Positions 1-64,000 of a stretch of 64,000 nt of DNA are shown here, one piece after another (positions within the stretch are counted from its first letter, which is position 1; every line of letters starts with the position of its first letter). Made by a program: the position numbers and the translations under genes. The notes beneath the pieces are model-generated. The model saw only the letters and a list, made by a program, of their open reading frames with translations. It searched no databases and was not told the DNA's origin. The stretch comes from Candidatus Calditenuaceae archaeon HR02 (GTDB lineage Archaea; Thermoproteota; Nitrososphaeria_A; Caldarchaeales; Calditenuaceae): NCBI GenBank assembly GCA_002898395.1, contig BEHE01000010.1, forward strand, positions 8,092-72,091, given 5' to 3'.

Positions 1-239
1 CCCAGTGAGGGATTGCCAACGGCAGAGATCTTCAATTTCTCTACCTTTCTTTTAACGACTGCATCGAGTCCCCAGAAGGTAAAGAACATGTGCACTTCCA
101 TACCCATGGCCGCTCCGGTAGTGGCCAGTATGAGTGCAGGGTAGACCATATCGAGGGATCCTTTAGAGAGTATTATGCAGAGTTTCTGTGCCGTCTTCTG
201 TGCCTCTTTCTCAGAAATTGTTGTTTCCAACTTAACCAC
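1..239 (-). CDS. DsrE2/DrsE_2-family (DsrE/DsrF/DrsH-like) sulfur-relay-type protein; partial, C-terminus beyond the window edge
   Basis: Reverse translation gives ...KLCIILSKGSLDMVYPALILATTGAAMGMEVHMFFTFWGLDAV..., including the FFTFWGL motif typical of the DrsE_2 family. There is no ATG; the probable start is GTG at about 239 or TTG at about 230. Confidence 0.45.
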   Translation of the reverse strand, partial: MVKLETTISEKEAQKTAQKLCIILSKGSLDMVYPALILATTGAAMGMEVHMFFTFWGLDAVVKRKVEKLKISAVGNPSL

Positions 240-323
240 CTCGATAAATCGAATATTCGAATTTTCTAATAAACCCTAGTCCGCATTGGTATGCAAACTT
301 ATGATAACTTATAGACCTGTGCC

Positions 324-584
324 TCAGCCTCTCAGAGCAAATAATAGGTAGAGTATTGTCAGTATGATTATTGCTAGCGGCGAGGTTCCTATCTTTAGCT
401 TTCCGACTGATATTTGAGTGTAGACAATTGGGTGTAGTTTTGGTATTGATTCTAGTAGGCGTGGCGCAATTCCTATCAGCAATAGGATGATGCCCATCGT
501 TACCAAGATTATTCCTGTCAGGGTCTCTATCCTCATTCTTCTGCTGCGTGTTATTGATCCGGTGTTTAAAAACTCTTTTCCCAT
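324..584 (-). CDS. small hypothetical membrane protein (2 predicted TM helices)
   Basis: 86-aa ORF with two hydrophobic stretches, divergent from the MFS gene. No recognisable family. Confidence 0.25.
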   Translation of the reverse strand: MGKEFLNTGSITRSRRMRIETLTGIILVTMGIILLLIGIAPRLLESIPKLHPIVYTQISVGKLKIGTSPLAIIILTILYLLFALRG

Positions 585-627
585 AAGGTTTTGGCGGCAG
601 TGATGTAATATCTAAATTGTAAGCTGT

Positions 628-1830
628 GTGTTTTCTACTGCAAGATTGGATGTTGAGGTTGGGCAGATTAAAAGGCTGTATGCGAGGTCCGTATTATCCT
701 CTCTTTCAAGCGGAGCCTCGCAGCCCTTCATAGCAGTTTATGCGGCGGTTCTTGGTGCCTCCTCCTCTCAGGTTGGCTTCCTCCACGCAGTAAACAACTT
801 GGCGGCAAATGCCCTCCAACCAGTTTGGGGCTTCTTAAGCGATAAGAAAGGGTCTAGGGTGAAGCCCATCTTCTACAGCACGTTAATCTCCTCTCTCCTA
901 TGGGTGCCCATAATACTGGTTGGAGAACCGGCTGTCTATATCGCATTGGTTGGGGTACAGTTTATTGTGGCCTCGGTGTCTGCTCCCTTATACACCGCCC
1001 TGATAGGCGAGATTGTTCCGCTCGCTGTGCGTTCGATGGTTACCGCCACTATAAATTTCTGGGGACAGGTTGGCTCAATTATCTCAACCCTAGCGGTTGG
1101 CATTGTATCACTTGTGGGGCTGCCTGGCTACCAGCTCGGCTTCTCTGTCGCGGCTGTCGCAGGCATACTTTCCGCTCTTACATTCCTGAAGATGAGGGAG
1201 CCCCCGAAACATAAGATGATGGGCGGCGAGCTGACAATCACCTATGTCGCCCAGCACATTATCAATTCCCGCCACTTCCTGAAGTTCACAATCATCTCCA
1301 ACATCTATGGATTCTACATGTCTATTGCTTGGCCCTGCTTCACCCTAACCATGACAAGGATTGCAAATCTCAGCTTCTTCGAGATAGCGCTCCTCTCCAT
1401 CGTCTCTGGGGTGGTTGGCCTCGTATTCTCAAGCGTTGGCCGAGGGGTCTTCGAGAGCCTAGGGGATGTACGTTCGCTGGCATACTGTAGGGCGGCACTG
1501 GCCTTGCTGGCCACTGTCTATGCCTTCCTCCCAACCTTCTGGGCCTTCGCCCTAGCCAACATAGTGGCCGGCGCGGCCAACGTGGGAATCAGCATCTCTC
1601 TTCTACTATATATCACGCGGATAACAAGTGTGGAGGATAGGGGGACCTTTACCGCGGTCTACAACCTACTCCAGGGGGTCTCCTTCTTCTTCGGCTCCCT
1701 CGTCGGTGGCCAGCTGGTGCAACAGCTTGAGCAGAACCTAGGGCTGGAGAATGCCCTCAGAATAGTCTTAACGATCTCGGCGATCGGGAGACTGGTATTT
1801 GGATTACTGCATACGCAGTTGCCAAAATAG
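628..1830 (+). CDS. MFS-family transporter
   Basis: 400 aa, about 12 hydrophobic segments. MFS-like loop motif (GFLSDKKGSRVKP) after TM2. Confidence 0.65.
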   Translation: MFSTARLDVEVGQIKRLYARSVLSSLSSGASQPFIAVYAAVLGASSSQVGFLHAVNNLAANALQPVWGFLSDKKGSRVKPIFYSTLISSLLWVPIILVGEPAVYIALVGVQFIVASVSAPLYTALIGEIVPLAVRSMVTATINFWGQVGSIISTLAVGIVSLVGLPGYQLGFSVAAVAGILSALTFLKMREPPKHKMMGGELTITYVAQHIINSRHFLKFTIISNIYGFYMSIAWPCFTLTMTRIANLSFFEIALLSIVSGVVGLVFSSVGRGVFESLGDVRSLAYCRAALALLATVYAFLPTFWAFALANIVAGAANVGISISLLLYITRITSVEDRGTFTAVYNLLQGVSFFFGSLVGGQLVQQLEQNLGLENALRIVLTISAIGRLVFGLLHTQLPK

Positions 1831-1879
1831 GGGAGTAGTGTGACCGAGCATTTAAATGGCCGTACCGTGATTTAGACTG

Positions 1880-2368
1880 GTGGTGGAAAGGGCAGTTTTA
1901 GCGAGTGTTGACGGCTCACCTATAAGCAGAAAGGTTGCGCGAGTTGCTCTAAGGCTTGCGGAGAGGCTGGGGCTTCAGCTGGTACTCCTTCACGTCGTTA
2001 GCGAACACCTTATGGCTGGTATCCAAGCTGTTGGCAGGCCTAGCCCCGGAGAATCTGGCGCTGAACCAATCCTAGCGCTTAAAGATGAGACGCTGAACGA
2101 GGAGTTAAGGGTTGTCCACAGCATCGTCTCAGAGTTGATGGAGAGCGGTGTGAAGGTGAAATTGTTGAGCCTGACGGGCGACCCCTCCTGCATCATATTG
2201 GAGCAGGCCGAGAAGCTAGCCGCGGCCATAGTGATGGGCTATAAGGGTGGAGGGTTCCTTGACCCTAGCGGCGGCAGGGTCCTCAAAAAAGTCATAGAGA
2301 AGGCGACAGTCCCGGTGATCGTCATAACACCCAACCTCAACCCAGACATAATCGATGCACTATTCTAA
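1880..2368 (+). CDS. universal stress protein (UspA family)
   Basis: 162 aa. N-terminal AVLASVDGSPIS...LVLLHVV and C-terminal G-x-GG...VL..V....PVIVI nucleotide-binding pattern of the Usp fold. Confidence 0.65.
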   Translation: MVERAVLASVDGSPISRKVARVALRLAERLGLQLVLLHVVSEHLMAGIQAVGRPSPGESGAEPILALKDETLNEELRVVHSIVSELMESGVKVKLLSLTGDPSCIILEQAEKLAAAIVMGYKGGGFLDPSGGRVLKKVIEKATVPVIVITPNLNPDIIDALF

Positions 2369-2530
2369 TCTATGAGCACTCTCCTTTGAAAAAAGAGTGC
2401 CAATTTTCCTATATGTCTAGACGCTCTGTCTCCAAATGTGTCTTCATGCAATCCCAGTTCAGAGAACAATCCTAAAAAGCACTGGGCAGGTTCAAAATTG
2501 TATATTAGAAATATATTTAAATAATGATTT

Positions 2531-3190
2531 ATGCCTTACCTTACTATTTGCGGAATGTCCATAGTAGAGGCTATGTTCGATATTGGGATCGCTATAATCC
2601 AGCTGATATTCGGGGTAGCCCTAGCTCTCTTCAGCATAACAATTGCGATAAACATTCTCAACCGCGTCACCAAGGACATAAACGAGTTTGAGGAGCTGAG
2701 GAAGAAGAATCTCGCTGTCGGCATCTACTTGGCAGGAATCTTGGTGGCCGTGGGGAATGTTGTTGGCCAGGCAGTCTCGGGCGTGAGTAAGGCTGTGGTG
2801 CCGGGGGCTTTCAACCTAGCAGCCCTCTTAGGCGGTCTAATACAGCTGTTCATAGGACTGCCTCTAGCAATTGTCGCTGTCACGTGGGCCCAGTCGAGGG
2901 TATATAGCTGGATGATTAAGGCCGCTGCAAAGCTGCCGGGAGTACAGGTAGAGAAATTCAGCATACAGGACGAGCTTAAGAATGGAAACTTAGCCGTAGC
3001 TGTAGGTCCTTTTCGGCACATTCGTAGCCATATCACTCGTCATCAGCCAGGGAGTCGCGTTCATCGCCGAGCCAATATCATCCGCTATAAGAACTTTAAT
3101 AGGCTAGAGCAAACACACAACCAACAAATCCCTATTTTTATTTATTTTTCTAGTAATAGGCGTGTAGTGGCGCCAGCTATTTTAAGTTAG
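2531..3190 (+). CDS. DUF350-like membrane protein
   Basis: N-terminal 150 aa are hydrophobic with a KDINEFEELRKKNLAVGIY motif typical of DUF350. The C-terminal approximately 60 aa look non-conserved, so the true stop or extent is uncertain. Confidence 0.4.
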   Translation: MPYLTICGMSIVEAMFDIGIAIIQLIFGVALALFSITIAINILNRVTKDINEFEELRKKNLAVGIYLAGILVAVGNVVGQAVSGVSKAVVPGAFNLAALLGGLIQLFIGLPLAIVAVTWAQSRVYSWMIKAAAKLPGVQVEKFSIQDELKNGNLAVAVGPFRHIRSHITRHQPGSRVHRRANIIRYKNFNRLEQTHNQQIPIFIYFSSNRRVVAPAILS

Positions 3191-3244
3191 GACTCTCCAG
3201 AGTTATGGACCCACAAAGTTGCTGTGCGTTATATGCGGTAACGC

Positions 3245-6004
3245 TTAGTGTGAACAACATTGACTAGCCTCTCCCGCCGACCTGCCCGGGACTATCTCGA
3301 AATGATAATACCCGGAGCCAACCTCAAGAATTATGTAGCCTCCTTCCAGCTCTGCAGACTTGATACCCTCAACTGCGGGGACATAGCTTCCATCCCGCCA
3401 CACGAGAATTCCACTCTCATAAACCACAGGATTTGGGGTATCTTTCACGGGAAGCCAGATTACCCCTGTACTATTGGTGGGTATTGAGACCTCAACGTAG
3501 AGCTTTCCACCACTCCTTTGCCAGGAGGAGTAGATGAGGCCCCTAATGGTGTATATTGAGGCTGAAGCGTGGTTTAGACCGTTTGGCATGTGTGGTTTTA
3601 TTACTATCTTTTTGAATCCGGGCTCCTCAGCGGTGGCTTTGATACCGGCTAAAACTTTGTAGAACCATGAGTCAACGCTCCCAAACATTGCGTGGTTGTG
3701 GGAGTTCATGCCTCCGCCAGTTAGCAGCTCCCACCTCTCCCAGAGGGTTGTGGCGCCCTCCCGGATCATGTAGCCCCAGCTCGGATAGCTCGTCTGGCTA
3801 ACTACCCTGTAGGCCGTGTCTGTGTGCCCGTATTTTGATAACGTCTCGAGGAGATATCGCGTGCCTATGATCCCCGTGGCGAGGTGGTGGTCCCTACGCT
3901 GAGTTATATCCTCAAGTAGGTTCTCGAGTATACGGCCGACCTCGCCCTCAGGAACCATGTTGAGGGCTAGTGGGAGTATGTTTGATGTCTGGCTGCTAAG
4001 CGGCGCAGTCTGGTTTGAAGGTCTTACAACCCCGTAGCGTCCATCTTTCAGAAACTCGCGATTGAATGCATCCCTTATCCTCTCGGCCAGTGAGGAATAT
4101 CTCTCCCAGTCACTAATCCTGGCTAAAACCCTCGCAGCCTCAGCAAGTATCTTAACGGAGTAGTAGTAGAACCAGGTGGAGACAAGTTCTCCCGGCGTCT
4201 CGGGCGAGGTTATGAAACCAGGCCTGCACCAGTCGCCATACTTGCTCAGTCTAACTATGTTGTTTTCAGCCTTAGAGGATAGAAACTCTACCCACCGCCT
4301 CATCATCTCGTAGTTCTCCTCAAGCGCTCGGCGGTCTCCGTAGTATAGGTAGAGGAGCCATGGGATTATGGTACAGGCCGAGCCCCAGGCAGGGTCTGCA
4401 GGGTAGGTTAGCCAGTAGGGAGGCACGACGTCTGGGACGCTGCCATCCTCCGCCTGTGCCAGTCTCATATCGCGTAGCCACTTGTTGTAGAAGGCCGCCA
4501 TGTCGAAGTTGAATATCGCAGCCTCTGCTACTAGTTGCGCGTCGCCCATCCAGCCCAGTCTCTCGTCTCGCTGAGGACAGTCTGTCGGCACACCCATTAG
4601 ATTGCTCATTATCGACCAGACTATGATGCGGTGGATATCGTTGAGGAGCTGGTTTGAGCAGGAGAATCCTCCCACAAGCTCAACATCCGTGTGGACCTCG
4701 ACCCCTGTGAGAGTGTCTATGTGTGGAGTTCCAGGATATCCTGTAAGCTCGACGTATCTAAACCCATGGTATGTGAAGTGTGGCTCATACTCCTCCACAC
4801 CATCTCCCTTGAGTATGTAGACGTCTGTAGACTTGGCGGCCCTATTCGGCGCGGTATTCAACTCCCCATCCTCACTCAATAGCTCGGCATACCTCAGCCT
4901 AACCTCTCTCCCCCTCTCGCCGTCGACCCTCAGCCTAACCCAGCCTGAAAAATTCTGGCCAAAATCGAAGACGTATACGCCAGGCCTAGGGCTTAGGATC
5001 TTCCTCGAAGGGAGTAGCCTTACCCTCCTGATGGGCGGCGACGTCGTTGATGAGCGCAGCGTCTCGCATGGTTGCACTGTGACGTTGGCCTTCTTCCAGC
5101 CCGAGTCGTCGAATCCAGGCCTGTCGAACCCGGCCGCTTCAAGCCTAGCGTCATAGACCTCGCCATCATATATGTCGTCGAATACAATGGGCCCATCGGA
5201 TACCCTCCACTCCTCGTCGGTAACTATCACGACCTCTCGTCCATCTTCAAGCCATACCCATATCTCCGCCAGCAGTTTGGGCTCGGCGTCCTCATACCTC
5301 TTCACCTGTATACCCTTAATCTTCCACTCATGCCTAGGCGAGTACCTGCCGTTTCCGAGCATAACTGCGACGGCGTTCTTTCCCCTCTTAATATAATCTG
5401 TGACATCATATACTGTGTAGAGCGCCAGCTTCTCGTAGTCGGTCCATGGAGGGTCTAAGACTCTGTCCCCAATCCTCTCCCCGTTGATCCTGAGCTCATA
5501 GTATCCGAGGCCGCAGATGTATGCGCGGGCGCGCCCGACATCGCCGTCTATCATAAACTCTCTTCTGAGTAGGCGGCCGCCGCTAATCCACTTGGCTCTC
5601 CACTCCCCTTGGCTAAGTATTCCCGTCTCGAAGAATGCTATCTCGCTGAATGGGCTCTCACGACCAGCATCGTCCCACCATTTCAGTCTCCAATAATATC
5701 TGCGCCTACTCTCCAGCCCTCCGCCACCGTATTCCACGTTTGTCGACTGGTCTGATGCTACCTTGCCGCTGTCCCAGACATCTCCGATAAACCTCTCCGC
5801 CGCCTTGAGGCTGCTGGAGACTATAATGCGGTAGGCTGATTGGAGTCTACCACGTTCATGATGTCTGAGCATCCAGGAGAACCTTGGGAGACGAACGTCT
5901 AGGCCGAGCGGGTTCCTCAAATATTCGCATCGAAGGTTGAAGGGTGGAGGTGGGGCCGAATCGGTGTGCACAAGTATTGCCAGTCCTCCTCGCTTAAATA
6001 TCAA
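3245..6004 (-). CDS. alpha-L-rhamnosidase (GH78)
   Basis: 919 aa. N-terminus LRCEYLRNPLGLDVRLPRFSWML and ARAYICGLGYYELRINGERIGD match the bacterial rhamnosidase N-terminal signatures. The size fits the six-hairpin GH78 architecture. Confidence 0.65.
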   Translation of the reverse strand: MIFKRGGLAILVHTDSAPPPPFNLRCEYLRNPLGLDVRLPRFSWMLRHHERGRLQSAYRIIVSSSLKAAERFIGDVWDSGKVASDQSTNVEYGGGGLESRRRYYWRLKWWDDAGRESPFSEIAFFETGILSQGEWRAKWISGGRLLRREFMIDGDVGRARAYICGLGYYELRINGERIGDRVLDPPWTDYEKLALYTVYDVTDYIKRGKNAVAVMLGNGRYSPRHEWKIKGIQVKRYEDAEPKLLAEIWVWLEDGREVVIVTDEEWRVSDGPIVFDDIYDGEVYDARLEAAGFDRPGFDDSGWKKANVTVQPCETLRSSTTSPPIRRVRLLPSRKILSPRPGVYVFDFGQNFSGWVRLRVDGERGREVRLRYAELLSEDGELNTAPNRAAKSTDVYILKGDGVEEYEPHFTYHGFRYVELTGYPGTPHIDTLTGVEVHTDVELVGGFSCSNQLLNDIHRIIVWSIMSNLMGVPTDCPQRDERLGWMGDAQLVAEAAIFNFDMAAFYNKWLRDMRLAQAEDGSVPDVVPPYWLTYPADPAWGSACTIIPWLLYLYYGDRRALEENYEMMRRWVEFLSSKAENNIVRLSKYGDWCRPGFITSPETPGELVSTWFYYYSVKILAEAARVLARISDWERYSSLAERIRDAFNREFLKDGRYGVVRPSNQTAPLSSQTSNILPLALNMVPEGEVGRILENLLEDITQRRDHHLATGIIGTRYLLETLSKYGHTDTAYRVVSQTSYPSWGYMIREGATTLWERWELLTGGGMNSHNHAMFGSVDSWFYKVLAGIKATAEEPGFKKIVIKPHMPNGLNHASASIYTIRGLIYSSWQRSGGKLYVEVSIPTNSTGVIWLPVKDTPNPVVYESGILVWRDGSYVPAVEGIKSAELEGGYIILEVGSGYYHFEIVPGRSAGEASQCCSH

Positions 6005-7369
6005 GCCTCGAAGATTTGCGGTGTAGGATTGAAGGACTGTGTGATTGGTCCAGAGGCTTGGGAACTACTCGAGTATGAGCTGATCCAGCTCGTGGAGGAG
6101 GGCAGAGAGCTGGAAGGCATCCGGAGAGAGGAGATTTTTAGAAGGGTGGCGGAAGGAGGTCTCAAAGCAGCTGAGGCTGTCTTCAGAGAGTTGAGGTCGG
6201 CGCCTATGAGGAGGGATTATCCATACGAGGAGCCCACATCGCTAAGCGAGATAGAGTCGCGCTCTAGGGGTTGGAGGAGGGCTGAGCCTCCGCCTCCAGC
6301 AGTCGTTAGAGACAAGGTTTTAGGAGGTTTCCTCGGGAGGTGTGCTGGAAACATGCTCGGCAAGCCCGTAGAGTCGATAGGAATCTCGCAGGGGTGGAGA
6401 GGTGTCTCGCAGAGGCTGTCGAGGCTAGGCATAAAGAGGCTGGAGGGATACTTTCCAGCAGCCTTCTTTACAGAAGAGGAGCTGCAAAACACCAGCATCC
6501 GTAAAGCTACAGCCGGCAACATAGACAGGGTTCTCAGGGACGACGACATAGACTATACACTCCTCAATCTACGGTTAGTTGAGAAGAGGGGCATAGACTT
6601 CAGCAGCATGGATGTGGGGCGGGAGTGGTTGGAAAACCTACCATACGCTGGGGTCTACACCGCAGAGAGAGTAGCATACAGGAATCTTGTCAACTGTCTA
6701 ACACCGCCAGACACAGCCCTCCACATGAACCCCTACAGGGAATGGATAGGTGCACAGATCAGGGCTGACTTCTGGGGCTACATCTGCCCCGGCGTTCCTT
6801 CACGGGCCGCTGAGCTGGCCCATAGGGACGCCACGTTGAGCCACGTTAAGAATGGGGTCTATGGGGAGATGATGGTTGCGGCGATGATTGCGTGGGCTTT
6901 TGTCGAGGACGATGTGGAGAAGGTCATCGATGCCGGGCTATCCGTCATCCCTGAGAGGTGTAGGCTTAGAGAGGCTGTGGAGATCGTGGTTAATGCTTGG
7001 AAGAGGGGTACTGACTGGGATGAGGCAGTAGGCCTAATCGAGAATAGGCTACACCAATACCACCCAGTCCACACAATACCTAACGCGGCCATAGTCGCTG
7101 CATCACTCCTCTGGGGAGAGGGAGACTATACGAAATCGATAACGCTAGCCGTGTCCTGTGGCCTTGACACAGACTGCAACGGAGCAACCGTGGGCTCAAT
7201 CATAGGGGTCATGAAAGGGTATGATGGGCTTGGAGACCACGCCAAGAGGACTTGGCTCGAACCCCTGAACGACAGGCTTGAGAGCTATATTCCTGGTCTC
7301 CAGCGGCTGAAGATGACAGAGGCCGCTGAGCGGATATTCTTAGCGGCACTAAAAGCAAGCCAAGCATGA
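5966..7369 (+). CDS. ADP-ribosylglycohydrolase family protein (start uncertain; possibly at 6206)
   Basis: Catalytic-region motif GLDTDCNGATVGSIIG and Gly-rich N-terminal VLGGFLGRCAGNMLGKP are typical of DraG/ARH hydrolases. The longest ORF overlaps the divergent rhamnosidase start by 39 bp, so the real start is probably downstream. Confidence 0.55.
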   Translation: MHKYCQSSSLKYQASKICGVGLKDCVIGPEAWELLEYELIQLVEEGRELEGIRREEIFRRVAEGGLKAAEAVFRELRSAPMRRDYPYEEPTSLSEIESRSRGWRRAEPPPPAVVRDKVLGGFLGRCAGNMLGKPVESIGISQGWRGVSQRLSRLGIKRLEGYFPAAFFTEEELQNTSIRKATAGNIDRVLRDDDIDYTLLNLRLVEKRGIDFSSMDVGREWLENLPYAGVYTAERVAYRNLVNCLTPPDTALHMNPYREWIGAQIRADFWGYICPGVPSRAAELAHRDATLSHVKNGVYGEMMVAAMIAWAFVEDDVEKVIDAGLSVIPERCRLREAVEIVVNAWKRGTDWDEAVGLIENRLHQYHPVHTIPNAAIVAASLLWGEGDYTKSITLAVSCGLDTDCNGATVGSIIGVMKGYDGLGDHAKRTWLEPLNDRLESYIPGLQRLKMTEAAERIFLAALKASQA

Positions 7370-7375
7370 CCAACC

Positions 7376-8233
7376 ATGTTTAAATCGCTGCCCAAAGCAT
7401 TTGATGTCACTCCCACTTGGAGAAGGGTTGCCATCTACTCAGCCCTCTCCACACTACTGGCAGCCCTAGTGGATATAATCGTCTACCTAATGGGCGGGTT
7501 GACGGGCGTCCCCGTAACTCTAGGCTGGGGGGCCATCAGAATGTATACGCCCACGGCCTCGGCCCTCTTAGTAGCTGGGCATAGAGAAGTTAAGGGTTAT
7601 CTCCGTCTGGGCAGGAAGGTATTAGTATTCTACCTTACTTCCCCACTGATAGCTTATTTGGCTATCCTCCTCTACCTCCTTATAATAGCCCCGATAGGTC
7701 TACTAACACTTGAGCACCTCCAGGTTGAATTGCCGATTACCCTTGTCCCTGAGGTTCTGATTGTGTTGATGCTTCTCAGCGCCTACTTCCCAGCCATAAC
7801 GATAAACACGCTCTTCGCGCTGGGGGAGGAGATAGGGTGGAGGGGGTTCCTCCAAATTGAGCTGGAGGCGCTGGGCCTCAGCCTCGCAAAGGCGGCACTC
7901 CTCGTGGGACTAGTGTGGGGTGTCTGGCACGCACCAGCAATCCTTCTCTTAGGCTACAACTATCCGGATAATCCTGTGCTGGGCGCCCTCCTGTTTACAG
8001 CCTTCACTGTTACGCTATCGCTTCCTCATGCTATAATCAGGCATCTTTCATTAAGCGTCATACCTGCTGCATCTCTTCACGGGACCGTAAATGCAATCTG
8101 GGGCCTAACAGTAGTGGCAACCCGTCTCCCACGCGAGTTAGGTGGTCTCGGCCCTCTAGGCATTGCCGTGTGGGTAATAATATCGCTGATACTCCACCTC
8201 GCCCTCCGCCGGCAGAGGCGCGCTACCTCTTAG
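7376..8233 (+). CDS. CPBP (CAAX) family intramembrane metalloprotease
   Basis: Motif 1 GEEIGWRGFLQ and motif 2 WGVWH in a polytopic membrane protein. Confidence 0.7.
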   Translation: MFKSLPKAFDVTPTWRRVAIYSALSTLLAALVDIIVYLMGGLTGVPVTLGWGAIRMYTPTASALLVAGHREVKGYLRLGRKVLVFYLTSPLIAYLAILLYLLIIAPIGLLTLEHLQVELPITLVPEVLIVLMLLSAYFPAITINTLFALGEEIGWRGFLQIELEALGLSLAKAALLVGLVWGVWHAPAILLLGYNYPDNPVLGALLFTAFTVTLSLPHAIIRHLSLSVIPAASLHGTVNAIWGLTVVATRLPRELGGLGPLGIAVWVIISLILHLALRRQRRATS

Positions 8234-8486
8234 ACTGCTCCTGCCTAAGCCCACAGTACGTACACTCTTCGGCCTCAGCTGGAATCTCTCTAAGACAATA
8301 CCAGCAGAACTTCATCCCAGGATTCTCAGGCACTACCTCCTCTCTCTTCTCGGTGAAGAATCCTGCAGCAATCATCAATACCCCCGCCGCTGCAAGTATC
8401 CAGAAGGCCTGAAGACCCACAACGAAGAGAACCAGACCCGTGAGGAAGACGATGAGCCCGGAAAAAATCATCGGCGGATTCAACAA
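8223..8486 (-). CDS. small membrane protein with C-terminal zinc-ribbon (CWYC...CTYC)
   Basis: 87 aa. One TM segment followed by CxxC-x13-CxxC. Confidence 0.3.
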   Translation of the reverse strand: MLNPPMIFSGLIVFLTGLVLFVVGLQAFWILAAAGVLMIAAGFFTEKREEVVPENPGMKFCWYCLREIPAEAEECTYCGLRQEQSKR

Positions 8487-8588
8487 AGAATAGAATCATA
8501 GACCCAGCTTTAAAACTTCGCCAAAAAACGCTGAGACGGGCCATACCTCATCTGCTGTGCGGGCGAATTCAGCAAATTAATTGGCCCG

Positions 8589-8996
8589 CTACGCGGCTGT
8601 AAACCATTTAATATCCAGTATGCTCCCGCTCCTTTGTTCTCTAAAAACCGGCCTAACCCTCATACCTGTCTGTGGGTTTATGGACGGGTCGAGAATGTGC
8701 AGTAATCCCCCATCAACGCCGTCGAATTTTACGAAGACCCATGTAACTGGTGGGTTAACTGGCTCCCCCTCTATGTTGATGAAGGAGCGTGTATAGGTGA
8801 CTATCAGCCCCTTTTCTTCGATTGTTTGGTACTCTTTAATAGGCCTGTAGCATTTCAGGCAATAGGCTCTGGGCGGTATTATCATGTGATTGCATGTACC
8901 GCATTTGCTTGCAATCAGCCTGCCAAGCCTTAACCCTTCCAGGAATCTCGAGAGGGCTACACCTGCAGGATATTCGTAAAAACTCTCTATACTCAT
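8589..8996 (-). CDS. DUF35 OB-fold/Zn-ribbon protein (thiolase/HMG-CoA synthase-associated scaffold)
   Basis: 135 aa. CxxC...CxxC rubredoxin-like motif (CGTC...CLKC) followed by an OB-fold region. Same architecture as the neighbouring paralogue and typical of archaeal thiolase partner proteins. Confidence 0.65.
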   Translation of the reverse strand: MSIESFYEYPAGVALSRFLEGLRLGRLIASKCGTCNHMIIPPRAYCLKCYRPIKEYQTIEEKGLIVTYTRSFINIEGEPVNPPVTWVFVKFDGVDGGLLHILDPSINPQTGMRVRPVFREQRSGSILDIKWFTAA

Positions 8997-9664
8997 AACG
9001 CATCATCCTCAAACGGTGCGAAATATCCTATATCTAATATGCTGCCAACCCTTTCCTCTGGCTTTCTCCAAACAGGCTTTACACGCATTCCGACATGAAC
9101 TTTTTCCGGGTCAACTCCCTGAACCTTATGTAATAGGCCTGCGGCATATAGAACTGTTCTGGACGAATTCACCTTTTTAACAGTTCCGTCGAACCAAACC
9201 ACAGCAATAATTAGGGGCCTCTCAAACCTGACCTTAGGATCTGTTCCAATATATGATAACGAGTAGGTCGATATGATACCAGTCCCCGGGTGCTCGATCC
9301 ATTTGTCTACGTCTCTAAAACACCACTCACAGAAGGTGCGTGGAGGTATCAACACGCGTCCACAGCTTTCGCACCCTGTTCCAAGTATCTTACCGTTTTT
9401 TAGACCCTCGAGAAAACGGGAGAAAGCCATCCCTGCCGAGTGTCTATACATGCATGCAATATGCCAGTAGCTTAGGACAAGATTATCGACCTGCCACCCC
9501 TCCATCTCCGTGTGTCTCTTCTCTATTGATGAAGCCCAGCTGTCTAATCTCCCAAACTCTTTATCGAGTCCGTGCCTCTGTATGTACTTGACCAAGTCTT
9601 CTGGTAGTTGTTTTAAGTAGTTTGGCGAGAACCTTGAGGGTGTAACTCTTGTCATGACCTGCAC
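8993..9664 (-). CDS. DUF35 OB-fold/Zn-ribbon protein with N-terminal extension
   Basis: 223 aa. AFSRFLEGLKNGKILGTGCESCGRVLIPP aligns with ALSRFLEGLRLGRLIASKCGTCNHMIIPP of the downstream paralogue. Has an approximately 80-aa N-terminal extension. Confidence 0.6.
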   Translation of the reverse strand: MQVMTRVTPSRFSPNYLKQLPEDLVKYIQRHGLDKEFGRLDSWASSIEKRHTEMEGWQVDNLVLSYWHIACMYRHSAGMAFSRFLEGLKNGKILGTGCESCGRVLIPPRTFCEWCFRDVDKWIEHPGTGIISTYSLSYIGTDPKVRFERPLIIAVVWFDGTVKKVNSSRTVLYAAGLLHKVQGVDPEKVHVGMRVKPVWRKPEERVGSILDIGYFAPFEDDAL

Positions 9665-10806
9665 ACCACTACTTGAGCGACCTGCATCAAGTCACCCCAA
9701 GCCTGCGCAACACCGACACACGCATTCGGAACCTGTCTCTTCCCCGCCCTCCCCGATAGCTGCCAGTAAAGCTCAGCAACCTTCATCAGCCCTGCAGCCG
9801 CTATCGGGTTTCCAACACCTAAGAGGCCGCCTGAAGGGCATGTGGGATAATCTCCATCCCTTTCCAACTGCCCCTCTGCTAAAAGCTTGGGTGCGAGACC
9901 AGGCTTCCCCAGCAGAGCGTCTAGGTGGTGGAGCTCTTTGTAGGTGAATGGGTCATAGGGCTCAAATACATCGATCTCTTTGAGCGGATTGGCTATCCCG
10001 GCCATCTTGTAGGCTTGCTGCGCCGCCAAATAAACGTAGTAGGGGTATGCGAGGTCGCGGTTGGTCCAGAACTGGCTGTCCAGACATGCACCCACGCCGT
10101 CAATCCAAACAGGCGTGTCGGTTATCTTCTTGGCCTCCTCTTCCGAGGCGAAGACAAGGGCTACGGCTCCGTCTGACGATGGGCTGATGTCAAGCCTGTG
10201 CACGGGCCAAACCAGTACAGGCGACTTAAGGACGTCTTCAACGGTTATTTTTGCTCCCAGCTGGGCGTATGGATGGTCTAGGGCGTTACCCTTATTCTTG
10301 ACCGCGACTCGGGCTATCAGCTCCTTAGACAGTTTATGAGCCTCCATGTAGCGGCGCATCTCTAATGCGAATATCCATATCAGGTTTGGGCCGAGAGGCT
10401 GCTCTATAATGGGGTCGAAGATTGTCTTGAAGAGGGGCTGGGCATGTGGGTATGGGTGACTCATCTTCTCCCATGCCACGACCAAAACTTTCTTGAAGGC
10501 TCCTGACGCGACATGCCACCAGCCTGCAACAGCCACACCCACTCCCGTCCCGCCGCCCACATAGATTCTAGAATAGGGTTTTCCAACCCCGTCAGAGGGC
10601 TCAACCCCAACGAGTCCCTTATGATGGTATCCGTCGAATGCGTCGGGTGCCGACCCAGACACTACTGCGTCAATATCTTTGAACTCGAGCCCACAGTCAT
10701 CCAGGCTCTTTCTAGCGGCCTCGTATATCATTTCTTGAGGGGTCATCGGTAGCATGGAGCGGAAATATGTCATCCCCGCGCCAACGATAGCTACTTTTTT
10801 CCCCAA
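9652..10806 (-). CDS. thiolase (acetyl-CoA C-acetyltransferase / SCP-x-type)
   Basis: 384 aa. N-terminal KKVAIVGAGMTYF, thiolase-fold length, and a Gly-rich C-terminal active-site region (GGLLGVGNPIAAAG). Confidence 0.65.
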   Translation of the reverse strand: MGKKVAIVGAGMTYFRSMLPMTPQEMIYEAARKSLDDCGLEFKDIDAVVSGSAPDAFDGYHHKGLVGVEPSDGVGKPYSRIYVGGGTGVGVAVAGWWHVASGAFKKVLVVAWEKMSHPYPHAQPLFKTIFDPIIEQPLGPNLIWIFALEMRRYMEAHKLSKELIARVAVKNKGNALDHPYAQLGAKITVEDVLKSPVLVWPVHRLDISPSSDGAVALVFASEEEAKKITDTPVWIDGVGACLDSQFWTNRDLAYPYYVYLAAQQAYKMAGIANPLKEIDVFEPYDPFTYKELHHLDALLGKPGLAPKLLAEGQLERDGDYPTCPSGGLLGVGNPIAAAGLMKVAELYWQLSGRAGKRQVPNACVGVAQAWGDLMQVAQVVVCRS

Positions 10807-10810
10807 CTCA

Positions 10811-11977
10811 TCACACCCCTACACTCAGCACCACAGCCGCGCCCCCATCTACAACCTCACCATCAGGTGAGGCCACTATACACGAACTCCACTTGCCGGT
10901 TCTTAGCAGGTTGATGGACTGGGCCAGTCTCTGGAGCCCTGCAGCGTTTAACGGATAACCCATCCCAATACACCCACCCGAAGGATTCACCGGTAAATGA
11001 CCATCTATGTTAAAATCGCCATCCCGCAGAGACTTGCAAATGCTCTCCCTAACGACGCCTAGTGCCTCCAATACCGTCAGCTCGCTGTGGGCGAAAGGCT
11101 CTGAAATCTCTACAAAATCTATCCTCCTGAGCCTTGTCTGCTTAAAAGCCATGTTTGCCGCAGCCCTTGCCCAGCGTGACTGGCCCCACACCTTTAAAGA
11201 AAAGTCTGGCGAGTAGCTGCCCGCAGCAAATCCGAAAGCCTCAACCCGCACCTCTCCAAGGCTCCTCTCCGTGGTCAACAAGATGGCCGCAGCATACTCA
11301 CAGGGCGCTGCGACGTGACCCCTCCTTAGCGGCTCCGATATAACCTCCGTACCCTCAACCCCCTCGACAGACGTATCTTCAGCAAATGCCGCCGAAGGGT
11401 TTTTGAGAGCATTCCTCTTATTTTTGACTGCGACTAGGGAAAGGTCACTGGCCTCGCAGCCAGAGTTTGCAAGATACGCCTGTGCATCCAGTGCGGCAAT
11501 GGTATAGAAATGGGGGGTGAGTGGTCTGATAAGGTGTGGGTCGAAAGAGTTTAAAACGATTTCGGGATAGTTTAGAATATCTGAGGCCTTGGCATAGGCC
11601 GTAACTAAAATGGTTCTGAATTGCCCCGTCCTCAAAAGCATACACCCGTGGATAAACGCGTTCAAGGCGTCATTGGAGACGAGGGTGTTGAACTTTAGGC
11701 GTCCACCCACTTGGTCAGGCGTGTATGAATCAGTAATGCTCATACCCTCATAGAAATCCATGCCGCTGGAAACTATACCATCCACGTCTGCTGGTGTAAT
11801 CCCGGCGTCGAAGTAGGCTTTCACCGCAGCCCTGTACAGCATCTCCCTAAAATCCATGTCATCGTATCTTGATCTACAGGGGATTTCACCTACACCAGCA
11901 ATCCAAATGTCCATCCCAACACCCCTAGTAGGATTTTGGCAGACCCAAAACATGTCGGCCGATGTAGCTAAGCACAA
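10811..11977 (-). CDS. thiolase-like / HMG-CoA synthase-like condensing enzyme (probable real start about 11914)
   Basis: 388 aa, thiolase fold. MDIWIAGVGE at aa 22 looks like the true N-terminus and would remove the overlap with the upstream ACAD gene. Confidence 0.55.
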   Translation of the reverse strand: MCLATSADMFWVCQNPTRGVGMDIWIAGVGEIPCRSRYDDMDFREMLYRAAVKAYFDAGITPADVDGIVSSGMDFYEGMSITDSYTPDQVGGRLKFNTLVSNDALNAFIHGCMLLRTGQFRTILVTAYAKASDILNYPEIVLNSFDPHLIRPLTPHFYTIAALDAQAYLANSGCEASDLSLVAVKNKRNALKNPSAAFAEDTSVEGVEGTEVISEPLRRGHVAAPCEYAAAILLTTERSLGEVRVEAFGFAAGSYSPDFSLKVWGQSRWARAAANMAFKQTRLRRIDFVEISEPFAHSELTVLEALGVVRESICKSLRDGDFNIDGHLPVNPSGGCIGMGYPLNAAGLQRLAQSINLLRTGKWSSCIVASPDGEVVDGGAAVVLSVGV

Positions 11978-13064
11978 GCTCGTTGGTGACTGGGGCGGTT
12001 ATGAAGAGTCTTATAACTGGATAGAACGTTATAATGTCTGTGTCTATATCGTAGGCATTGCCCCCAAAGGTCTGCATCGCTATCTCAAAGGCCTCCAAAC
12101 CAGCCTCAGAGGCGACAAGCTTAGCCATGTTTGCCTCAGCTCCCACCTTTCCCCCACCGTCGAATAGTCTAGCCGCATGATAGTTCAGGGACCTGGCAGC
12201 CTCTAAATGCGCCTTGGCACGCGCCATCCTAAACTGAAGACCCTGATAAGACCCTATCGGCTTATCAAAGACAACCCTCTGCTTAGCATACTCGACAGCC
12301 CTCTTAAGGACATATTCCCCTAAACCTATACTACAGGCAGCTATCAATATTCTCTCCACATTAAGACAGTCGAAAAGATAACTGGCCCCCTTATCCGCTT
12401 CCCCTATCAGATTCTCATCGCCCAGCTCGACATCATCAAAATAAACAGTATACTGACTCTCCGGGGAATATAGCTCAATGTTAAGTGCCTCGAACGATAT
12501 TCCACTCGTGCTTGTCTCCACAATAAACAACGATATACCATCCTTCTTATCCTCAACCTCCTCGTATCTTTTCGTCCTAGCCACTATAAGCAGGTAGTCT
12601 GACTCGCGCGCGCCTGTAATGAATGTCTTCTGCCCGTTCAAGATATAGCCGCCGTCCCTCCTTTTTGCAAATGTTCTTATCCGCCAAGTATTCGAGCCGG
12701 CCTCGGCCTCCGTAATGCAAAAGCTTATCTTCTTTCCCTGCTCACATGTAGGTCTGACAAACTTTTCAAATTGCTGCTCAGTCCCATACCTATCTATTAC
12801 CGTCCTAGAGAGATGTGTTGTCAGAAATTGAAGGAGGGGTAGCCCGGCCCTCGCTAGGCCTTCCTGAACAAGGACGGCCTCCAAGAGCGCTGTGCCCGAA
12901 ACTCTTTTAACACCTACGCTTGTTAGGTTTGTCTTTAAGAGTTCCCCCCACAACAACTCAGGACTTTTCTTCTCACGAGCACAACGCAACCAATAATCCC
13001 TGCCAACAATTGTACCTATTCTTTCAGCTGTTTTAAGAATTAATACCTCCTCTTCTGAAAGCAT
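11925..13064 (-). CDS. acyl-CoA dehydrogenase
   Basis: 379 aa. ACAD middle and C-terminal domain patterns, including QTFGGNAY near the C-terminus. Confidence 0.65.
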   Translation of the reverse strand: MLSEEEVLILKTAERIGTIVGRDYWLRCAREKKSPELLWGELLKTNLTSVGVKRVSGTALLEAVLVQEGLARAGLPLLQFLTTHLSRTVIDRYGTEQQFEKFVRPTCEQGKKISFCITEAEAGSNTWRIRTFAKRRDGGYILNGQKTFITGARESDYLLIVARTKRYEEVEDKKDGISLFIVETSTSGISFEALNIELYSPESQYTVYFDDVELGDENLIGEADKGASYLFDCLNVERILIAACSIGLGEYVLKRAVEYAKQRVVFDKPIGSYQGLQFRMARAKAHLEAARSLNYHAARLFDGGGKVGAEANMAKLVASEAGLEAFEIAMQTFGGNAYDIDTDIITFYPVIRLFITAPVTNELVLSYIGRHVLGLPKSY

Positions 13065-13149
13065 ATGATTAGAAAGGCTCGGAGATAATTAAGCATTAAA
13101 ACAATATCACAAGTAGCCAATTCGCGTTGGGGATAAAAAACCTCGCAGC

Positions 13150-13746
13150 CTAGAGAGGAGTAAATATAGCCGCCCAGAACAAACGCCCTTTCTCGAACAG
13201 ATACGGCTCAAAACCTTTCTGCCTGAGGAGGGGGATGATCTCTGACGGCTCCGTGCCGTGTCCCAGCATCCTAGACGCTATTGGCTCATAAACCATGAGT
13301 AGGCTGTCTTGCTTCATCTTGCGTCTAACCTGGCTAAGCGCCCTCCCCTTATCCTCTATATGGTGGAGGCTTAGCATGAAAACAACCCTATCAGCAGACC
13401 GGTCAGGAACCCCATCCAACTCTTCAGCCCTAGCCCTCACCGGTAGTATGTTTTTTACACATAGTTTAGCAGCCCTCTGCCTAAGCTTCCATAGATATTT
13501 GTCGGAGATGTCCACTGCATAAACGAGGCCCTTGTCCCCTACTATCGATGCTGCAGGAAAGGCAAGAAAGCCAGTACCACACCCAACATCCAGCAAAACA
13601 TGCCCCTCCCTCAGCCCCATAACCCTTAACAACTTGTAGGGATCCTGAGCTAGTTTCCTCAGAGGCATTTCTAGGAAAAACCCCTCGAGCACAGACTGAG
13701 TACTAGTCACGCTGAAGTACCGGTAATATTTTCTCAAAGTAGTCAA
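13150..13746 (-). CDS. class I SAM-dependent methyltransferase (probable start about 13668)
   Basis: VLDVGCGTGFLA motif I. The longest ORF overlaps the upstream gene by 44 bp; the internal Met at aa 27 is the likelier start. Confidence 0.55.
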   Translation of the reverse strand: MTTLRKYYRYFSVTSTQSVLEGFFLEMPLRKLAQDPYKLLRVMGLREGHVLLDVGCGTGFLAFPAASIVGDKGLVYAVDISDKYLWKLRQRAAKLCVKNILPVRARAEELDGVPDRSADRVVFMLSLHHIEDKGRALSQVRRKMKQDSLLMVYEPIASRMLGHGTEPSEIIPLLRQKGFEPYLFEKGRLFWAAIFTPL

Positions 13747-15673
13747 GCGATTCGGGGTTGATCAAGGCATCCCTGTTTATAACTCTTCTTCCATTTATGA
13801 TGTTTGAAACCGCAATTTCCACCTTCTTCATGTTAAAAGTATACGGTATGTCAGGCACCTCTAAGATAATGTCGGGAACATGTCGAGGTGAGACTTTTTC
13901 CCTCAGCTCTTTTTTAATCATCTCCCTGAGCTCTTCCGTCAAAGAATATTTATCCGCCATTTTGACGAAAAGTATTATTCTTTGGTCACCCCGCCAGTTC
14001 TGCCCAACCGCTAGGCTGTCAGCTATCTCCTTGAATCTCTCAACCACACTGTAGATCTCAGCTGTCCCAATCCTAACTCCAGACTTCTTGATCACAGCGT
14101 CTGATCTCCCTAAGAAAGTAATTCCTCCCGTGTCGCTGTGGAATATGACGTAGTCCCCATGCCTCCACACCCTCTTATGAGTATAGAACCTGAAATATGC
14201 GTCAAGATATTTCTCATAGTCCGGATCGTTAAGGAAGTAAAGCGGCATAGAGGGGGCTGGAGCCTCGCAAACAAGTTCTCCTTCCCTGTCGTAAACCGGG
14301 TTCCCCTGTTCATCATAACACTTTATCTTCATGCCTAAAGCTGGTGATTGGAGTTGTCCTGCATAGACTGGTAACATCGGGCTACCTATAGCAAAGCAGC
14401 CATTGATATCGGTGCCGCCTGATATAGAGTTGAAGTGGTGATCCCTCTTAACCTCCTCATATACCCACTTAAACCCATCGGCAGACAGGGGGGAACCGGT
14501 CTGCGATATCTCCCGTAGTGTTGTGAGGTCAAAGCTTCTCCGCGGTGACGCATTCAGGCTCCTGAGATAATTGATATAGCTTGCACTGCATCCAAAAATT
14601 GAGACTTCATACTCGTCGATTAGGAGCCACATTCTCCTCCAGTCAGGATAGTTGGGGTCGCCGTCATAAAGTAGTAATGTAGCCCCTGTCGCGAGAGAAG
14701 TCATCAACCAGTTCCACATCATCCAGCTAGTAGAGGTTATGTACGTGATAGTGTCCGTTGGCTTAAGGTCTGTGTATATAATAAGCTCCTTCAAGTGATT
14801 GACAAGTATCCCTGCAACAGATTGTGCCAAGCATTTAGGCTTGCCTGTGGTCCCCGAGGTAAACATTATGTATATTGGGGTTGAGGAAGGAACTTGTGTA
14901 AATGAAAAACCATCTCCAGGCTTGGTGAAGTCGCTGTAAAGAATGGCATTCTCTACCATATCTATCTTAGGGTTCTCCTCTAGGTATGGTACAACAACCA
15001 CACATTTTATAGACGGTATATTGTCAACGATTTTCTTCACCCTCTCTAAGACATTGTATCTCTTACCCTTGTAAAAGTATCCATCTACTGTGATGAGTAC
15101 TTTAGGCGAAACCTGTCCAAACCTGTCGACCGCCGCTTCAGCCCCTATTTCTGTGCCTGTTGATGACCATGTTCCCCCCAGCGAGGCGGTCGCAAGCATG
15201 CCTACGCACGCTTCAACAGTGTTAGGAATGTATCCACATACCCTATCACCTTCTCCAACCCCCACGTCCTGCAAGTCTTTAGCCAACCCCACAACTTCAC
15301 GGTAGAGATCAAGGTAAGAAATCCTTCTTGAAAACCCATCTTCTCTAACAGCTATGATGGCTGTTTTACCATCCCTTACCCGGAGAAGGTTTTCAGCAAA
15401 GTTGAGCCTCGCACCTATAAACCATGAAGCTCCGGGAAACCTGCTCAAGTCATCAACTACTCGCCAGTAGAGCTTAGAGGCCTTGATCTCGACAAAGCTC
15501 CAGACCGCATCCCAGAATTCAGGTATATTTTCAATAGACCAGTTGTACAGCTTGAAATACGCGTATCTTTCAAACGGGTCTACTCCAAGTCCTTTCTTTC
15601 CATCGACATATTCGATGAATCGCCTCATGTTGGATTTTTCTATCACTTCTGTCGAAGGCTCCCAAAGAAGCAA
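13703..15673 (-). CDS. acetoacetyl-CoA synthetase (AMP-forming acetoacetate-CoA ligase)
   Basis: 656 aa. AMP-binding motifs TSGTTGKPK and YGTTE-like, and an N-terminal region typical of acetoacetate-CoA ligases. Confidence 0.65.
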   Translation of the reverse strand: MLLWEPSTEVIEKSNMRRFIEYVDGKKGLGVDPFERYAYFKLYNWSIENIPEFWDAVWSFVEIKASKLYWRVVDDLSRFPGASWFIGARLNFAENLLRVRDGKTAIIAVREDGFSRRISYLDLYREVVGLAKDLQDVGVGEGDRVCGYIPNTVEACVGMLATASLGGTWSSTGTEIGAEAAVDRFGQVSPKVLITVDGYFYKGKRYNVLERVKKIVDNIPSIKCVVVVPYLEENPKIDMVENAILYSDFTKPGDGFSFTQVPSSTPIYIMFTSGTTGKPKCLAQSVAGILVNHLKELIIYTDLKPTDTITYITSTSWMMWNWLMTSLATGATLLLYDGDPNYPDWRRMWLLIDEYEVSIFGCSASYINYLRSLNASPRRSFDLTTLREISQTGSPLSADGFKWVYEEVKRDHHFNSISGGTDINGCFAIGSPMLPVYAGQLQSPALGMKIKCYDEQGNPVYDREGELVCEAPAPSMPLYFLNDPDYEKYLDAYFRFYTHKRVWRHGDYVIFHSDTGGITFLGRSDAVIKKSGVRIGTAEIYSVVERFKEIADSLAVGQNWRGDQRIILFVKMADKYSLTEELREMIKKELREKVSPRHVPDIILEVPDIPYTFNMKKVEIAVSNIINGRRVINRDALINPESLDYFEKILPVLQRD

Positions 15674-15912
15674 GGTCTACAAAACATACGTGGCAACTAC
15701 CTATAAATTTTTTAATACACATTTAAAAGAGCCTTTCCCTAACAATTACGGATAGACCACTTCATCGCGAGACCCGCGGCTACCAAAAATATCATGAGTC
15801 CCGACACCCTCTCTTCCCCCTAACAGGGACAAAGGTACTCTTATTTTTGGCTAGGGGCGGAGGGTGGAGGTTATCGGTCCACCAGCGTAGTTAGGGTCCG
15901 CTTAACGGGTCA

Positions 15913-16233
15913 CTAGTCTGCGGCCATGGTGCTTTCTGCGTTAAACTCTGAGTCTGTTTTAGCCGCACCAGTATAAACCCTATGACCCACATGGTATTCG
16001 AGCTCATCTCTATACATGTATTTTCGGCAAGTGTGACACCAGTAAAACTCCACTCCCTCGAGACCCGAGACGCCCAGCTCAGCCAAGCCGAAGAACTCGC
16101 ATGGGTCTTCATTTCCAAATCTGATTCTGTCGTAATTTAGGCTGGCCGGGTTGGAGCACGTTCCAACCCCCTCGATGAGGGGGTAGGGGAGAAAGTGTAT
16201 ACAATCACGGCATTGAAATTCCCTTCTAGTCAC
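15913..16233 (-). CDS. small Cys-rich hypothetical protein
   Basis: 106 aa with CRDC...C...C...CHTC spacing suggesting a Zn finger or Fe-S site. No family recognised. Confidence 0.3.
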   Translation of the reverse strand: MTRREFQCRDCIHFLPYPLIEGVGTCSNPASLNYDRIRFGNEDPCEFFGLAELGVSGLEGVEFYWCHTCRKYMYRDELEYHVGHRVYTGAAKTDSEFNAESTMAAD

Positions 16234-16266
16234 ATGGTTTAAACGATCTATGGCTCTATAATATTA

Positions 16267-17334
16267 TCACATTAATGGATTTTGTCCAATATTGTTTATA
16301 GTCCTAAATTCAAAGGATGGTAGGATCAGTTTTACACCACATAACTCGTCAAGTTTCCTTAAAAGGCCGGCCAGCCTCTCGTCCTTGACTAACTGCTCCA
16401 CGTTTTTTACAAGCCTTAGCGTGGTGAGGAGTTTTCGCAACATGCGCGGCCCAAAAGGTGCCATCCTAAGAGACTTGTAGAGGGTCATTCTTTCCTCGAT
16501 GCTGAAGGTTTTCCCATAGTTTTCCTTGAAATAGGTCTCCAACTCAACAAGGAGATGCTGTAAGCATTTCTCCTGACTGCTATAACCGTAGAAGCAGTTG
16601 CGACAGTTTGGTGAAAAGACCTCCCTCATTGGCCCCTGTGGTCTCCTCCGGCTATATCTCACCCGCGCTATATGGTCGGCTTTTTTGAGTCTCTGCACTA
16701 TCTTGTATATGGCCGCTATGCTCAAGCCGTAGGGCCGCATCTTCACATATATGTCCTCCACTGATACGTATATCTCTGTACAAAGGATGGACATGACTAG
16801 TTCCTCACTCCACGTGGGAATGCTTCGAAGTATAAGCTCTAAAGCCTCAACCAAATGTCTACTTCCAGCTCTCACCACTCCACCGTCGATCAGCTTTTCA
16901 CTGTCGAGCACTCTCATTAGAATCTCCCTACATTTTGCGTGGTCTATGCCACTTACTTCTGCAATCATGTCGAGCGGGATATTTTCCCATCCTTTAGCGG
17001 AAGCTATATATAGTGTAGACCAGATGACTCGAACTGTCTCGTTTCTCCAACTTTTCCTAACTATCCATAGAAAATTTCTTAGAGCTTTGAAGACCTCGTT
17101 TTTCTGAATGAGATACGATGTTGGTGAAGTTTTTTGTTTTTGCAGCCCTAGGAGGCGAATGAGGTTTTCCAGAATAATCTCCGCCTCAGAGCGGCTTGGA
17201 AAGAGGAGGAGTCTCTCATCAAACTCCTCGATCCTGTAAAGTGGTGAGTGTATGAACCGATCCTCGCTCCATGCTAATGGAGGATGTAAGGCTAGGAGAG
17301 TCATCAATAGGTTAGCTTGACCCTTGCCCCCCAC
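16267..17334 (-). CDS. hypothetical protein with cyclin-like (TFIIB-core-like) repeat; possible divergent transcription factor
   Basis: 355 aa. WSTLYIASAKGWENIPLDMIAEVSGIDHAKCREILMRV resembles the first cyclin repeat of TFB (AAALYIACR...LDEIAEV...). There is no N-terminal Zn ribbon. CRNC...C appears in the C-terminal third. Confidence 0.3.
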   Translation of the reverse strand: MGGKGQANLLMTLLALHPPLAWSEDRFIHSPLYRIEEFDERLLLFPSRSEAEIILENLIRLLGLQKQKTSPTSYLIQKNEVFKALRNFLWIVRKSWRNETVRVIWSTLYIASAKGWENIPLDMIAEVSGIDHAKCREILMRVLDSEKLIDGGVVRAGSRHLVEALELILRSIPTWSEELVMSILCTEIYVSVEDIYVKMRPYGLSIAAIYKIVQRLKKADHIARVRYSRRRPQGPMREVFSPNCRNCFYGYSSQEKCLQHLLVELETYFKENYGKTFSIEERMTLYKSLRMAPFGPRMLRKLLTTLRLVKNVEQLVKDERLAGLLRKLDELCGVKLILPSFEFRTINNIGQNPLM

Positions 17335-17443
17335 AGTAGTTAGTTGGCTTAAAGACCTATATATTGCTTAATGAAGTCCCATTCAAATATAAGGTATTGT
17401 ATATTGGACCGAGTAGAATATTTAATAGTGTATATAATTATGC

Positions 17444-17746
17444 ATGCCGATAACGATTTGTTGGGCCTTGTCGGCTCAAGCTTTGAAAATATTGCGTGAA
17501 CCGATTAACCTAGCTTTGTTCCGGAGACCGTTGGGGCGGGTCTATGTTATACCTGAGAGGTGTAAAGAGTGTGGGTTTTGCTGGAGTTTCTGCCCCATGG
17601 ACGTTCTCGAGCGGTCTGACGAGTTCAATCCAAATGGATATAGGTATCCTAAAGTCAAGTCAGGGAAGGAAAACGACTGCGTCAATTGTAAGATGTGTAG
17701 CCTGATATGCCCTGAGCTAGCCATCTACACAGTTGAGGTGAGCTAG
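17444..17746 (+). CDS. 2-oxoacid:ferredoxin oxidoreductase delta subunit (2x[4Fe-4S] ferredoxin)
   Basis: CKECGFCWSFCP and CVNCKMCSLICP cluster motifs. The TATA box at 17431-17438 is too close to the annotated ATG, so an in-frame TTG at 17492 may be the real start. Confidence 0.65.
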   Translation: MPITICWALSAQALKILREPINLALFRRPLGRVYVIPERCKECGFCWSFCPMDVLERSDEFNPNGYRYPKVKSGKENDCVNCKMCSLICPELAIYTVEVS

Positions 17747-17750
17747 CAGT

Positions 17751-18896
17751 ATGAGTAGCGGCTTGCCGAGGCCTGGTGTCCACTTCATGATGGGAAACTT
17801 CGCCTGTGTCGAGGCTGCCATACTTGCCGGGTGTAGGTTCTTCGCAGGATATCCCATCACTCCCTCCAGCGAGATCTTCGAGAGGGCTTGTGTAAGGTTT
17901 CCACAGGTCGGAGGGATAGCCGTTGAGATGGAGGATGAGATGGCGAGCGTGGCCGCCCTTATCGGCGCATCTTATGCAGGGGCCAAAGCTATGACTGCTA
18001 CGTCCGGCCCTGGTTTCAGCTTGATGATGGAGAACATAGGATTGGCGTTCATAATGGAGGCGCCAATAGTGATCGTCAACGTTCAGAGGGCGGGGCCAAG
18101 CACCGGAATCCCCACTCTGATAGGACAGGGTGACGTTATGCAGGCTAGATGGGGTTCTCACGGGGACATTGAGACAGTAGTCTACTCTCCCAGCAGCGTC
18201 CAAGAGTTCTTCGACCTAACAATTCAGGCATTTAATACGGCGGAAAGACTCCGCACACCCGTCATCGTGCTGACTGACCAGCTAGTAGGGCTGATGTGGG
18301 AGAAAGTAGTCATTCCATCACCTGAGGAGGTGAAAGTCGTGGAGAGAAAGATTATGGATGCGCGGCTCCTCTCTACGAGGCTACCATTCGACTACACTGT
18401 AGACGTAAATCCAATGCCTATAGTGGGGACGGGCTGCAGAGTAAACATTGACAGCCTCACGCATGATGAGAGAGGCTACCCGACCACATCCCAAGAGATT
18501 TCTGAAAAAATGCTTCGATATCTACTCGGCAAGATTAGGAACCACGCCCGTGAGCTTTGGCTGTATAAGGAATTCATGATCGATGATGCAGAGGTGGTTG
18601 TGGTTGCCTATGGATCTACGGCTAGGTCGGCCTTGAATGCTGTTAAGCAGGCCCGTTCACGGGGGATTAAGGCTGGGTTACTTCAGCTCATCACCCTATG
18701 GCCCTTCCCGAGCGATGTGATTGAGAAGGTAAGCCAGCACGTCAACGCCCTCGTAGTGCCTGAGATAAACTTCGGCCAGCTCGTACACCCCATCAGGGAG
18801 TACGCCAAATGCCCAATCCTAGAGGTTAACTGGGCTCCAGGCAGTCTGATAGAACCGAACGTCATCTTAGACGCCGTGGGGGTGGCTGCGGCGTGA
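17751..18896 (+). CDS. 2-oxoacid:ferredoxin oxidoreductase alpha subunit
   Basis: 381 aa. GNFACVEAAILAGCRFFAGYPITPSSEI is a classic POR/KOR alpha N-terminus. Confidence 0.8.
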   Translation: MSSGLPRPGVHFMMGNFACVEAAILAGCRFFAGYPITPSSEIFERACVRFPQVGGIAVEMEDEMASVAALIGASYAGAKAMTATSGPGFSLMMENIGLAFIMEAPIVIVNVQRAGPSTGIPTLIGQGDVMQARWGSHGDIETVVYSPSSVQEFFDLTIQAFNTAERLRTPVIVLTDQLVGLMWEKVVIPSPEEVKVVERKIMDARLLSTRLPFDYTVDVNPMPIVGTGCRVNIDSLTHDERGYPTTSQEISEKMLRYLLGKIRNHARELWLYKEFMIDDAEVVVVAYGSTARSALNAVKQARSRGIKAGLLQLITLWPFPSDVIEKVSQHVNALVVPEINFGQLVHPIREYAKCPILEVNWAPGSLIEPNVILDAVGVAAA

Positions 18897-19744
18897 CCCA
18901 GGTAGTCAAGGCCCGGCGCCATCCCAGGGATAGCCTATTACGAAGTGAGAGGCTTCCGCACATTTGGTGCCCCGGATGTGGCATCGGCATAATCATGGCC
19001 GCCTATGCAGACGCCATAGAGGCATCAGGTATTCCACCTGAGAAGCATGTCTGCATCTCCGGAATAGGCTGTACTGGGAGGGTTTCCGGCTACATGCATC
19101 TCGACTCATTCCATACGACACATGGCCGAGCCATAGCCTTCGCCACAGGCCTATCTCTTGTGAGGCCTGACCTGGAGGTCACCGTCATCTCAGGTGATGG
19201 GGACATCTGTACGATAGGTGGGAACCATTTGATACATGCTGCTAGGAGGAACGTCGACATCAACGTGATAATGGTAAACAACTTCAACTATGGTATGACG
19301 GGGGGCCAGCACGGCGGTACCACACCCCTCGGAGCAAAGACATACACATCACCTTACGGCAATTTTGAAGCCCCATTCAACATACCCTATCTAGTGGCCG
19401 CTGCAGGAGCCTCGTTCGTGGCTAGATGGACGACCCTACACGTAAGGCAGCTGATCAATGCAATGAAGCGCATGATGAGTGTGGAGGGTTTCTCTTTCAT
19501 TGAGGTCATATCGCCTTGTCCACCCACGTTCGGCGAGTTCAACAACTTTCCTGAAGCCCTCGATATGATGGAGTACTTCAGGAAGTATTCGGTGATAGAC
19601 CATAATGCCGATCTAAGCAAGATAGGCATACGCCTCCAAGGCGAGCCACTGGTTGTCGGAAACTTCGTTGACAAGAGGAGGCCGAGCTACCAGGAGCTTG
19701 TGCAGGAAACTATCAGAAAAGCTGCCGGGAGGGAGAGCGTTTGA
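18893..19744 (+). CDS. 2-oxoacid:ferredoxin oxidoreductase beta subunit (TPP-binding)
   Basis: WCPGCG N-terminal motif and GDGD...IGGNH TPP-binding region. 4-nt overlap with the alpha subunit. Confidence 0.8.
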   Translation: MTQVVKARRHPRDSLLRSERLPHIWCPGCGIGIIMAAYADAIEASGIPPEKHVCISGIGCTGRVSGYMHLDSFHTTHGRAIAFATGLSLVRPDLEVTVISGDGDICTIGGNHLIHAARRNVDINVIMVNNFNYGMTGGQHGGTTPLGAKTYTSPYGNFEAPFNIPYLVAAAGASFVARWTTLHVRQLINAMKRMMSVEGFSFIEVISPCPPTFGEFNNFPEALDMMEYFRKYSVIDHNADLSKIGIRLQGEPLVVGNFVDKRRPSYQELVQETIRKAAGRESV

Positions 19745-20298
19745 GACACGAGGTTAGGATCACAGGGCTAGGTGGCCAAGGGGCCATAACGGCTGGTCAT
19801 ATACTTGGAAGAGCCGCGGCAATATACGGAGACAAGGAAGCAGTAGTGACTGAGGGCTACAGCCCATACATAACCGGCGGCTGGTCGAGAGCCGACGTAA
19901 TAATCTCCGACGAACCCATAGACTACCCGCTTATCACCAAGCTAGACGTCTTAGCCACAATGTATGATGAAGGTTTTGTTCAAAACCTTAGACACGTCAA
20001 AAGCAGAGGTGTAATAATAACCGTGAAAGAGCTAGTCAAACATTCTTCAAAGGATCACAAGGTTTTGCCGATACCTGCCATCGAGGTAGCTGAGCAGTTA
20101 GGAAGAAGGATAGTCGCTAATATCGTGATACTCGGGGCCATAACTGCTGTCTTGGGTACACCACCCCTAGAGTCGGTTGAGAAGGCACTGGCCGACAGGT
20201 TTCCAAAGGCGGTTGAGCTTAACCGCAAAGCTGTACAACAAGGCTACAGCATAGCATCTGAGCTGCTCGCAAGCACAGATGTTTTGGAGGAGAGGTGA
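19741..20298 (+). CDS. 2-oxoacid:ferredoxin oxidoreductase gamma subunit
   Basis: 185 aa. ITGLGGQGAITAGHILGRAA is the gamma-subunit GGQG motif. Confidence 0.75.
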   Translation: MRHEVRITGLGGQGAITAGHILGRAAAIYGDKEAVVTEGYSPYITGGWSRADVIISDEPIDYPLITKLDVLATMYDEGFVQNLRHVKSRGVIITVKELVKHSSKDHKVLPIPAIEVAEQLGRRIVANIVILGAITAVLGTPPLESVEKALADRFPKAVELNRKAVQQGYSIASELLASTDVLEER

Positions 20299-23200
20299 AA
20301 GGGCTGGCAGACGCTGTCCTGGTTATAGGAGGCGGGATAGCGGGGGTTCAGGCATCACTCGACCTAGCCAAGGCCGGTGCCAAGGTCTACCTTGTCGAAA
20401 AAAGTCCCGTGATAGGAGGGCGGATGGCTGCACTAGACAAAAACTTCCCCACCATGGATTGCTCGATCTGTATAGAGGCACCCAAGCTAAGCGAGGTGAT
20501 GCAGAACAAAAACATCAAGGTCTTAACGCTGGCGGAGGTCGTTGAAGCTCGAGGCGAGGCTGGAAACTTTCACGTAAAAGTTGTCCAGAAGCCCCGCTTC
20601 GTCACTGATGAATGTACGAGGTGCGGTGACTGTGTGCCCGCATGCCCAGTCATACTGAAGAACGAGTTTGATGTAGGGATGGGTGCTAGGAAGGCTATAT
20701 ACCTCCCCTTCGACCAAGCCGAGCCGGGGACGTACGTAATAGACATTGAGAACTGTTTAAACAAGCCGCCCAACTATCTGCCCTGTAACAGATGTGTCGA
20801 GGCATGCGGGCCAAAATGCATAGATTTCGAGATGAAAGAGAAAATCCATGAACTGAATGTGGGCGCAATAATAGTTGCAGCTGGCTCGGACCTCTTCGAC
20901 GCCTCATTAATTCCGGAGCTAGGCTATGGAAGACACCCCGACATCCTCACAGCAATGGAACTCGAAAGACTTCTACAATCGAGTGGCCCCTCAAGGGGCG
21001 AGGTCATAAAGCCCAGCAACCACCGCCACCCAGAAAGAGTAGCGTTCATCCTATGCGTGGGGGCTCGCGACAATAGGTTTTATGGTTTCTGTAGCAGGGT
21101 CTGCTGCATGTACAGCATCAAGGAGGCGTTGCAGCTTGTTGACCATGGAATCAAAGATGTCACGGTCTTCTACATGGATATAAGAGCTTATGGAAAAGGC
21201 TTCGACGAGATGTTTGAGAGAGCGAAGAAGAGTGGTGTCAGGTTTATACGAAGCAGGCCTGGAAGAGTTATACCCAATGGTGACCGCATAGAGGTATTCT
21301 ATGAGGACACGACTACTGGAGAGTTAAGGAAAGAAACTTTTGACATGGTTGTCCTTTCAACAGCTCTCGTACCATCAGAAGAGTTAAACAGGTTAGCTAA
21401 AACCTTGGGGATAGAGGTGGGCGAAGATGGCTTCATCAAAGCATATGAAATAGACGGAGACTTCGTCGGGACATCGAGGAGGGGGATATATGTCTGTGGC
21501 TGCGCAGCCGGTCCTAAAGACATTCCTGACAGCGTTACAGAGGCCGGTGCGGCTGCTGCAAAAGCGCTAACCCATCTGACTTCAAGGGTCGTAGAGCCTG
21601 AAATCTTCGAGGAGACCATAGACGCCTCGGGGGAGCCCCGGATCGGTGTATTCATCTGCCATTGTGGCTCCAACATAGCGGGAGTGGTTGATATAAAAAC
21701 TGCCGTTGAGCAGTCCAAGAAAATACCCTATGTAGTGCATGTAGAAGACCAGAAATTCTCGTGCTCTGGAGCGGGTACGAAGCATATAGAGAACGTGATA
21801 AGGGAGAAGAGGCTTAACAGGGTTGTTGTGGCGGCCTGCTCGCCGAAGACTCATAGCCCAACCTTCATGAGAGCCTGTGCCAGGGCTGGACTTAACCCAT
21901 ACCTCCTGGAGATGGCTAACATACGCAACCTTAACTCATGGGTCCACAAAAACCAGCCAGAAGAGGCCACAAGAAAAGCTATAGACCTAATCTCTATGGC
22001 GGTTGCTAAAGTGGTCTTACAAAACCCAATGACCAAGCTATCAACCCCCGTCCTGCAAAAGGTCCTAGTCATAGGAGGGGGTGTGGCTGGGATGACTGCC
22101 GCCACTGCCCTCGCAGAGATGGGATTCGAGACACATCTAGTTGAGAAGGAACATGAGCTGGGCGGTCTCCTCAGATATTTCAGAGAAATTGCTCCATCCG
22201 GCATAGATGCCCAGAGCTTCTTGCAATGGAAGATAAAACAGCTGGAGAAATCAGGTGCCAAGATTCATCTGGGTACAGAGGTAGCCGAGGTAACGGGTTT
22301 CGTCGGAAACTATCATGTTACACTTTCTAACGGAGAGGAACTCGATGTAGGCGCCATAATATTGGCCACAGGAGGTAAGGTTCACGAGCCAAGCTGGCCC
22401 AAAATAGAAGCCGATAAGCCAAGGGTCGCGACGCTACTCAGATACGAGATAGATGGCGTCCCAGAAGACGCTAGAAACATAGTCTTCATAGGATGTGTGG
22501 GTTCAAGAAACATGATCAGGGGATGCTCAAGATATTGCTGCCAAACCATCATTTATCATGCCCTCAAGCTTAGGAGAAGTGGCAAGAACGTCTCAGTAAT
22601 TGTCAAAGATGTCAGGACCTATGGGAGGGGGGCTGAGAAGCTGTATAGGAAAGCCTGCGAAGAGGGTGTGAGGTTTATCAGAGTGGAGACAGAGAAGCCA
22701 ATTGAAGACCTTGTTCGAATAGGAGAAGAAGGCATAACAGTACGAGACATCACAATTGGAGAGACACTAAACATACCCGCAGACTACATCGTTCTGGCCA
22801 CGGCCATAGACCCTCCTGCAGAGATAGCGGCGGCCCAGCAGCTCAGAGTCGCCAAGGACTCGGAGGGATTCTTCCTCGAACTCCACCCGAAGCTGGGGCC
22901 TGTCGAATCGATAACACAGGGCGTCTTCCTCGCAGGTATCGCCCAAGGACCCAAAGATGTTGGGGAGAGCATTTCGCAGGGATTGGCCGCCTCAGCAAAG
23001 GCAGCCGCACTGCTCACATCATCACAGCTTGAGAAAGAGCCCTTAATCCCAATCATAAATCCGCAAAAATGTACAAAATGTATGAGGTGCGCCCAGGTCT
23101 GCCCATATGGTGCGATTAAGGGCGAGCTGAGGAAATGGATAGAGATTATACCGGGCCTCTGCCAGGGATGTGGCGCATGTGTTTCTGAGTGCAATGTTGA

Positions 23201-23681
23201 AGGAGCTATAACAATGCCAGGATTCACGGATGAGCAATTGATGGCGCAAATAGATGCGGCGTTAGCCGAAAACCCAGAAGAGAAGGCGATAGTTTTCGCA
23301 TGTAATTGGTGCAGCTACGCCGGCGCAGACTTGGCCGGCATCCTCAAAATACAGTACCCGCCAACATGCCGGGTTATACGCACAATGTGCTCTGCAAGAG
23401 TCTCGCAGAAGCTTATTCTATACGCATTCAAAAAAGGCGCAGGTGCCGTCTTCGTCACAGGATGCTGGCCACAAGACTGCCACTACAACTATGCCAACCT
23501 CAACACAAAGAGGCGTTACGAACACTGGCTCAAAATAGTACAGGCCAGAAACATAGACCCAAAGAGACTCCAGCTCCACTGGATAAGCGCCGCCGAGGCC
23601 AAGAGATTTGCAGAGAAAATGACAGAGGCCCATGAGGTCGTAATGAGTTTGAAGAAGGATAAGATGCGGGTGGGTGGCTAA
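20295..23681 (+). CDS. hdrA: tandem-duplicated HdrA-like flavoprotein fused to C-terminal MvhD-like domain
   Basis: 1128 aa. Two FAD dinucleotide motifs (VIGGGIAG at aa about 10; VIGGGVAGM at aa about 577). Two HdrA signatures, CVGARD-x8-CSRVCC and CVGSRN-x5-CSRYCC. Several CxxCxxCxxxCP ferredoxin motifs. A C-terminal approximately 130 aa MvhD-like domain (FACNWCSYAGADLAG...). Confidence 0.7.
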   Translation: MKGLADAVLVIGGGIAGVQASLDLAKAGAKVYLVEKSPVIGGRMAALDKNFPTMDCSICIEAPKLSEVMQNKNIKVLTLAEVVEARGEAGNFHVKVVQKPRFVTDECTRCGDCVPACPVILKNEFDVGMGARKAIYLPFDQAEPGTYVIDIENCLNKPPNYLPCNRCVEACGPKCIDFEMKEKIHELNVGAIIVAAGSDLFDASLIPELGYGRHPDILTAMELERLLQSSGPSRGEVIKPSNHRHPERVAFILCVGARDNRFYGFCSRVCCMYSIKEALQLVDHGIKDVTVFYMDIRAYGKGFDEMFERAKKSGVRFIRSRPGRVIPNGDRIEVFYEDTTTGELRKETFDMVVLSTALVPSEELNRLAKTLGIEVGEDGFIKAYEIDGDFVGTSRRGIYVCGCAAGPKDIPDSVTEAGAAAAKALTHLTSRVVEPEIFEETIDASGEPRIGVFICHCGSNIAGVVDIKTAVEQSKKIPYVVHVEDQKFSCSGAGTKHIENVIREKRLNRVVVAACSPKTHSPTFMRACARAGLNPYLLEMANIRNLNSWVHKNQPEEATRKAIDLISMAVAKVVLQNPMTKLSTPVLQKVLVIGGGVAGMTAATALAEMGFETHLVEKEHELGGLLRYFREIAPSGIDAQSFLQWKIKQLEKSGAKIHLGTEVAEVTGFVGNYHVTLSNGEELDVGAIILATGGKVHEPSWPKIEADKPRVATLLRYEIDGVPEDARNIVFIGCVGSRNMIRGCSRYCCQTIIYHALKLRRSGKNVSVIVKDVRTYGRGAEKLYRKACEEGVRFIRVETEKPIEDLVRIGEEGITVRDITIGETLNIPADYIVLATAIDPPAEIAAAQQLRVAKDSEGFFLELHPKLGPVESITQGVFLAGIAQGPKDVGESISQGLAASAKAAALLTSSQLEKEPLIPIINPQKCTKCMRCAQVCPYGAIKGELRKWIEIIPGLCQGCGACVSECNVEGAITMPGFTDEQLMAQIDAALAENPEEKAIVFACNWCSYAGADLAGILKIQYPPTCRVIRTMCSARVSQKLILYAFKKGAGAVFVTGCWPQDCHYNYANLNTKRRYEHWLKIVQARNIDPKRLQLHWISAAEAKRFAEKMTEAHEVVMSLKKDKMRVGG

Positions 23682-24821
23682 ATGTACCGGAGCCTTTCAG
23701 AGCTTTTCACCGACAGGGTATTGGCCGAAAGCATCACAGCCTGCTTCCAGTGCGGAGCATGCACAGCAGCCTGCCCCCTCAACATCTTCGACGGCCTAAA
23801 ACTAAGTCCAAGACAGTTTCTCCGAAGGATGCAACTAGGCCTACCCATAAACATCGAGCCGTATCTCTGCATGATGTGCAAAGCCTGCGAAACAGTCTGT
23901 CCGCGAAATGTTAAAATCACAAAAATAATTCACGAGCTAAGAAAAATCTGGTTTAGGAACAATAGAGTCCCCACGCCTCTCACTCAAGCGCTCTGGAAGA
24001 TCTATGAGGATGGAAATCCGTGGGGCTACCCGTCACGGACAAGAGGCCAGTGGCTCGATAAGCTAGACGTAAACATATCTAAGAAGAAGGGCGAAACACT
24101 CCTCTATGTCGGATGCATCTCATCTTACGATATACGCCTCCAGGGGATAGCAACTGCTATCGTAAAACTTTTACTTAAAGCGGAGGTTGATTTCACAGTT
24201 CTCGGTGATGAAGAGAGGTGTTGCGGGGACCCAGTATACCATACGGGCGAAACAGACTTCTTAGAGGAGTTGATCAACGAAAACATAGCCAAATTCAACT
24301 CCGTGGGTGTGAGAAGAATAGTAGCCCTCTCTCCCCACTGCTACATTATGTTCCGGGATATCTATCCCAAGTATGGAGGTGAATATGAAGTCCTTCACTA
24401 CACAGAGTATCTTGCAGAACTCATAGACTCTGGAAAACTATCAATCGATACACGATTAGAAGCTAGAGCAACCTATCATGACCCATGCTATTTAGGTAGA
24501 TATGCTAAGATATACGAGCAGCCGCGAAGACTGGTAGAGAGCGTTAAAGGACTCTCATTTTCGGAGATGAGCCTCTCAAAAGAACTATCACTCTGCTGTG
24601 GTGGAGGAGGGGGACGGATACTGATGGAGTCAAAACCCGAGGAAAGGCCCTCAAACATAAGAGTCAAACAGGCAGTTGAGACGGGGGCAGAAATCCTGCT
24701 AACTTCGTGCCCCTACTGCATAATAAACTTCGAAGACTCCGCAAAGATCCAGAAAGCGCCCCTCAAGGTAATGGATGTTGCAGAGCTTCTACAAGCTGCA
24801 GCAGGTGGTCAAGATGGGTGA
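23682..24821 (+). CDS. hdrD: HdrD-like protein (2x[4Fe-4S] ferredoxin + two CCG domains; GlcF/HdrBC-fusion type)
   Basis: CFQCGACTAACP and CMMCKACETVCP motifs, then CCGDP and CCGGGGG CCG-domain signatures. Starts immediately after the hdrA stop. Confidence 0.7.
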   Translation: MYRSLSELFTDRVLAESITACFQCGACTAACPLNIFDGLKLSPRQFLRRMQLGLPINIEPYLCMMCKACETVCPRNVKITKIIHELRKIWFRNNRVPTPLTQALWKIYEDGNPWGYPSRTRGQWLDKLDVNISKKKGETLLYVGCISSYDIRLQGIATAIVKLLLKAEVDFTVLGDEERCCGDPVYHTGETDFLEELINENIAKFNSVGVRRIVALSPHCYIMFRDIYPKYGGEYEVLHYTEYLAELIDSGKLSIDTRLEARATYHDPCYLGRYAKIYEQPRRLVESVKGLSFSEMSLSKELSLCCGGGGGRILMESKPEERPSNIRVKQAVETGAEILLTSCPYCIINFEDSAKIQKAPLKVMDVAELLQAAAGGQDG

Positions 24822-25785
24822 GATCTGGTCTTTTGTGGAAGTAGGGCCCGAAGGGATCGAAGCCGTGTCACTGGAGATAATCGGTAAAGCGGCTGAGCTT
24901 GGGGATCAGAGCAACATGAGAACAGCTGCAGTCCTAACGGGGTGGGGAATGGAAAAAATTGTCAAAGAAGTCTCAAGATACCCAGTCGATAGGGTGTACT
25001 ATGTTGAACATGGCGAGTTGGCCTTTTACGATCCGGCGAAACACGCAAATGCCCTACACCAACTGGTTGAAAAGGAGAAACCCGAGATAGTGCTCTTCGG
25101 AGCGACATATAATGGAGTCGACATAGCCGCTAGGTTGGCCATTAGGGCTGAAGCAGGCCTAATAGCTCATGTGACATACCTCGGCATAGACCCCTCAGAC
25201 GGAAGGCTCGTAGGACATGTACCAGGATTCGGTGGAGGCATCGTAGCAGTCTGCAAATGCAGGCCAGGCGTTCTACAGATAGCCACAGTGAGGCCGGGGG
25301 TTTTCGAGAGACCAATCCCAACAGGACATGAGGCGGAGATCCATAGGTTTAGCCCGAAGCTCCACCCAACGAATGGGTGGAGAATCGTCGAGAGACGTGT
25401 AGCGAAGGTGGTGGACATTACGCGGGCTGAAAAAGTCGTCGTGGCGGGCATGGGGACGGGTGGAGAACTCTCCCTCGCTAAGACGCTCGCTCAGAAGTTG
25501 GGCGCACAACTGGCGGTGACAAGGCCTCTAGCAGACTTGGGGCTCGCTCCCAGAGACGTCCAAGTAGGCTCCACTGGCGTCAGCCTAAGATCCAATATAG
25601 CTTTAATCCTTGGAGTGAGTGGGGCATCACACTTCGTCTCAGGAATACGGGATGTGAAAACAGTAATCTCGATCAATATTGACAGAAATGCGCCAATATT
25701 CCAGTTCTCCGACTACTGTGTAGAGGCCGACCTCTTCAAACTAGTCCCAAAGATTATTGAAGAGTTTGAGAAGGAGGGTGCATAA
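24814..25785 (+). CDS. etfA: electron transfer flavoprotein alpha subunit (start at ATG 24814, ATGA-type overlap with hdrD)
   Basis: N-terminal Etf domain, and a C-terminal FAD-binding region (LAVTRPLADLG...) typical of EtfA/FixB. Confidence 0.7.
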   Translation: MGEIWSFVEVGPEGIEAVSLEIIGKAAELGDQSNMRTAAVLTGWGMEKIVKEVSRYPVDRVYYVEHGELAFYDPAKHANALHQLVEKEKPEIVLFGATYNGVDIAARLAIRAEAGLIAHVTYLGIDPSDGRLVGHVPGFGGGIVAVCKCRPGVLQIATVRPGVFERPIPTGHEAEIHRFSPKLHPTNGWRIVERRVAKVVDITRAEKVVVAGMGTGGELSLAKTLAQKLGAQLAVTRPLADLGLAPRDVQVGSTGVSLRSNIALILGVSGASHFVSGIRDVKTVISINIDRNAPIFQFSDYCVEADLFKLVPKIIEEFEKEGA

Positions 25786-26568
25786 ATGGAGATAGTAGTG
25801 TGTGTTAAGGTTGTTCCGAAGGTCGAGCAAGTCAGATTGGACCCTATAACCAAAACCGTAGATAGGACATCTGCTGAGAACGAGCTTAACGACGCTGATA
25901 AAAACGCCGTCGAGGCTGCGCTACAACTAAAAGACAGATATGGCAGCAGGGTCACGGTGCTATCAATGGGGCCGCTATTCTTCGAGCCTCTCCTAAAACT
26001 GTGTGTGGCTATGGGTGCTGACGATGCGATACTCCTCTCCGACAAGGCCTTCGCAGGTGCAGACACCTACGCGACATCATACGTCTTAGCCCAGGCCATA
26101 AAGAGGCTAAGACCGGACATAATCCTCTGCGGCGAAAGCACCTCCGACTCAGGGACTGCCCAGGTTCCTCCCCAAATAGCAGAGTGGCTCGGATACCCGA
26201 ACATCTCCTACGTATCACACATCAGCATAGAGGATAGAGTTGTAGTGGCTAAACGCACAGTAAAAGGCGGATACGAAGTAGTGAAAGTACCATTACCTGT
26301 AGTTATGTCGGTAGAGCTAGGAAGCAACACGCCGAGATTCCCTGACTTTAAGAGAAAGAGATGGGCCGAACGAGAATTCAAAATAACCATATGGACCGCT
26401 AACGACCTCGAGCTAGACCTAAACCTCACGGGCAAGACAGGGTCAAAGACAGAAGTAATAGAGCTCCACCCAATAGCACCACCACAGAGGCTGAGAAAGT
26501 TTCTAGAGGGTTCAGAAGAAGAAAAAGCGAGGGCAATCATAAAAATAATCAGAGAGTCAAAAGGCTAA
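25786..26568 (+). CDS. etfB: electron transfer flavoprotein beta subunit
   Basis: MEIVVCVKVVP... N-terminus and CGESTSDSGTAQV motif typical of EtfB/FixA. Starts 1 nt after the etfA stop. Confidence 0.7.
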   Translation: MEIVVCVKVVPKVEQVRLDPITKTVDRTSAENELNDADKNAVEAALQLKDRYGSRVTVLSMGPLFFEPLLKLCVAMGADDAILLSDKAFAGADTYATSYVLAQAIKRLRPDIILCGESTSDSGTAQVPPQIAEWLGYPNISYVSHISIEDRVVVAKRTVKGGYEVVKVPLPVVMSVELGSNTPRFPDFKRKRWAEREFKITIWTANDLELDLNLTGKTGSKTEVIELHPIAPPQRLRKFLEGSEEEKARAIIKIIRESKG

Positions 26569-26916
26569 TACTTGAAGCATTCCCATCTTCCTCACAGGGA
26601 TAAGCTTAAACCCACCTAAATAATATCCACGTCTGTGCAAAGATACTTGGTCGAGAGATGGTTTCTAAAGTCAGAGGAATATTTTTAGAATTAGACCATG
26701 AGAGCATGCAATAGGGTAACAGTATAATGCGGTCAAAGACTTTCACGAATTAGAAAGTAATTAATTTTTGATTCTATGCTCCATAAAAGGGCTACTTATC
26801 CAATAATCAATCACGTCCATCAGTATTTATGTCACTCGCTAAGTGTTCGTTAAGAGGCAGGCTGTTATAACAGTTGATCTGCCCACAGTAGTGAGTGTTG
26901 CAACCTTTTGATAAGT

Positions 26917-26926
26917 TTTATATATG
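26917..26926 (+). promoter_or_regulatory. TATA box (TTTTATATAT) about 25-34 nt upstream of ATG 26951; leaderless-type promoter
   Basis: AT-rich octamer at the canonical archaeal distance, preceded by a purine-rich BRE-like stretch. Confidence 0.4.
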
Positions 26927-26950
26927 AGAAGATGAGTAGCATTTTCTGCT

Positions 26951-28471
26951 ATGTCCAGTCAAGAAGGAAGGGTCTCTAGGAGGGCGATGCTTGGTACAAT
27001 CGGCGGTATTGTGGGTGGGTTGGCAATAGGTGCTGCAATAGGGTGGGTCACGAAGCCAGAGGTAGTCAGGACAGTGACACAGACTGTAGGAGGTCCAGCT
27101 CAGACAGTAACTGCGACGGTTGAAAGAACGATAACGCAGTTAGTTACTGCCCCACCAAGAGAGAAAACCAAGGTAAGCGTTATAGCATTCGCCCAGGGTT
27201 TTGCTTGGCCAGAACTATTCGGCTCTGATGGCACGACTGAGACAAACTTGTTAAAGAGATTTGAGGCATCAGAAAACGTAGACGTCACTATTGAGTGGGG
27301 CGATGAATGGGCCGTAAGAGAAAAAGTAGCTGCGGATGTGATGGCTCAGGTGGGTAAGTACGACATAGTCCTGGTAGGAAGCGATGGCGCTGTCCAAGCA
27401 TACGGGTATGCTGGATACCTAGAACCACTTGATGAATATTTCACTAAGTATCCACAAGACTACTTTGACCCAAACGATGTCTATCCATCATTCCTAGACG
27501 CCAATAGGATAGAGGGGACACTCTACGCCCTTCCATACTACTCATTCGGCCCAGGCGTCATATATAGGCGGGACATATTCGAAAAATATGATGCGGAACT
27601 TCCGAAAGAGAACTGGACTACCGATGATCTAGAAGCAGCTATGGAGAAGATACTTGAAGGACTTAGGGGTGATGGGATTACAGATGTATATCCCCTCACA
27701 ATGAGAGCAGGTCCTGGTGAGGAGCCAACACTTGACCTAGCAGGCTTCATCTACGCTTATGCTGGTTATCCAGCTTGGTTTGAAGGAGGCGTGATCTGGC
27801 CAGGTGAAATAAAGAATAGAAAAGCCAAGCCAATATTTGATTCGTCAGACTTCGAGGCCGGGTTCAGAGCCTTCACAGACTGGGCGAAGCGTTTCGGCCC
27901 ACCAGGCATCTCTACTCATACATGGGTTGACATGATGAATACTTACGCGGTGGGGAAAGCCGCGATTCTGTTGCCATCGGCTATTAATGGTTATGCAGCA
28001 TTGGGAATAACTAAGGATGAAAATGTGAAGAAGAATTCTAAGTTTATGTTGACACCTTTCGGCCCCGGTAAGAAGAGGATAAACAGTTATTGGACCTTTT
28101 CGCTAGGTATCAACAAATTCTCAAAGAATAAGGAAGCGGCGTGGCGTGTGCTTACCTACTTGACGGGGCGTAAGTCAATGGAAGCATTTGCGGAGAGGAC
28201 TGGATGGCCCAATGTAACCATGAGGTCAGTTCTATACTCTTACCCTCTGATAAAGAAGTATGGAATTGAGGAGATTGAGCTTAATGAGCGCTCAATATTG
28301 GAGAACCCCGCAATATATTTCCCTTACATCCCTGAGCTCGACCTATTCATGGATAAGATAGGAACGATGGCCTCAGAGGTAGTAGCGGGGGCAAAGACAG
28401 TTGAGTCCGCGTTATCAGAACTGCAGAAGTGGGCTACCGAGTTAATGACTAGCCGGGGATACTACGGCTAG
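26951..28471 (+). CDS. ABC transporter substrate-binding protein (family 1, carbohydrate-type) with signal/anchor and Thr/Val-rich linker
   Basis: 506 aa. N-terminal RRAMLGTIGGIVGGLAIGAA signal or anchor, then a T/V-rich linker and the SBP fold. Followed by MalF/MalG-type permeases. Confidence 0.65.
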   Translation: MSSQEGRVSRRAMLGTIGGIVGGLAIGAAIGWVTKPEVVRTVTQTVGGPAQTVTATVERTITQLVTAPPREKTKVSVIAFAQGFAWPELFGSDGTTETNLLKRFEASENVDVTIEWGDEWAVREKVAADVMAQVGKYDIVLVGSDGAVQAYGYAGYLEPLDEYFTKYPQDYFDPNDVYPSFLDANRIEGTLYALPYYSFGPGVIYRRDIFEKYDAELPKENWTTDDLEAAMEKILEGLRGDGITDVYPLTMRAGPGEEPTLDLAGFIYAYAGYPAWFEGGVIWPGEIKNRKAKPIFDSSDFEAGFRAFTDWAKRFGPPGISTHTWVDMMNTYAVGKAAILLPSAINGYAALGITKDENVKKNSKFMLTPFGPGKKRINSYWTFSLGINKFSKNKEAAWRVLTYLTGRKSMEAFAERTGWPNVTMRSVLYSYPLIKKYGIEEIELNERSILENPAIYFPYIPELDLFMDKIGTMASEVVAGAKTVESALSELQKWATELMTSRGYYG

Positions 28472-28511
28472 TGGACGTAAAGATATTTAGGTAATTTTTA
28501 ATTATCCTTGA

Positions 28512-29375
28512 TTGGTGTTAAGACAATTGAGAGAAGAATACAAGTTACTATTGCCCGCAGTGGGAGTGTTAGCGTTCCTCGTTGCAGCTCCTACATTCTA
28601 TCTGTTTTACACGAGTCTACTAAGATGGTTTCTGAGAGACCCAGCCGGACCAATATTTGTGGGGGTTGAGAACTATATTAGACTAATACAGTCTGCAGAC
28701 TTCTCAACTTCACTAATCGTGACTTTAATATTTAGCTCTGCATCAGTAGTCTGTTCTTTGATGCTGGGGCTTGGACTAGCATTATTATTTAGTGAGAATG
28801 TACGCGGCAAAAGAGTTATGAGGACTATCATTGTCTTACCCATCGTTCTCCCACCAGTGGTGGTAGGATTTACATGGAAGTTCCTTCTGAGCAGTGAGGT
28901 AGGAGTTATAGGTGCATACTTCATACGGCTGATAGGCTTAGGGAACTTTAGCCTCCTTGGTGACCCGCAACTAGCACTGGCATCCGTAATCATTGCAGAC
29001 ATTTGGGGAAAAACGCCTCTACCATTTCTGATTTTCTTGGCCGGTCTTGCTGGAATACCACCAGTATTTTATGAATCAGCTAAGATAGATGGCGCTGGCG
29101 GATGGCAAACTTTTCGTTCCATCACACTTCCGAACCTGAAAAAACCATTAGTAGTAGCTGCAATCCTAAGGACAATAGACGCGTTTAACAGCTTCGATGT
29201 AATATTTGTGATGACGAAAGGTGGGCCCGGAATGGCGACGCATACTTTACCAATGCTGGGCTGGAAGATTGGTTTTTATTATTTTGATGTGGGGACAGCC
29301 TCTGCTATCGGAGTGATATTGCTGTTGATTGTCATGTTTCTGAGTATGCCGCTAATTAGGTCCATTAGTAGGTGA
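28512..29375 (+). CDS. ABC transporter permease (MalF/UgpA-like)
   Basis: EAA-loop ESAKIDGAGGWQTFRSITLP. Six TM segments. Confidence 0.75.
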   Translation: MVLRQLREEYKLLLPAVGVLAFLVAAPTFYLFYTSLLRWFLRDPAGPIFVGVENYIRLIQSADFSTSLIVTLIFSSASVVCSLMLGLGLALLFSENVRGKRVMRTIIVLPIVLPPVVVGFTWKFLLSSEVGVIGAYFIRLIGLGNFSLLGDPQLALASVIIADIWGKTPLPFLIFLAGLAGIPPVFYESAKIDGAGGWQTFRSITLPNLKKPLVVAAILRTIDAFNSFDVIFVMTKGGPGMATHTLPMLGWKIGFYYFDVGTASAIGVILLLIVMFLSMPLIRSISR

Positions 29376-30205
29376 GTGTTATGCGGGGCGACTTAATTAG
29401 GTCAATCCTTTTACATACGTTGGCAATTATAGCGTGCATATTAATTGTTTTTCCGATAGCCTGGCTAGTAATCTCTTCATTTAAGACTATGTATCAAATA
29501 TTCCAGATTCCGCCTCCACTGATATTTGAGCCCACGCTCGATAATTATCGAAGACTCTTTTTTGGTGGACAGCTAATGAACGCATTCTTCAATAGCTTAA
29601 TTATCTCAGCCATAACAGTAATAGTATCGTTAGTTTTAGCGATTCCCGCCTCATATTCCTTATCAAGGCTGAATAATGCTGTAGGAAGGAATATAGGATT
29701 TTGGATCCTCTCAGTACGGATGGCCCCCTCATTTGCAGTAATAGTCCCATACTTTATAATCATGTACCACTTAAAGCTCATCGATACAATATGGGCTGTC
29801 GCAGTCACATATCTAGTCTTCGCTATACCCTTCTCCACGTGGTTGCTAAAAATCACCTTTGAAGAGCTTCCGAGGGAGCTCGAGGAATCGGCCCTCGTAG
29901 ACGGAGCTACAAAGGCAGCGGCGCTTATGAGAATTATTCTTCCAAACGCCGTACCAATGATAGCTTCAGTAAGCATACTTACATTTGTACTCGCATGGAA
30001 CGAATTCCTGATGGCATTTATCTTAACTTCAAGGGACGCGAGGACAGTTCCTGTACTAATAACAGCGCTATCAGGAACACATAAACTAGATTGGCCAATA
30101 ATGGCCGCTATAACTACCATTTCAATGATACCTGCATTCATATTCATAACATTCGTGCAAAGATATTTGGTTAAGGGCCTTACGATGGGTTCGCTGAAGT
30201 CATAA
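29372..30205 (+). CDS. ABC transporter permease (MalG/UgpE-like)
   Basis: EAA-loop ESALVDGATKAAALMRIILP. 4-nt overlap with the upstream permease. Confidence 0.75.
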   Translation: MSVMRGDLIRSILLHTLAIIACILIVFPIAWLVISSFKTMYQIFQIPPPLIFEPTLDNYRRLFFGGQLMNAFFNSLIISAITVIVSLVLAIPASYSLSRLNNAVGRNIGFWILSVRMAPSFAVIVPYFIIMYHLKLIDTIWAVAVTYLVFAIPFSTWLLKITFEELPRELEESALVDGATKAAALMRIILPNAVPMIASVSILTFVLAWNEFLMAFILTSRDARTVPVLITALSGTHKLDWPIMAAITTISMIPAFIFITFVQRYLVKGLTMGSLKS

Positions 30206-30389
30206 CCATACTGGAATAATACCTCATGTTATGTCCAATCAGGGGATGCTTACGTAGCCTGAAATAATAAATGAGGTGGGTTGCTAGATGATATTAGTGT
30301 GAGATTGCCGCAATTAATTTTACCGCACTATTATGTGGTTATTGTCCTACACTTTTTGCTAAACTTTCTTGCCTTTATATATTGGGTAA

Positions 30390-31475
30390 TTACATGTTTA
30401 GTATAGTGCAACTGTTAAACCCAATAACAATCTCCTTGCCCTTAGAGTCTAGAAAGTTGAATCGTTCAGAGCCGTATGTGTCTACCTTTAGTACCAGCCC
30501 ATTAATGTTTATGTTTAATCTTACAATTGTTCCAATGAAGATGGCATCTTCAATAGTGCCCTTAAAAGAATTTAGATAACTTTCCTGATCATTAGGGTTA
30601 ATCACTTTTATGTCTTCTGGTCTTATGCTGATGAAGTATCTCTTCCGCTTGTCTAGGATGCTTGGATGCCTGACTTTTATCTCTAGTCCAGCAGCCTCAA
30701 GTGTCGCGATACCACTCTTCTCGTCATAATCCTTTATGCTCGTCTCTATGAAGTTAGTTGTTCCTATGAATGCGGCGATGAAAGGTGTTCTAGGATTCAT
30801 GTATATTTCAAGCGGTGTTCCTTCTTGTTCGATTCTCCCATTGTTCATGACGTAGATTCTGTCGGATATCGCGAAAGCCTCAGCCTGGTCGTGGGTCACG
30901 TATATCAACGTCTTCCTAGTCTCTCTTTGTATCCTTCTAATCTCGTACTTCAGCTCGTCCTTGAGCTTAGCGTCTATGTTGCTGAGAGGCTCGTCAAAGA
31001 GGAGGACCGCGGGATCAGTGGCCAGGACTCGCGCAATTTCCACCCTTTGGGCTTGACCACCGCTTAGCTGGGAGGGCATTCTATCCTCATACCCTTCCAT
31101 GTGTACCAGCCGCAGAGCTTCCTTTACTTTTTCCTTAATCATACTTTTTGGCATTTTCCTCATTTCTAGCCCAAAAGCAACATTCTTGTATACATTCATG
31201 TGAGGAAACAGAGCTACCCGTTGAAAGACGAATCCTATGTTCCTCTTGTCCGGAGGAAGAGAAGTGACATCTTTCTCGTCAAAAAATATTCGCCCCCCAT
31301 CAGGCGGTATGAGGCCCGCGAGTATACGCAGTGTTGTGGATTTGCCACAACCACTTGGACCAAGAATGGTTACTAACTCGCCTTCTCGTGCCCTGAGAGT
31401 AACCCTATCTACAGCAACGAATGAGCCATATCTCTTGACGAGATCTATGGCCTCCACTCTCGTCATAAACTCCAC
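30390..31475 (-). CDS. ABC transporter ATP-binding protein (PotA/MalK-like with C-terminal TOBE-like domain)
   Basis: Walker A GPSGCGKST, signature LSGGQAQRVEIARVL, Walker B LLFDEPLS, and a C-terminal approximately 120-aa regulatory or transport-associated domain. Confidence 0.8.
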   Translation of the reverse strand: MEFMTRVEAIDLVKRYGSFVAVDRVTLRAREGELVTILGPSGCGKSTTLRILAGLIPPDGGRIFFDEKDVTSLPPDKRNIGFVFQRVALFPHMNVYKNVAFGLEMRKMPKSMIKEKVKEALRLVHMEGYEDRMPSQLSGGQAQRVEIARVLATDPAVLLFDEPLSNIDAKLKDELKYEIRRIQRETRKTLIYVTHDQAEAFAISDRIYVMNNGRIEQEGTPLEIYMNPRTPFIAAFIGTTNFIETSIKDYDEKSGIATLEAAGLEIKVRHPSILDKRKRYFISIRPEDIKVINPNDQESYLNSFKGTIEDAIFIGTIVRLNININGLVLKVDTYGSERFNFLDSKGKEIVIGFNSCTILNM

Positions 31476-31480
31476 CCAGA

Positions 31481-32293
31481 TTAGATCATTATGGCCCCCC
31501 TCAAATATTTTGTGCCAAAGAATTTTAGATAGAGAACTACGATGGCGAGTGATACTAGTTGGAGGACAGTCGCCTCTGCGGCAACGAATGGCTGAATCCC
31601 TGCATGTCTAATGTCGCTGAAAACCTGTAGCGGAGCAGTCTTGACCCTTGTTGGACCGGATAATAACAGGGCAGTGATAAATTCATTCAACGATAATACC
31701 AGGATGAGGACAACACCAGCGGTAATGCCAGGGCCAACCAAGGGTAATGTTACTTTGAAGAAGGTTTTCAGTCTTCCAGCCCCAAGACACCTAGCCGCCT
31801 CTTCATAAACAGGGTCAAGATTCCTGAAGGCTACTATCGCGGTTAAGAGCGCTAAAAGCATGAAGCCGGTGGAATATGCAACTACAAATCCCCAGAATCC
31901 TAAGAGGAATTTATAGACAAAGTAATAACTTAGAACAAGTGCGAGACCATATGATATGCCAGGAACGTACCAGACGCCGTTAAGATACGTGAAGAGCAGC
32001 CTCTTAGCCTTAAATTCATATTTCACAAGGGCATAGGCCGCTGGGACGGCTACAGCAACATCTATCGCAACGGTAAGCAACGAAATTGAAACATTTACTA
32101 GCACCTTGTCCCAGAATGCTTCAGATATCATTGTGTAGGATTGGAATGATATTGTCATGCTGCCGTCAGGCCTGGTGACGACAACGGCCCTATAGAGAGT
32201 TATGGACAGGGGGAGGAGTATCGCTGTGCAAATGAGGATAAGGTAAAGATAAGATAGAGTGGATGAAAGTCTTTCATGCATTCTTCTGCTCAT
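31481..32293 (-). CDS. ABC transporter permease (PotC-like)
   Basis: EAA-loop EEAARCLGAGRLKTFFKVTLP. Confidence 0.7.
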   Translation of the reverse strand: MSRRMHERLSSTLSYLYLILICTAILLPLSITLYRAVVVTRPDGSMTISFQSYTMISEAFWDKVLVNVSISLLTVAIDVAVAVPAAYALVKYEFKAKRLLFTYLNGVWYVPGISYGLALVLSYYFVYKFLLGFWGFVVAYSTGFMLLALLTAIVAFRNLDPVYEEAARCLGAGRLKTFFKVTLPLVGPGITAGVVLILVLSLNEFITALLLSGPTRVKTAPLQVFSDIRHAGIQPFVAAEATVLQLVSLAIVVLYLKFFGTKYLRGAIMI

Positions 32294-33135
32294 CAGACCA
32301 GAACACCTCGGCTTAACTTAACCACAACGTAGAAGACAACCATAGTTATTGCTACGACCATGACGCCAATAGCAGCGCCCATTCCGAAGTCGGACGTTAC
32401 TAGGCTTGTTGTCCATATCTGGTTGGATAAGACTCTGGTTCCAAGTATTGGTCCACCGAGAAGTACAGGTATGGCAAGGGTGCCAAGATTCCATCCAAAG
32501 CTTGTTAGCCAGCCAGTTATTATTCCGGGAAGACTTAGCGGTAGGGTCACCCTCATAAAAGTCTTCAGTCTACTAGCCCCTAGGCATCTTGCAGCCTCTT
32601 CATATGAGCGGTCTATCCCTTGTAGTGATATGCCAATGTTGTATACCGCGAATGGTAAGGTATAAAGTGACATTCCAAATATAGCCATAGGGGCTGAGTA
32701 TAGGACATCTAGAGGTGATATGCCGAGGGCGTCAAGGAGGCGGGAGACAGGCCCGCCAGGAAGGATTAGATATAGGAGACCGTAAGCTATGTAGAGCTCG
32801 CCGAAGAGGGGTATAATTAGTATCGCCCTGAATACATCTGCAAACCGTGTGACTTTGCGTAGAAGTATATATGCAAATGGATAGCCTATTATTATATCTA
32901 TTACACCAGCTGTACCGGCCAAGAAAAATGTGTTCTGAAAATCTATCCTATATATTCTAAACATCTTGACATAATTGTCAAAGGTATAGATAGGTGAAAA
33001 GAAGAATGAATCTCTGATTGTAAAGCTCACAATTAAGATCATGAAAAGCGGCAAAAAGAAAAAGAGGGATTGGAGAGCGATAGCAGGGGTTACCAGAGGA
33101 AGCGTTACCCATCTACGTCCCACAGACGGCATCAC
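32293..33135 (-). CDS. ABC transporter permease (PotB-like)
   Basis: EAA-loop EEAARCLGASRLKTFMRVTLP. Confidence 0.7.
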   Translation of the reverse strand: MMPSVGRRWVTLPLVTPAIALQSLFFFLPLFMILIVSFTIRDSFFFSPIYTFDNYVKMFRIYRIDFQNTFFLAGTAGVIDIIIGYPFAYILLRKVTRFADVFRAILIIPLFGELYIAYGLLYLILPGGPVSRLLDALGISPLDVLYSAPMAIFGMSLYTLPFAVYNIGISLQGIDRSYEEAARCLGASRLKTFMRVTLPLSLPGIITGWLTSFGWNLGTLAIPVLLGGPILGTRVLSNQIWTTSLVTSDFGMGAAIGVMVVAITMVVFYVVVKLSRGVLV

Positions 33136-33147
33136 CTATTGTATTTT

Positions 33148-34461
33148 TCAGGCGCCTATCAATTCTTTATAAATGTTAATCCATTCTGGAGCATGTTCGT
33201 TCACATATAGCCAATCAATCTTCGGGAATTTTCGAGCTTCCTCAATGGTGGGAAAGACTTCATATATGCCTTTGGGTCCAAGAGCGTTTACCCAATCAGG
33301 CACGTATTGCTCATAGTCAGGGCCCAGAGGTCCTTCTTCTGTTCTTAACCAGAGTTCTTTCGTGTATTGTTTGTATTTGTTTATGTCGGGGAGTTGGTGC
33401 AATGGGCTAATTAACCAATCAGCAGCCACTTGTGCGAGGAGAGGATGCTCAACGTCTTTTGGAATCCATAGCACCCCCGGCAGGTTCGGGTGTTGGCTGT
33501 TAAACTTCCAAGGTAAAACTTGACTTCCCTTAAGCTCGGGTCGAGTTATAGAGTACCCTTCCCCTAAGGCGCACCAGTATGCAGAAACCCAACTTATGTC
33601 TCTGCCAAGCAGCTCATCTAATTCGGCTTCATCGCTGGTGTACTTTAAAACATTGGGGTGCACATTCTCTGCCACCCACTTAAGGACTTCTCTCATCTCT
33701 TCTGGGTTCTTATAATTCTTGCCCAGCTCTTGTGCCATTACGACAAGCCATCCCCAGAAGCCATTGTCCTCGAATACCCATAACGTTATTTTTCCTTCGA
33801 GCCTCTTGTCTGCCAGCGCACGCCAGGAATTGAACCAATCTCCAACCTGCTTTGTGTTTACTGTGAAATTCGCGAGAGCATGTTGCTGAAACTGTATTCC
33901 GTATGGTAGCTTTAAGAAGTAATAGTCAACCATTGCCGCATTTGGCACTAGTGGTGATGGTAGGAAGGGCATAGCTATTCCCTTTGCCACAGCTTCTTCA
34001 AAGAAATTTTCTTCGATGTGCATTATATCATATGGTGCTTTAAGACCTGCTGAGTACGCTGAATAAAGCTGGAACATGAATCCGCCCTTAGCCTCTTGGG
34101 TTCCCAGAATATCGATATCTACATTAACATCGTACATCATAGCCACATAGTCCTTAAACTCTTGGACAAAGGCTGTATCAACCAGGCCCCAGTATGTCCA
34201 ATTGGCTACTGTAAGCTTTCCCTCGCTCGCTAATGAGTCTTGGACCTCTTTAAAGGTCATATACTTGTTCACGATTGGTATCCACCGCTTTCCCTCCCAG
34301 CCTTTTTTAGCAACAGGCACCTCAACCTCCGTTGTTACTATTTGGGTGATCCTTTGTGGGAAGGCCAATGAACCAAGGGCAGCACCGACGACTAATCCAC
34401 CGACCGTCCCTGCGACGGTTCCTAGAAATGCGCGTCTATTTGACTTTGGTTTTTCGGCCAT
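33148..34461 (-). CDS. ABC transporter substrate-binding protein (PotD/family-1-like)
   Basis: 437 aa. N-terminal RRAFLGTVAGTVGGLVVGAALG TAT-like signal or anchor. First gene of a minus-strand SBP-permease-permease-ATPase operon. Confidence 0.6.
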   Translation of the reverse strand: MAEKPKSNRRAFLGTVAGTVGGLVVGAALGSLAFPQRITQIVTTEVEVPVAKKGWEGKRWIPIVNKYMTFKEVQDSLASEGKLTVANWTYWGLVDTAFVQEFKDYVAMMYDVNVDIDILGTQEAKGGFMFQLYSAYSAGLKAPYDIMHIEENFFEEAVAKGIAMPFLPSPLVPNAAMVDYYFLKLPYGIQFQQHALANFTVNTKQVGDWFNSWRALADKRLEGKITLWVFEDNGFWGWLVVMAQELGKNYKNPEEMREVLKWVAENVHPNVLKYTSDEAELDELLGRDISWVSAYWCALGEGYSITRPELKGSQVLPWKFNSQHPNLPGVLWIPKDVEHPLLAQVAADWLISPLHQLPDINKYKQYTKELWLRTEEGPLGPDYEQYVPDWVNALGPKGIYEVFPTIEEARKFPKIDWLYVNEHAPEWINIYKELIGA

Positions 34462-34699
34462 TTTCGAAATTGTAGAGATGGTAGCAGCATATAAATTTTA
34501 ACTACTAAGCTCTAATTGCTTTACTCAAAGCTAGCTATTTTGAGGAGGTAGTAGCTGTCCGGTCTGTCTGCATCCGCTCGGAAAGCCCAGACTTGTGCTG
34601 CTCAAGGATATCTCAAACCTTTCTACTTACACGCTTCTAAAGGAGACGTCATAACTCGAAGACCGCCTCGCCTCTGAAGCTGATAAATAGTTTGTATGT

Positions 34700-35131
34700 T
34701 TATTGCGGCTGTCTACTCCATATTAAATGGATGAGACCTAGAACTATTGGAGTCAGCCCGGACAGCAGACCTAGGGCATACATCGCTACTAAGTTGAAAC
34801 TGAATAGCCACCTCCACATGATCAGCATGATGAGTGTAGTCGTCACAACACCAGAGGATATCAAAAGAATCCCTACATAGCGTTTTGAACCTACGCTAGT
34901 CAGTAAGAATAAGGACGTTGAAGCTGCTTGCAACAGAAATCCGGTAACCCAGAGAGCTAGATATGGATGGGGGAGCAGGAGGGTCTGGAGCAAGGTGAGG
35001 TCGCCGAATAGGACTGATTGGCGCCCTTTTAAACCCATAGATGAGAAGGGCAGATTAACCCAAACCCAGTTTACAGCCAGCGATGAGATGGAGCCAGCAA
35101 ATAAAATCAGTCTAATGGCTCTCCCCATCAA
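34700..35131 (-). CDS. hypothetical polytopic membrane protein
   Basis: 143 aa with 4 hydrophobic segments. No family recognised. Confidence 0.35.
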   Translation of the reverse strand: MMGRAIRLILFAGSISSLAVNWVWVNLPFSSMGLKGRQSVLFGDLTLLQTLLLPHPYLALWVTGFLLQAASTSLFLLTSVGSKRYVGILLISSGVVTTTLIMLIMWRWLFSFNLVAMYALGLLSGLTPIVLGLIHLIWSRQPQ

Positions 35132-35294
35132 AGTCAGAAAACAGACCTTATGCTAAAAACCTTTACAAAAATTCTTTCAAATGCTCACAGGCATAATACA
35201 CAGAACCTGAAATATGCATTCCCAGGCGGGAATCTTATGGGGACAGAACATGGAATCAGCTATTATTACGTTGGCTTGAAGCGTACTCATTTCT

Positions 35295-35304
35295 TTTTAT
35301 ATAC
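35295..35304 (+). promoter_or_regulatory. TATA box (TTTTTATATA) upstream of M20 peptidase; implies leaderless start at GTG 35326
   Basis: Perfect TATA only 7-16 nt before the annotated ATG 35311. An in-frame GTG lies at 35326, about 26 nt downstream of the TATA centre. Confidence 0.4.
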
Positions 35305-35310
35305 CTCCAG

Positions 35311-36456
35311 TTGTATGAAAATCCCGTGAAGGTTGAGGAATTAGCAGCCCAACTAGTATCTTTCCCAACCGAGATGCCGCCGGGGAATGAGGAAGAGTGC
35401 GCAGCATATCTCAGAGACTATTTCAACGACTTGCATATAGAAGGGAGCGTGGTTGAAATGCATAGGTTTGCTGATAAGAGAGCAAACCTTGTTGTTCGTA
35501 TCGGTCCTTCAGGCAAGGCAGGGCTTCTCTTATCTGGGCATCTTGATGTCGTTCCGGCTGGTGATCCGACTTTATGGGACACCCCGGCCTTTGAACCTAA
35601 AATCCGCGAGGGACGACTCTATGGAAGAGGAGCTGCCGACATGAAGGGGGGAGTAGCCGCCATGGTTAAAGCTATTGAGACTTTCAAGAACAAAGAATTG
35701 GAGCGTGGAATAATCTTCGTGGCCACAGCTGGCGAGGAAATGGGCTTCGACGGGCTCAAGGCTCTCATCAGAGACGGAAAACTGAAGGATAATGATGCGC
35801 TTTATGGGGTTATTGGGGAGCCAACAGAGCTACGCCCAGTCAGGGCCCATAAGGGAGGCACAATATTCAAGATAACTTTTCATGGGCGTAGCGCCCACTC
35901 AAGCAGGCCCGACCTAGGCATAAACGCCATAGAGAACGCTGCGCATTTCATAGTAGAGTTGATAAATATGAGGAAGAGACTAGGCGAAATACAGGATCCT
36001 GATCTCGGGGCGTCAGTACTCTCCACAACAATTATCGAAGGTGGGATAAAAGAAAACGTAATACCGGAAAGCTGCCAAGTGGTCGTTGACTGCCGCAGAA
36101 TCCCATCACACAGCAGAGAATATATCTACTCAAAGCTCGAAGAATTAGCGTCAAGCCTCAGAGAAAGACTCCCCACCCTCCAGTTAACTATAGCGGAGAT
36201 ACTCAGCTACGACCCACTCAACACGCCGATAGACCACCCACTCGTTAAGCTATGCGAAGAAATTACAGGCCAAGCATCCGAAACCGCCCCGTACGGCACA
36301 GAAGGCTCACTATACCAAAAATTGAATATACCCACAATAATACTCGGACCTGGAAGCGTAAAGCAAGCACACATTCCAAACGAGTATGTGGAGATAAAAC
36401 AGCTCCACCAGGCACAATCACTTTACGAGGAACTCATAAGACGTATCTGCCTCTAA
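35311..36456 (+). CDS. M20-family metallopeptidase / deacylase (ArgE/DapE/CPG2-like)
   Basis: GHLDVVPAG and GRGAADMKGG motifs and a ...AGEE... metal-ligand region. The likely true start is GTG 35326. Confidence 0.7.
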   Translation: MYENPVKVEELAAQLVSFPTEMPPGNEEECAAYLRDYFNDLHIEGSVVEMHRFADKRANLVVRIGPSGKAGLLLSGHLDVVPAGDPTLWDTPAFEPKIREGRLYGRGAADMKGGVAAMVKAIETFKNKELERGIIFVATAGEEMGFDGLKALIRDGKLKDNDALYGVIGEPTELRPVRAHKGGTIFKITFHGRSAHSSRPDLGINAIENAAHFIVELINMRKRLGEIQDPDLGASVLSTTIIEGGIKENVIPESCQVVVDCRRIPSHSREYIYSKLEELASSLRERLPTLQLTIAEILSYDPLNTPIDHPLVKLCEEITGQASETAPYGTEGSLYQKLNIPTIILGPGSVKQAHIPNEYVEIKQLHQAQSLYEELIRRICL

Positions 36457-36553
36457 ACTCGCATGCTACGCATAGCTAACAAATAGCTAGGGGTAATTTT
36501 CTAGCTCAACTAACATTACAATCACGCCACTATACAACTTAAATACAACATTT

Positions 36554-37579
36554 GTGATGAGTGTTGGTGATTTGGAGGTAAATAGAGTTTCTTTAGGGTT
36601 TTATCCTACACCATTCCATCCAATGACTAACCTGTCCCGCCATCTTAAGGGTCCGCGGATATATGTAAAGAGAGATGATTTAACTGGTCTAGCACTAGGA
36701 GGAAATAAGACGCGCATATTAGAGTACGTTTTAGGGGATGTCGTGAGTAGGGGTGCCGATGTGGTGATTGCCACATCGGGGGTCCAATCTAATTGGGCTA
36801 GACAAATCACTGCAGCGGCAAGAATTCTTGGAATTAAGCCCGTATTAGTCCTAAGAACTGCTCAGTTTACAGGCACAAGTATTGACTATACTGGGAACCT
36901 ACTTCTTGACTATTTGATGGGGGCGGATGCGCGAATAGTTGAGGCCTCAATAAGGGATAACATTTTAAGGGAGATGGAGAAGGTCGCGGACGAGTATAGA
37001 GCTATGGGACATAATCCTGCAATAATCACCGATGAACCCGCGGTCGGGGTGTTAGGATATTATGATTGTGCACGAGAAATAATAGAGCAGTCGGAAAAGC
37101 TAGGCATAGAGGTTGATTATGTGGTGCACGCCACTAGTGGTGGGCCGACGCAGGCAGGGTTAATCCTTGGATTCTCAGCCGCGGGCAAAAGAACTAAAGT
37201 TATAGGGGTAAATTCCGCAGCATATGACAGGGCCACAACAGCATCTAGGATACGCAACTTTATAGAGAAAGGGGCCGAGCTTATTAATTTAGATAAGGAG
37301 AAGCTATCTAGTATCGCTGTAGAAGTACTAGATGGGTATGGCGATTATGGTGAAGCTACTGAGGAGGTCATTGACGCCATACTACTAACAGCGAGGCTCG
37401 AAGGAATAATTCTCGACCCTGTATACTCTGGGAAAGCCATGGCCGGCCTAATCGATATGATCCAGCAGAGGCAGATTGACAATGACGCTAACGTGGTTTT
37501 CATACATACTGGAGGCATACCCGCTGTATTCGCATATAAAGAACTATTGTTCAAAAAGATTCAAAGCCTGCCCCAATAA
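36554..37579 (+). CDS. PLP-dependent enzyme of the ACC deaminase / D-cysteine desulfhydrase family
   Basis: LALGGNKTRILEYVL contains the PLP-lysine motif of this fold-type II family. Size 341 aa. Confidence 0.65.
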   Translation: MMSVGDLEVNRVSLGFYPTPFHPMTNLSRHLKGPRIYVKRDDLTGLALGGNKTRILEYVLGDVVSRGADVVIATSGVQSNWARQITAAARILGIKPVLVLRTAQFTGTSIDYTGNLLLDYLMGADARIVEASIRDNILREMEKVADEYRAMGHNPAIITDEPAVGVLGYYDCAREIIEQSEKLGIEVDYVVHATSGGPTQAGLILGFSAAGKRTKVIGVNSAAYDRATTASRIRNFIEKGAELINLDKEKLSSIAVEVLDGYGDYGEATEEVIDAILLTARLEGIILDPVYSGKAMAGLIDMIQQRQIDNDANVVFIHTGGIPAVFAYKELLFKKIQSLPQ

Positions 37580-37584
37580 TATCC

Positions 37585-38595
37585 TTGACGATCCATATGA
37601 GGAAGGTTGGAGTGGGGGTAATCGGGCTAGGTGATTTCGGAGAAAGGCACGTACAGGCTATCAAAGCAATTCCATGGGCGGAGCTAATCGCGGTTTGTTC
37701 AAGGTCTGAGAGTAGGGCCAAAGAGGTGGCGCAAAGATACGGTGCGAAGAGATGGTATATTGATAGAAGAAAGATCGTGGAGGATGTGGAAGTAGACGTT
37801 GTTACAATAGCCACGGCTGACGATGACCATGCCGAACCCACCATACTAGCGAGTGAGGCGGGTAAACATGTTCTGCTCGAGAAGCCCATAGCTACAACAC
37901 TTGAAGATGCAGATAAAATCATATCGACTATTAAGAGTTCCGGTGTGATATTCATGGTGGGACACATTTTACGGTTCGACAGGAGATACAGGATGGTGAG
38001 GGAGATGAGACTGAGGGGCGAACTCGGCGAAATTATCTCGGTCTATGCCAGAAGAGTTGGCTCATCCCGCGCAGCCGAGAGATTTCTCAACAGAGTTTCA
38101 CCAATAGTCCAACACGGGATACATGATATAGACATCATCAGGTGGGTCTGGGGGAAGGAGGCAAAAAAAGTTTATGCAAATGCTATAAAGTTTAGAGAGT
38201 ATAAATATCCGGACGTCTTCTGGACCATTGTAGAGTTTGAAGGCGGTAAGGTCGGCGTAGTTGAGTGCGGTTTCATACTCCCAAATACATACCCACACTT
38301 CATAGACTCTTTCTTTGAACTTCTGTCGGAGGATGCAGCGATACACATATACACGCCTGGAGAATATTTCACCATCTATCATGATAAGCACTTATCTAAG
38401 CCTGACGTGACATACTGGCCCCAATTAAACCAGTATGCAGAGGGCGCGCTAAAAGATGAGATCGAGTACTTCTTACGATGTGTTGTGAGTGGGGTGCAAC
38501 CTGACCTCATAGCCCCAGAAGATGCGAGAAGAGCCCTAGAGATAGCCTTAGCAGCGGAAAAATCCGCTCTAGTTGGATCAACTGTGATGCTCTAA
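37585..38595 (+). CDS. Gfo/Idh/MocA-family NAD(P)-dependent oxidoreductase
   Basis: N-terminal Rossmann motif VGVIGLGDFGERH and the EKP motif (LLEKPIATTLEDA). Confidence 0.7.
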   Translation: MTIHMRKVGVGVIGLGDFGERHVQAIKAIPWAELIAVCSRSESRAKEVAQRYGAKRWYIDRRKIVEDVEVDVVTIATADDDHAEPTILASEAGKHVLLEKPIATTLEDADKIISTIKSSGVIFMVGHILRFDRRYRMVREMRLRGELGEIISVYARRVGSSRAAERFLNRVSPIVQHGIHDIDIIRWVWGKEAKKVYANAIKFREYKYPDVFWTIVEFEGGKVGVVECGFILPNTYPHFIDSFFELLSEDAAIHIYTPGEYFTIYHDKHLSKPDVTYWPQLNQYAEGALKDEIEYFLRCVVSGVQPDLIAPEDARRALEIALAAEKSALVGSTVML

Positions 38596-38739
38596 ACGTA
38601 TACAATGTAGCGGAGATGCTCTTGTATAGTAGTATCCTCTAACCCACTGTTATGAACTTTAGGTAAATTTGTTACATCTATGTTTAAGACTATGGTGTGG
38701 ATTAAACTTATCTCCTAGTGGAACATAGGCTTAACTGAG

Positions 38740-39483
38740 TTGAGAATAACTAGAGAAATTTACATGGTGGGAGATGGGAAGCGAGGGCTATCTCACCCAC
38801 TAGATTGTTGCATATACCTAGTAGATTGTGGCGGGATATATGTCTTGATCGATGCCGGTGTTGGATTAGATAGCCCGCGTATACCTGATAACATAGTTAG
38901 CGAGGACATTAGTCTCGACAAGGTTCGGCACCTATTCGTAACCCACGCCCACTCAGATCATGCTGGAGGTGCAAAATACTTCCAAGAGAACTTGAGTATC
39001 GAGGTTTTAGCACCTTCAATAGAATCAGAGATAATGTCTGCTGGAAGCGATGAGGAGCTTGGATTAAACATGACTCGCGGGTCCATATATCCTCCTGAAT
39101 ATAAATTCATGCATTGTAAGCCCGATAGGGTGCTGGTTGATGGTGAAGAGATTAAGATTGGAGGGAAAACCTTTAAACTGATTCAGGTTCCGGGGCACTC
39201 GCCGGGCGCTTCTTGTATCCTAGTTAAAGAGGAAAAGACCCTCTTTTCCGGCGATGTGGTCTTCCATGGCGGTACTATAGGCCTAGGTAATTGGCCTGGA
39301 TGTAGCCTAGATGAGTATAGGAAGAATATTGGAAAGCTAGGGGGTCTAGGCATTAAGAAACTCTTCCCTGGACATTTTCTCTTCACACTCGACGACGGAC
39401 AAAAACACATCGATACGGCTATAAATAATCTAAAAGGGCCATGGATACCCCCCGCGTGGCAGCATAATCATCCACATTACTAG
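38740..39483 (+). CDS. MBL-fold metallo-hydrolase
   Basis: HAHSDHAGG (HxHxDH) motif and downstream His/Asp ligands. Confidence 0.7.
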   Translation: MRITREIYMVGDGKRGLSHPLDCCIYLVDCGGIYVLIDAGVGLDSPRIPDNIVSEDISLDKVRHLFVTHAHSDHAGGAKYFQENLSIEVLAPSIESEIMSAGSDEELGLNMTRGSIYPPEYKFMHCKPDRVLVDGEEIKIGGKTFKLIQVPGHSPGASCILVKEEKTLFSGDVVFHGGTIGLGNWPGCSLDEYRKNIGKLGGLGIKKLFPGHFLFTLDDGQKHIDTAINNLKGPWIPPAWQHNHPHY

Positions 39484-39511
39484 GAAGACTCATCCTTTTT
39501 GGGAGGGTAGG

Positions 39512-39988
39512 CTAGATGTAGCGTGGGTGCCATTCTACACCTTCCCAGCTCACCAAACTCCTAGGAGTCACTCTAATCAGATATCGTGGCCGATTCAACG
39601 TGGGGGTAAGATATTCTGGTCCTCTCTCACCCAGATATCTCAGGGCCATCTTATTTGCGATCTCAACCCACCTGCCACCAACAATGGGCCCCTCAACTAT
39701 CTCTGCAAGCCCCTCCACAAGAACCCGTGTATAAGGTGGGTCGTCTCTGCTTATCTGTACCGCCACCCGCGGATCGTTCTTGATGTGTTCAACCCACACC
39801 GATTTTGCACGGGCGACAAAATAAAAATACGGCTCCTCGTAATAGAACCATGCAGGAACTATGTAAGGCGATCCATCCTTTTTTAAAGTCGCAATCCTAG
39901 CAATATATGGCTTTGCCAAAAACTGGGAAAGCTCCTCTTTAGTTAGACCACGCATCTTACCCATCCATTGGGGATACTTATCTCCCAT
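39512..39988 (-). CDS. PNPOx-like FMN-binding split-barrel protein
   Basis: 158 aa. A GSPYIVPAWFYYE pattern typical of pyridoxamine-5'-phosphate-oxidase-like/F420-binding split-barrel proteins. Confidence 0.45.
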   Translation of the reverse strand: MGDKYPQWMGKMRGLTKEELSQFLAKPYIARIATLKKDGSPYIVPAWFYYEEPYFYFVARAKSVWVEHIKNDPRVAVQISRDDPPYTRVLVEGLAEIVEGPIVGGRWVEIANKMALRYLGERGPEYLTPTLNRPRYLIRVTPRSLVSWEGVEWHPRYI

Positions 39989-40683
39989 CGAATATCATCT
40001 ATTCGGCTTTGTATATTAAAATTTCCTCTATAAGAGCAGGGTTATAACATCTTTAAGATACAAGCTCGTTTCTCAGCTATGTGGTCGAAAGAGTTTAATA
40101 TCTTGGTGCGCGGAGTTATGGGATAATTTTTATTGTAGAATTAATTACTTCAGAAACTATTCACGTGGTGAGATATATAAGAAGGGTGGATAATTGAAAC
40201 TAAGCGTAATACCGTGACATTTAAATGTATATAACTGGTTTTAAGAATCTTGCTCGGTACTGCCGAGTTAAGTCTGCCCATTCCTTGATCCATCTCTCAG
40301 ATATCTTGGGTTTGTAAGTAGAGAAGCACGTATTGAATTATTTTATCTTCCCATGACACAATCGAGGAGATGAGAAGATGCCGAAGACGTGTTAGAATGC
40401 CCCAGCTGGCCCCTCTCTAGACCGTTATTCTCCATTATCTTCGGGCCGCTGGCATAAGGAGAAAGGGAATGGAGTCCGATGCCAATGTCAGCTCGCTGGT
40501 CATGCTATTCGCGTTACTGGAAGAACCTCTTTATTGCGTCCTGATCTCTTCGCGGTGATCGATGTGGGTCAGTAGGTTGCAGGAGTCTGAGGAGGAATGG
40601 TCTTATGGGCCTTAATCCTATGTACTCCCTGCAGGAAGTGCGGGATTCGTCACGAGGGAGATTCTCCGAAGGTTCGGTAAGTC

Positions 40684-41340
40684 TCAGGAGAGGTAACCCT
40701 GCGTGGCTATGTAGCTCCTGACCATCCTCCTCACCCCCCTCCTGATCATGACGGAGAGCGATGCAGGTGATAATCCGAACTCCCTAGCTGCTTCGCGGAT
40801 GGAGACCTTTCTAGGGACGTCGAAGTAGCCCATCTCCAGTGTCCTCATTATCACGTTTAGCTGGGGGGACAAGATCTCGCTATGGCCCTCGAGCTCGACG
40901 CACTCGGTCAGCTCCGCTTCTTCTCCCCTCTCTCTCAACGCCTCTAATATCTTAGGGACCTCTCTATCCGTAGCGACGAATGTCCAGAACAGTTTCCCCT
41001 CCTTAACCCTGTACTCCCCTCTTTTCATCAGACACCTCTTTGCCACGACGCCGCACAAATCACACTTACTCGATCTCACCAGTCCTGAGACAGAGCTGTT
41101 CGGCTTGTTCGGTCTGACGAAGACAATTTCATCGACGTTCATCGACTTCTTGAGAATGCTCATTACCTTCGAGGACGTCATACTATTTCCTGTCTTTATG
41201 AGGAAGAGGTGTGTTATCGATCCGTCGTCGTTTTGGATGCAGTCCAGAATACTTATCGATTTCACACCACACCCCACGATATCTCTAGCCCATGCGGTCA
41301 GTGGGACTTTTAAAGCAACCGTGACCCTCTTTAAAGTCAA
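40684..41340 (-). CDS. HTH_10 (Bat/DmsR-like) transcriptional regulator with Cys-rich N-terminal domain
   Basis: C-terminal LEMGYFDVPRKVSIREAAREFGLSPASLSVMIRRGVRRMV matches the bacterio-opsin-activator HTH_10 domain. The N-terminal domain carries CDLCGVVAKRC (C-x2-C-x6-C). Confidence 0.55.
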   Translation of the reverse strand: MTLKRVTVALKVPLTAWARDIVGCGVKSISILDCIQNDDGSITHLFLIKTGNSMTSSKVMSILKKSMNVDEIVFVRPNKPNSSVSGLVRSSKCDLCGVVAKRCLMKRGEYRVKEGKLFWTFVATDREVPKILEALRERGEEAELTECVELEGHSEILSPQLNVIMRTLEMGYFDVPRKVSIREAAREFGLSPASLSVMIRRGVRRMVRSYIATQGYLS

Positions 41341-41459
41341 GGCTGACTCCTTTTAAAATAGCGGACCCTTGAAATATAACTTAATGTATTCAAGTGTGTG
41401 CGAATGCATACAAATGTATACAAGATCCTGGTGAAATGTGGTGTATAGGGGACTATCGG

Positions 41460-42284
41460 TCAGAGGTCGCCTTTGGAGAACGTGAGCATCGCTATTAAAG
41501 TGCAGGCGGTTCCGATGGCGATCTGGGAGCCGATAAGCACGGATGCCAGGGTTTCGCCGAACTCCCTCTGGATGAAGGCTCCGAACTCTCCTAGGAGCGA
41601 CATCGAGGGGTCGAAGGTCTTCACAATAACGAGCCTCGAGGCTTGGACGGGGTTGGCCAGCAAGAGGGGGGTGACGTCCAACGGACTTAGGTTGAGGAGG
41701 ATGACCGCCGCCATTAGGACGACCTCATAGACCATCACGAGGCCTATCCAGACTCCGAGGGAGAGGGCCAAGGCCGCGAACCTGCTCCTAACGAGGGAGG
41801 AGATCAGGAGACCTATGCCGGCAAAGGAGTAGGCCAGCACGATCGATGCCCACAGTATACTTAGGTAGATCAAGAGGTCTGTCTCGGAGACGAGGAGCCA
41901 TAGGAGCCAAGACGCGAGGCCGTAGCCCAAGACGATAGCAGCCGATATCGAGACTACATTTGATACTAGTCTGCTGAAGACTATCTCCCACCTTGAGGTC
42001 GGGAGCGAGAGCAGAAATTCCATCGTTCCCTTCTCCCTCTCCGATACTAGTGAGAGAGAAGAGGCTATGACCGCTGCTAATGGGACTGCATAAAGGTTCA
42101 GGTTGATGATCCCGGCTATTGCGGCGCTATAGGCCCTGAAGCCGACCTCTCCGAGGCCTAGGGCCCCTAGATAGGAGAAAGCCGAGCCTAATCCGGCGAA
42201 GGAGATTGAGAAGCCGTAGAGCCACCTGCTGCGGAGCGCGGAGATTAGGTCGCGCTTCAAAAGCAGAAGGACTGTAGCCTTCAT
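41460..42284 (-). CDS. nosY: ABC-2-type permease, NosY-like
   Basis: 274 aa, 6 TM segments, directly downstream of and 4-nt overlapping with the nosF-like ATPase in the nos cluster. Confidence 0.55.
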   Translation of the reverse strand: MKATVLLLLKRDLISALRSRWLYGFSISFAGLGSAFSYLGALGLGEVGFRAYSAAIAGIINLNLYAVPLAAVIASSLSLVSEREKGTMEFLLSLPTSRWEIVFSRLVSNVVSISAAIVLGYGLASWLLWLLVSETDLLIYLSILWASIVLAYSFAGIGLLISSLVRSRFAALALSLGVWIGLVMVYEVVLMAAVILLNLSPLDVTPLLLANPVQASRLVIVKTFDPSMSLLGEFGAFIQREFGETLASVLIGSQIAIGTACTLIAMLTFSKGDL

Positions 42285-43105
42285 CCTCCCACGAACTTCA
42301 ACAGCTCCTCAGCATCAGGCTCCTCTATCCACGCATTCCGGAGATCCTTTCCACTCTCCTGAAGCTCTGTAAGGGTAGCGAAGAGGTCCTCGGTCCTGTA
42401 TGTGGTCCAGCCATTATCACTCTTCACATGTACCTTGTAGACCGGTCTCAGGGTCCTCAGCACGTCCTCTGAATGGTAGACGCCTACCATTCTCCCCTCC
42501 TTCAGGACCACTATCTTCTCGAAGGCCGTGATCAGGCCGCTGATGTTGTGAATGCTTACGATCAGACTCTTCCCCCCTCTCATCATCTCCCTCATCATAT
42601 CGTGAACCGTGTTCCTCATCATGGGGTCGAGGTTGTTGAATGGCTCGTCCATGATTATCAGTCTAGGGTTTCCAATCAGTGAGAGCGCGATGGCGAGCCT
42701 CTGGCGTAGGCCGCCCGAGAGTGACCCGACCGGGCTGTTGACGGTGTCCATCAGCCCGAAAGGGCTGAGGGTCTCCTCCAGCGTGATGTCGACCCCCTTC
42801 ATGTCGGATACGAAGTCAACGAGGTCGTAGACCGTCATCTCCTCGGGGAACCTGACCTGCTGAGGAACGTACCCGACCATTCTCCTGACATCCTTCCCCT
42901 TCTTCCTGACATCGAGACCCATTACCATCACTTCGCCCTCGAAGTCGATTAAACCCAAGATGCATCTTAGGAGTGTGGTCTTGCCGGCACCGTTAGCACC
43001 CATTACCAGCACTGATTCCTTGAGCCCGAGCTCGAGGTAGATCGAATCCAGAGCCACGTTCTCTCTGAAGCGCTTCGTCAGGTTCCTGACCTCTATCGCC
43101 TTCAT
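42281..43105 (-). CDS. nosF: ABC ATPase NosF-like
   Basis: Walker A GANGAGKTT, signature LSGGLRQR and Walker B IIMDEPF. Position between nosD and nosY. Confidence 0.7.
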   Translation of the reverse strand: MKAIEVRNLTKRFRENVALDSIYLELGLKESVLVMGANGAGKTTLLRCILGLIDFEGEVMVMGLDVRKKGKDVRRMVGYVPQQVRFPEEMTVYDLVDFVSDMKGVDITLEETLSPFGLMDTVNSPVGSLSGGLRQRLAIALSLIGNPRLIIMDEPFNNLDPMMRNTVHDMMREMMRGGKSLIVSIHNISGLITAFEKIVVLKEGRMVGVYHSEDVLRTLRPVYKVHVKSDNGWTTYRTEDLFATLTELQESGKDLRNAWIEEPDAEELLKFVGG

Positions 43106-44427
43106 CGCCGGCTCGCCGCGATGGCGGCAGCCACGGGTGGGAGCGTTAGCGCTAAAGCAGCAGCTAGCCAGACTGATGACCCTGCATTGACTGTTGGTCT
43201 GAGGGCATTGGGTGACTTGGCTGGGAACTCGTCAATCGCCTTGACGGAGGATCCGAGCCCGCTTAGCGACCTAGAGGTCTTGATTGCTGAGAATCCAGGT
43301 CCGTAGGCGAAGGCCCAGAGCACCGGCCATCTATCTAAGAGATCTTCGACCGTCGACTTGGCGAGGTACTTCTCGCCGATCTGGAGGCCTCTATCGCTCC
43401 AGAAGTTCCTCATCCAAAGGCTCGTGGCCGAGGGCGTTAGGAGAGATATCTGCTGGGCGTTCTCGACTAGGTCGTTCCTCTCGAAGACCGCCGAAGCCCA
43501 GCCGTCAAATCGTACCCCAACGTTATTGAAGGCTATGACGTTCATCCTGAAGCGAAGGCCACCCTCCCTAGGATATGGGGAGTTGACTACGTGGAGGCCT
43601 ACCGCGTTGCCGACGACCAAGTTGCGCTCGAGATAGACATCGGACGACTCCCTAATGAATATCCCCTCGCTGACCGCAAGGCCTCTATTCTCCCTAACGG
43701 TGTTGTTGGTGACCATCAATCTGAATGAGTACATCAACGCCATGCCCACTAGGTTCCCACGTATCACATTCCGATCGATGACATGGCGCGCCGAGTACAT
43801 CAGGTGTATCCCATATCTTGAGCCGAATATCTCATTCGCCATCACTGTGACATTATATGAGTGGTCTGAGTAGACGCCGTCCTTGACGTTCTCAATCCTG
43901 TTCTCTGAGACCCCAACCCCTACCGAGTACCAAAGGTAAACTCCATGTCCCCTATCGTTGACCGATCTCTCGGGGAAGCTCGTCAGGTGGTTTTTGGTGA
44001 CCTTCACGTCCGTAGAGTTGACGACGTAAATTGCGTGGATCACGTTCTCTATCCGGTTACCAGTAATTGTGACGTTCCTGCTGTTGACGATCTTAATTCC
44101 AGCAGGCTCGAACGCCACATCGGGAAAGGAGTTTATGATCCTGAAGCCCTCGAAGATGACGTCATCCGCCTTGATAACGACCACATCACCAGACCCTTTT
44201 CCGTCTACCACAACGTCACCCGCCCCCTTGAGCGCAAGTGGCTTCCATATCCTTATGGGTCCCGCGTAGATTCCCGGCGGAGCCGGTATCGTCGAGTAAG
44301 GTTCGGCGGAATCGATTAGCGATTGGAGATCGGAGATCTGGTGTTTTTCTGGGTAAGCCATGTCGGGAGCGGACTGGACAAGCAAAAAGGTCGTTAAGGA
44401 TATGAGAAGGAATATTGTGTGTAGCAT
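43102..44427 (-). CDS. nosD: NosD-like periplasmic right-handed beta-helix protein
   Basis: 441 aa. N-terminal signal, and repeated about 22-aa units (N-x-I/V-x-x-N...GI.L...) typical of the NosD/CASH beta-helix. Context between nosL and nosF. Confidence 0.65.
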   Translation of the reverse strand: MLHTIFLLISLTTFLLVQSAPDMAYPEKHQISDLQSLIDSAEPYSTIPAPPGIYAGPIRIWKPLALKGAGDVVVDGKGSGDVVVIKADDVIFEGFRIINSFPDVAFEPAGIKIVNSRNVTITGNRIENVIHAIYVVNSTDVKVTKNHLTSFPERSVNDRGHGVYLWYSVGVGVSENRIENVKDGVYSDHSYNVTVMANEIFGSRYGIHLMYSARHVIDRNVIRGNLVGMALMYSFRLMVTNNTVRENRGLAVSEGIFIRESSDVYLERNLVVGNAVGLHVVNSPYPREGGLRFRMNVIAFNNVGVRFDGWASAVFERNDLVENAQQISLLTPSATSLWMRNFWSDRGLQIGEKYLAKSTVEDLLDRWPVLWAFAYGPGFSAIKTSRSLSGLGSSVKAIDEFPAKSPNALRPTVNAGSSVWLAAALALTLPPVAAAIAASRR

Positions 44428-44431
44428 CGCA

Positions 44432-45034
44432 TCAGCTCGCTTTCCTTAAGGTCACTAAACCGATGGCGATGGCGGCCATCATGAGACCGATTGAGAGCCC
44501 GAAGTAGCTGCGGACCGTAATGTTTGCTATCCTATACTCTCCCAAGAACGGGGGGTCGAAGGGCTCTATCTTGATCGGTGCGTCTGGATGAATCGTGTGC
44601 GTGAACCTGTAGAGCCATATGTAGACGAAAGTGAAGAGGCTGATCACCAATGCTGCCAGAAGGATGAGCAAGACCGGCGCCGACTTCCTCCGTCTGGTTG
44701 AGACGGAGAAGCTGTAGGCTGCAGTCACAGCGATCACAGAGGCGTAGAAGTATGGCAGATAAGATATCTCAGGTACGTGTTCGTTGCCGATCATGCTGAG
44801 CCCAACGTAGTGGTTTATGACGTTGACGTCGTTCACAGCTCCCTGTATGCCGCTGAGTGGATAGATGGTGACCTCAGGCCACTTCTGTCCGAAAAACGGG
44901 GCGTTGAATTGGAAGTGCCAGAGGGGGAAGAAGATAGACATGGCTACGAGAAGAAGCGGTACAGCTGAGGCCGCTGCAAGGATGAATCCGCGCTTTTGCA
45001 TGCACATCACCGGAACCTGCTGAGCATGGACCAA
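44432..45034 (-). CDS. hypothetical membrane protein embedded in nos operon
   Basis: 200 aa, about 4 TM helices with a large extracytoplasmic loop (HYVGLSMIGNEHVPEISYLPYFY). No family recognised. Translationally coupled within the operon. Confidence 0.4.
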   Translation of the reverse strand: MVHAQQVPVMCMQKRGFILAAASAVPLLLVAMSIFFPLWHFQFNAPFFGQKWPEVTIYPLSGIQGAVNDVNVINHYVGLSMIGNEHVPEISYLPYFYASVIAVTAAYSFSVSTRRRKSAPVLLILLAALVISLFTFVYIWLYRFTHTIHPDAPIKIEPFDPPFLGEYRIANITVRSYFGLSIGLMMAAIAIGLVTLRKAS

Positions 45035-45489
45035 AAGTCCATCACCTCTCCTTGAAACCTCTCGGCCAGGTTTTCGGCCTCCCCTCGCGACCCAACGGCC
45101 ACCACGCCGTAGCTCATGGGCGTCCAGAGGTTCTTGGGGTCAGCTAGGACGTAGTAAGCTCTTTGCGCATCCAGTTCCTCCTTCGAGATGTAGTCGAAGA
45201 CCCTGGCATCGGCTACAGTTTTACCGGCAGATAATAGGTCGTTGTAATCGCTCGCGAAGCAGCCTACGTCGTCGTAGAAGCGCCATCTTTGCTCGCCTTG
45301 GAGAAGTAGTCCAGCCGCGAACTCGAGCCTGCTGATGAACATCCCACACCTCCTGCATCTGTCCTCACCCAACCTGATCTGAAGACGTGGAGCCACACCT
45401 ATACGCCACTGCAGCGCGATCGCGGCTGCGGCGCCCACCACGGCGACCCCACCTAGCGCAATAAGAAAGGCCCTGCGCTTCATGCTCAC
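45007..45489 (-). CDS. nosL: NosL-like copper chaperone lipoprotein
   Basis: 160 aa. N-terminal signal, and a CRRCGM motif (C-x2-C-x-M) typical of the NosL Cu(I) site. Position next to nosD. Confidence 0.5.
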   Translation of the reverse strand: MSMKRRAFLIALGGVAVVGAAAAIALQWRIGVAPRLQIRLGEDRCRRCGMFISRLEFAAGLLLQGEQRWRFYDDVGCFASDYNDLLSAGKTVADARVFDYISKEELDAQRAYYVLADPKNLWTPMSYGVVAVGSRGEAENLAERFQGEVMDFWSMLSRFR

Positions 45490-45953
45490 GGCAGTACGTT
45501 GATCACGGCTCCCTTATGCGGGTGAAGTGTGCAGTAGATGTTGTACTCGCCTGGGGTCCTGAAGGTGTACCTGAAACTCGCACCAGGATTGATGGGACCA
45601 GAATCGAAATCCGCCGGCGCCTTCCCCTTCATAGTAGTGAAGGTGTGCGGGGTCTCATCCTCGTTGACGTATTCGATGGTGTCCCCCACGTTGAGCGTCA
45701 CTCTGCTGGGGTTGTAGTACTTGTCGCTTATGGTCGGTGGATCTCCAAGCTTCCACCCCTCCGGGGGGAGATATGAGCCTTTCTGGCTGACGATCCTAAC
45801 TACCTTACCCTGCCTCGGCGCTGCACCCCCTCCCAGCATACCTGAAGCGAAGATGGCTCCAACCACTGCTGCCACCACGATTACCACCACAACAGCAGCA
45901 ACGAGAGTCCTGCCCGCCAATCCAACCACCTCAAAGATAATTGGGTTGGGCAC
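45486..45953 (-). CDS. membrane-anchored type-1 copper (cupredoxin) protein, probable electron donor to NosZ
   Basis: 155 aa. N-terminal TM anchor. Cupredoxin ligand pattern H(ETPHTF)...YNIYCTLHPH, but the usual axial Met after the second His is absent. Confidence 0.55.
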   Translation of the reverse strand: MPNPIIFEVVGLAGRTLVAAVVVVIVVAAVVGAIFASGMLGGGAAPRQGKVVRIVSQKGSYLPPEGWKLGDPPTISDKYYNPSRVTLNVGDTIEYVNEDETPHTFTTMKGKAPADFDSGPINPGASFRYTFRTPGEYNIYCTLHPHKGAVINVLP

Positions 45954-45976
45954 GTTATAAATGCGTGGTTAACGTG

Positions 45977-48028
45977 TTAATCGGGCTCAACCTCAAGCCA
46001 CCCAGCCATCTCTAGGTGTAGTGGCGAGCAGAACTCGACGCAGTAGAAGCAGAACACGCCTGACACGTCTGCGACGAACTCTACTGTAGTTGTCTCGCCG
46101 GGCTCGACGCTGGCCATCACGTTATACTCGCTGACAGCGAACGCGTGGGTTGCGTCCTTCGTCGTCTCCACGTTCGTCAGGTGTATCCTCACCAGATCGC
46201 CCTGCTTCACCCTGATGATGTCGGGCGTGATCGTGCTCCTAATGAGGGTGGCGTAAACCTCGGTCACCCACTTCCCATTCTCCTGCTTCCTCTCGATCCT
46301 CTCCTGGCCCTTCTTAATGGCGTACGGGCTGACCTCGAAGGTCTCGGGATCGAACCCCACCGGCGAGTAGACCTCCCACGGCTTCAGCTTCGTCGTGAGG
46401 ATCATCTTGGCGTAGTGTGGCTCGCCGATTCCGATCGGCATGTCGTAAAGGAGCTCCATCTTGTCTCCGGAGATGTCGATCAGCTGGAAGTTCTGCGGCA
46501 GCAGCGGCCCCACGTCAACGAACCTGTCAACCGACCACTTGTTCAGGGCGATGAGGTACTTCCCCTTCGGCGAAGGCGAGTTGCTCTCAGTGGTGCAGAT
46601 GTGTCCGACGTTGTAGTGGATGGGTATCTCGCCGATTTTAGTGAAGGGCTTGTCTCCGGTATAGTCCGGAGGCCCGAGCGTGTACTGGTCCACGGTGTTC
46701 CCGATGAAGCAGCTCACGTACCCGCGCCCCTTGTCGTCGAACTCGTTGTGCAGGGGGCCGAGGCTCGTCTCGATCTGCGCCGCCTTGACGTCCTCGAACC
46801 TGAGGACCGGTACGCCGTACCTGTCAGTCCCCGCGAACCTCTGGTTCCTGATGGCGTCCTTGATCTTCTCGACGTCGTAGATCGTCACCGCTGGCGCCAG
46901 CTTCCCTCCTATAACGACGTACCTGCCGCTGGGAGAGATGTCGCAGCCGTGCGGACTCTTGGGCTCAGGAGCGAAAAAGAGGACGCCCTCCTTGGCAGCC
47001 ACATCGAGCGGCACCGCCTTAATCCCGTTCATCTCGACGTACTTACCCTGCCTGACCAGCTCCTCAGCCCTCTTCCAGTTGATGATGTGGAGGTAGTCGA
47101 AGTCGTTCTTGGAGGCACCGACCTCCAGCGACGGCTTACCCTCCAGAACGCCCCCTATGTGGAGCTCCGTGTTGATGGAGTTCATGAAGGCCCAGCCGTC
47201 GCTCGGCCCCCATCCGACGACCTCAAGGTCCTGCATGTACGGCGGAAGCTCGATCTGGAAGCTCCTGCTCAGGTCGAACCTACCGGTCTTCCTGTCAAAG
47301 GCGATGAAGTTGGCTGTACCCCTGAAGAACTCCTCGAAGTTCTTCTCGGTGAGCTTGATGTAAGTCTTCCCGGGCTTATATCCCTTGCCCGGCTCCCATG
47401 GCGCTGGGAACTGGCTGCCACATGCCACGTACTCGGTGTTCGGCGTCGCGCATGCTCCTCCGTGCTGGGTCTGGGTGTTAGGGAGCTTCACGATGTCCTT
47501 CGTCTCGAAGTCCCTGAGGCTGATCGAAGCTATTCGGGCGTTGAGCTTGTCGCCGATGAAGGCCCACTCGCCGTCGTACTCCGCATTCGTCCTGCTGATC
47601 TCCGGATGGTGCGTGTCGCCCAGCGTCAGGAGTCTGATGCCGTTAGATCCCTTGTAGAGGAGCTTCATTGTCTTGACGTCTCCGTATCCGTAACCCTGCC
47701 AGGGCTCGGGCGTGAAGACCGCGATGACCTTGAGGAGCCTCATCGAGGGTACGCCTATCACTAGGACCTGACCCGAGTGGCCGCCCGAGGAGATCATGAG
47801 GAACTCGTCCTTCCATCCTCCAGGGACGTATGTCTTCAGGGCGGCCCTAGCGTGGATCAGTTCGAGCTTCCTCTGCTCGATTATTTCGACGAGCTCCTTC
47901 CCTAGCGGGGGTGCCGTCGGCGTGAGGAGTCTTCCCCCCGTGAAGCCGGCCGCGGCCCCGGCCACTAGTCCGGCACTGAGAACTGATAGGAACTTCCTCC
48001 GGCTGCTGTTAGACTTAACTACGCCCAA
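45977..48028 (-). CDS. nosZ: nitrous-oxide reductase NosZ (TAT-dependent, clade I type)
   Basis: 683 aa. Twin-arginine signal SRRKFLSVLSAGLVAGAAAG. Beta-propeller His ligands. C-terminal CuA motif H...CFYCVEFCSPLHLEM. TTG start preceded by a GGTGA Shine-Dalgarno. Confidence 0.85.
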   Translation of the reverse strand: MGVVKSNSSRRKFLSVLSAGLVAGAAAGFTGGRLLTPTAPPLGKELVEIIEQRKLELIHARAALKTYVPGGWKDEFLMISSGGHSGQVLVIGVPSMRLLKVIAVFTPEPWQGYGYGDVKTMKLLYKGSNGIRLLTLGDTHHPEISRTNAEYDGEWAFIGDKLNARIASISLRDFETKDIVKLPNTQTQHGGACATPNTEYVACGSQFPAPWEPGKGYKPGKTYIKLTEKNFEEFFRGTANFIAFDRKTGRFDLSRSFQIELPPYMQDLEVVGWGPSDGWAFMNSINTELHIGGVLEGKPSLEVGASKNDFDYLHIINWKRAEELVRQGKYVEMNGIKAVPLDVAAKEGVLFFAPEPKSPHGCDISPSGRYVVIGGKLAPAVTIYDVEKIKDAIRNQRFAGTDRYGVPVLRFEDVKAAQIETSLGPLHNEFDDKGRGYVSCFIGNTVDQYTLGPPDYTGDKPFTKIGEIPIHYNVGHICTTESNSPSPKGKYLIALNKWSVDRFVDVGPLLPQNFQLIDISGDKMELLYDMPIGIGEPHYAKMILTTKLKPWEVYSPVGFDPETFEVSPYAIKKGQERIERKQENGKWVTEVYATLIRSTITPDIIRVKQGDLVRIHLTNVETTKDATHAFAVSEYNVMASVEPGETTTVEFVADVSGVFCFYCVEFCSPLHLEMAGWLEVEPD

Positions 48029-48077
48029 CCTTCACCACATCCTTCCAACATTATCGATTTAGCGGATAAAGAAAAGT

Positions 48078-48101
48078 ATGTGTTTAACATGTTAGACACA
48101 T
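48078..48101. promoter_or_regulatory. 24-bp near-perfect palindrome ATGTGTtTAACATGTTAgACACAT about 60 nt upstream of nosZ start; candidate operator/activator site
   Basis: 11 of 12 symmetric pairs are complementary. It lies upstream of a TTTATC TATA-like element in the nosZ promoter region. Confidence 0.5.
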
Positions 48102-48290
48102 CTTAAGGAGCACCCTATTCTTTCCCTCACACCGTGTTTCCCCCGGCATCAACCTAGAGTATACGATATCACTGAAGATAGATATTACCACGACCTCTGA
48201 ATTCTTAGCGTTGAAGACCCGGTCGACTAAATTAAAACAGAGTGCGTAGTATTGGGTTCGAGATTATGTATTTTTCATCCTTTTTCTCCA

Positions 48291-48688
48291 CTACCCTTGT
48301 TTTATCAACGTTTCTAGGAGGCGTGATAGTTGTGCATTTGGGATTGACCTGTTCTCCCATAGCTCTACAGCACGTTTAATATCTGACCATCTCACATTAC
48401 CCTTAATTATGGCTCTCAAAATCTGTTTGTAATGTCGTGAACGGTGGAATAGGTGGGATAATTCGCTTTTAACCATCGCCATTGCCTCCGCCAAAACAGC
48501 CTCTAGAAGATTCTCATCAACTCTTTTTTCATGGATGCTCTATATCCGAAATAGGTTAACCATCCCACGACTTTGTCCAGAACATCCATGGTCCTTCGCA
48601 ACACATTTTCATCGGGGTTTATGCCTTGCTCCCTAAAGCCTTCTCTGAGGAAGCGGAGGGACTTTTCACTGCTAAACTTTTCAAGCAC
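48291..48688 (-). pseudogene. frameshifted remnant of an archaeal AAA+ ATPase (Arch_ATPase/DUF234 C-terminal region)
   Basis: Two adjacent short ORFs carry ...VVGWLTYFGYR... and ...VRWSDIKRAVE...LSRLLETLIKQG, resembling the C-terminal wHTH/DUF234 part of COG1672 ATPases. No Walker motifs remain. More ORF-poor debris extends to about 49640. Confidence 0.4.
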
Positions 48689-49647
48689 TATTTCTTCTCT
48701 GACTCTGCGTGCAGCGGGCTTTCAGGGTCATCGGCTCCTATAAAATCCATCAGCAGGCCGACCTCGAAGCCAGTGAGATGGGACCTGATGCGTGGGAGAT
48801 TGTCGTGTGAATAGGTTGATGACGCTCCTGAAATCTAATAAAGCGCCGACGAGGGAAGAGCTTAGGAAAATAGTTATGGCAGCGGACTTGAGAGGAGAGG
48901 CCTTATTAACGATGTTCCGTCAAGCGAAATGGGAATAGGAGAGCTTCTAAGCCTAAGGGTTAAAGATGTAGACTTCAACAAGAGGCTAAGGTGCAAAGTT
49001 TTTATGTCCTAGTGTGATGAGTGCCCCCATAATATTGTGTAGAGCGCTATGCCTAGCTGAAAACAGGCATGAGAGCTTAGCAACTATGCAGAAAGCAGAC
49101 AGATATGTATATGACCCAAGAAGACGTCTCTTCTAAAGGTTGGTCTGGATGAGGACGGACAGCCATATGTCTATTTGGACATGGGAGGAAAGGGAAGATC
49201 GAGCGTTATCGCAAACTGTCTTGGAGTTCAACTTTTTCATGAAGCTTTGCGCTCTTGATGTCGGCATCATTAAAATCAAACACTTCTTAACACCGTGGAC
49301 ATAATCCTTTATCGTGTGCGGAGCAATACCTATTCTGCTCAAGTAGCTTACAAACTCATCATAGGAGCTAGTATGGATCAGGCCTTCCTGCCTTTATTTC
49401 CCATAGTACATCGTTAGGTAGCCGTTTTTGAAGCTGCAGATGACGCATAAGGTAGTTAGCCTTACCTCCTTGGAGTTGGTGCTCTTAAACCTTCTATAAG
49501 TCTTCTCGAGGAAGCCTTTTATCTGTGCTTCTATCTTGTTTTTATGTTCCTTTCCTCACCGGTAAGCTTCTTGGTCTAGTATCTTCGTCTTCAATAAATA
49601 GAAACGAATTTTGCTTATAATATTTTATAAAAAGTCAAAGTATATAG

Positions 49648-51165
49648 CTAGATGTCGAAGTAGAGGTAGAATTCGTAGGGGTGTGGGCGTGCGGAGACCT
49701 GTGTGTGTTCTTTCAGACCGTTCTCTATTATTGTCTCTATGAGTTCGCTTGGGAATATGGGTTTTAGGAAGTCGTGGTCTGATTCAAGCTCTTCTATGGA
49801 CTCTCTGAGGCTTCCGGGGAGCTGCTTGATTCCAAGCTGCCTCCTCTTTTCAGGCGATAGCTTGTATATGTCCTCGTCGACTGGGTCTCCTATGTCGATC
49901 TTCTTCTTGATTCCGTCGAGTCCGGCAGCCATCATGGCTGCGAAGCAGAGGTATGGGTTGCATGATGGGTCTGGTGTCCTGAATTCGATTCTTTTCTTCG
50001 CGCTTGCGGCGCGGCCCCTGTGGTATACGGGTACTCTCACGTTTGCTGATCTGTTGCTTCTGCTCCAGGCTATGAAGACTGGGGCCTCGTATCCGGGTAC
50101 GAGTCTCCTGTAGCTGTTGGTTGTGGGTGCTACTATTGCGCAGAGGGCTCTGCTGTGCTCTAGTAATCCTCCTCCGAAGTATCTGCCGAGCTGGCTTAGC
50201 TCAGCGTAGTCATCATTCTCGTCGTAGAACAGGTTTTCATGACCATCTAGCTGTAGGATGGTGTGGCCGGGGTTTGACTTGGTCTTTCCGCTTCTCTGCC
50301 ATAGGCTGACGTGGGTGTGCATGCCTGATGCGTTGTCGCCAAAGATTGGTTTTGGCATAAATGTGGCGATCATTCCGCTCTTGGCTGCTAGGTTTTTGAC
50401 AACGAATTTGTATGTTATGGAGTTGTCTGCCATATTTGTGAGGGTGTCCCTGTACATGTCTATCTCACACTGCCCCGCTGTAGCTACTTCGTGGTGGTGG
50501 GCGTCGCAAGGTATGTGGAAATGATCCGAAAGTATATTGACGCACTCGGACCTGAAGACCATTAACGTGTCGTGGGGTGGAGCGGGGTAGTAGCCCTCCT
50601 TAAACCTGATGGGATAGTTGGTTCCTGCGCTACTCCAGGCCGCCTCCTTCGACTCAATGCTATAAGACTGTCCCCTGTAGGCGTCTAGGACGTCCCAGTG
50701 GACTTTGTCGAAGACGAAAAACTCGATCTCGGGCCCCCAGAAGGAGAGGTCATATCCCTGCTCAGCCGCATACATCTCCGCCTTCTGAGCAACATGGCGT
50801 GGGTCCTTCTCCAGCCTTCCACGCGCCATTCCCCAGCCGACATTGCATATCATCCTCGCGGTCTTCACATGGTCAGGTATCCATGGGATGATGGCATAGG
50901 TTGAGGGGTCTGGATATAGCACTAGGTCGGACTCGTGTATGTCTACGAATCCCCTGATAGATGAGCCGTCAAGCTTTGGGACGCCTGAGGAGAATGAATC
51001 CTCGTCAAGGAATTTGGCTGGAATCGTTACGTGCTGGAGCCTGCCCGGAACATCCGTGAACTGGAGGTCAATGTATTTTATGCCATCCCTTTCAACGCTC
51101 TCCAACACTTGGTCAAGGCCCATCCTCCACGGTACGAGTTCGCCGTTCTCAAAGACAAATGGCAT
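49648..51165 (-). CDS. glnA: glutamine synthetase
   Basis: 505 aa. GS signature region (DGSS...; ...MHTHVSLW...) and overall GS fold. Confidence 0.75.
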   Translation of the reverse strand: MPFVFENGELVPWRMGLDQVLESVERDGIKYIDLQFTDVPGRLQHVTIPAKFLDEDSFSSGVPKLDGSSIRGFVDIHESDLVLYPDPSTYAIIPWIPDHVKTARMICNVGWGMARGRLEKDPRHVAQKAEMYAAEQGYDLSFWGPEIEFFVFDKVHWDVLDAYRGQSYSIESKEAAWSSAGTNYPIRFKEGYYPAPPHDTLMVFRSECVNILSDHFHIPCDAHHHEVATAGQCEIDMYRDTLTNMADNSITYKFVVKNLAAKSGMIATFMPKPIFGDNASGMHTHVSLWQRSGKTKSNPGHTILQLDGHENLFYDENDDYAELSQLGRYFGGGLLEHSRALCAIVAPTTNSYRRLVPGYEAPVFIAWSRSNRSANVRVPVYHRGRAASAKKRIEFRTPDPSCNPYLCFAAMMAAGLDGIKKKIDIGDPVDEDIYKLSPEKRRQLGIKQLPGSLRESIEELESDHDFLKPIFPSELIETIIENGLKEHTQVSARPHPYEFYLYFDI

Positions 51166-51519
51166 GCCTTCGACACACCCCCACTAAGGAATTAGGCTGA
51201 GGAGTTGCCGCGGCCGCGTTGACTGTCTGTCCATCAATAAAGGCTACTTTGTGTCCATCTGCTACGATTTTTCCACGTCTTACCGTTTTATGGACCATCA
51301 TTTGGCGAATATTGGCTAATAAGTCATATTTAAACATGTCATTAGCCGAGGCGATAAATATTGAGTAAAGTAAACAATTTCTCCCCCAATCCGGGCATTC
51401 ATTAAACATTATTCAAATCGTGCTGACGTGTAATGCAGGCGCTCATGAGCCGAAGGTAAAACTCCTTTCGCTCTGCGCGGGAAGTAGATATTTAGGTGAG
51501 AGTACCTTAGTTTTCATCT

Positions 51520-53817
51520 GTGCAGTCAGCGGTCTATGTCGGTAAGCCTATTCCGCGGAAGGAGGATCTGAGGTTTTTAACAGGTAGGGGCAGGTTCATA
51601 GATGATATAAGTCTCCCGAGGATGCTCTATGCGGCCTTTCTTAGGAGCCCTTACGCCCACGCGAGGATAACTAGTATCGATGTATCTGGCGCACTTCAAA
51701 ACGGCGCGGTGGCCGCCTTCACCGGCCAAGAGCTTAACAAGATGTGTGGTGGCATACATCTAGATGTACCGCGGGGGCGGAAGGATTTTGTGGTTAAGCC
51801 TCTCGCAGAGGGCAAGGTTAGGTATGTTGGCGAGCCTGTCGCTGTTGTAGTTGCTAACGACCCCTACACCGCGCGGGACGCTCTGGAGTACATTAACGTG
51901 GATTACGAGAGGCTTGAGCCGGTTGTGGATCCTCTTGAGGCTTCTAAGCCCGGTGCGCCTATCATACACGATGATTTCCCGGACAATATCTGCTTTACTA
52001 GGAAGCGTGTCTATGGCGATATCGAGGCGGCCTTCAGGGAGGCCGACAAGGTCGTTGATGTCCAGTTGAGGATACAGCGGCTTGTCCCCTCTGCGATGGA
52101 GTGTCGTGGTGTGGTGGCCATTTTTGACGAGGGTGTCGGATACCTGAGGATCTGGGCCACTAAACAATTCCCGCACGACTTTCGAGGCTGGACGGCAGAG
52201 GCCCTCGGAATATCTGAGTCGAAGATTCATGTTATAGCGCCAGACATAGGCGGGGCATTTGGCTCGAAACTCGAGCACTACCCTGAAGATGTAGTGATTC
52301 CCCTCTTAGCTAAATTGCTTGGACGGCCTATAAAGTGGATTGAGACGCGTAGTGAGAACTTCCACTCCACAACTCATGGAAGGGGTAGTGCGGCTTGGGT
52401 TGAGGCGGCCGTGAAGAATGACGGCAGGCTACTCGGGGTTAGAGCTAAGATCTTGACAGATCTCGGCGCCTATCCATACTTCTCCACGATACAGGTTCCC
52501 GAGGGGATTGTCGGGATGTTGCCGGGTTGCTATAAGCTGAGAGGCTTGGAGGCTGAGGTAACTGGCGTCTTCACCAATAAAGTTCCAACGGCGGCGTATA
52601 GGGGTGCGGGCAGGCCAGAGGCCTCATACATTATTGAGCGGACTATGGATAGAATTGCGAGAGAGCTGGGAATCGACCCAGCCGAGGCTCGGAGAAGAAA
52701 TTTCATCAGGCCAGAGGAGTTCCCCTACGAGACAATAACCGGCCACAAGTATGACTCTGGGAACTATGAACAAGCGCTTAACAAGGCGCTCAAGATTGTG
52801 GGCTATGAGGAGCTCAGGCATAGACAGTCAGAGCTAAGGGCTGCTGGGAAGCTGCTGGGCATAGGAATCTCAAGCTACATCGAGGTATGTAACTTTGCCC
52901 CTACCCCCGCTATAGTGAGTGTGGAGAAGGATGGGAGGGTCAAGGTGGTATCTGGAACGCTGCCGCACGGTCAGGGCGAGGAGACTGCATTCGCCCAGAT
53001 AGCTGCTGACGCGTTGGGTGTGGATATAAAAGATGTCGACGTCATATTTGGAGATACTTCTCTAATCGGGTGGGGGCCGGGGACAGCGGGTAGCTGGACA
53101 CTAGCGTCCGGCGGTAATGCGGTCCTACAAGCTTCTATGAAGGTGAGAGACAAGATATTGAGACTTGCAGCCCACATGCTGGAGGTTAGGCCCGAGGACT
53201 TGGAGATCGTTGACGGCAAGGTTGGAGTGAAAGGCGTCCCAGAGAAGTCCGTGAAGATTAAGGAGGTCGCTGCCCTAGCGTATGACCCTTCAGGACTGCC
53301 TGCCGGTATTGAGCCTGGACTCTCTGCAGAGGTGGGCTACAGTCCACAGCTGACGTATCCATTTGGGACGCATGTGGCCGTAGTCGAGATTGATTTGGAG
53401 ACGGGAAGGGTAGAGGTGAAGAGGCTAGTGCTTGTCGATGACTGTGGAAGGGTTGTTAACCCGCTTCTAGTTGAGGGGCAGGTAATTGGCGGGGCGGTCC
53501 AGGCCCTAGCTCAAGCCCTCTACGAAGAGGCTTTCTTTGATAGTGATGGAAACCTAGTCAACTCCAACTTTGGGGACTATCTTATTCCTACTGCCGTCGA
53601 GATACCTGAAATCCAGACGGAGAGGACCGAGACGCCTGCCCCTAACCCGCTGGGGGCAAAAGGTGTCGGGGAGGCTGCGACAATAGGCTTGACACAGGCC
53701 GTGGTAAATGCTGTTGAGGATGCACTCGCACCGCTCGGTGTAAGGGTAGTGGATACGCCGCTAACACCCTACCAGGTTTGGCGCATAATACGGGAAAAAC
53801 TCCCGAAATCGGGTTGA
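51520..53817 (+). CDS. molybdopterin-dependent hydroxylase large subunit (CoxL/XdhA/aldehyde oxidoreductase family)
   Basis: 765 aa. N-terminal GRGRFIDDI, a mid-region active-site loop (GAFGSK), and C-terminal dimerisation motifs of the xanthine-dehydrogenase family. No adjacent small or medium subunit genes. Confidence 0.7.
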   Translation: MQSAVYVGKPIPRKEDLRFLTGRGRFIDDISLPRMLYAAFLRSPYAHARITSIDVSGALQNGAVAAFTGQELNKMCGGIHLDVPRGRKDFVVKPLAEGKVRYVGEPVAVVVANDPYTARDALEYINVDYERLEPVVDPLEASKPGAPIIHDDFPDNICFTRKRVYGDIEAAFREADKVVDVQLRIQRLVPSAMECRGVVAIFDEGVGYLRIWATKQFPHDFRGWTAEALGISESKIHVIAPDIGGAFGSKLEHYPEDVVIPLLAKLLGRPIKWIETRSENFHSTTHGRGSAAWVEAAVKNDGRLLGVRAKILTDLGAYPYFSTIQVPEGIVGMLPGCYKLRGLEAEVTGVFTNKVPTAAYRGAGRPEASYIIERTMDRIARELGIDPAEARRRNFIRPEEFPYETITGHKYDSGNYEQALNKALKIVGYEELRHRQSELRAAGKLLGIGISSYIEVCNFAPTPAIVSVEKDGRVKVVSGTLPHGQGEETAFAQIAADALGVDIKDVDVIFGDTSLIGWGPGTAGSWTLASGGNAVLQASMKVRDKILRLAAHMLEVRPEDLEIVDGKVGVKGVPEKSVKIKEVAALAYDPSGLPAGIEPGLSAEVGYSPQLTYPFGTHVAVVEIDLETGRVEVKRLVLVDDCGRVVNPLLVEGQVIGGAVQALAQALYEEAFFDSDGNLVNSNFGDYLIPTAVEIPEIQTERTETPAPNPLGAKGVGEAATIGLTQAVVNAVEDALAPLGVRVVDTPLTPYQVWRIIREKLPKSG

Positions 53818-53865
53818 AGTAATACTTTCGTATTATTCTAAATAAGTTGATGCAAATGTTTATAT

Positions 53866-53873
53866 AGGGGACC
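53866..53873 (+). promoter_or_regulatory. TATA box (TTTATATA) for the downstream ncRNA
   Basis: Perfect archaeal TATA about 20-25 nt upstream of the first G of the GC-rich structured element. Confidence 0.45.
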
Positions 53874-53885
53874 ATAATTTCTTAT

Positions 53886-54075
53886 GGAGCGGGGCGCCCG
53901 GGATAGGGGAGATCCGAGAGGCGTCAGGGAAACCTGGCGTCTCTGGGAGCCTCCAGTCTCGTGGACCCAACGGGAAACCGTGGGCAAAGGGATTGGAGAG
54001 GGTGCTCACGGTGTGCGTGGGGCCTAGGGGTCTAACACGCACGTCGCGCGCCCTCCCCGAAAGGCGCCCCGTCTA
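53886..54075 (+). ncRNA. structured GC-rich ncRNA (about 190 nt; class unassigned; candidate minimal RNase P RNA or other stable RNA)
   Basis: Terminal helix GGGGCGCC/GGCGCCCC. Two GAAA (GNRA) hairpins with 12-bp and 7-bp stems. A third 8-bp hairpin (UGUGCGUG/CACGCACG) whose loop GGGUC can pair with GACCC in the junction, a possible pseudoknot. The segment has sharply higher GC than the flanks, no protein-like ORF, and its own TATA box. Confidence 0.5.
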
Positions 54076-54077
54076 AT

Positions 54078-54776
54078 TTACGGAGCAAACATGTGTCTGA
54101 GGACCCTCTCATAATACTGTTCCGGGGAATATTCTATCATCTCCAGGTCGTCGATGTTGAGGACGATTATGGAGTGTATTCTGCAGTTGCGTAGCTCGTC
54201 TATCTGGATGGGAGGCCTGCTGTAGTAGATGTCGCAGAGGCTCTTCAGCGACTCCACTTCTCCAGCCTCTCTAAGCCTTGGCGGCTTCAACAAGGGTTCC
54301 GGGATCTCCAGAATGTTGTAGCGGGGGGTTGCTAGGCTGAACTTGTCAGCATACTTACTGTATCGCGCAACCTTACTAACCACTCGGGCCCGGAGATACC
54401 TCTGAGGGTCGAGGGCGGCTTCAGGCGGGGCGAAACCGGTTTCTATCTCAATGATGTGGGTGCTTCCTCCCTTCTCGCCAAAGACGTCACAGACGAGTGA
54501 ATCGCCGAGATACCTTTCCACATCAACCTCATACCCAAGCCTCGCCAAGTGCCCCGCGCAGATAACCTCCATCACCGAATGATTAATCTTAACTAGTCCT
54601 CTCTGATGCATGTCGATGAGCTTCGCTCCAATCCTGTAGAGCTGATCTCTGAGAGACTGGCCTAGCAACCCTGCTAGCCTCTCTACCAACGCGGTGATGT
54701 CTCTAGCAAAATCGCTTTCACTCGGTCTATCAGCGTGCTTGGCTACTTCCCGCTCACTCGGCTGGTCGCTGCTCAC
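54078..54776 (-). CDS. hypothetical protein (possible PD-(D/E)xK-like nuclease fold)
   Basis: 232 aa. An acidic N-terminus, then ...GYEVDVERYLGDSLVCDVF...HIIEIETG, resembling a D...D/E-x-K nuclease core. No confident family. Confidence 0.35.
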   Translation of the reverse strand: MSSDQPSEREVAKHADRPSESDFARDITALVERLAGLLGQSLRDQLYRIGAKLIDMHQRGLVKINHSVMEVICAGHLARLGYEVDVERYLGDSLVCDVFGEKGGSTHIIEIETGFAPPEAALDPQRYLRARVVSKVARYSKYADKFSLATPRYNILEIPEPLLKPPRLREAGEVESLKSLCDIYYSRPPIQIDELRNCRIHSIIVLNIDDLEMIEYSPEQYYERVLRHMFAP

Positions 54777-54893
54777 TGATGAATAAGTAGGTTTGGTCTT
54801 GTCATTAAAGTCTATCTCTTTCCGCCTGGCCCTTCACTTTAAAACGTTTCGCGACGAGTAATTCTTAGCTAGGGTGGAGGGGTGGTGTCAGTG

Positions 54894-55664
54894 TCACTCC
54901 AGCCTCGGTGCTATGAGGTATTCGAGCCTGCCTGCGGGGAGTGTGAAGGTCAGCTTTACGGGCTTGTTGCTGCTCAACTGTATAAGCGTCTCCTCGGACA
55001 GATCCCTACCAGGCTTAACTATCCGCTCCAGGTAGGCTAGACTAAAACTTGCTACAACCTCGTGGGGAGCCTCCACCTCGTATACTAGCGCGCCGTCCCT
55101 TGAGAGCTTGTTCTCGACCACGCCCATGTCGCCCTTAGCCATCAGTATCACAGCGGAGGGCTGGATGATTATCTTAACGGAGTCGGAGACTAGGCTTGCA
55201 TCCTCCACGGCCTCCCATAGCGCCTCCGAGTTTACCCTTGCCCTCGCCTCGAAGACTAGCTTGGGAGAGGCACTGGTGCCCGCGACGGGTTCGAGCGTGT
55301 TGAGCTGGTATCTCCTCTCCCGCGACTTGGTCGGGTCTGTCAGGATTATATCCAGCTTCCTCTTCTCCTCTTCGTATACGAGTGTCAGGGACTCACCCTT
55401 CTTAGCCCTCTTGAGGAATTTGAGTAGCTCCTGAAGGTTGACTGTCAGCTCTGTCTCCTTGTCTGCCACGAACTCCTCGGCGGCCTCCTTCCTCAGCTCA
55501 AAGTCTACAAGACTCACGTGAGCTGGATCCATAGACACGAGCCTCAACGAGTCTTGAGTAATCTTGAATGAGGCCTCATCAACTACAGCGGCAACTGCCT
55601 TAAAGAGGTCTGCGGCATAATCTGCGTTAGGGATCCTCATAGTAAACATGGTGCTCCCTCCCAC
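54894..55664 (-). CDS. pcn: DNA polymerase sliding clamp PCNA
   Basis: about 250 aa. N-terminus FKAVAAVVDEASFKITQDSLRLVSMDPAHVSLVDFEL is typical of archaeal PCNA. The real start is probably MFTMRI a few codons in. Confidence 0.75.
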   Translation of the reverse strand: MGGSTMFTMRIPNADYAADLFKAVAAVVDEASFKITQDSLRLVSMDPAHVSLVDFELRKEAAEEFVADKETELTVNLQELLKFLKRAKKGESLTLVYEEEKRKLDIILTDPTKSRERRYQLNTLEPVAGTSASPKLVFEARARVNSEALWEAVEDASLVSDSVKIIIQPSAVILMAKGDMGVVENKLSRDGALVYEVEAPHEVVASFSLAYLERIVKPGRDLSEETLIQLSSNKPVKLTFTLPAGRLEYLIAPRLE

Positions 55665-56130
55665 TTATTAGTTACTGGTCTCCTTGCTTAAAATATTTGG
55701 CTGTAAGCGGTGCGGGAAGCCTATGCTGGCTATACCTGGGAAATAGCTTCAGAAGCCAAGTGGCCGGAAGCCTACTCTAAACTGATATGTGCGAAGCGGG
55801 TGGTCTGCCGTAATTGCTAGTCAAATCCCTGCGGAGAGAATACATCCAAACCCTGTTAAGCTCATGTTGATGAGGGCATAGATATAAGTCATCAAAAACC
55901 CAAGACCATATGCGAGAGCTTAAGGAGTGGTCCGACTTTGCTGTACTAGGCCCGATTGAGGGTTACAGAAAGGTTAAGTGGACGCTCTAGGCTTTTCAAA
56001 TACATTCTTTTCCCACCCCCTCACCGCCTAGTTATGTAGCCGTTAACTAAGCCTGCTAGATAAAACGTAGCCCGGAACCTATAACTGACTTATATCCTAG
56101 TTTAAAGCATGGGCGCCGCACAGAAGGACC

Positions 56131-56928
56131 GTGCCGATCTTCAGTCCTGTTAAAGAGTCAGACATTACGAGAGCCATAGCCTCATCCTTCATAGAGATGT
56201 TCAGCGAGTATGCGCGGAGCGACGTGATCGTGGTGGGTGCAGGCCCTGCGGGCCTAATGGCGGCTAGGGAGCTGGCGAGAAGTGGAGTACGCGTCCTAGT
56301 GATTGAGCAGAACAACTACCTCGGTGGGGGGTTCTGGATTGGAGGATATCTGATGAACCCTGTAACCTTCAGGGCTCCGGCCCAAGAGATACTCGACGAG
56401 CTCGAAGTTCCGTATAAGAAGTATGTCGAGGGGCTTTACGTGGCTCACGGACCGCATGCATGCTCTAAACTCATAGCCTCAGCCTGCGACGCCGGCGTCA
56501 AATTCCTCAACCTGACAAAGCTCGACGACGTTGTTGTTAGGGATAATGCTGTGAGGGGTGTTGTGGTTAACTGGACCCCAGTCGAGGGTCTTCCAAGACA
56601 GATCACTTGTGTCGACCCGATAGCCTTGGAGGCCAGCCTTGTGATCGACGCCTCCGGGCATGACGCTGCTGCGGTGAAAAAGCTTGAGGCGCGAGGCCTT
56701 GTTAAGATTAGGGGGATGGGGGCGATGTGGGTGGAGAGGTCTGAGGACGCCGTGGTCGAGTATACCGGCGTTGTCTACCCGGGGCTGATAGTCGCTGGAA
56801 TGGCCGTGGTGGAGACCTATGGTCTACCTAGGATGGGGCCGACCTTCGGGGCGATGCTGCTGTCTGGCAGGAGGGCGGCTGAGATAGCCCTAGAAGAGCT
56901 CAAGAGGCTGGAGGCCGAGACCGTCTAG
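56131..56928 (+). CDS. thi4: thiazole synthase Thi4 (ribulose-1,5-bisphosphate-isomerase-like flavoprotein)
   Basis: [19 protein letters not shown] motif. 265-aa length and overall Thi4 family pattern. Confidence 0.75.
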
Positions 56929-56943
56929 CGCGCTGGGAAACAT

Positions 56944-57777
56944 TTGTCCCTTAAGCCCTACAGAGGGCTCAGGCTATACATCTACAAAGACCCGTCTACG
57001 CGGGCAATCAGATATCCCGAGCTGACCTGGTACCTCCAAGAACACATTCCCCACTGCACCGTCGAGGTTAGGGATGAATTCCTAACATACGCCCGTGAGC
57101 ACTGGGGCGCCGAGCCGCGGCGCCTCTCACCAGCGATAGCCTCTGCTAGGGTTATCGATGTTTTGAGATGTGAACCTGTAGGTGAACCTCTGCCAGGCGA
57201 GGTTACATTCGAGGAGAGAATACTGTCAGACCCGGCTAGGAGGGTTGGGGGTGTCCTCTACGAGGGCTATACACTCCAAAACCTCTTCCAATCACTCATC
57301 CCACGCGAAGAGCTAAGACTCGGGATACTACACGCTATACTGACTCAGAGGATGCTAGTCACAAAGGAGCTGGGCGACGGGAGGGGCCACGCTAGGACCA
57401 TTATTCTGGGCCAGCCCGTCCTCATCTCGACGACAGGGCTCGTGGAGGCCCCAGCCCTCCCCAGGGAGGTCTACGTCAAGCTACAGCTCTTCAGGAGCCC
57501 CGATATGCAGCAGCTCCTCCTCGAGGAGGAGAGGCGAAAGCTAGGGGAACTAGTCCTCTCACCAGATGATGAGAGGTTAACAGAGGTTGTCAAGGGCTAC
57601 GTGCTTATGGGAGTCTTCTACTACCTCTTCGGCGAGGCCTTCTGCGACGACATGAGGTGCAGACTATACAATGCCCACACCCATGAGGAGCTGGTTGAGG
57701 CTCAGATCAGAAGCGGGAGACTCTGCACCACTCATCAGCAGATGCTAGACTCTCTGAAAACAGCTCCAGCAACCTAG
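56944..57777 (+). CDS. hypothetical protein
   Basis: 277 aa. C-terminal CDDMRCRLYNAHTHEE is a possible metal site. No family recognised. Confidence 0.35.
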   Translation: MSLKPYRGLRLYIYKDPSTRAIRYPELTWYLQEHIPHCTVEVRDEFLTYAREHWGAEPRRLSPAIASARVIDVLRCEPVGEPLPGEVTFEERILSDPARRVGGVLYEGYTLQNLFQSLIPREELRLGILHAILTQRMLVTKELGDGRGHARTIILGQPVLISTTGLVEAPALPREVYVKLQLFRSPDMQQLLLEEERRKLGELVLSPDDERLTEVVKGYVLMGVFYYLFGEAFCDDMRCRLYNAHTHEELVEAQIRSGRLCTTHQQMLDSLKTAPAT

Positions 57778-57778
57778 G

Positions 57779-58750
57779 CTATTCCTCAACCATAGGGAAA
57801 ACCCGCTTAGCGTTACCGTAGGTCATCTTCCAGAGAATCTTATCGGAGACCGAGTTCTCCAGAAGCCATCTGACACATCTGGAATAGCTCTCAAGGCTTC
57901 TTATCCCTGAGAGGTATGGTGGTCCATACTTTTCCCACGGAGCATGCGGCGCGTGGTCTGTCTCGAGAAAGTCAACCTCATCGTTCCTGACCCGCTCAAG
58001 GAGTCCCTTAGCAAGCCCCTTCTCCCTAAGCGGCGGATTCACCTTAAGGGCTATGCCGCCGGGACCGGCCATATCCTCCACGCTCAGCATGAGATGGTGA
58101 GGAGTTACTCCACAGACCACGCGAAGGCCACGCTCTCTCGCCTCCTTGACATGGTCTAGGGACGCAGGGTTACTTATGTGGACGAAGTAGAGGGTCCCGG
58201 AGAACCCTGCCTCTATAGCTAGCGATATCTGGTCCTTGACAGACTCGGACTCCGCCTCCGGAGGTCTACAGAGGCTCCAAGTCCAGGGGTGGCTAGGGTC
58301 CCACAAATCCTCGCGAAAGAGGCTTGCCTTCTCGCAGTGAACCGCTATAACGCCTCCGTAGCCGAGCTCGGACAACCTCCGGTAGACGAGGCGCTGACTC
58401 TCGACGTCTCGTGCCTCAAGACCCTTCATGGGTGCAGTATACATTTTGAACCCTACCACCCGCCTTAGCTTCTTGGCGGCATCCACCGCCTCCTCGAGCT
58501 GCCTCTCATCTGGAGTGGCTGCAAGGTATAGATAGTAGCCACTCTCTACACCCTCGCGCCTCGCGGTCTCTAGCCGCCTCTCCGCAAGCTCCAAACTCGT
58601 GATCGGTGGCACCGTGTTCGGCATATCGAGTATGGCTACTACTCCCTGACGCCTAGCAAGTTCCGCGACCTCCCTAATTGTCGACTTGTAAGCCTCCCCC
58701 CAATCCCTACAGTGCACGTGCGGATCAATACATCTCCATTCCAGGGCCAA
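57779..58750 (-). CDS. pyrC: dihydroorotase-like amidohydrolase
   Basis: IDPHVHCRDWGE metal-binding HxH motif and DHAPH later. Directly downstream of pyrB-pyrI. Confidence 0.6.
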   Translation of the reverse strand: MALEWRCIDPHVHCRDWGEAYKSTIREVAELARRQGVVAILDMPNTVPPITSLELAERRLETARREGVESGYYLYLAATPDERQLEEAVDAAKKLRRVVGFKMYTAPMKGLEARDVESQRLVYRRLSELGYGGVIAVHCEKASLFREDLWDPSHPWTWSLCRPPEAESESVKDQISLAIEAGFSGTLYFVHISNPASLDHVKEARERGLRVVCGVTPHHLMLSVEDMAGPGGIALKVNPPLREKGLAKGLLERVRNDEVDFLETDHAPHAPWEKYGPPYLSGIRSLESYSRCVRWLLENSVSDKILWKMTYGNAKRVFPMVEE

Positions 58751-58762
58751 CCAGGGCTCACA

Positions 58763-59239
58763 CTAGTCGACCAGAAAATCTGGGATCCTCTCTATCTCTA
58801 GTAAGGTATCGCAGTACTCGCAGGCTATGACGCCGTGCTCCTTCATAACGATGTAGCGCGGAGTCGCGGGCTCCCTCTCCACGTTGGTAATGCAGCTCGT
58901 CTCAGGGCATCGTATCTTACCCACGATCCTCTCAGGCAGGCCTGGGCTATGCTTCTTGACCTTCCAGTCCCTGATGTAGTTTATGGTTATCTGTGGGAGG
59001 ACGAGTGCAAGTATCTTGGCCTCATCCTCGCTGACCATGTAGTGGTATAGCTTTACGATGTCTTTCCTGCCGAGTTTTTTGCTAGGTACGTTATGAAGCA
59101 CTATGACTGAGACGTCGGGGTCCTGTTTGAGGGATTCTAAGTTCAGGAGTTTTATCACTTGGTCCGCCTTCCAGGCCGGTATATGGTCGAGGACTGTGCC
59201 CCAGTCAATTTTTCTAACTAGGAGCGACTCGCTACTCAT
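58763..59239 (-). CDS. pyrI: aspartate carbamoyltransferase regulatory subunit
   Basis: 158 aa. C-terminal Zn domain CPETSC...CEYC. 4-nt overlap with pyrB. Confidence 0.8.
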   Translation of the reverse strand: MSSESLLVRKIDWGTVLDHIPAWKADQVIKLLNLESLKQDPDVSVIVLHNVPSKKLGRKDIVKLYHYMVSEDEAKILALVLPQITINYIRDWKVKKHSPGLPERIVGKIRCPETSCITNVEREPATPRYIVMKEHGVIACEYCDTLLEIERIPDFLVD

Positions 59240-60243
59240 CCTGCCCCACCAAGAACTAGGTGGAGGAGTGCTTTCCTTATAGGTAAACCATTCCTAGCTT
59301 GCTCAAAATACCACGCGTTGGGGAGCTTATCCACCTCGGGCGAGAGCTCGTCGACCCTGGGGAGCGGGTGCATGATGCCCAAATCTCTCCTACCATAGGA
59401 GAGGAGTTTAGCGTCAACAACGTATGAGCCTCTCACGCGTTCGTACTCTGTCGGGTCAGGAAACCTCTCCTTCTGTATGCGCGTTACATACAAGACATCC
59501 AGATCAGGCATCACTTCCTTGATCTCATCAGCCGCCATCGCCTTCCTATAAGTCACGCCCCTCTCAGAGAGGTAGAGCTCCACCTCTCTTCTTACTTGGA
59601 GAAGTGGTGGCGCCATGAAAAATATCTCGACGCCGTTATAGTTTGCGAGGAGATAGCAGAGCGAGGGGATGGTCCTAGAGTATCTAAGGTCTCCCAGCAT
59701 ACCTATCTTGGCCCCGTCGACCCTGCCGAGCCTAGACTTGATTGTGAATACGTCCAATAAGGCCTGTGTGGGGTGTTCTTGGCTTCCGCTTCCAGCGTTG
59801 ATGACAGGCACAGAAGTAGTCTCTGCCACGAACCTTGCCGAGCCGCGCGCAGGGTGTCTCAAAACAATACAGTCCACCCCATACCCCTCAATCATCTTCA
59901 CAGTATCATAGAGCGTCTCTCCCTTCGCGATAGAGGACACCGCAGGGTCATGTATCGAGAGGACTTCTGCGCCGAGCGACCTCGCAGCTACGTAGAAGCT
60001 TTGGAAAGTCCTCGTCGAAGGCTCGACAAAGATTAAAGCAACCCTCCTCCCGGCGAGGGTGTCCTCTAAATGAATGGTTCCGGAATTGACCCCCTCAGCC
60101 AGCCTGAAGACTAGCTCCGCATCCTCTCGGCTTAGGTCCTTGCAGCTTATGATGTCCCGGCCAGCGAGAGTGTTTTTGAGGCCCAGTGGGGCTCCAACCT
60201 CTCGCCCCCCACTTAGTGATGAGGGCAAAACTAAACCCACCAA
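59236..60243 (-). CDS. pyrB: aspartate carbamoyltransferase catalytic subunit
   Basis: EPSTRTFQSF (STRTR) carbamoyl-phosphate motif and the HPLP motif (IMHPLPRV). Confidence 0.85.
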   Translation of the reverse strand: MVGLVLPSSLSGGREVGAPLGLKNTLAGRDIISCKDLSREDAELVFRLAEGVNSGTIHLEDTLAGRRVALIFVEPSTRTFQSFYVAARSLGAEVLSIHDPAVSSIAKGETLYDTVKMIEGYGVDCIVLRHPARGSARFVAETTSVPVINAGSGSQEHPTQALLDVFTIKSRLGRVDGAKIGMLGDLRYSRTIPSLCYLLANYNGVEIFFMAPPLLQVRREVELYLSERGVTYRKAMAADEIKEVMPDLDVLYVTRIQKERFPDPTEYERVRGSYVVDAKLLSYGRRDLGIMHPLPRVDELSPEVDKLPNAWYFEQARNGLPIRKALLHLVLGGAG

Positions 60244-60310
60244 CTCGTACGGTTGGCGCGGATTTAAGCATATACCAGGAAAATTTTCGATAGGAGCCAG
60301 GGTGGCGAAA

Positions 60311-60649
60311 CTATGGTTTTATGCCAAAGGCCCGGGCAAGGGCCTCAAAACGCCTAAACTCTTCTATAAACTTGGCTCCGTTCACGGTTAAAGTATAGAC
60401 GGGTTGGCCACCATCCCGCCTCTCTAGGAGGCCGCGGTTTACGAGCTCATCCAAATACTTCACAAGCCTGTCATGCGGAAGATTCGCATCCCTCATGATC
60501 GTTGTTATTCGGGCGGCGCCCTCAGAGGAAACAGACTCCAAAATATCCACGTAGATTCTAAGCCTAGACCTGTATTCTTTCCCCCCACGCGGTCGGTCCT
60601 CCCCAATTGGCGCCATACCTGAACTAACACCATCCTCCGCGGCTCTCAA
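60311..60649 (-). CDS. winged-helix transcriptional regulator (small archaeal wHTH)
   Basis: 112 aa. ITTIMRDANLPHDRLVKYLDELVNRGLLER is a wHTH recognition region. Confidence 0.45.
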   Translation of the reverse strand: MRAAEDGVSSGMAPIGEDRPRGGKEYRSRLRIYVDILESVSSEGAARITTIMRDANLPHDRLVKYLDELVNRGLLERRDGGQPVYTLTVNGAKFIEEFRRFEALARAFGIKP

Positions 60650-60659
60650 AAAGGCTCAT

Positions 60660-62507
60660 CTAGCTTTTCTCCAATTTAGACGCGTTTGTCCCTTTTCTAC
60701 CACCTATGCTGAATACACGTATCCTCTCCCCCTTTAAGAGGCTCTTCATGGTCGCTACCCCCACATCTCCCTTCTTCGAGAGCCTGATCCTTCCCCCCTT
60801 ACCCACAGTAGCCAATGTTACGAACTTGTCTCCGACATAAATTGCGACCTTCTCACCCTCCCTCTCCACCGGTAACCTGAGCTCAAGGGAGGCGCCCCCC
60901 TCGCTAACAGTACACTCTATCTCCTCGCCCGTGGTCAGGAGTTTTGGGACTAGTTCGATCTCGACCCCGAGTCTCTTTTCAAGCCTCCTAATACTCTTAG
61001 CATGGTGTTTGAGAAGCCTCGCTAAGTCCTCCCGCTCACACTTGACCACGACCTTCTCGCCCTCTAGCGAGACTTGAAAATCCCTGAGAAACCGTCCCAG
61101 GGTCCTTGACACGACACTCACAGCCCTCTCAACGTCAACGGCCTTTATCTCTCGGTCTGACAGTTTAACCACTGTGACCTGCTCCCCAAAAACATAGATC
61201 TCATACTCTAGCCTCGAGGTTTCTAGGTCTACTACCTCGACTATGGGCCTCGCCAGGTCCCTGTCAGACATGCCTGTGGGTACTCGGACAGCCTGTCTGA
61301 GCTCGTAAACCCTGTCAACCCGGCCATCCCTTATGAAGATGACCGTGTCAACTATGTAGGGGAGGAGTCCGAGGTCAATTTTAGAGATGAAGCGCTGAAT
61401 CGCGTCTATTGGGTCGCTCGCATGTATCACGCCGACCATCCCCACTCCCGCAAGCCTCATGTCTACATAGACTTGGAAGTCCCTCTGCTTTCTCATCTCG
61501 TCGAATATGGTGAAGTCGGGCCTGATTAAGAGGAGAATCTCGGCGCTTTTTTCGAAATCGCCCTCCAGCGGTCCGAACTGCGTTATCTCGGGACCCACCT
61601 GAAGGTCTCGCGGCGATTCAAAAGTCTTGACAATCTTTCCGAGGCTCCAATAGTATTCGGCGAGGCTTGAGGCGAATGTCGTCTTGCCCGAGCCAGGCGG
61701 GCCAGCTATGAGTATACCCTCCGCCTTGGTGGATAGGCGTTGAAAGAGCTTCTCCGATAGGTTATAGTCATGTATCGTAAGCTTGGTTATCGGTCTTACA
61801 ATCGTTATCTCGATGTCGTCGCTGAAAGGAGGCCTAGTCATCGAGACGCGGTACTGGCCCATCTGGATGACGGACGCCCCACTCCTAGAGATCTCCACCG
61901 ACGAGTCTTCACTGTGCTGCACCAGCCACATGATGTCGTTAATCATTGCTTCAGCCTCTTCGCGGGTAAAGGGCTCTTCTCTAAGTTTGACGAGGGCGAA
62001 GCTCCCGGGCCTACCCCTCTTCGCCATGGGGGGTGCACCAACCTTCAGGTGGAGGCTCATAGTGTCCTCTGTAAAATATTGCTGGAAGGGCGGCTCCCTC
62101 CTCGGCTCCACCACCTTAAAGTGCCTAGCGGCGACCCCCTCAGCCTCCGCCACAAGGTACTGGACGTAGTCTGAGGTGTAGAGGGTTCCACCCTCCTTAC
62201 GGGCCACATCCCGGATAAGCGCGTCTATCCTCCCGCCTCGCGCCAGTCTGATGTCCTCCAGGCTAGGCCTCTCACCCGCAAACCTAACCTCAACTCCATG
62301 CGCCGCGGCAAGCTCCCTAATCCGTTTCACCTCACCGATCCCAACAAAACCCTCAGCCCTACCCCTCGAAGCCTGTGCCTGAAGCTCATCTAGCGCGGCC
62401 ATAGGTATCACTATCTCGACATCCCTCAGCTCTCCGCGCTCCAACATGGAGGAGAGAATCCGGTTAATCAGCACACTAGTGTCCGGAACTATCTTCTCCC
62501 TGCTCAA
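60660..62507 (-). CDS. PIN-domain / PhoH-like ATPase / KH-domain protein (COG1855-type archaeal ATPase)
   Basis: N-terminal PIN (IVPDTSVLINRIL...), Walker A GPPGSGKTT, and C-terminal KH-like region. Conserved archaeal architecture. Confidence 0.7.
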   Translation of the reverse strand: MSREKIVPDTSVLINRILSSMLERGELRDVEIVIPMAALDELQAQASRGRAEGFVGIGEVKRIRELAAAHGVEVRFAGERPSLEDIRLARGGRIDALIRDVARKEGGTLYTSDYVQYLVAEAEGVAARHFKVVEPRREPPFQQYFTEDTMSLHLKVGAPPMAKRGRPGSFALVKLREEPFTREEAEAMINDIMWLVQHSEDSSVEISRSGASVIQMGQYRVSMTRPPFSDDIEITIVRPITKLTIHDYNLSEKLFQRLSTKAEGILIAGPPGSGKTTFASSLAEYYWSLGKIVKTFESPRDLQVGPEITQFGPLEGDFEKSAEILLLIRPDFTIFDEMRKQRDFQVYVDMRLAGVGMVGVIHASDPIDAIQRFISKIDLGLLPYIVDTVIFIRDGRVDRVYELRQAVRVPTGMSDRDLARPIVEVVDLETSRLEYEIYVFGEQVTVVKLSDREIKAVDVERAVSVVSRTLGRFLRDFQVSLEGEKVVVKCEREDLARLLKHHAKSIRRLEKRLGVEIELVPKLLTTGEEIECTVSEGGASLELRLPVEREGEKVAIYVGDKFVTLATVGKGGRIRLSKKGDVGVATMKSLLKGERIRVFSIGGRKGTNASKLEKS

Positions 62508-62607
62508 CCCGTCAAGTAATAGGTTGGTAAGGACTATTTATCAGGTGAGAGGACAAGGTGTTTTGAGGAGATAAGGATAAGAGGACAGAAGTCTATCTAT
62601 TGGCTGG

Positions 62608-63183
62608 ATGCTTAACAGGCTGCGTCCGAGGTTAGATCCCTTCGTTCCAACAGGCTGGGATTTGGTTGGAAAGATCATAGACTTCGCGGGGCCTGGTGAG
62701 GACTCTGTAGTCGTAGACCTCGGCTCAGGCGATGGAAGACTCGTCATTGAGGCAGCCAAGAGATACGGTTCTCTCTCTATGGGTATTGAGCTCAACCCAC
62801 ATCTGGTAGAGATAGCTAAGAGGAGGGCGGGGGAGCTTAGACTGGAGAACGTGGCCTTCCTAAACACTGACGTAAGAGTGGTCAGCCTCCAGGGTGTCAC
62901 ACACATTGTAGCCTACCTCACAAGCAGAGCGTTAAAGAAGATTGAGCACGTGCTTCTAACGGCTCCAAAAGACGCAGTCATTGTGACGCATAATTACCCT
63001 ATTCGCGGCTGGATCCCCATTGAGGTTTTGGAGACATGGTCAAGCAGTGATGGGAAACTGCATAGGCTCTACAAATATACTCCAAGGCTGAGTGCGCCAG
63101 CTTCCAAGCAAGCTAGACCTCCAGAGACGAGGGCCCTGAGGCTAGACACTGTTCTAAACTCACTTAAGGCCCGGCACCTCTGA
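62608..63183 (+). CDS. SAM-dependent methyltransferase (small, class I)
   Basis: VVDLGSGDGRLVIEAA motif I and the VVS...THIVAY motif II/III region. Confidence 0.5.
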   Translation: MLNRLRPRLDPFVPTGWDLVGKIIDFAGPGEDSVVVDLGSGDGRLVIEAAKRYGSLSMGIELNPHLVEIAKRRAGELRLENVAFLNTDVRVVSLQGVTHIVAYLTSRALKKIEHVLLTAPKDAVIVTHNYPIRGWIPIEVLETWSSSDGKLHRLYKYTPRLSAPASKQARPPETRALRLDTVLNSLKARHL

Positions 63184-63981
63184 GGCATGGCGCGGCAGTT
63201 TATTAAAATGGGTCCTCAGCCTCTTCAATACATAGTAAGTAAGCATAGCTCCACTTACTAGTAGCGTTAAGTAATATGTAAGTATCCGCCACAGTATGAC
63301 TGCAGTCCACGAATAAACCCCTAGGACCCTGCTGGAGAAGAGGTAGACTCCGGCCTCGGTCAAGCCCGCGCCACCGGCAGTCACGGGAAGGACTCCTAAT
63401 GTATTCCCTGCGTGAAAAGCGTAGATTGCGTCCACGAATCTTATCGCCGTATAGCTCGAGAAGACTGCGTAGAGTGTGACGGCGGGTATAAGCATCACGA
63501 CCACCGTAGCGGATAGGAGGCCTGCGGAAATTGATTTACCCCGACTAAAAATCAGCGGCTTGAGAAAACCCTGCGGGTCAGGGCCTGGCTGTTTAAACAT
63601 ATTTAATACTCCTCCAAATACTGGTAGGCGCCCCTCAATCCGGCTTATCAATCTGTTGAGGCGCGCCAATCCCCGATGCCTAGATTGCGTAAGCAAGGCG
63701 GTGACCAGTATGAGCTGTAGAGCAGGTATGGTGACCAGCACCATCGCCACGCTTATCACGCCATGGGACATGGCTGCGAAACCTGATAGGAGGGCTATCG
63801 GGGCAGCGACCAGCACGTCTAGAATTAGCTCGACGAACGCTATCCAGAGGGCTACGACAGGGTTCTCTCCCCTCTCCATCAGTATCCACGCCCTGACGGC
63901 CTCGTCTGCCATGAAGGGGATGGTGGTCAGTGCAAAGAACTCGCTCACACCCCTAACCATGAACGCTTCGCCCATACTCAT
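63160..63981 (-). CDS. polytopic membrane protein (UPF0104/flippase-like region)
   Basis: 273 aa, about 7-8 TM helices. Weak resemblance to the lysylphosphatidylglycerol-synthase TM region family. Confidence 0.4.
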   Translation of the reverse strand: MSMGEAFMVRGVSEFFALTTIPFMADEAVRAWILMERGENPVVALWIAFVELILDVLVAAPIALLSGFAAMSHGVISVAMVLVTIPALQLILVTALLTQSRHRGLARLNRLISRIEGRLPVFGGVLNMFKQPGPDPQGFLKPLIFSRGKSISAGLLSATVVVMLIPAVTLYAVFSSYTAIRFVDAIYAFHAGNTLGVLPVTAGGAGLTEAGVYLFSSRVLGVYSWTAVILWRILTYYLTLLVSGAMLTYYVLKRLRTHFNKLPRHASEVPGLK

Positions 63982-64000
63982 AGACGTGGTCGAGTAATGC

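Follow-up and report, generated by a model that had tools for sequence, protein, structure and literature searches.

An eight-gene cluster on the plus strand (17444-26568) of a 64,000-nt stretch of the genome of Candidatus Calditenuaceae archaeon HR02, hereafter the window, is conserved with all its genes in hosts that range from archaea of hot springs to bacteria of soils, and the conservation of its arrangement is far beyond chance. It joins the four subunits of a 2-oxoacid:ferredoxin oxidoreductase (Kor) to a HdrA-HdrA-MvhD fusion, an HdrD-like protein and both Etf subunits. We tentatively propose that the eight genes could encode one soluble multi-subunit, HdrA-type flavin-based bifurcating (or confurcating) complex, in which the electrons of 2-oxoacids would be split between ferredoxin and, via HdrD and Etf, NAD+. 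Such a complex is probably undescribed and kin to the core of class II benzoyl-CoA reductase. A preliminary description of the locus, which had treated the host as one of the Thermoprotei instead of the Caldarchaeales (Nitrososphaerota), had also put the complex forward as a novel candidate. This holds insofar as we found no description of a Kor-coupled cluster in the searchable literature, but the core has a described relative in class II benzoyl-CoA reductase (2026 preprint, bioRxiv 10.64898/2026.04.10.717634).

Eight open reading frames were found where nine genes had been counted before, and ORF calls and Pfam searches returned the same Kor, HdrA/MvhD fusion, HdrD-like, EtfA and EtfB domains. 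The operon and its upstream flank are as follows:

16267..17334, minus strand: 355-aa protein, divergent from the operon, no Pfam or NCBIfam match
17335..17443, no strand: divergent intergenic region, putative promoter; AT-rich, TATA-like stretch some 25 nt before the korD start codon (ATG)
17444..17746, plus strand: korD, delta subunit of the 2-oxoacid:ferredoxin oxidoreductase; Pfam Fer4/Fer4_7, two [4Fe-4S] motifs
17751..18896, plus strand: korA, alpha subunit; Pfam POR_N and PFOR_II, NCBIfam NF006412
18893..19744, plus strand: korB, beta subunit, TPP and proximal [4Fe-4S] binding; Pfam TPP_enzyme_C
19741..20298, plus strand: korG, gamma subunit; Pfam POR, top NCBIfam match NF006323 (gamma subunit)
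20295..23681, plus strand: HdrA-HdrA-MvhD fusion, 1128 aa; two FAD/TrxR-like HdrA units, Fer4 domains, C-terminal FlpD/MvhD
23682..24821, plus strand: HdrD/EtfD/BamD-type soluble protein; two Pfam CCG domains and Fer4_8, two cubane motifs, first CCG degenerate
24814..25785, plus strand: etfA, large Etf subunit; Pfam ETF and ETF_alpha, ORF open from 24775
25786..26568, plus strand: etfB, small Etf subunit; Pfam ETF

Each junction is either an overlap or a gap of at most 4 nt. The tight coupling reported earlier thus stands, although the junctions then listed (4, 0, ATGA and 1 nt) are revised to a 4-nt gap (korD/korA), three 4-nt overlaps (korA/korB, GTGA; korB/korG, TTGA; korG/hdrA, GTGA, the korG stop overlapping the hdrA start), 0 nt (hdrA/hdrD), an 8-nt overlap (hdrD/etfA, ATGGGTGA) and 0 nt (etfA/etfB). 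The overlap between hdrD and etfA would grow to 47 nt with an etfA start at 24775; the start at 24814, which is preceded by a GGTGGT Shine-Dalgarno-like motif, is the likely one. Motifs of the GGAGG/GGTG type lie 5-15 nt 5' of all internal genes, and none was seen before korD when the upstream region was read. Such a combination of a leaderless first gene with internal genes led by Shine-Dalgarno motifs is usual in archaea, and the intergenic region is probably the promoter of a leaderless operon mRNA. The sigma-70 and terminator models with which the window was scanned are uninformative for archaea.

The order korDABG-hdrA-hdrD-etfAB, which the preliminary description had singled out for synteny searches, recurs with the identical eight genes in 52 of 58 related loci having at least 3.2 kb of flank on either side. 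The six exceptions comprise three intein-shift artefacts of the search window, a pair of distant outgroups and a single locus in which etfB gave no match. Hosts include Caldarchaeales, Nitrososphaerales, Thermoplasmata, an Asgard archaeon, Rokubacteria and Armatimonadota, and gene spacing is equally tight in five distant phyla; the etfA-before-etfB order remarked on earlier is real and constant across the family. The korA distance matrix correlates at r = 0.89-0.92 with the hdrD, etfA and etfB matrices, to be compared with 0.91 for korA-korB and 0.89 for etfA-etfB. Junctions, synteny and correlated distances bear out the single coupled unit claimed before and support co-inheritance of the Kor part with the Hdr/Etf part. 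Homologues of the 355-aa protein are found next to the cluster in 18 of 52 loci. In Caldarchaeales they lie upstream and are transcribed divergently, and in Nitrososphaerales they lie downstream, on the cluster's own strand; this conserved neighbour may be a regulator, a guess at function. Many host lineages have aerobic or denitrifying features, and nosZ lies in this window.

This co-inheritance bears on the view that the kor and hdr/etf operons are merely adjacent or co-transcribed and that their products work separately via free ferredoxin, as OFORs normally do. We give it hardly any credence, as korG and hdrA overlap or nearly abut in all lineages examined, the arrangement has survived transfer between domains, the evolutionary distances are correlated, and the other OFOR sets nearby are unrelated to the operon Kor (27-30% identity).

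The eight KorD cysteines (Cys40, 43, 46, 50, 79, 82, 85 and 89) are invariant among 53 family members, and KorB has a GDGD motif and invariant Cys26, 29, 60 and 209. KorA scores 501 bits against NF006412, '2-oxoacid:acceptor oxidoreductase subunit alpha' (cut-off 411 bits), with a 2-oxoglutarate synthase alpha subunit as second-best NCBIfam match, and the top NCBIfam match of KorD is an OGOR delta subunit.

The fusion protein is divided into the following domains:

20295..21614, plus strand: HdrA unit 1 (aa 1-440), TrxR-like FAD domain with an inserted two-cluster ferredoxin domain; aa 3-378 align to HdrA 141-515 (5odc_A)
21633..22049, plus strand: HdrA N-terminal domain (aa 447-585), one [4Fe-4S]; aa 447-618 align to HdrA 3-174
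22050..23039, plus strand: HdrA unit 2 (aa 586-915), second TrxR-like FAD domain; GGGVAG FAD motif
23040..23264, plus strand: C-terminal two-cluster ferredoxin domain (aa 916-990); aa 852-989 align to HdrA 510-649
23277..23651, plus strand: MvhD/FlpD [2Fe-2S] adaptor domain (aa 995-1119); Pfam FlpD E = 2e-41

As a whole, it matches 5odc_A with E = 1e-183 in a permuted, fused-dimer pattern of segmental alignments to HdrA, and its MvhD domain matches PDB MvhD chains with E = 1e-33. An alignment of 16 diverse members shows no variation at any of the 35 cysteines that serve as Fe-S ligands or at Lys276; the HdrA protein is thus not degenerate, contrary to the case, considered earlier, of modules lacking FAD or Fe-S ligands. 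In unit 1 these residues are the CxxC pair Cys56/Cys59, the FAD-adjacent cluster ligands Cys254, 266, 270 and 271, the ligands of the inserted ferredoxin domain (Cys107-117, 154-171) and Lys276, the counterpart of HdrA Lys409 and BamE Lys280. Further along the protein they are Cys455, 457, 490 and 515 (N-terminal domain), Cys734, 744, 748 and 749 (unit 2), Cys926-936 and 956-966 (C-terminal ferredoxin domain) and Cys1003, 1006, 1032, 1057 and 1062 (MvhD domain). Unit 2 has Tyr754 at the position of Lys276, no CxxC, and a GCVGSR cluster motif at the place of a dinucleotide fold. The fusion is predicted to hold seven [4Fe-4S] clusters, one [2Fe-2S] cluster and two FAD, with the hallmarks of bifurcation (Lys276, Cys56/Cys59) confined to the first flavin site, so that the putative bifurcating FAD is that of unit 1. 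As the ligands of all eight clusters are invariant, those in MvhD and in both ferredoxin domains included, all three ports are likely to be in use.

By its published description, class II benzoyl-CoA reductase of Geobacter metallireducens, Bam[(BC)2DEFGHI]2, combines a fused HdrA dimer with MvhD, an HdrD-like protein and an ETF, and its BamE has one bifurcating and one non-bifurcating FAD (bioRxiv 10.64898/2026.04.10.717634). Our cluster, whose fusion protein follows the layout of BamE plus BamF, shares with BamDEF-ETF, as described there, the fused HdrA dimer, the single bifurcating FAD, seven [4Fe-4S] clusters and the MvhD-type [2Fe-2S] adaptor, and unit 2 resembles the described NB-FAD site of BamE in lacking both the lysine and the CxxC. 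It differs in that MvhD is fused to the HdrA dimer and of normal size, that the BamBC tungsten module and the BamGHI NADH/ferredoxin input module are absent, with the four-subunit Kor as sole other redox module, and that the Etf is operon-encoded and resembles bifurcating Etfs in sequence, BamOP being an ordinary ETF. With the methanogenic HdrABC-MvhAGD and Fdh-Hdr complexes (5odc, 7bkb, 8rvu), unit 1 shares the FAD, the lysine at N5, the CxxC pair and the cluster motifs; MvhD would likewise be the adaptor to which a donor module binds, and the ferredoxin port corresponds to the inserted ferredoxin domain. Unlike in those enzymes, the two HdrA units form a pseudo-dimer within one polypeptide, a single HdrD-like protein whose catalytic site is degenerate takes the place of HdrBC, a heterodisulfide is not expected, and a TPP enzyme would act as donor where those complexes have a hydrogenase or formate dehydrogenase.

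The best PDB match of the HdrD-like subunit is Mycobacterium smegmatis EtfD (9ojn_A, E = 1.7e-50). In the first CCG motif of the operon's HdrD-like protein, the first cysteine of CxxC is replaced by Ser217 in 53 of 53 members, and further ligands vary (Cys220 in 38/53, Cys145 in 49/53); the second site, with Cys269, 305, 306, 343 and 346 and His219, is invariant in the same members. A His-completed, non-catalytic pattern is described for cluster D2 of EtfD (PMC13083937) and D3 of BamD (bioRxiv 10.64898/2026.04.10.717634). This EtfD/BamD-type site pattern and the degenerate first CCG motif suggest that the subunit is a putative Etf-docking electron wire and unlikely to be a disulfide or quinone reductase. 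It is related to mycobacterial EtfD (9ojn; PMC13083937) and the ETF:menaquinone oxidoreductases (EMO, FadF, DgcB). In common with EtfD, it has a pair each of cubane clusters and CCG domains, a non-cubane cluster that is completed by His and non-catalytic, and a genetic link to EtfAB. Unlike EtfD, it lacks a transmembrane haem b domain and a disordered C-terminal tail, reads CCG...SxxC instead of CTG...CxxC at the first CCG site, and would exchange electrons with HdrA, not menaquinone.

The preliminary description had assigned a CCG disulfide-reductase site to this subunit, at which electrons from Kor and, through a bifurcating Etf, from NAD(P)H would reduce a disulfide or quinone-like acceptor. 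Two CCG domains are indeed present, and the protein as a whole resembles TfrB, a true thiol/disulfide enzyme, as much as it resembles EtfD. We nevertheless consider this reading highly improbable given the incomplete first site and the completion of the second cluster by His219, and a sequence scan of the protein found no transmembrane segment and no membrane anchor or haem domain for quinone.

Both Etf subunits match bifurcating Etfs in the PDB about 70-100 bits above non-bifurcating ones (EtfA, 116-182 versus 72-91 bits; EtfB, 135-171 versus 49-92 bits), the top solved relatives being those of Bcd-EtfAB (5ol2), CarCDE (6fah), Ldh-EtfAB (7qh2), EtfABCX/FixABCX (7koe) and A. fermentans Etf (4kpu). 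As in these systems, the small-subunit arginine and the loop wrapping the second flavin are retained: Arg27, Asn35, Asp38 and the G-x-x-G-S-(P)-T-x-V loop are conserved at the putative second flavin site of EtfB. Unlike in them, etfA precedes etfB, the partner is an HdrD-like Fe-S protein and not an acyl-CoA dehydrogenase, lactate dehydrogenase or FixCX, and EtfA reads VPGFGG in place of RPxFGG, with valine in 52 of 53 members. The arginine of this motif is essential in bifurcating Etfs (PMC10734219), and T. maritima EtfABCX with a substituted R140 no longer bifurcates and traps the flavin semiquinone. The loops of the bifurcating-type second FAD site, for which an alignment check had been suggested earlier, are retained and the arginine is not, and the notion of two bifurcating modules, HdrA and Etf, gives way to hallmarks in the first HdrA unit only. 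We infer that the operon Etf, bifurcating-like in sequence, would be NAD(H)-linked and itself not bifurcating.

An Etf without the bifurcation arginine could also terminate a linear, non-bifurcating wire, in which the operon would encode an NAD+- or Etf-reducing 2-oxoacid oxidoreductase comparable to phenylglyoxylate:NAD+ oxidoreductase, standing in for 2-oxoacid dehydrogenase complexes. Many archaea lack 2-oxoglutarate dehydrogenase, OFORs with an added NAD+-reducing flavoprotein exist, and NCBIfam models of NADH-dependent phenylglyoxylate dehydrogenase are weak matches. A simple wire, however, does not need all of the ferredoxin domains, MvhD, CxxC and Lys276 that are invariant across phyla, and we give it little credence.

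In the bifurcating complex that we favour, whose physical assembly, Kor docking site, NAD(H) partner and direction we infer, the core would be a single polypeptide of two HdrA units and an MvhD adaptor, bifurcating at the unit 1 FAD alone, with the four-subunit Kor as bound substrate module and wiring after the canonical Hdr topology. Electron pairs from 2-oxoacid and CoA (about -500 mV) would reach the bifurcating FAD by way of KorD, the C-terminal ferredoxin domain and MvhD. From there, one electron would take the high-potential branch via the FAD-adjacent cluster, the HdrD-like subunit docked to the flavin domain of the operon-encoded EtfAB, the Etf alpha-FAD and the second Etf flavin to NAD+ (about -320 mV); the second would be driven uphill via the inserted ferredoxin domain to free ferredoxin. 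The net reaction would be 2 oxoacid + 2 CoA + NAD+ + 2 Fd(ox) -> 2 acyl-CoA + 2 CO2 + NADH + 2 Fd(red), reversible in principle. With arginine changed to valine, Etf would simply interconvert a hydride and two single electrons, without being a second bifurcation site. A system of unrelated proteins likewise splits a mid-potential two-electron donor between NAD+ downhill and ferredoxin uphill; here the donor would be a 2-oxoacid via a TPP enzyme.

In favour of this model, the operon supplies every component except the diffusible ferredoxin. Moreover, a variant cluster in Chloroflexia combines Kor, MvhD, HdrD and HdrA with NfnB/GltD-like NAD(P)H modules that replace Etf, which suggests that a pyridine nucleotide is a partner of Kor-Hdr systems. 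Against it, a plain Kor already reduces ferredoxin, so that the benefit is argued only, and aerobic or denitrifying hosts, as nosZ in the window illustrates, are unusual for HdrA-type enzymes. In the window's own EtfB, RTSA and SKT stand in place of the RxGV and SPT consensus, and the Etf may hold either a second FAD or AMP. The ETFs that dock EtfD and BamD are ordinary high-potential ones (about +16 mV), not NAD-linked, and in class II benzoyl-CoA reductase it is the low-potential branch, and not the MvhD port, that carries the substrate module.

That enzyme, with a low-potential substrate module and ETF as high-potential sink, is the nearest structural precedent and offers a serious if unlikely alternative, in which Kor would sit at the inserted ferredoxin domain and act as a 2-oxoacid synthase. 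A mid-potential donor not encoded in the operon, e.g., reduced ferredoxin at the MvhD/C-terminal ferredoxin port, would send one electron up to Kor for reductive acyl-CoA carboxylation and the other via HdrD and Etf to the respiratory chain. Respiring hosts with a relatively oxidised ferredoxin pool could need such a boost to about -500 mV, and an AMP-forming acyl-CoA synthetase is encoded near the cluster in this genome and in Thermoplasmata and Rokubacteria loci. Yet the model needs a donor from outside the operon, no conserved additional gene was found in the flanks of the 52 loci, Kor-type enzymes are usually oxidative in heterotrophs and the window looks heterotrophic, and the bifurcating-Etf-like features would be left unexplained.

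Directly upstream and divergent lie genes for an acyl-CoA dehydrogenase, two thiolase-like proteins, a DUF35 protein and an acyl-CoA synthetase, which fit an Etf fed by acyl-CoA dehydrogenases and thus count against the favoured model. They accord with confurcation, in which Etf reduced by acyl-CoA dehydrogenase (about 0 mV) and Kor (-500 mV) would meet at the HdrA flavin, linking beta-oxidation or amino-acid catabolism to 2-oxoacid oxidation; pairs at about -250 mV would leave via MvhD to a diffusible acceptor, with the Etf electrons lifted above the menaquinone level. Dehydrogenase and Kor steps in a 1:1 ratio in such pathways would fit, as would the ordinary ETF partners of EtfD and BamD. 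However, the beta-oxidation neighbours are restricted to close relatives (loci L001, L003 and L010) and not family-wide, a potential of about -250 mV would be too high to serve typical ferredoxins, and the MvhD port lacks an NAD(P) site, unit 2 having GCVGSR where a dinucleotide fold would be; confurcation therefore strikes us as distinctly unlikely.

Eight genes of Candidatus Calditenuaceae archaeon HR02, read on the forward strand between 17444 and 26568, encode a 2-oxoacid:ferredoxin oxidoreductase (Kor), a tandem HdrA fusion, an HdrD-like protein and both Etf subunits. We consider it likely that they specify one bifurcating complex that resembles BamDEF of class II benzoyl-CoA reductase (Bam) and includes Kor and Etf.

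Genes of the cluster, in order (17444-26568, + strand)
+ strand, KorD, 100 aa, two 4Fe-4S motifs
+ strand, KorA, 381 aa, POR_N and PFOR_II; NF006412 at 501 bits, cut-off 411
+ strand, KorB, 283 aa, TPP-binding
+ strand, KorG, 185 aa, Pfam POR
+ strand, HdrA fusion, 1128 aa, two FAD/TrxR-like HdrA units, ferredoxin domains and a C-terminal MvhD (FlpD) domain
+ strand, HdrD-like protein, 379 aa, two cubane motifs and two CCG domains
+ strand, EtfA, start at 24814
+ strand, EtfB

The ORFs pack this interval with practically no intergenic space, and of the junctions, in order, the first is a 4-nt gap, the next three are 4-nt overlaps, and the last three measure 0 nt, 8 nt (an overlap) and 0 nt; the 8-nt overlap assumes the etfA start listed, which follows a GGTGGT motif in an ORF that is open from 24775. 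The preliminary description had counted nine genes and had spoken of other Thermoprotei genomes. The ORF calls give eight genes, and HR02 belongs to the Nitrososphaerota, order Caldarchaeales. A GGAGG/GGTG-like motif precedes every internal gene; korD has no such motif and lies downstream of an AT-rich, TATA-like stretch. To judge from these signals, the cluster resembles a typical leaderless operon of archaea. A scan for sigma-70 promoters and intrinsic terminators, with models inapplicable to archaea, gave sites no commoner than in shuffled sequence, and scanning the window for tRNAs and Rfam families gave no matches. All eight proteins lack transmembrane segments. The HdrA fusion is 100% identical to an HR02 protein annotated as 'cinnamate reductase', and current annotations of the cluster genes read only 'heterodisulfide reductase subunit A', 'hydrogenase iron-sulfur subunit' or 'cinnamate reductase'.

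The HdrA fusion is a member of a large family of ~1130-aa proteins with 53-60% identity among lineages, found in Aigarchaeota, Nitrososphaerales, Thermoplasmata, Rokubacteria/Methylomirabilia, Elusimicrobia, Armatimonadota and one Asgard lineage. Our comparison set comprised 20 genomic loci, 80 metagenomic loci and five targeted contigs, queried with all eight window proteins, and 58 loci with at least 3.2 kb present on either side could be evaluated. The synteny that had been proposed as a check was recovered, with all eight genes in unchanged order in 52 of the 58. Three of the six exceptions are artefacts, because an intein in hdrA displaced the search window, two are distant outgroups (39-40% identity), and one has no etfB match. 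Overlapping or abutting genes, the korG/hdrA junction included, also occur in Nitrososphaerales, Thermoplasmata, Rokubacteria, Armatimonadota and Kariarchaeaceae. The correlation of KorA pairwise distances with the HdrD, EtfA and EtfB distances (r = 0.89-0.92) is as strong as that within the true pairs KorA and KorB (0.91) and EtfA and EtfB (0.89), so Kor is no chance neighbour. The eight genes move and evolve as one unit, also across the two domains. None of the cluster members inspected has a cultured host.

Alignment of the HdrA fusion with Methanothermococcus HdrA (5odc_A) falls into three pieces. Residues 3-378 correspond to HdrA 141-515 (TrxR-like FAD domain with inserted ferredoxin domain), residues 447-618 to HdrA 3-174 (N-terminal domain and beginning of the second FAD domain), and residues 852-989 to HdrA 510-649 (end of the FAD domain and C-terminal ferredoxin domain). 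The MvhD match covers residues 995-1119, where the fused FlpD [2Fe-2S] adaptor has five invariant Cys. In unit 1, the first of the two TrxR-like FAD halves, Cys56/59, Cys254/266/270/271 and Lys276 correspond to HdrA Cys194/197, Cys386/399/403/404 and Lys409. The hallmarks of a bifurcating FAD (Lys at flavin N5, CxxC and the CxGxRD...CSxxCC cluster) are limited to this unit; unit 2 keeps the FAD motif and cluster Cys734/744/748/749, Tyr754 replaces the Lys, and the CxxC is missing. All 35 presumed ligand Cys, which account for seven [4Fe-4S] sites and one [2Fe-2S] site, and Lys276 are invariant in an alignment of 16 diverse members, and the objection that the HdrA modules might be degenerate, named in the preliminary description, therefore falls. 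By its ligand sets, the protein presents a BamE/F-like core with one flavin predicted to be bifurcation-competent and three fully conserved electron ports.

An intein of ~475 aa (Pfam intein splicing and LAGLIDADG; protein P0004) interrupts hdrA in some close relatives (Caldarchaeum-type loci L005, L013, L010 and L024). It is inserted directly before Cys59, within the Cys56-x-x-Cys59 pair beside the putative bifurcating FAD. The window copy is intein-free.

Compared through the description in an April 2026 preprint, the fusion has the plan of BamE, in which two HdrA units with permuted domains are fused as a dimer, with clusters E1-E7, a bifurcating FAD (Lys280) in the first unit and a non-bifurcating FAD in the second; BamF is an MvhD-like adaptor, and the HdrD-like BamD carries the high-potential electrons (bioRxiv 10.64898/2026.04.10.717634). 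The cluster is not a benzoyl-CoA reductase. Both the BamB (tungsten AOR-type)/BamC module and the BamGHI (HydABC-like) input are absent from the window cluster and from the flanks of the 52 loci.

Related arrangements differ in their partners. Judged by domain content, Kor-Hdr combinations exist with a pyridine-nucleotide module at the place of Etf: a variant cluster in a Chloroflexia MAG (L018:476-14433) starts with korD, korA and a fused korB-korG, lacks Etf, and continues with a 1095-aa HdrL/NfnB(GltD)-like flavoprotein, a Fer4_20 protein, a 906-aa Pyr_redox_2 protein, MvhD, an HdrD-like protein and HdrA-MvhD. Two tandem HdrAs of Desulfobacteraceae (L015 and L016, ~42% identical) were considered as BamE and rejected, as their neighbours are not bam genes. 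Partners at L015:712-9236 are an MvhD-containing 893-aa protein, a membrane NarI-like/2x Fer4 (Hme-like) protein and an HdrB-like CCG protein, and those at L016:267-6130 are Fer4_22 and NAD_binding_1/DHODB-type (Flx-like) proteins. These Hme-like, HdrB-like and Flx-like neighbours point to other uses of tandem HdrA, and both loci look like further uncharacterised deployments of the fused-HdrA core. Together with the Chloroflexia variant, they show that this core is modular.

The HdrD-like protein had been expected to offer a site for a disulfide or quinone-like acceptor. Its best solved relative is the mycobacterial Etf-docking protein EtfD (9ojn_A, E = 1.7e-50), and methanogen HdrB and HdrC match it weakly in the PDB search. 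With the published EtfD ligands (PMC13083937) mapped onto the 9ojn_A alignment, the second CCG site is complete (Cys269, 305, 306, 343 and 346 plus His219) and the first reads Cys145...Cys180-Cys181...Ser217-x-x-Cys220. Ser217, Pro218, His219 and the entire second site are invariant among 53 aligned family members; Cys220 is kept in 38 and Cys145 in 49 of them. Canonical heterodisulfide reductase requires both non-cubane clusters intact, and the intact first CCG motif of canonical HdrB/HdrD is absent from this protein. In EtfD, FadF, DgcB and BamD the first cluster is altered or missing, the second is His-completed and shielded, and electrons are exchanged with ETF (PMC13083937; bioRxiv 10.64898/2026.04.10.717634). 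The HdrD-like protein has these EtfD/EMO/BamD traits, namely a His-completed second cluster, an altered first one and etfAB immediately downstream. It is soluble like BamD, with no TM segment (maximum 19-residue hydropathy 1.52) and none of the membrane haem b/quinone domain that EtfD and EMO possess. Because the first CCG site is altered and the second His-completed as in EtfD and BamD, we read the protein as a putative Etf-docking wire rather than a disulfide or quinone reductase. The expected acceptor site is made unlikely by the Ser that replaces a Cys of the first CCG site in 53/53 members and by the missing membrane domain.

Group 2 (bifurcating) Etfs are marked by the RPxFGG Arg beside N5 of the bifurcating FAD and by small-subunit motifs round that flavin, and Thermotoga EtfABCX with that Arg replaced loses bifurcation and traps the flavin semiquinone (PMC10734219). 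Against solved bifurcating Etfs, EtfA of the cluster scores 116-182 bits and EtfB 135-171 bits, compared with 72-91 and 49-92 bits against non-bifurcating ones. EtfA reads VPGFGG at the RPxFGG position; 52/53 members have this Val, whereas the five solved bifurcating Etfs all carry Arg. In the small subunit, Arg27, the N-P-x-D segment and the G-x-x-G-S-(P)-T-x-V loop are retained; Arg27, Gly216, Gly219, Ser220 and Val224 of EtfB are invariant, and residue 222 is Thr or Ser. The Pro of GxxSPTxV occurs in 23/53 members and Gly29 of RxGV in 28/53, and the window copy reads GSKTEV and RTSA at these positions. Bifurcating-type scores, partly kept motifs and the Arg-to-Val exchange thus mark the cluster Etf as a distinct subgroup by sequence. 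It probably holds two flavins and is unlikely to bifurcate on its own. The preliminary description had treated EtfAB as a bifurcating module and proposed an alignment of its second FAD site: overall scores place it nearer to bifurcating Etfs, the small-subunit motifs are partly kept, and the Arg of the large subunit is lost.

Kor is a complete four-subunit set by Pfam and NCBIfam, with alpha (POR_N and PFOR_II), beta (TPP-binding), gamma (POR) and delta (dicluster ferredoxin) subunits. KorB Cys26, 29, 60 and 209, the [4Fe-4S] ligands, and the eight Cys of KorD are invariant (n=53), and the GDGD TPP motif is present. The nearest substrate-specific NCBIfam models are 2-oxoglutarate types, which score below their cut-offs. 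In a Thermoplasmata MAG (L022:6787-7479), KorD is 230 aa long, with an N-terminal winged-helix domain (Penicillinase_R-like) and the dicluster ferredoxin. The BamF adaptor reportedly contacts its donor module through a winged-helix motif (bioRxiv 10.64898/2026.04.10.717634), and by analogy the domain on this KorD may be a docking element, not a regulator.

We propose that the eight products would assemble as a single complex in which Kor would be bound, as donor, to the MvhD/C-terminal ferredoxin port, a place taken by hydrogenase, formate dehydrogenase or BamGHI elsewhere. From the bifurcating FAD, the inserted ferredoxin domain would reduce free ferredoxin, and the second electron would pass through HdrD and Etf to NAD+, with putative Etf docking at HdrD and putative NADH binding. 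We favour this wiring because it requires only ferredoxin from outside the operon, because a donor at ~-500 mV would be split to an acceptor at ~-320 mV and to ferredoxin at or below -500 mV, and because it explains both the bifurcating-type fold of Etf and its missing Arg; energetically, the split is analogous to that of Nfn. As a specific reaction, it is put forward tentatively. Kor as donor with an ordinary ETF acceptor at ~0 mV was rejected on thermodynamic grounds, since such a pairing would leave either two downhill branches or a low-potential branch at an absurdly low potential. Among the main rivals, a Bam-like topology would place Kor on the low-potential branch as a 2-oxoacid synthase, with Etf as a sink to respiration, and a linear wire would simply reduce NAD+. 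Kor electrons could also meet, in confurcation, Etf electrons from acyl-CoA dehydrogenases; divergent acs, acyl-CoA dehydrogenase and thiolase-like genes in the window suggest this, but those neighbours are conserved in close relatives only.

HdrA-based bifurcation is known in methanogens, sulfate reducers and anaerobic aromatic degraders, with hydrogenases, formate dehydrogenases or NADH modules as donors. The gene-for-gene conservation described here extends over both prokaryotic domains, and the hosts include many lineages that respire oxygen or nitrogen oxides. Each of the four building blocks belongs to a known family, as first stated. The complex as a whole had been taken as undescribed, and this no longer applies to its core, since the principle of an HdrA dimer with MvhD, HdrD and ETF is already known (bioRxiv 10.64898/2026.04.10.717634). 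It does hold for the Kor-coupled version: the searched literature yielded no account of a coupling to a 2-oxoacid oxidoreductase, of an Arg-less Etf within the operon or of the wide spread in respiring lineages. No paper on the kor-hdrA-hdrD-etfAB cluster turned up in searchable full text; the reviews by Appel et al. 2021 (HdrA) and Garcia Costas et al. 2017 (Etf) may mention it.

In a bolder reading, also put forward tentatively, the cluster would represent a third widespread route for 2-oxoacids beside free-ferredoxin OFORs and NAD-linked dehydrogenase complexes. In respiring, partly aerobic archaea and bacteria from six or more phyla, the Kor-HdrA-HdrD-Etf machine would conserve energy by splitting electrons between ferredoxin and NAD(H) or Etf or, in reverse, by merging them, and the BamDEF-type core would be a general plug-in bifurcation module instead of a speciality of aromatic-ring reduction. 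If true, models of how carbon and electrons move around 2-oxoglutarate or other 2-oxoacids would have to be revised for Aigarchaeota, non-ammonia-oxidising Thaumarchaeota, Thermoplasmata, Asgard archaea, Rokubacteria and Armatimonadota. The cluster would also provide a second, independent case of the ETF-docking HdrD principle, structurally seen only in 2026, and a natural Arg-to-Val bifurcating-type Etf that is useful to probe what makes an Etf flavin bifurcate.

Flank clustering of the 52 loci yielded no conserved ninth gene family-wide, only two sets that are both confined to Nitrososphaerota lineages. A second, unrelated OFOR set recurs in 20 loci, a 355-aa protein in 18 and its small Cys-rich partner in nine. 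The window encodes the latter two upstream of korD:

15913-16233, - strand, 106-aa Cys-rich protein, CxxC...CxxC, zinc-ribbon-like
16267-17334, - strand, 355-aa protein, no Pfam or NCBIfam matches

This pair, which may be regulatory, is divergent upstream in Caldarchaeales and lies downstream on the same strand in Nitrososphaerales (L021, L045-L049). The second OFOR set is located within a few kb of the cluster (L002, L005-L014, L017, L021, L045-L049 and others of the 20/52 loci) and shares 27-30% identity with the cluster Kor; its Nitrososphaerales version is two-subunit with PFO_beta_C. Its place in the window and in the nearest relatives is occupied by acs, methyltransferase, acyl-CoA dehydrogenase and thiolase-like genes. 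Formate-dehydrogenase-like, Fer4_11 and NrfD genes directly upstream of korD in the Rokubacteria locus were considered as a link to the quinone pool, which we rejected because they are present in no other locus.

The cluster has a G+C content of 0.50-0.53 (window 18000-26000), compared with 0.43-0.47 on both sides. Archaeal and bacterial copies are 55-60% identical, and the two observations together are compatible with horizontal spread. The window also contains a nitrous-oxide reductase cluster:

41460-48028, - strand, nosZ-like gene (683 aa), NosD and neighbours

Given these genes, HR02 can probably respire N2O. At an Armatimonadota locus (L104:1-3593), nosZ and nosD lie at most 2 kb upstream of the kor-hdr-etf cluster, and this recurrence of nos genes probably reflects coincidence or a common habitat.

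Follow-up and report, generated by a model that had tools for sequence, protein, structure and literature searches.

An open reading frame from Candidatus Calditenuaceae archaeon HR02 joins two units of HdrA, an electron-splitting flavoprotein, and an MvhD domain in one polypeptide. This poses the question whether its product is an HdrA dimer with two equivalent halves in covalent form, or a chain whose halves have different roles. Here we describe the frame and its neighbours within a stretch of 64,000 nucleotides (the window). We consider it likely that the product is an asymmetric HdrA pseudo-dimer in a single chain, with MvhD fused to it, and that it lies at the centre of a soluble module of eight subunits, together with a four-subunit 2-oxoacid:ferredoxin oxidoreductase (OFOR), an HdrD-like protein and an electron-transfer flavoprotein (ETF; EtfAB) of the bifurcating type.

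Layout and origin of the fused HdrA chain

The frame starts with GTG and runs unbroken over 3387 nt. Its start overlaps the preceding stop codon by 4 nt, with a GGAGGAG ribosome-binding site ahead of it. Domain searches, alignments, an AlphaFold2 model and Foldseek define the features listed below. Comparisons with BamE, BamD and BamF use the residue numbers and descriptions given in a non-peer-reviewed preprint (bioRxiv 10.64898/2026.04.10.717634), not sequences.

20295..23681, plus strand: HdrA(unit 1)-HdrA(unit 2)-MvhD fusion protein, 1128 aa
20295..21614, plus strand: unit 1 (aa 1-440), thioredoxin-reductase-like FAD domain 1 (alignment with 5ODC HdrA)
20460..20471, plus strand: C56-S-I-C59, equivalents of HdrA Cys194/Cys197 and BamE Cys59-Cys62 (alignment)
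20592..20846, plus strand: inserted 2x[4Fe-4S] ferredoxin domain, aa 100-184, unit 1 only (alignment)
21120..21122, plus strand: K276, equivalent of HdrA Lys409 (alignment with 5ODC HdrA)
21633..22049, plus strand: mid-chain homolog of the HdrA N-terminal domain, aa 447-585, with C455, C457, C490 and C515 (phmmer)
22050..23030, plus strand: unit 2 (aa 586-912), second thioredoxin-reductase-like FAD domain (self-alignment, alignment with 5ODC HdrA)
23031..23264, plus strand: C-terminal 2x[4Fe-4S] ferredoxin domain, aa 913-990, 8 Cys (Pfam Fer4, aa 918-975; 5ODC_A 568-649)
23277..23654, plus strand: MvhD/FlpD domain, aa 995-1120, presumed [2Fe-2S] (PF02662, matches to MvhD chains)

Both FAD dinucleotide motifs read by an earlier note on this DNA are present (VIGGGIAG, aa 10-17; VIGGGVAGM, aa 592-600), as are both HdrA Cys signatures, C254-VGARD-x6-C266-SRV-C270-C271 in unit 1 and C734-VGSRN-x4-C744-SRY-C748-C749 in unit 2. 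The spacers measure 6 and 4 residues rather than the 8 and 5 given there; the reported change from Asp to Asn in the second signature is seen as D259 and N739. The proposed MvhD-like C-terminus matches PF02662 FlpD at aa 999-1119 (E = 2e-41) and the MvhD chains 8rvu_F (8RVU) and 5odc_D (5ODC) at E about 1e-33. With two cores and MvhD in one chain, a dimer-like HdrA pair and its electron-entry adaptor are indeed built into one polypeptide.

The AlphaFold2 model of the whole chain has a pLDDT of 86.4 and a pTM of 0.89, so that the relative placement of the domains in the model is confident. The top Foldseek matches to it are HdrA chains. These include the 427-residue chain 8rvu_a (TM 0.92, 47% identity), whose aligned region is presumably unit 1, and a full-length HdrA chain (TM 0.76, 34% identity), whose aligned region is presumably unit 2.

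A three-way alignment with 5ODC HdrA shows that the two halves differ in what they have kept. [quoted passage not shown] Unit 2 (aa 447-990) covers HdrA 3-649 at 40% identity and lacks the inserted ferredoxin domain, equivalents of Cys194/Cys197 and Lys409, with Y754 at the Lys409 position. The core and its 4-Cys motif do occur twice, but the cores are not complete, as the earlier note had it, since each lacks domains that the other has. Searches with phmmer against solved structures align aa 3-378 with HdrA 141-515, aa 447-618 with 5ODC_A 3-174 (E = 1e-51) and aa 852-989 with HdrA 510-649. Unit 2 is clearly HdrA and not a different flavoprotein family. Because the accessory domains, each present once, are split between the units, the chain has seven [4Fe-4S] motifs instead of the 12 of a true dimer. 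One [2Fe-2S] motif and two FAD sites complete the cofactor set. The inserted ferredoxin domain contributes C107, C110, C113 and C117 along with C154, C164, C167 and C171.

The same architecture recurs widely. The close homologs form 120 listed clusters (53-100% identity), 118 of which are full-length (1112-1166 aa) and come from many independent assemblies and sources; their hosts are Caldarchaeales, other Nitrososphaerota, Thermoplasmata, Heimdall archaea, Rokubacteria, Armatimonadota and Elusimicrobia. Invariant in all 118 are C56, C59, K276 and D259, as well as 32 cluster cysteines, namely the 28 of the seven [4Fe-4S] motifs and four of the five in MvhD; all five of the latter (C1003, C1006, C1032, C1057 and C1062) are invariant. 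By its position, K276 would be the counterpart of BamE Lys280, the flavin-N5 lysine that marks the bifurcating FAD. The Y754 position is variable and is Lys in none of the 118. The dinucleotide site of unit 2 is preserved, as G594, G596, G599 and E617 are invariant. Since unit 2 is without Lys409, the Cys194/Cys197 equivalents and the inserted ferredoxin domain, the chain probably has only one bifurcating flavin. This is a trait of the present family and no general rule, since a Lys is retained in unit 2 by 57 of 94 representatives of the wider superfamily of fused dimers.

A covalent homodimer, with two complete and equivalent cores that each hold a full set of clusters and a bifurcating flavin, plus MvhD, would account for the paired GxGxxG and CVGxR[DN]-xn-CSRxCC motifs, the significant similarity of the halves and the invariant dinucleotide-binding residues of unit 2. 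We nevertheless regard it as very improbable, given the complementary absences of domains, Cys and Lys across all 118 homologs, the seven motifs rather than 12, and the non-bifurcating second FAD of BamE (bioRxiv 10.64898/2026.04.10.717634).

The internal repeat that the earlier note described is real, with a similarity far above chance (by BLASTP, aa 1-460 and aa 461-1128 share 34% identity in a stretch of 254 aa, E = 7e-26; FAD-motif segment, E = 9e-10). A recent tandem duplication, as proposed there, is however an unlikely origin. The fusion of two anciently diverged paralogs fits better, because both units resemble canonical HdrA more than they resemble one another (33% identity in the three-way alignment) and because unfused complementary hdrA gene pairs are on record (PMC9012536). 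Elsewhere, hdrA pairs occur in tandem without being fused, and mvhD as a gene of its own (PMC9012536; locus L018), which could also suggest that neighbouring genes were falsely merged here by a sequencing or assembly error. The chance of this is negligible: the frame is single and uninterrupted, 118 of the 120 listed homolog clusters share its length and architecture across independent assemblies, and a search of representatives turned up more fused proteins.

The eight-gene operon and its products

The fused gene is the fifth of eight closely spaced genes with 4-nt overlaps or zero gap. Its neighbours are:

17444..17746, plus strand: 2x[4Fe-4S] ferredoxin (delta) subunit of OFOR, first gene of the operon (Pfam Fer4, Fer4_7; best NCBIfam match OGOR_delta, under its cut-off)
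17751..18896, plus strand: OFOR alpha subunit (Pfam POR_N, PFOR_II, Transketolase_C; NCBIfam NF006412 '2-oxoacid:acceptor oxidoreductase subunit alpha', 501 bits against a cut-off of 411)
18893..19744, plus strand: OFOR beta (TPP-binding) subunit, 4-nt overlap with the alpha gene (Pfam TPP_enzyme_C; best NCBIfam match 2-oxoglutarate ferredoxin oxidoreductase beta subunit, under its cut-off)
19741..20298, plus strand: OFOR gamma subunit, 4-nt overlap with the genes on either side (PF01558 POR, NCBIfam gamma-subunit models)
23682..24821, plus strand: soluble HdrD-like (HdrC+HdrB fusion) protein (Pfam CCG x2 and Fer4)
24814..25785, plus strand: EtfA, large ETF subunit (Pfam ETF, ETF_alpha)
25786..26568, plus strand: EtfB, small ETF subunit, bifurcating type by sequence (GADTYATS; D-S-G-T-A-Q 'zipper')

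The gene order (ferredoxin, OFOR alpha/beta/gamma, HdrA-HdrA-MvhD, EtfD/BamD-like HdrD protein, EtfAB) is the same in 22 of 22 loci. By the titles of their records or proteins, these loci carry seven phylum-level lineage labels from both domains (Caldarchaeales, other Nitrososphaerota, Thermoplasmata, Kariarchaeaceae, Rokubacteria, Armatimonadota and Elusimicrobia), plus one archaeal metagenome contig (L027). From this gene context, we read the eight products as a soluble complex built round HdrA-HdrA-MvhD; a physical complex is inferred from gene adjacency, which by itself is no proof. A cluster for N2O reductase also lies within the window, and another adjoins the eight-gene cluster in locus L024.

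The ETF is of the bifurcating kind by sequence. The EtfA frame is open from 24775, and alignments begin at Met14 (24814); its best solved relatives, 6FAH, 5OL2, 7KOE, 7QH2 and 4KPU, are all bifurcating ETFs. EtfB matches bifurcating ETFs at E = 1e-38 to 1e-49 and canonical ETFs at 1e-12 to 1e-25. Its bifurcating motifs, judged by published criteria (PMC8958531), are retained in most orthologous loci.

The HdrD-like protein has two [4Fe-4S] motifs and two CCG motifs. The first CCG motif (C145, C180, C181, S217, C220) is degenerate, with S217 in place of Cys and a C220 that is Cys in just 14 of 22 orthologs, while the second (C269, C305, C306, C343, C346) is complete and invariant. Its best solved relative is mycobacterial EtfD (9OJN, E = 2e-50; HdrC 1e-12, HdrB 5e-5), and its sequence shows no transmembrane or hydrophobic segment.

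These features bear on whether the operon encodes an HdrA2B2C2-type disulfide reductase, in which the CCG clusters would reduce heterodisulfide or another disulfide, and OFOR (via ferredoxin) and ETF would be just donors. The intact second CCG motif agrees with this, as does the MvhD fusion, which is typical for Methanosarcina HdrA2. The degenerate first motif speaks against it, and so does the protein's position 45 orders of magnitude (E-value) nearer to EtfD than to HdrB. The lineages that host the operon are not known to be methanogens, which also counts against a disulfide reductase. The top NCBIfam match of the fused chain is the HdrA2 model (NF040770, profile length 777), with 1149 bits against a cut-off of 1100, but the cut-off is passed only by summing three stretches from the two units. 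In addition, the EtfD enzyme takes its electrons from ETF and has an occluded cluster cavity (PDB 9OJN, PMC13083937), and the heterodisulfide site of BamD is blocked (bioRxiv 10.64898/2026.04.10.717634). We thus consider a disulfide reductase unlikely.

A possible path for electrons

In the asymmetric pseudo-dimer that we favour, unit 1 bears the hallmarks of a bifurcating-flavin site: K276 at the Lys409 position, C56/C59, the 4-Cys cluster next to them, and the two clusters of the inserted ferredoxin domain. Unit 2 is a degenerate second flavin domain that provides what unit 1 lacks, namely the N-domain cluster, the two clusters of the C-terminal ferredoxin domain, and MvhD. C59 would complete the N-domain cluster, in parallel to Cys197 of the partner subunit in HdrA; the roles of the C56/C59 pair are taken over from PMC9012536 and the BCRII preprint (bioRxiv 10.64898/2026.04.10.717634).

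[quoted passage not shown] From this flavin, the high-potential electron would travel through the 4-Cys cluster of unit 1 to the HdrD-like protein, where it would cross the two cubane clusters and then the CCG clusters on its way to ETF. The low-potential electron would pass through the N-domain cluster with C56/C59 to the inserted ferredoxin domain. In the arrangement preferred from gene context, the OFOR ferredoxin subunit would dock on one of the two ferredoxin-like ports, which would tie the 2-oxoacid couple to ETF. The 2-oxoacid/acyl-CoA + CO2 couple (about -500 mV) would then be coupled by flavin-based bifurcation or confurcation to ETF, with NADH at ETF.

Among the products of the eight-gene cluster there is no evident mid-potential partner that could donate electrons to the MvhD port or accept them from it, nor is there a membrane or quinone module. 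The closed reaction schemes that we were able to formulate are all either merely exergonic (2-oxoacid to NAD+) or dependent on a partner encoded elsewhere. The module might instead act as a non-bifurcating wire, in which 2-oxoacid electrons run downhill to ETF/NAD+ and on to a respiratory chain, with the flavins as converters between one- and two-electron steps. The missing third redox partner would suit such a wire, as would hosts that look respiring and heterotrophic, with N2O-reductase clusters in the window and beside the cluster in L024. Moreover, BCRII shows an uncoupled 'short circuit' from reduced ferredoxin to ETF in vitro (bioRxiv 10.64898/2026.04.10.717634). However, the bifurcation-marking Lys and Cys pair and all three branches of the cluster wiring, MvhD among them, are invariant in archaea and bacteria alike, which a simple wire would hardly explain, and far simpler ferredoxin:NAD(P)+ reductases are available in nature. 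We therefore see only a small chance for a plain wire.

Comparison with known HdrA systems

Canonical HdrA of HdrABC-MvhAGD (PDB 5ODC, 8RVU, 7BKB) has 650 aa and pairs with itself into a symmetric homodimer, in which both flavins are active; MvhD is a protein of its own there. Its four domains and all cluster ligands occur once in the fused chain, which retains its FAD, Lys409 and Cys197 (40-46% identity); here, a single chain mimics the dimer, and its accessory domains make up just one full set. In Methanosarcina acetivorans, the HdrA2 subunit of HdrA2B2C2 likewise carries MvhD at its C terminus, but has a single HdrA unit and HdrB2C2 as partners, whereas here two units are found with an HdrD-like protein, ETF and OFOR. 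EtfD/EMO-type ETF:menaquinone oxidoreductases (9OJN, PMC13083937) share the two [4Fe-4S] and two CCG domains of the HdrD-like protein and a non-canonical first CCG cluster. In contrast to it, EtfD spans the membrane with five helices and contains haem and a quinone site; the HdrD-like gene adjoins that for HdrA.

A covalent HdrA-HdrA, which was unfamiliar to the earlier note, is as such an already known kind of fusion. Fused HdrA dimers were described for ANME archaea (HdrA3/HdrA4) and for the MetFV-HdrABC-MvhD complex of Moorella (Chadwick et al. 2022, PMC9012536). They have two units per polypeptide, of which one has lost Cys197 and the other the N-terminal domain, and were read as a built-in heterodimer. 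Their order is reversed: their first unit has the N-terminal domain without Cys197 and their second has Cys197, whereas the Cys197-bearing unit comes first here. Their gene context (HdrBC, FdhAB-like, MetFV) also differs from the OFOR/EtfAB context. In the literature searched, we found no description of the eight-gene operon with OFOR and ETF, which extends from archaea to bacteria.

The nearest parallel is BamE of the class II benzoyl-CoA reductase from Geobacter metallireducens, described in 2026 from cryo-EM as a 'fused HdrA dimer' (bioRxiv 10.64898/2026.04.10.717634). Its N-terminal domain holds the bifurcating FAD with Lys280 and Cys59-Cys62, and its adaptor is the MvhD-like BamF. The permuted unit order is the same, K276 and C56/C59 lie near Lys280 and Cys59/62 in numbering, and the seven [4Fe-4S] clusters of BamE (E1-E7) equal the number of motifs here. 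The HdrD-like BamD has a disrupted distal CCG cluster, comparable to the degenerate first CCG motif here, and ETF docks there; here, EtfAB are the two genes after the HdrD-like gene. Unlike the Bam system, the operon has a four-subunit OFOR upstream instead of BamBC (tungsten aldehyde-oxidoreductase family) and BamGHI genes, and includes its own ETF genes, of the bifurcating type. Its hosts are mainly archaea and bacteria that do not degrade aromatics. BamF is separate, longer and contains selenocysteine, whereas MvhD is fused at the C terminus here. Taken together, the domain order of HdrA-HdrA-MvhD matches the one described for BamE, with the BamF adaptor joined on.

Anatomy of the HdrA-HdrA-MvhD protein

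The gene at 20295-23681 (+) is a single open frame of 1128 codons without interruption. Its start codon, a GTG, lies in a 4-nt overlap with the stop codon of the preceding gene, behind a GGAGGAG ribosome-binding site. An earlier note had read its product as two complete HdrA cores fused to an MvhD domain. Two dinucleotide motifs (aa 10-17 and 592-600) and two HdrA-type Cys signatures are indeed present. The latter read C254-VGARD-x6-C266-SRV-CC and C734-VGSRN-x4-C744-SRY-CC, with spacers of 6 and 4 residues rather than the 8 and 5 first counted. The C-terminal MvhD domain is recovered as PF02662 (aa 999-1119, E = 2e-41) and is matched by solved MvhD chains (E ~1e-33). The internal repeat is also real: in BLASTP, the N-terminal 460 aa align with the rest of the chain at 34% identity over 254 aa (E = 7e-26), with a further segment at the FAD motif.

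All solved structures were searched with phmmer. The sequence of HdrA from Methanothermococcus thermolithotrophicus (5ODC_A) was rebuilt from the resulting alignments and aligned with both halves of the protein. In the phmmer search, aa 3-378 correspond to HdrA 141-515, aa 447-618 to HdrA 3-174 and aa 852-989 to HdrA 510-649. The two HdrA-like parts, here called unit 1 and unit 2, compare as follows.

Features of the two HdrA-like units (HdrA residues numbered as in 5ODC_A)
Unit 1, aa 1-446: spans HdrA 139-581, 46% identity to 5ODC_A
Unit 2, aa 447-995: spans HdrA 3-649 minus the 79-residue inserted domain, 40% identity to 5ODC_A
HdrA N-terminal domain: absent from unit 1; present in unit 2 (C455, C457, C490, C515)
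HdrA Cys194/Cys197: C56/C59 in unit 1; no Cys at the aligned positions of unit 2
Inserted ferredoxin domain (8 Cys): present in unit 1; absent from unit 2
4-Cys cluster beside the FAD (HdrA Cys386, 399, 403, 404): C254, C266, C270, C271 in unit 1; C734, C744, C748, C749 in unit 2
HdrA Lys409: K276 in unit 1; Y754 in unit 2
C-terminal ferredoxin domain (8 Cys): absent from unit 1; present in unit 2

The units share 33% identity. A thioredoxin-reductase-like FAD domain with a GxGxxG motif occurs in each, and only unit 1 combines the equivalent of Lys409, located at the flavin N5, with that of Cys197, which completes the N-domain cluster of the partner subunit. Judged by these residues, the flavin site of unit 1 carries all bifurcation hallmarks and that of unit 2 is degenerate. 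The symmetric homodimer with a full four-domain set per subunit is not reproduced, as the N- and C-terminal domains lie in unit 2 and the insert in unit 1. The whole chain has two flavin domains, one MvhD [2Fe-2S] motif and each accessory domain once. It carries seven [4Fe-4S] motifs, whereas a true HdrA dimer holds twelve [4Fe-4S] clusters. Thus, the proposal of two HdrA units and MvhD in one chain stands, and that of two complete cores has to be replaced by two complementary units.

A fusion of paralogs that had diverged long before seems to us more likely than a recent internal duplication, because each unit resembles canonical HdrA more closely in sequence than it resembles its counterpart, and because unfused complementary hdrA gene pairs exist (PMC9012536). 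The identical HR02 protein (100%) is named 'Cinnamate reductase' at NCBI, which we reject as a mis-annotation with no support at all. Homologs carry the names 'hydrogenase iron-sulfur subunit', 'FAD-dependent oxidoreductase' or 'HdrA'.

Conservation and predicted fold

A whole-database search listed 120 clusters, all 53-100% identical to the protein, of which 118 are full-length (1112-1166 aa). Invariant throughout these 118 homologs are C56, C59, D259, K276 and the 4-Cys motif of unit 1, together with the eight Cys of the inserted domain, four of the N-domain, eight of the C-terminal ferredoxin domain and five of MvhD. In the 4-Cys motif of unit 2, C744, C748 and C749 never vary, and 117 of 118 homologs keep C734. 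At the position that aligns with K276 (Y754 here), unit 2 has G, N, Q, S or Y, and in none of the 118 a Lys. The dinucleotide-binding residues G594, G596, G599 and E617 of unit 2 are likewise invariant, from which we infer that this unit probably still binds a second FAD.

An AlphaFold2 model of the chain, built from 53 sequences, has a mean pLDDT of 86.4 and a pTM of 0.89; it is on this pTM that the predicted packing of the two units into a pseudo-dimer rests. C59 is likewise predicted to touch the N-domain cluster. The best Foldseek matches are HdrA chains. The 427-residue 8rvu_a (TM 0.92, 47% identity) presumably matches unit 1, and a full-length HdrA chain (TM 0.76, 34% identity) presumably unit 2. 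Neither the PDB sequences nor the Foldseek library, which extends to April 2026, contained a solved structure that has two HdrA units in one chain.

Orthologs from two Candidatus Caldarchaeum MAGs (loci L005 and L013; 10001-14947; P0004, 1602 aa) contain an intein of ~470 aa with Pfam intein-splicing and LAGLIDADG matches. It is inserted directly before the equivalent of C59 (...MDCSI / C-intein...VSN / CIEAPK), within the CxxC pair by the bifurcating flavin. Inteins typically occupy the most conserved functional sites.

The eight-gene operon and its possible function

Eight genes are tightly packed at 17444-26568, with 4-nt overlaps or zero spacing, and the fifth of them encodes HdrA-HdrA-MvhD. 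The order is the delta subunit (a di-cluster ferredoxin) and the alpha, beta and gamma subunits of a four-subunit 2-oxoacid:ferredoxin oxidoreductase (OFOR), HdrA-HdrA-MvhD, an HdrD-like protein, EtfA and EtfB. OFOR alpha scores above the NCBIfam cut-off for 2-oxoacid:acceptor oxidoreductases, and the best sub-threshold OFOR matches are of the 2-oxoglutarate type. The eight genes are co-linear and in the same orientation in all 22 family loci examined, with exceptions only at contig ends. These loci come from five named Caldarchaeales genera and related MAGs, Nitrososphaerales, Thermoplasmata, Kariarchaeaceae (Heimdall group), Rokubacteria, Armatimonadota and Elusimicrobia. Papers on D. autotrophicum and Culexarchaeia describe Hdr and Etf in other contexts, and no description of an OFOR-HdrA-HdrD-EtfAB cluster was found in the searchable literature, outside which most subscription journals lie. 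The operon, in which HdrA-HdrA-MvhD is linked to OFOR and a bifurcating-type ETF, is conserved across both domains and undescribed within that literature.

The HdrD-like protein (379 aa) has two invariant [4Fe-4S] motifs and no hydrophobic segment. Its first CCG motif is degenerate, with one Cys replaced by S217 and C220 kept as Cys in 14 of 22 orthologs; the second is complete and invariant. The closest solved relative is mycobacterial EtfD (9OJN, E = 2e-50), ahead of HdrC (1e-12) and HdrB (5e-5). EtfD takes electrons from ETF via clusters that correspond to those of the HdrD-like protein. In canonical systems, the partner of HdrA is HdrBC, with which it reduces CoM-S-S-CoB.

EtfAB is predicted to be of the bifurcating (group 2) type. 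For both subunits, all five solved bifurcating ETFs outrank every canonical ETF, and EtfB has both Thr of the second FAD site (GADTYATS). The zipper consensus is DGDTAQ in bifurcating and DDDxNQ in canonical ETFs (PMC8958531). In EtfB it reads D-S-G-T-A-Q, which agrees with four of six bifurcating positions and has neither the extra Asp nor the Asn of the canonical form. The EtfA frame opens at 24775 and would overlap the HdrD-like gene by 47 nt (24775-24821). The true start is probably 24814, with an 8-nt overlap, because alignments to solved ETFs begin at Met14.

How electrons would move through these proteins can be sketched by homology with HdrA and BamE, a subunit of the Geobacter class II benzoyl-CoA reductase. 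The C-terminal ferredoxin domain and MvhD would carry electron pairs between an external partner and the FAD of unit 1. The high-potential electron would leave through the 4-Cys cluster of unit 1 to the HdrD-like subunit and on to ETF, and the low-potential electron would reach the inserted ferredoxin domain by way of C56/C59 and the N-domain cluster. From the gene context, OFOR may dock with its ferredoxin subunit on one of the two ferredoxin-like ports.

Several schemes for the net reaction were considered. The system could be an NADH-driven 2-oxoacid synthase whose sink is ETF and quinone, it could confurcate electrons from OFOR and ETF onto a partner at the MvhD port, or it could act as an uncoupled wire. 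All closed reactions written from OFOR, NADH at the ETF and the HdrA flavin lead to uncoupled 2-oxoacid:NAD+ transfer or depend on a sink or source outside these components. The operon itself has no quinone module and, unless ETF provides an NADH site, no mid-potential donor or acceptor. No mid-potential donor module (hydrogenase, FrhB/FdhB, NuoEF/HydBC) is encoded at 0.6-30 kb or 40-54 kb of the window, and none is conserved near the gene in related loci.

Tentatively, and with somewhat more doubt than confidence, we suggest that the eight genes encode an unrecognised, self-contained soluble supercomplex, shared horizontally, in which the four-subunit OFOR would be directly wired to two serial flavin-based bifurcation modules. 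These modules would be the single-chain HdrA pseudo-dimer with MvhD and the bifurcating-type ETF, the latter attached via the EtfD/BamD-like subunit. Such a supercomplex could tie the -500 mV 2-oxoacid/acyl-CoA couple to NAD(H) and ETF/quinone. It would then be an NADH-driven 2-oxoacid synthase, or else an energy-coupled feed of OFOR electrons into respiration. Horizontal transfer would have involved Caldarchaeales, other Nitrososphaerota, Thermoplasmata, Heimdall archaea and several bacterial phyla.

In a variant cluster of a Chloroflexia MAG (L018, 467-14433), the OFOR genes precede a 1095-aa HdrA that contains an NfnB/GltD-like insertion, and ETF genes are absent. The cluster also encodes more GltD-like/HdrA proteins, an MvhD on its own and an HdrD-like protein, as well as an HdrA in two pieces, one of 209 aa and one of 658 aa that includes MvhD. 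Its NfnB/GltD-like NAD(P)H modules hint that a pyridine-nucleotide link is part of the OFOR-HdrA theme. A second, two-subunit OFOR (fused alpha-gamma plus beta) lies 2-3 kb downstream of the eight genes in two Nitrososphaerota-type loci (L026, 18100-20707; L027, 19132-22066). Upstream of them, several Caldarchaeales loci carry another four-subunit OFOR, a distant paralog with 27-33% identity. Divergent from the operon is a 355-aa ORF (16267-17334, -) without Pfam or NCBIfam match. Its position is kept in all Caldarchaeales loci (25-91% identity), and it was not seen in other phyla.

Acyl-CoA metabolism genes lie directly upstream of the operon (8993-15673, -). Besides the ligase and dehydrogenase listed below, they encode a methyltransferase, a DUF35/ChsH2 OB-fold protein and two thiolase-like proteins. 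ETF might have the dehydrogenase as a partner. In Rokubacteria (L022) the eight-gene cluster is likewise flanked by an AMP-binding gene, and in an Armatimonadota MAG (L024) a nitrous-oxide reductase (nos) cluster (1-3593) adjoins it. The window has a nos cluster of its own.

Other genes in the window
3245-6004, - strand: GH78 alpha-L-rhamnosidase
5966-7369, + strand: ADP-ribosylglycohydrolase
11925-13064, - strand: acyl-CoA dehydrogenase
13703-15673, - strand: Acs-like AMP-forming ligase
41460-48028, - strand: nitrous-oxide reductase cluster, whole
41460-43105, - strand: ABC/ABC-2 transporter genes (nos cluster)
43102-44427, - strand: NosD (nos cluster)
45486-45953, - strand: cupredoxin (nos cluster)
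45977-48028, - strand: NosZ-like propeller protein (nos cluster)
51520-53817, + strand: large molybdopterin subunit, xanthine-dehydrogenase/CoxL family

In aerobic or facultative archaea, the link from ferredoxin-dependent 2-oxoacid oxidoreductases to the respiratory chain, NAD(H) and ETF is still poorly understood. The operon is a concrete, clonable candidate for this link. It joins OFOR, an HdrA-type module, a putatively ETF-accepting HdrD-like subunit and a predicted bifurcating-type ETF under translational coupling, and is conserved from Aigarchaeota to Rokubacteria (53-100% identity). In addition, it lends independent genomic support to the recent cryo-tomography result that ETF partners BamD-like subunits. 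We consider this context more important than the architecture of the protein, and the operon as the part worth following up.

Comparison with known fused HdrA systems

The earlier note knew of no covalent HdrA-HdrA-MvhD chain. Fused HdrA-HdrA proteins are already known. Tandem and fused HdrA genes were described in ANME archaea, alongside the HdrA of the Moorella MetFV-Hdr complex (Chadwick et al. 2022, PMC9012536). In these HdrAs, Cys197 and the N-terminal domain are lost in a complementary manner, and the authors proposed self-contained heterodimers (PMC9012536). In the ANME HdrA3/4 type, the unit with the N-domain and without Cys197 comes first and the Cys197 unit second, an order opposite to that of HdrA-HdrA-MvhD.

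HdrA2 of Methanosarcina has one unit plus MvhD in ~780 aa and would be expected to exceed the cut-off of its 'exception' model NF040770 as one co-linear match, and we rejected this assignment for a protein of 1128 aa with two units. The score of 1149 (cut-off 1100) comes from three stretches, the best of which aligns aa 7-442 with profile positions 141-574; the cut-off is passed only because two HdrA units add up.

The closest parallel is the Geobacter class II benzoyl-CoA reductase, for which a 2026 preprint reports a cryo-EM structure (10.64898/2026.04.10.717634). Its BamE subunit is described as domain-permuted and as "a fused HdrA dimer". The bifurcating FAD of BamE, with Lys280 and Cys59-Cys62, sits in the N-terminal unit, and the second FAD is non-bifurcating. 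Of the seven clusters E1-E7, the C-terminal ferredoxin-like domain houses E1 and E2, and the inserted domain E5 and E6. BamF is an MvhD-like adaptor, and BamD is HdrD-like with a disrupted distal CCG cluster and serves as the docking site of ETF, the high-potential acceptor (10.64898/2026.04.10.717634). Compared with BamE by this published description rather than by sequence, our protein has the same domain order and seven [4Fe-4S] motifs, and its second flavin site lacks the bifurcation hallmarks. It therefore reads as a BamE-type dimer with the adaptor fused on, because residue numbers are near-identical (K276, C56/C59) and cluster count and partners match.

BamB (tungsten aldehyde-oxidoreductase family), BamC and the BamGHI module for NADH and ferredoxin are absent from the locus, which is thus not a class II benzoyl-CoA reductase. 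Aldehyde-oxidoreductase or NuoEFG/HydBC-like genes were found neither at 13.7-30 kb of the window nor in 22 related loci. Desulfobacteraceae relatives without MvhD (L015 and L016, 42% identity) are not Bam clusters either, as they lie beside genes for NarI-like/CCG proteins or for PyrK-like iron-sulfur flavoproteins.

We also surveyed distant relatives by an exhaustive search of 50%-identity representatives, which gave 94 of 930-1200 aa. About 60-70 of these keep the feature distribution of HdrA-HdrA-MvhD, so the fused, permuted architecture is common. Unlike the close family, 57 of the 94 keep the Lys in unit 2, and only seven carry the MvhD fusion. The MvhD-fused form is thus a widespread but minor variant.

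Taken together, HdrA-HdrA-MvhD is a further example of an HdrA dimer hard-wired as one asymmetric chain in which a single, putatively bifurcating flavin is kept, a principle that is only now emerging. With MvhD included, it would be the most compact HdrA bifurcation core seen in this analysis.

Follow-up and report, generated by a model that had tools for sequence, protein, structure and literature searches.

The DNA analyzed here, a window of 64,000 nucleotides, comes not from a crenarchaeal, Thermoprotei-like host, as the initial annotation had supposed, but from Ca. Calditenuaceae archaeon HR02, a thermophilic hot-spring member of the Caldarchaeales (formerly Aigarchaeota) in the phylum Nitrososphaerota. 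Eight open reading frames (ORFs) at positions 48028-40684, all on the minus strand, make up what is apparently a complete and intact nitrous oxide (N2O) reductase gene cluster. The first, nosZ (45977..48028; 683 aa, TTG start), encodes a nitrous-oxide reductase of clade II that carries a twin-arginine (Tat) signal peptide, and is followed by a membrane-anchored, type-1-like cupredoxin without the axial Met (45486..45953; Pfam Copper-bind and Cupredoxin_1), by the copper chaperone gene nosL (45007..45489), whose product has an N-terminal signal or anchor containing RR, and by nosB (44432..45034), a clade II hallmark accessory gene for a membrane protein of about 4 transmembrane segments. Next come nosD (43102..44427), whose beta-helix maturation protein has a Sec signal and is anchored in the membrane at its C-terminus, nosF (42281..43105; ABC_tran match) and nosY (41460..42284; ABC2_membrane_2 match), for the ABC ATPase and the ABC-2 permease of the NosDFY complex, and a gene for an HTH_10 regulator of the Bat/NarO/DmsR type with four conserved cysteines (40684..41340). 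The complete, self-contained nos module described in the initial annotation, which includes a cupredoxin and a regulator of its own, is thus borne out by all eight ORFs. Its single strand also stands, while the 4-nt overlaps attributed to it exist at three junctions (cupredoxin/nosL, nosD/nosF and nosF/nosY), the others being a 23-nt spacer, a 4-nt gap and one overlap that depends on the choice of start.

NosL scored 24.5 bits against the Pfam NosL cut-off of 24, and in an iterative jackhmmer search it was connected with the NosL genes that terminate over 40 bacterial nos loci. NosD matched Pfam NosD with E=1e-36 and reached 268 bits with TIGR04247, under the subfamily cut-off of 300. The position and sequence of nosF, and the position of nosY, are kept in all Caldarchaeales nos loci and across them, respectively. 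Within the cassette nosR and nosX are absent, every ORF being assigned to other families.

NosZ, which is identical to GBC71360.1, scored 734.9 bits against the clade II model TIGR04246 (cut-off 625), compared with 356.7 bits for the clade I model and 174.8 bits for the clade III model. By profile score it is a clade II enzyme, its Tat signal notwithstanding, a status that the first reading of the locus had missed. The placement among clades I and II suggested in that reading thus came from the profiles, and the NosZ phylogeny puts HR02 inside the Calditenuaceae, nested in a Calditenuaceae/Caldarchaeales clade whose nearest bacterial relatives (Thermoflexus, Armatimonadota and HR37) carry Sec or lipoprotein signals. 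Alignment to 5i5i located all seven CuZ ligands (H140, H141, H189, H360, H427, H476 and H538), so that none of the histidines whose loss would have pointed to a non-functional paralogue is missing, and all CuA ligands (H628, C663, C667, H671 and M674), positions that are near-invariant among 121 homologues. Both the CuA motif and the Tat signal recognized initially are therefore confirmed, the latter by the motif SSRRKFLS at residues 8-15. The N-terminus, SSRRKFLSVLSAGLVAGAAAGF, fits the S/T-R-R-x-F-L-K consensus with a hydrophobic stretch after it, which predicts a Tat substrate in place of the Sec-type signal expected for clade II. All 36 closest, archaeal-type NosZ homologues carry [ST]RRxF[LI], in contrast to the Sec or lipobox signals of their bacterial sisters, and a Tat signal together with nosB and a clade II NosZ is a documented exception in archaea and some Chloroflexota (PMC11409646, PMC11096178). 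Across families NosZ is 78-94% identical, a level that implies strong purifying selection.

The membrane ORF at 45034..44432 has no Pfam or NCBIfam match, and its identity had escaped the initial annotation. In single-pass phmmer searches it matched the ORF directly 3' of nosZ in Campylobacter showae (E ~1e-16) and, in over 60 clade II loci, the ORF that comes after nosZ, with bacterial matches down to E=1e-20, and by this sequence relationship it is NosB, described as a clade II hallmark (PMC11409646, PMC11096178). Here the gene lies two genes downstream of nosZ; its product has the conserved motifs NHYxG, E89, H146 and PFxP, and its true start is probably 10-12 codons further downstream.

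The cupredoxin retains the trigonal His-Cys-His set, since all aligned homologues keep the His in TPHTF as well as the Cys and the His in YCTLH. The axial Met is missing: at the position of the Lys in CTLHPHKG, more distant homologues have Met, as do plastocyanin and amicyanin, and 5fc9 carries Arg. This last structure, which we take to be the N. maritimus 'purple cupredoxin' (Nmar_1307), is the best PDB match (E=2.5e-11) and has a Met-less loop too. No CXXCH motif was found in any ORF of at least 90 aa in the window, and no ORF of the cassette encodes a NosG/NosH/NosC1/NosC2 module or a cytochrome c domain. The cupredoxin is presumed to be the electron donor to NosZ.

The regulator, of 218 aa, carries its HTH_10 domain (PF04967) at the C-terminal side, residues 160-205 (39.5 bits versus a cut-off of 23.1, E=5e-10). 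Four cysteines, C34, C93, C96 and C103 (C-x58-C-x2-C-x6-C), are kept across six homologues, those of L001, L003, L005, L089 and L091 among them, a pattern that may or may not correspond to the cysteine-rich sensory motif of NarO. The HTH_10 gene adjoins nos in every Calditenuaceae locus and, judged by this gene order, travels with the cassette. Upstream of nosZ we found a zero-mismatch palindrome, TGTTTAACATGTTAGACA (48081..48098), a candidate operator whose near end lies 53 nt and whose centre lies ~62 nt upstream of the nosZ start, with a TATA-like CTTTT coming next. Loci of Calditenuaceae and of the Caldarchaeum type keep a GTCTAACATGTTAGAC-like palindrome at roughly -60 to -70, and among them the intergenic sequence outside the palindrome is not alignable.

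These features bear on whether the cluster could be a relic or serve another role, for example in handling copper or, through its Met-less cupredoxin, in detoxifying NO, without N2O respiration. The N. maritimus protein taken to be the nearest solved relative of the cupredoxin is reported to oxidise NO (PMC6790972, PMC12109610); nir, nor and any quinol-oxidising module are all absent from the window; and cultured Thermoflexus, equipped with a sister-type NosZ, could not be shown to reduce N2O (PMC9270275). However, none of the eight ORFs is disrupted and no metal ligand is missing, NosZ is under the purifying selection deduced above, and operator and regulator are conserved, and we regard such a role as quite improbable.

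While the genes themselves look functional, how they came to lie at this site required comparison with relatives. Three independent assemblies of one relative (L082, L083 and L084; ~86% nucleotide identity) are collinear with the window on both sides at 79-87% in blastn, with breaks at 37569 and 49648. Between these breaks HR02 has a variable segment of 12.1 kb (37570..49647) that comprises the nos cassette, debris and three low-GC3 genes (a GFO oxidoreductase, an MBL hydrolase and a PNPOx-like protein), and at the syntenic site of the relative it is replaced by 1.14 kb that carry an unrelated ORF for a His-rich membrane protein. In the protein search no match to NosZ fell on the relative's 1.55-Mb contig. 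No tRNA was found in the window, no flanking direct repeats beyond chance, and no integrase, transposase or other recombinase among the scanned ORFs of the variable segment (37570-49647).

The decayed debris (48029-49647) and the 695-bp non-coding gap (39989-40683) noted initially on the two sides of the cassette both exist, but neither is empty, as each holds gene remnants. The debris contains pseudogene fragments (48306..48813, minus strand) of a gene for an archaeal ATPase_2 protein that has a winged helix of the MCM_C type: three collinear pieces match L003:3745-4896 (blastx, E=1e-19), whose protein matches Pfam ATPase_2 and MCM_C, and a 67-aa ORF in the debris matches MCM_C (E=1.5e-8). 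On the other side lies a decayed thymidylate-kinase-like (tmk) remnant (40448..40690, plus strand) in three collinear, frame-shifted pieces, all on the strand expected. Convergent with the HTH_10 gene, it overlaps the 3' end of that gene, like the intact tmk in Calditenuis, and it is the best Tmk-HMM match in the six-frame window; against the Tmk of L091, tblastn gave 58% over 24 aa and 71% over 14 aa with a summed E=6e-7, the single matches each being weak (11 bits; E=0.009 window-wide).

The composition check proposed at the outset set the cassette apart, with a mean GC3 of 0.72 for its 8 genes versus 0.55 +/- 0.07 for the 49 other genes of the window (Mann-Whitney p=7e-6). The cassette ranges over 0.67-0.83 and the local background over 0.41-0.68, so that nosD, the cupredoxin and the HTH gene (0.67 each) overlap the top of the host range. 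In Calditenuis GC3 is 0.8-0.9 in nos and flanks alike, and nos GC3 equals flank GC3 in all other Caldarchaeales loci. The same eight-gene set occurs in at least 4 different genomic contexts; in Calditenuis the context is kept (radical-SAM / KaiC-like ... nos ... tmk / MoxR / CoxE), and in the high-GC Calditenuis the eight cassette genes adjoin an intact tmk.

The sharp composition step at both cassette ends is also what would be expected if a nos segment from a co-occurring high-GC Calditenuis had been misjoined into the HR02 contig during assembly or binning, and the source, a bioreactor metagenome of mixed composition, contains several Aigarchaeota MAGs (PMC5877337). Such an artefact is nonetheless extremely unlikely: an independent Logan assembly of run DRR101361 reproduces the order glnA-debris-nosZ-cupredoxin-nosL-nosB at 100% identity over 44662-49971, indicating that the glnA/debris/nosZ junction is not a chimera of binning or assembly, and the tmk adjoining the cassette is decayed here and intact in real Calditenuis genomes.

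The empty site in a close relative, the raised GC3 and the donor-flank remnant indicate that the cassette was probably acquired at the glnA/PALP site. Import from bacteria or haloarchaea is ruled out by the nesting of NosZ in the Calditenuaceae/Caldarchaeales clade, which points to exchange inside the family. The acquired module proposed in the initial annotation therefore stands at family level only, and the search for the island in relatives suggested there showed a cassette shared across Calditenuaceae but differently located, with the flanks of the HR02 site shared with the relative in which this site is empty. With only ~78% nucleotide identity (60-94% amino-acid) to the sampled Calditenuis clusters, either the donor is not among the sampled ones or the event took place long ago. 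Gene by gene the distances are not uniform, nosZ, nosL and nosB being closest to C. fumarioli and nosD, nosF, nosY and the HTH gene falling outside all Calditenuis, a hint of recombination or of rate differences.

The outgroup position of these last four genes is what a separate lineage predicts, and it would fit vertical inheritance with rearrangement, in which the cassette was ancestral next to tmk, was relocated within the genome of the HR02 lineage and was lost in the sister species; so would the NosZ phylogeny, which broadly tracks Caldarchaeales taxonomy, and the mobility genes and repeats that were not found. We consider this history unlikely, since it needs relocation plus complete loss, the sister site shows an unrelated gene with no nos scar, and a long-resident cassette should show host composition, as nos does at every other Caldarchaeales locus. 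We thus favor, with reasonable confidence, a functional-looking, copper-only clade II N2O-respiration cassette that was transferred from a Calditenuis-like relative. In this transfer a unit of eight genes found across Calditenuaceae would most likely have been inserted in the HR02 lineage between glnA and the PALP-enzyme gene, the donor would have been a relative of higher GC, and a piece of its neighboring tmk would have come along.

The presence of nosZ in Caldarchaeales, the HR02 genome included, is already known. The initial annotation had called it rare in such archaea, whereas the same cluster is present in at least 11 species-level Caldarchaeales genomes, and nos genes are common in the order; N2O reductase has been reported there since 2013-2018 (PMC5877337, PMC9270275, PMC10547907), with HR02 nosZ, deposited as GBC71360.1, in 2018 (PMC5877337). 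The new detail is an eight-gene cassette probably acquired from a related archaeon. Our analysis adds a defined minimal cassette of eight genes without haem proteins, a proposed pairing of regulator and operator, an unusual cupredoxin that may be the donor and evidence of relocation or transfer of the cassette within the family, points that are useful for design rather than surprising, as targets for heterologous expression and for the interpretation of metatranscriptomes.

In the scheme that these genes suggest, NosZ would be exported across the membrane to its outer face by the Tat route, Cu(I) would come from NosL, and CuZ would be assembled by the NosDFY ABC complex, for which the C-terminal helix of NosD serves as anchor, the latter two roles by analogy with the bacterial proteins. 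The clade II-specific membrane protein NosB would be required, and the membrane-anchored, Met-less cupredoxin would pass electrons to CuA, replacing the cytochromes c and the NosGH or NosR modules of bacteria. The four-cysteine HTH_10 regulator would probably sense redox or O2 and probably bind the conserved palindrome that closely precedes the TATA region of nosZ. To our knowledge N2O reductase is the only biological N2O sink, the organisms regarded as the real sinks are non-denitrifying carriers of clade II, and Caldarchaeales are abundant in hot springs and uncultured. We put forward only tentatively, at somewhat less than an even chance, that this copper-only cassette of eight genes, including a Met-less 'open-site' cupredoxin and a Cys4 HTH_10 regulator with a palindromic operator of its own, passes as one unit from genome to genome within the Caldarchaeales, with no recognisable mobility genes, and gives them N2O scavenging. 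If so, otherwise non-denitrifying hot-spring archaea could scavenge N2O from partners such as Thermus.

Among known systems, the clade II clusters of Wolinella succinogenes and Campylobacter (nosZ-B-D-G-C1-C2-H-F-Y-L) resemble the HR02 cassette in a NosZ above the TIGR04246 cut-off, in nosB, nosD, nosF, nosY and nosL, and in doing without nosR and nosX, but HR02 has Tat instead of Sec, lacks the cytochrome c domain, NosC1/C2 and NosGH, has the cupredoxin and the HTH_10 regulator in their place and follows the order Z-cup-L-B-D-F-Y. The Tat-type NosZ of Chloroflexota (OLB14) likewise combines a clade II sequence with a Tat signal and nosB (PMC11409646), though in bacteria. Haloarchaeal nos clusters (Haloferax) share an archaeal, Tat-exported NosZ, small blue-copper proteins (halocyanin/azurin) as proposed donors, a Bat-family HTH regulator (NarO/DmsR-type) without PAS/GAF domains and a (semi-)palindrome ~60-70 nt 5' of the nos start codon; their NosZ, however, is clade I and their motif is CGAAYATDKTYG, whereas the HR02 regulator has only 218 aa and its own Cys4 pattern. 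The Nmar_1307-type 'purple' cupredoxin has the same C-x2-H-P-[HW]-[KR] loop without axial Met, that of HR02 differing in being membrane-anchored and encoded within a nos operon. The other Caldarchaeales compared (Ca. Calditenuis fumarioli, the C. aerorheumensis-type OTU-1, Ca. Caldarchaeum, Ca. Pelearchaeum and Ca. Scotarchaeum) share with HR02 the NosZ clade, at 70-94% identity, the Tat motif, the nosL-nosB-nosD-nosF-nosY order and the upstream palindrome, and Calditenuaceae the identical 8-gene set including cupredoxin and HTH_10; HR02 is set apart from them by the glnA/PALP site instead of the tmk/MoxR side, by a GC3 unlike that of its host and by the decay of the neighboring tmk.

The minus strand of the window carries, between 48028 and 40684, eight ORFs in the same orientation, in which family scans recognized nosZ, a plastocyanin/amicyanin-like cupredoxin, nosL (barely over the Pfam cut-off), nosD, nosF (an ABC ATPase), nosY (an ABC-2 permease) and, after a 119-nt spacer behind nosY, an HTH_10 regulator of 218 aa; a 200-aa membrane ORF between nosL and nosD gave no match in these scans. 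Neighbouring genes overlap by 4 nt at three junctions (cupredoxin/nosL, nosD/nosF and nosF/nosY). NosZ scored 735 bits against TIGR04246, the 'Sec-dependent/clade II' model (cut-off 625), compared with 357 for the clade I model and 175 for clade III. These ORFs and family matches, together with intact metal ligands, bear out the initial annotation of a complete one-strand nos island with its regulator. A 539-aa ORF antisense to nosZ (46145-47764, plus strand) was discarded as a gene, being the stop-free shadow of a gene with a GC3 of 0.83 and 'conserved' solely where nosZ is.

Next, we built an alignment (MAFFT) of NosZ with solved clade I enzymes and 120 homologues. All seven CuZ histidines (H140, H141, H189, H360, H427, H476 and H538) and all CuA ligands (H628, C663, C667, H671 and M674) are in place, which confirms the earlier observation; loss of CuZ ligands had been named as grounds for abandoning the module, and no ligand is missing. 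A constant offset of +45 from the P. stutzeri numbering supports this mapping. The N-terminus reads SSRRKFLS followed by a hydrophobic stretch, and [ST]RRxF[LI] is found in 36/36 of the closest homologues (54-94% identity), so that NosZ is clade II by sequence, yet with a predicted Tat signal. The next group, of thermophilic bacteria (Thermoflexus, Armatimonadota, bacterium HR37), has Sec or lipoprotein signals; RR matches in bacterial N-termini, such as MSRRSLAV or GCRRAAAT, were rejected as Tat motifs. A Tat signal on a clade II NosZ is a documented variant and not new, since the rule 'Tat + nosR = clade I, Sec + nosB = clade II' has exceptions 'particularly within archaea or Chloroflexota' (PMC11409646).

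The membrane ORF was compared by single-pass phmmer with all ORFs of 81 fetched nosZ loci. It matched the ORF at the same relative position in every Caldarchaeales locus, and the ORF that directly follows nosZ in Campylobacter showae and in over 60 further clade II bacteria (best bacterial E-values 1e-16 to 1e-20), and this homology identifies it as NosB. Its conserved positions lie in two outward loops (NHYxG, E89, H146 and PFxP). The nosB gene encodes a transmembrane protein right after clade II nosZ and is lacking in clade I (PMC11409646, PMC11096178); Wolinella needs it to respire N2O (Hein et al. 2017, as cited in PMC11409646), and the literature as yet gives it no biochemical function (PMC11409646, PMC11096178).

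NosZ is identical to GBC71360.1, which is encoded on a 78,975-bp contig of Ca. Calditenuaceae archaeon HR02, and the identical sequence is present in the Logan assembly of run DRR101361. The host belongs to the Caldarchaeales (Nitrososphaerota), and a scan with one genome per species recovered the nos cluster in at least 11 Caldarchaeales genomes and a Ferroglobus MAG. N2O reductase genes without other denitrification genes were described in Caldarchaeales single-cell genomes and MAGs in 2013-2015 work, as cited in PMC9270275, and again for C. fumarioli and Pelearchaeum (PMC10547907). The host is therefore not 'Thermoprotei-like', as had been initially supposed, and nosZ is not rare in its order.

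A 1.55-Mb contig of GCA_041641295.1 and two further assemblies encode relatives, at least 90% identical, of the window's GlnA, CoxL-like protein and T2SS-type ATPase. Window and assemblies are collinear over 24873-26611, 30377-37569 and 49648-61222, with 79-87% nucleotide identity. In place of window positions 37570-49647 (12.1 kb), the relatives have 1.14 kb with the gene for an unrelated His-rich membrane protein. This protein (242 aa, multi-pass; L083:11630-12358 in one of the relatives) has a HGHLHGDFEGGVHGHEHEHPGGIRHTHPH loop and no Pfam match, and looks like a metal transporter. Among the top NosZ matches, none lies on the 1.55-Mb contig, and the relative therefore seems, on this indirect evidence, to lack nosZ. 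Three low-GC3 genes at 37585-39988 (a GFO/IDH/MocA oxidoreductase, a metallo-beta-lactamase fold and a PNPOx-like protein) are also missing from the relatives' syntenic site and are host-like in composition; the 12.1-kb variable segment is therefore composite, and these genes probably represent an indel of their own. A second indel between the two genomes, at 26612-30376, is an ABC sugar-type transporter block (a 506-aa solute-binding protein and two permeases, GC3 0.41-0.48) that the otherwise collinear relatives lack.

The cassette also stands out in composition, for which a check of GC and codon usage had been suggested: the GC3 of its eight genes is 0.67-0.83 (nosZ highest), compared with 0.41-0.68 (mean 0.55) for the 49 other genes of the window (Mann-Whitney p=7e-6). 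HR02 is the sole locus, among those compared, with nos GC3 unlike its flanks; the two are equal in Caldarchaeum, Pelearchaeum and Scotarchaeum, and in Calditenuis (genome GC 0.61) nos and flanks alike have a GC3 of 0.8-0.9. Calditenuis loci (L001, L002, L085-L091) hold the same eight genes in the same order, between radical-SAM/KaiC-like and tmk/MoxR/CoxE-VWA genes. At least two further contexts exist for the eight genes, one of them (L092) beside a [NiFe]-hydrogenase and COX1. The other is seen on two Calditenuaceae-type contigs that are more distant (L093 and L094): nosZ-HTH_10 is divergent from cupredoxin-nosL-B-D-F-Y, and the halves share one short intergenic region containing the nosZ palindrome described below.

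Both flanks hold decayed genes. The 695-bp gap beside the HTH_10 gene, initially taken as non-coding, contains three collinear, frame-shifted thymidylate-kinase-like pieces on the plus strand (for example AGIRRKGMESDANVSSLVMLFALL aligned with AYIRRRGIEADVDVSELVRLFEAL, and LLRPDLFAVIDVGQ with VLRPDLYVVIDVGE), with a tblastn summed E of 6e-7 and the best Tmk-HMM match of the six-frame window. The remnant ends about 10 nt within the HTH_10 3' end, and intact Calditenuis tmk has the same convergent, overlapping geometry. On the other flank, the debris suspected at 48.0-49.6 kb matches a Caldarchaeum-type locus in three collinear blastx pieces (L003:3745-4896, E=1e-19) and represents the decayed gene of an archaeal ATPase_2 protein that has a winged helix of the MCM_C type. 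The relatives' 242-aa ORF, which is unrelated, was rejected as its source, and so were the Calditenuis 128-aa ORF and the KaiC-like gene upstream of nosZ, which gave no match. A Logan contig from DRR101361 is 100% identical to 44662-49971, and the glnA-side join is not a chimera.

The search for the cassette and its flanks in relatives, proposed at the outset, thus found it elsewhere in Calditenuaceae and found the site empty in the three collinear assemblies. With the GC3 contrast, the tmk scar and the several contexts, this supports acquisition, and we consider it likely that the cassette reached the HR02 lineage from a Calditenuaceae relative that is unsampled and of higher GC. What is not supported is import into an archaeal group normally without nosZ, because NosZ phylogeny follows taxonomy at order level. 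The main rival, that the cassette is anciently vertical, was relocated and was lost by the sister, accommodates this phylogeny and reads the empty site as a deletion; given the HR02-specific GC3, we judge it unlikely. Against a classical island, direct or inverted flanking repeats, a tRNA target and an integrase (the last among the ORFs of the 12.1-kb segment) were sought and not found. Two further points weigh the same way. Nucleotide identity to sampled Calditenuis is only about 78% across the cassette (60-94% amino-acid identity for nos genes), and the per-gene distances are uneven: nosZ, nosL and nosB are closest to C. fumarioli, and none of the sampled Calditenuis groups with HR02 for nosD, nosF, nosY and the HTH gene, a pattern that recombination within the cassette or unequal rates could explain.

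The HTH_10 gene is found with the cassette in every Calditenuaceae locus, and four cysteines of its product (C34, C93, C96 and C103) are conserved as far as the Caldarchaeum homologues. The nosZ start is preceded by a palindrome, TGTTTAACATGTTAGACA (near end 53 nt and centre about 62 nt upstream), directly followed by a CTTTT(A) TATA-like element. All Calditenuaceae loci but one carry its 16-bp core, GTCTAACATGTTAGAC, with no more than 2 changes, at -60 to -71; the exception is L093, where an extended start call puts the core at -18 (about -60 if counted from the likely start). The core also occurs in Caldarchaeum-type loci (L003, L005, L007 and L011) whose neighbouring intergenic DNA is unalignable, and the similarly placed sequence in Pelearchaeum is CCTAATATGTTAGG. 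NarO and DmsR are HTH proteins of the Bat family that regulate anaerobic respiration in haloarchaea (PMC11218638), and by analogy the Cys4 regulator would bind this predicted box. A weaker copy, CGATTAACACGTTAACCA (3 mismatches, 45966-45983), spans the stop codon of nosZ and lies 13 nt before the GTG that opens the longest cupredoxin ORF; the TAAC..GTT core of this copy is conserved in Calditenuis, and it may mark an internal promoter. The HTH_10 promoter (41385-41425) has three direct TGTATRCAT-like repeats (tgtatacat, tgtatgcat and tgaatacat) upstream of a TATTTTAAAA box, which may be an autoregulatory site other than the nosZ palindrome.

Gene content, metal ligands and signal motifs are direct observations; how the parts would work together can be proposed from bacterial Nos systems, in which Cu(I) is supplied by NosL and CuZ assembly requires NosDFY, roles that the HR02 proteins would share. 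NosD combines a Sec signal with a hydrophobic anchor at its C-terminus, the N-termini of NosL and NosZ contain RR and lack a lipobox, and the cupredoxin has an N-terminal transmembrane helix, suggesting that all parts would be tethered at the outer face of the membrane in a cell without an outer membrane. No haem c motif (CXXCH, ORFs of at least 90 aa) was found across the 64-kb window, and the cassette encodes neither NosGH nor NosR, making the operon-encoded cupredoxin the obvious candidate electron donor to CuA; no route from the quinone pool to it is visible in this window. The cupredoxin keeps its His-Cys-His ligands, but Lys takes the place of the axial Met of its homologues (CTLHPHKG). 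Its best solved relative, 5fc9 (E=2.5e-11), has the same Met-less loop and is presumably Nmar_1307, the N. maritimus 'purple cupredoxin' with axial water. That 'purple cupredoxin' has been reported to oxidise NO (PMC12109610, PMC6790972).

The finding is real and well described, and its central fact, a nos cluster in the HR02 genome, is already in the literature and GenBank. Our additions are incremental: the identification of NosB, family-level transfer evidence with a tmk scar, a candidate regulator/operator pair and a Met-less cupredoxin. Among known systems, the cluster is of a known kind, a clade II nos cluster in its archaeal variant with Tat and nosB.
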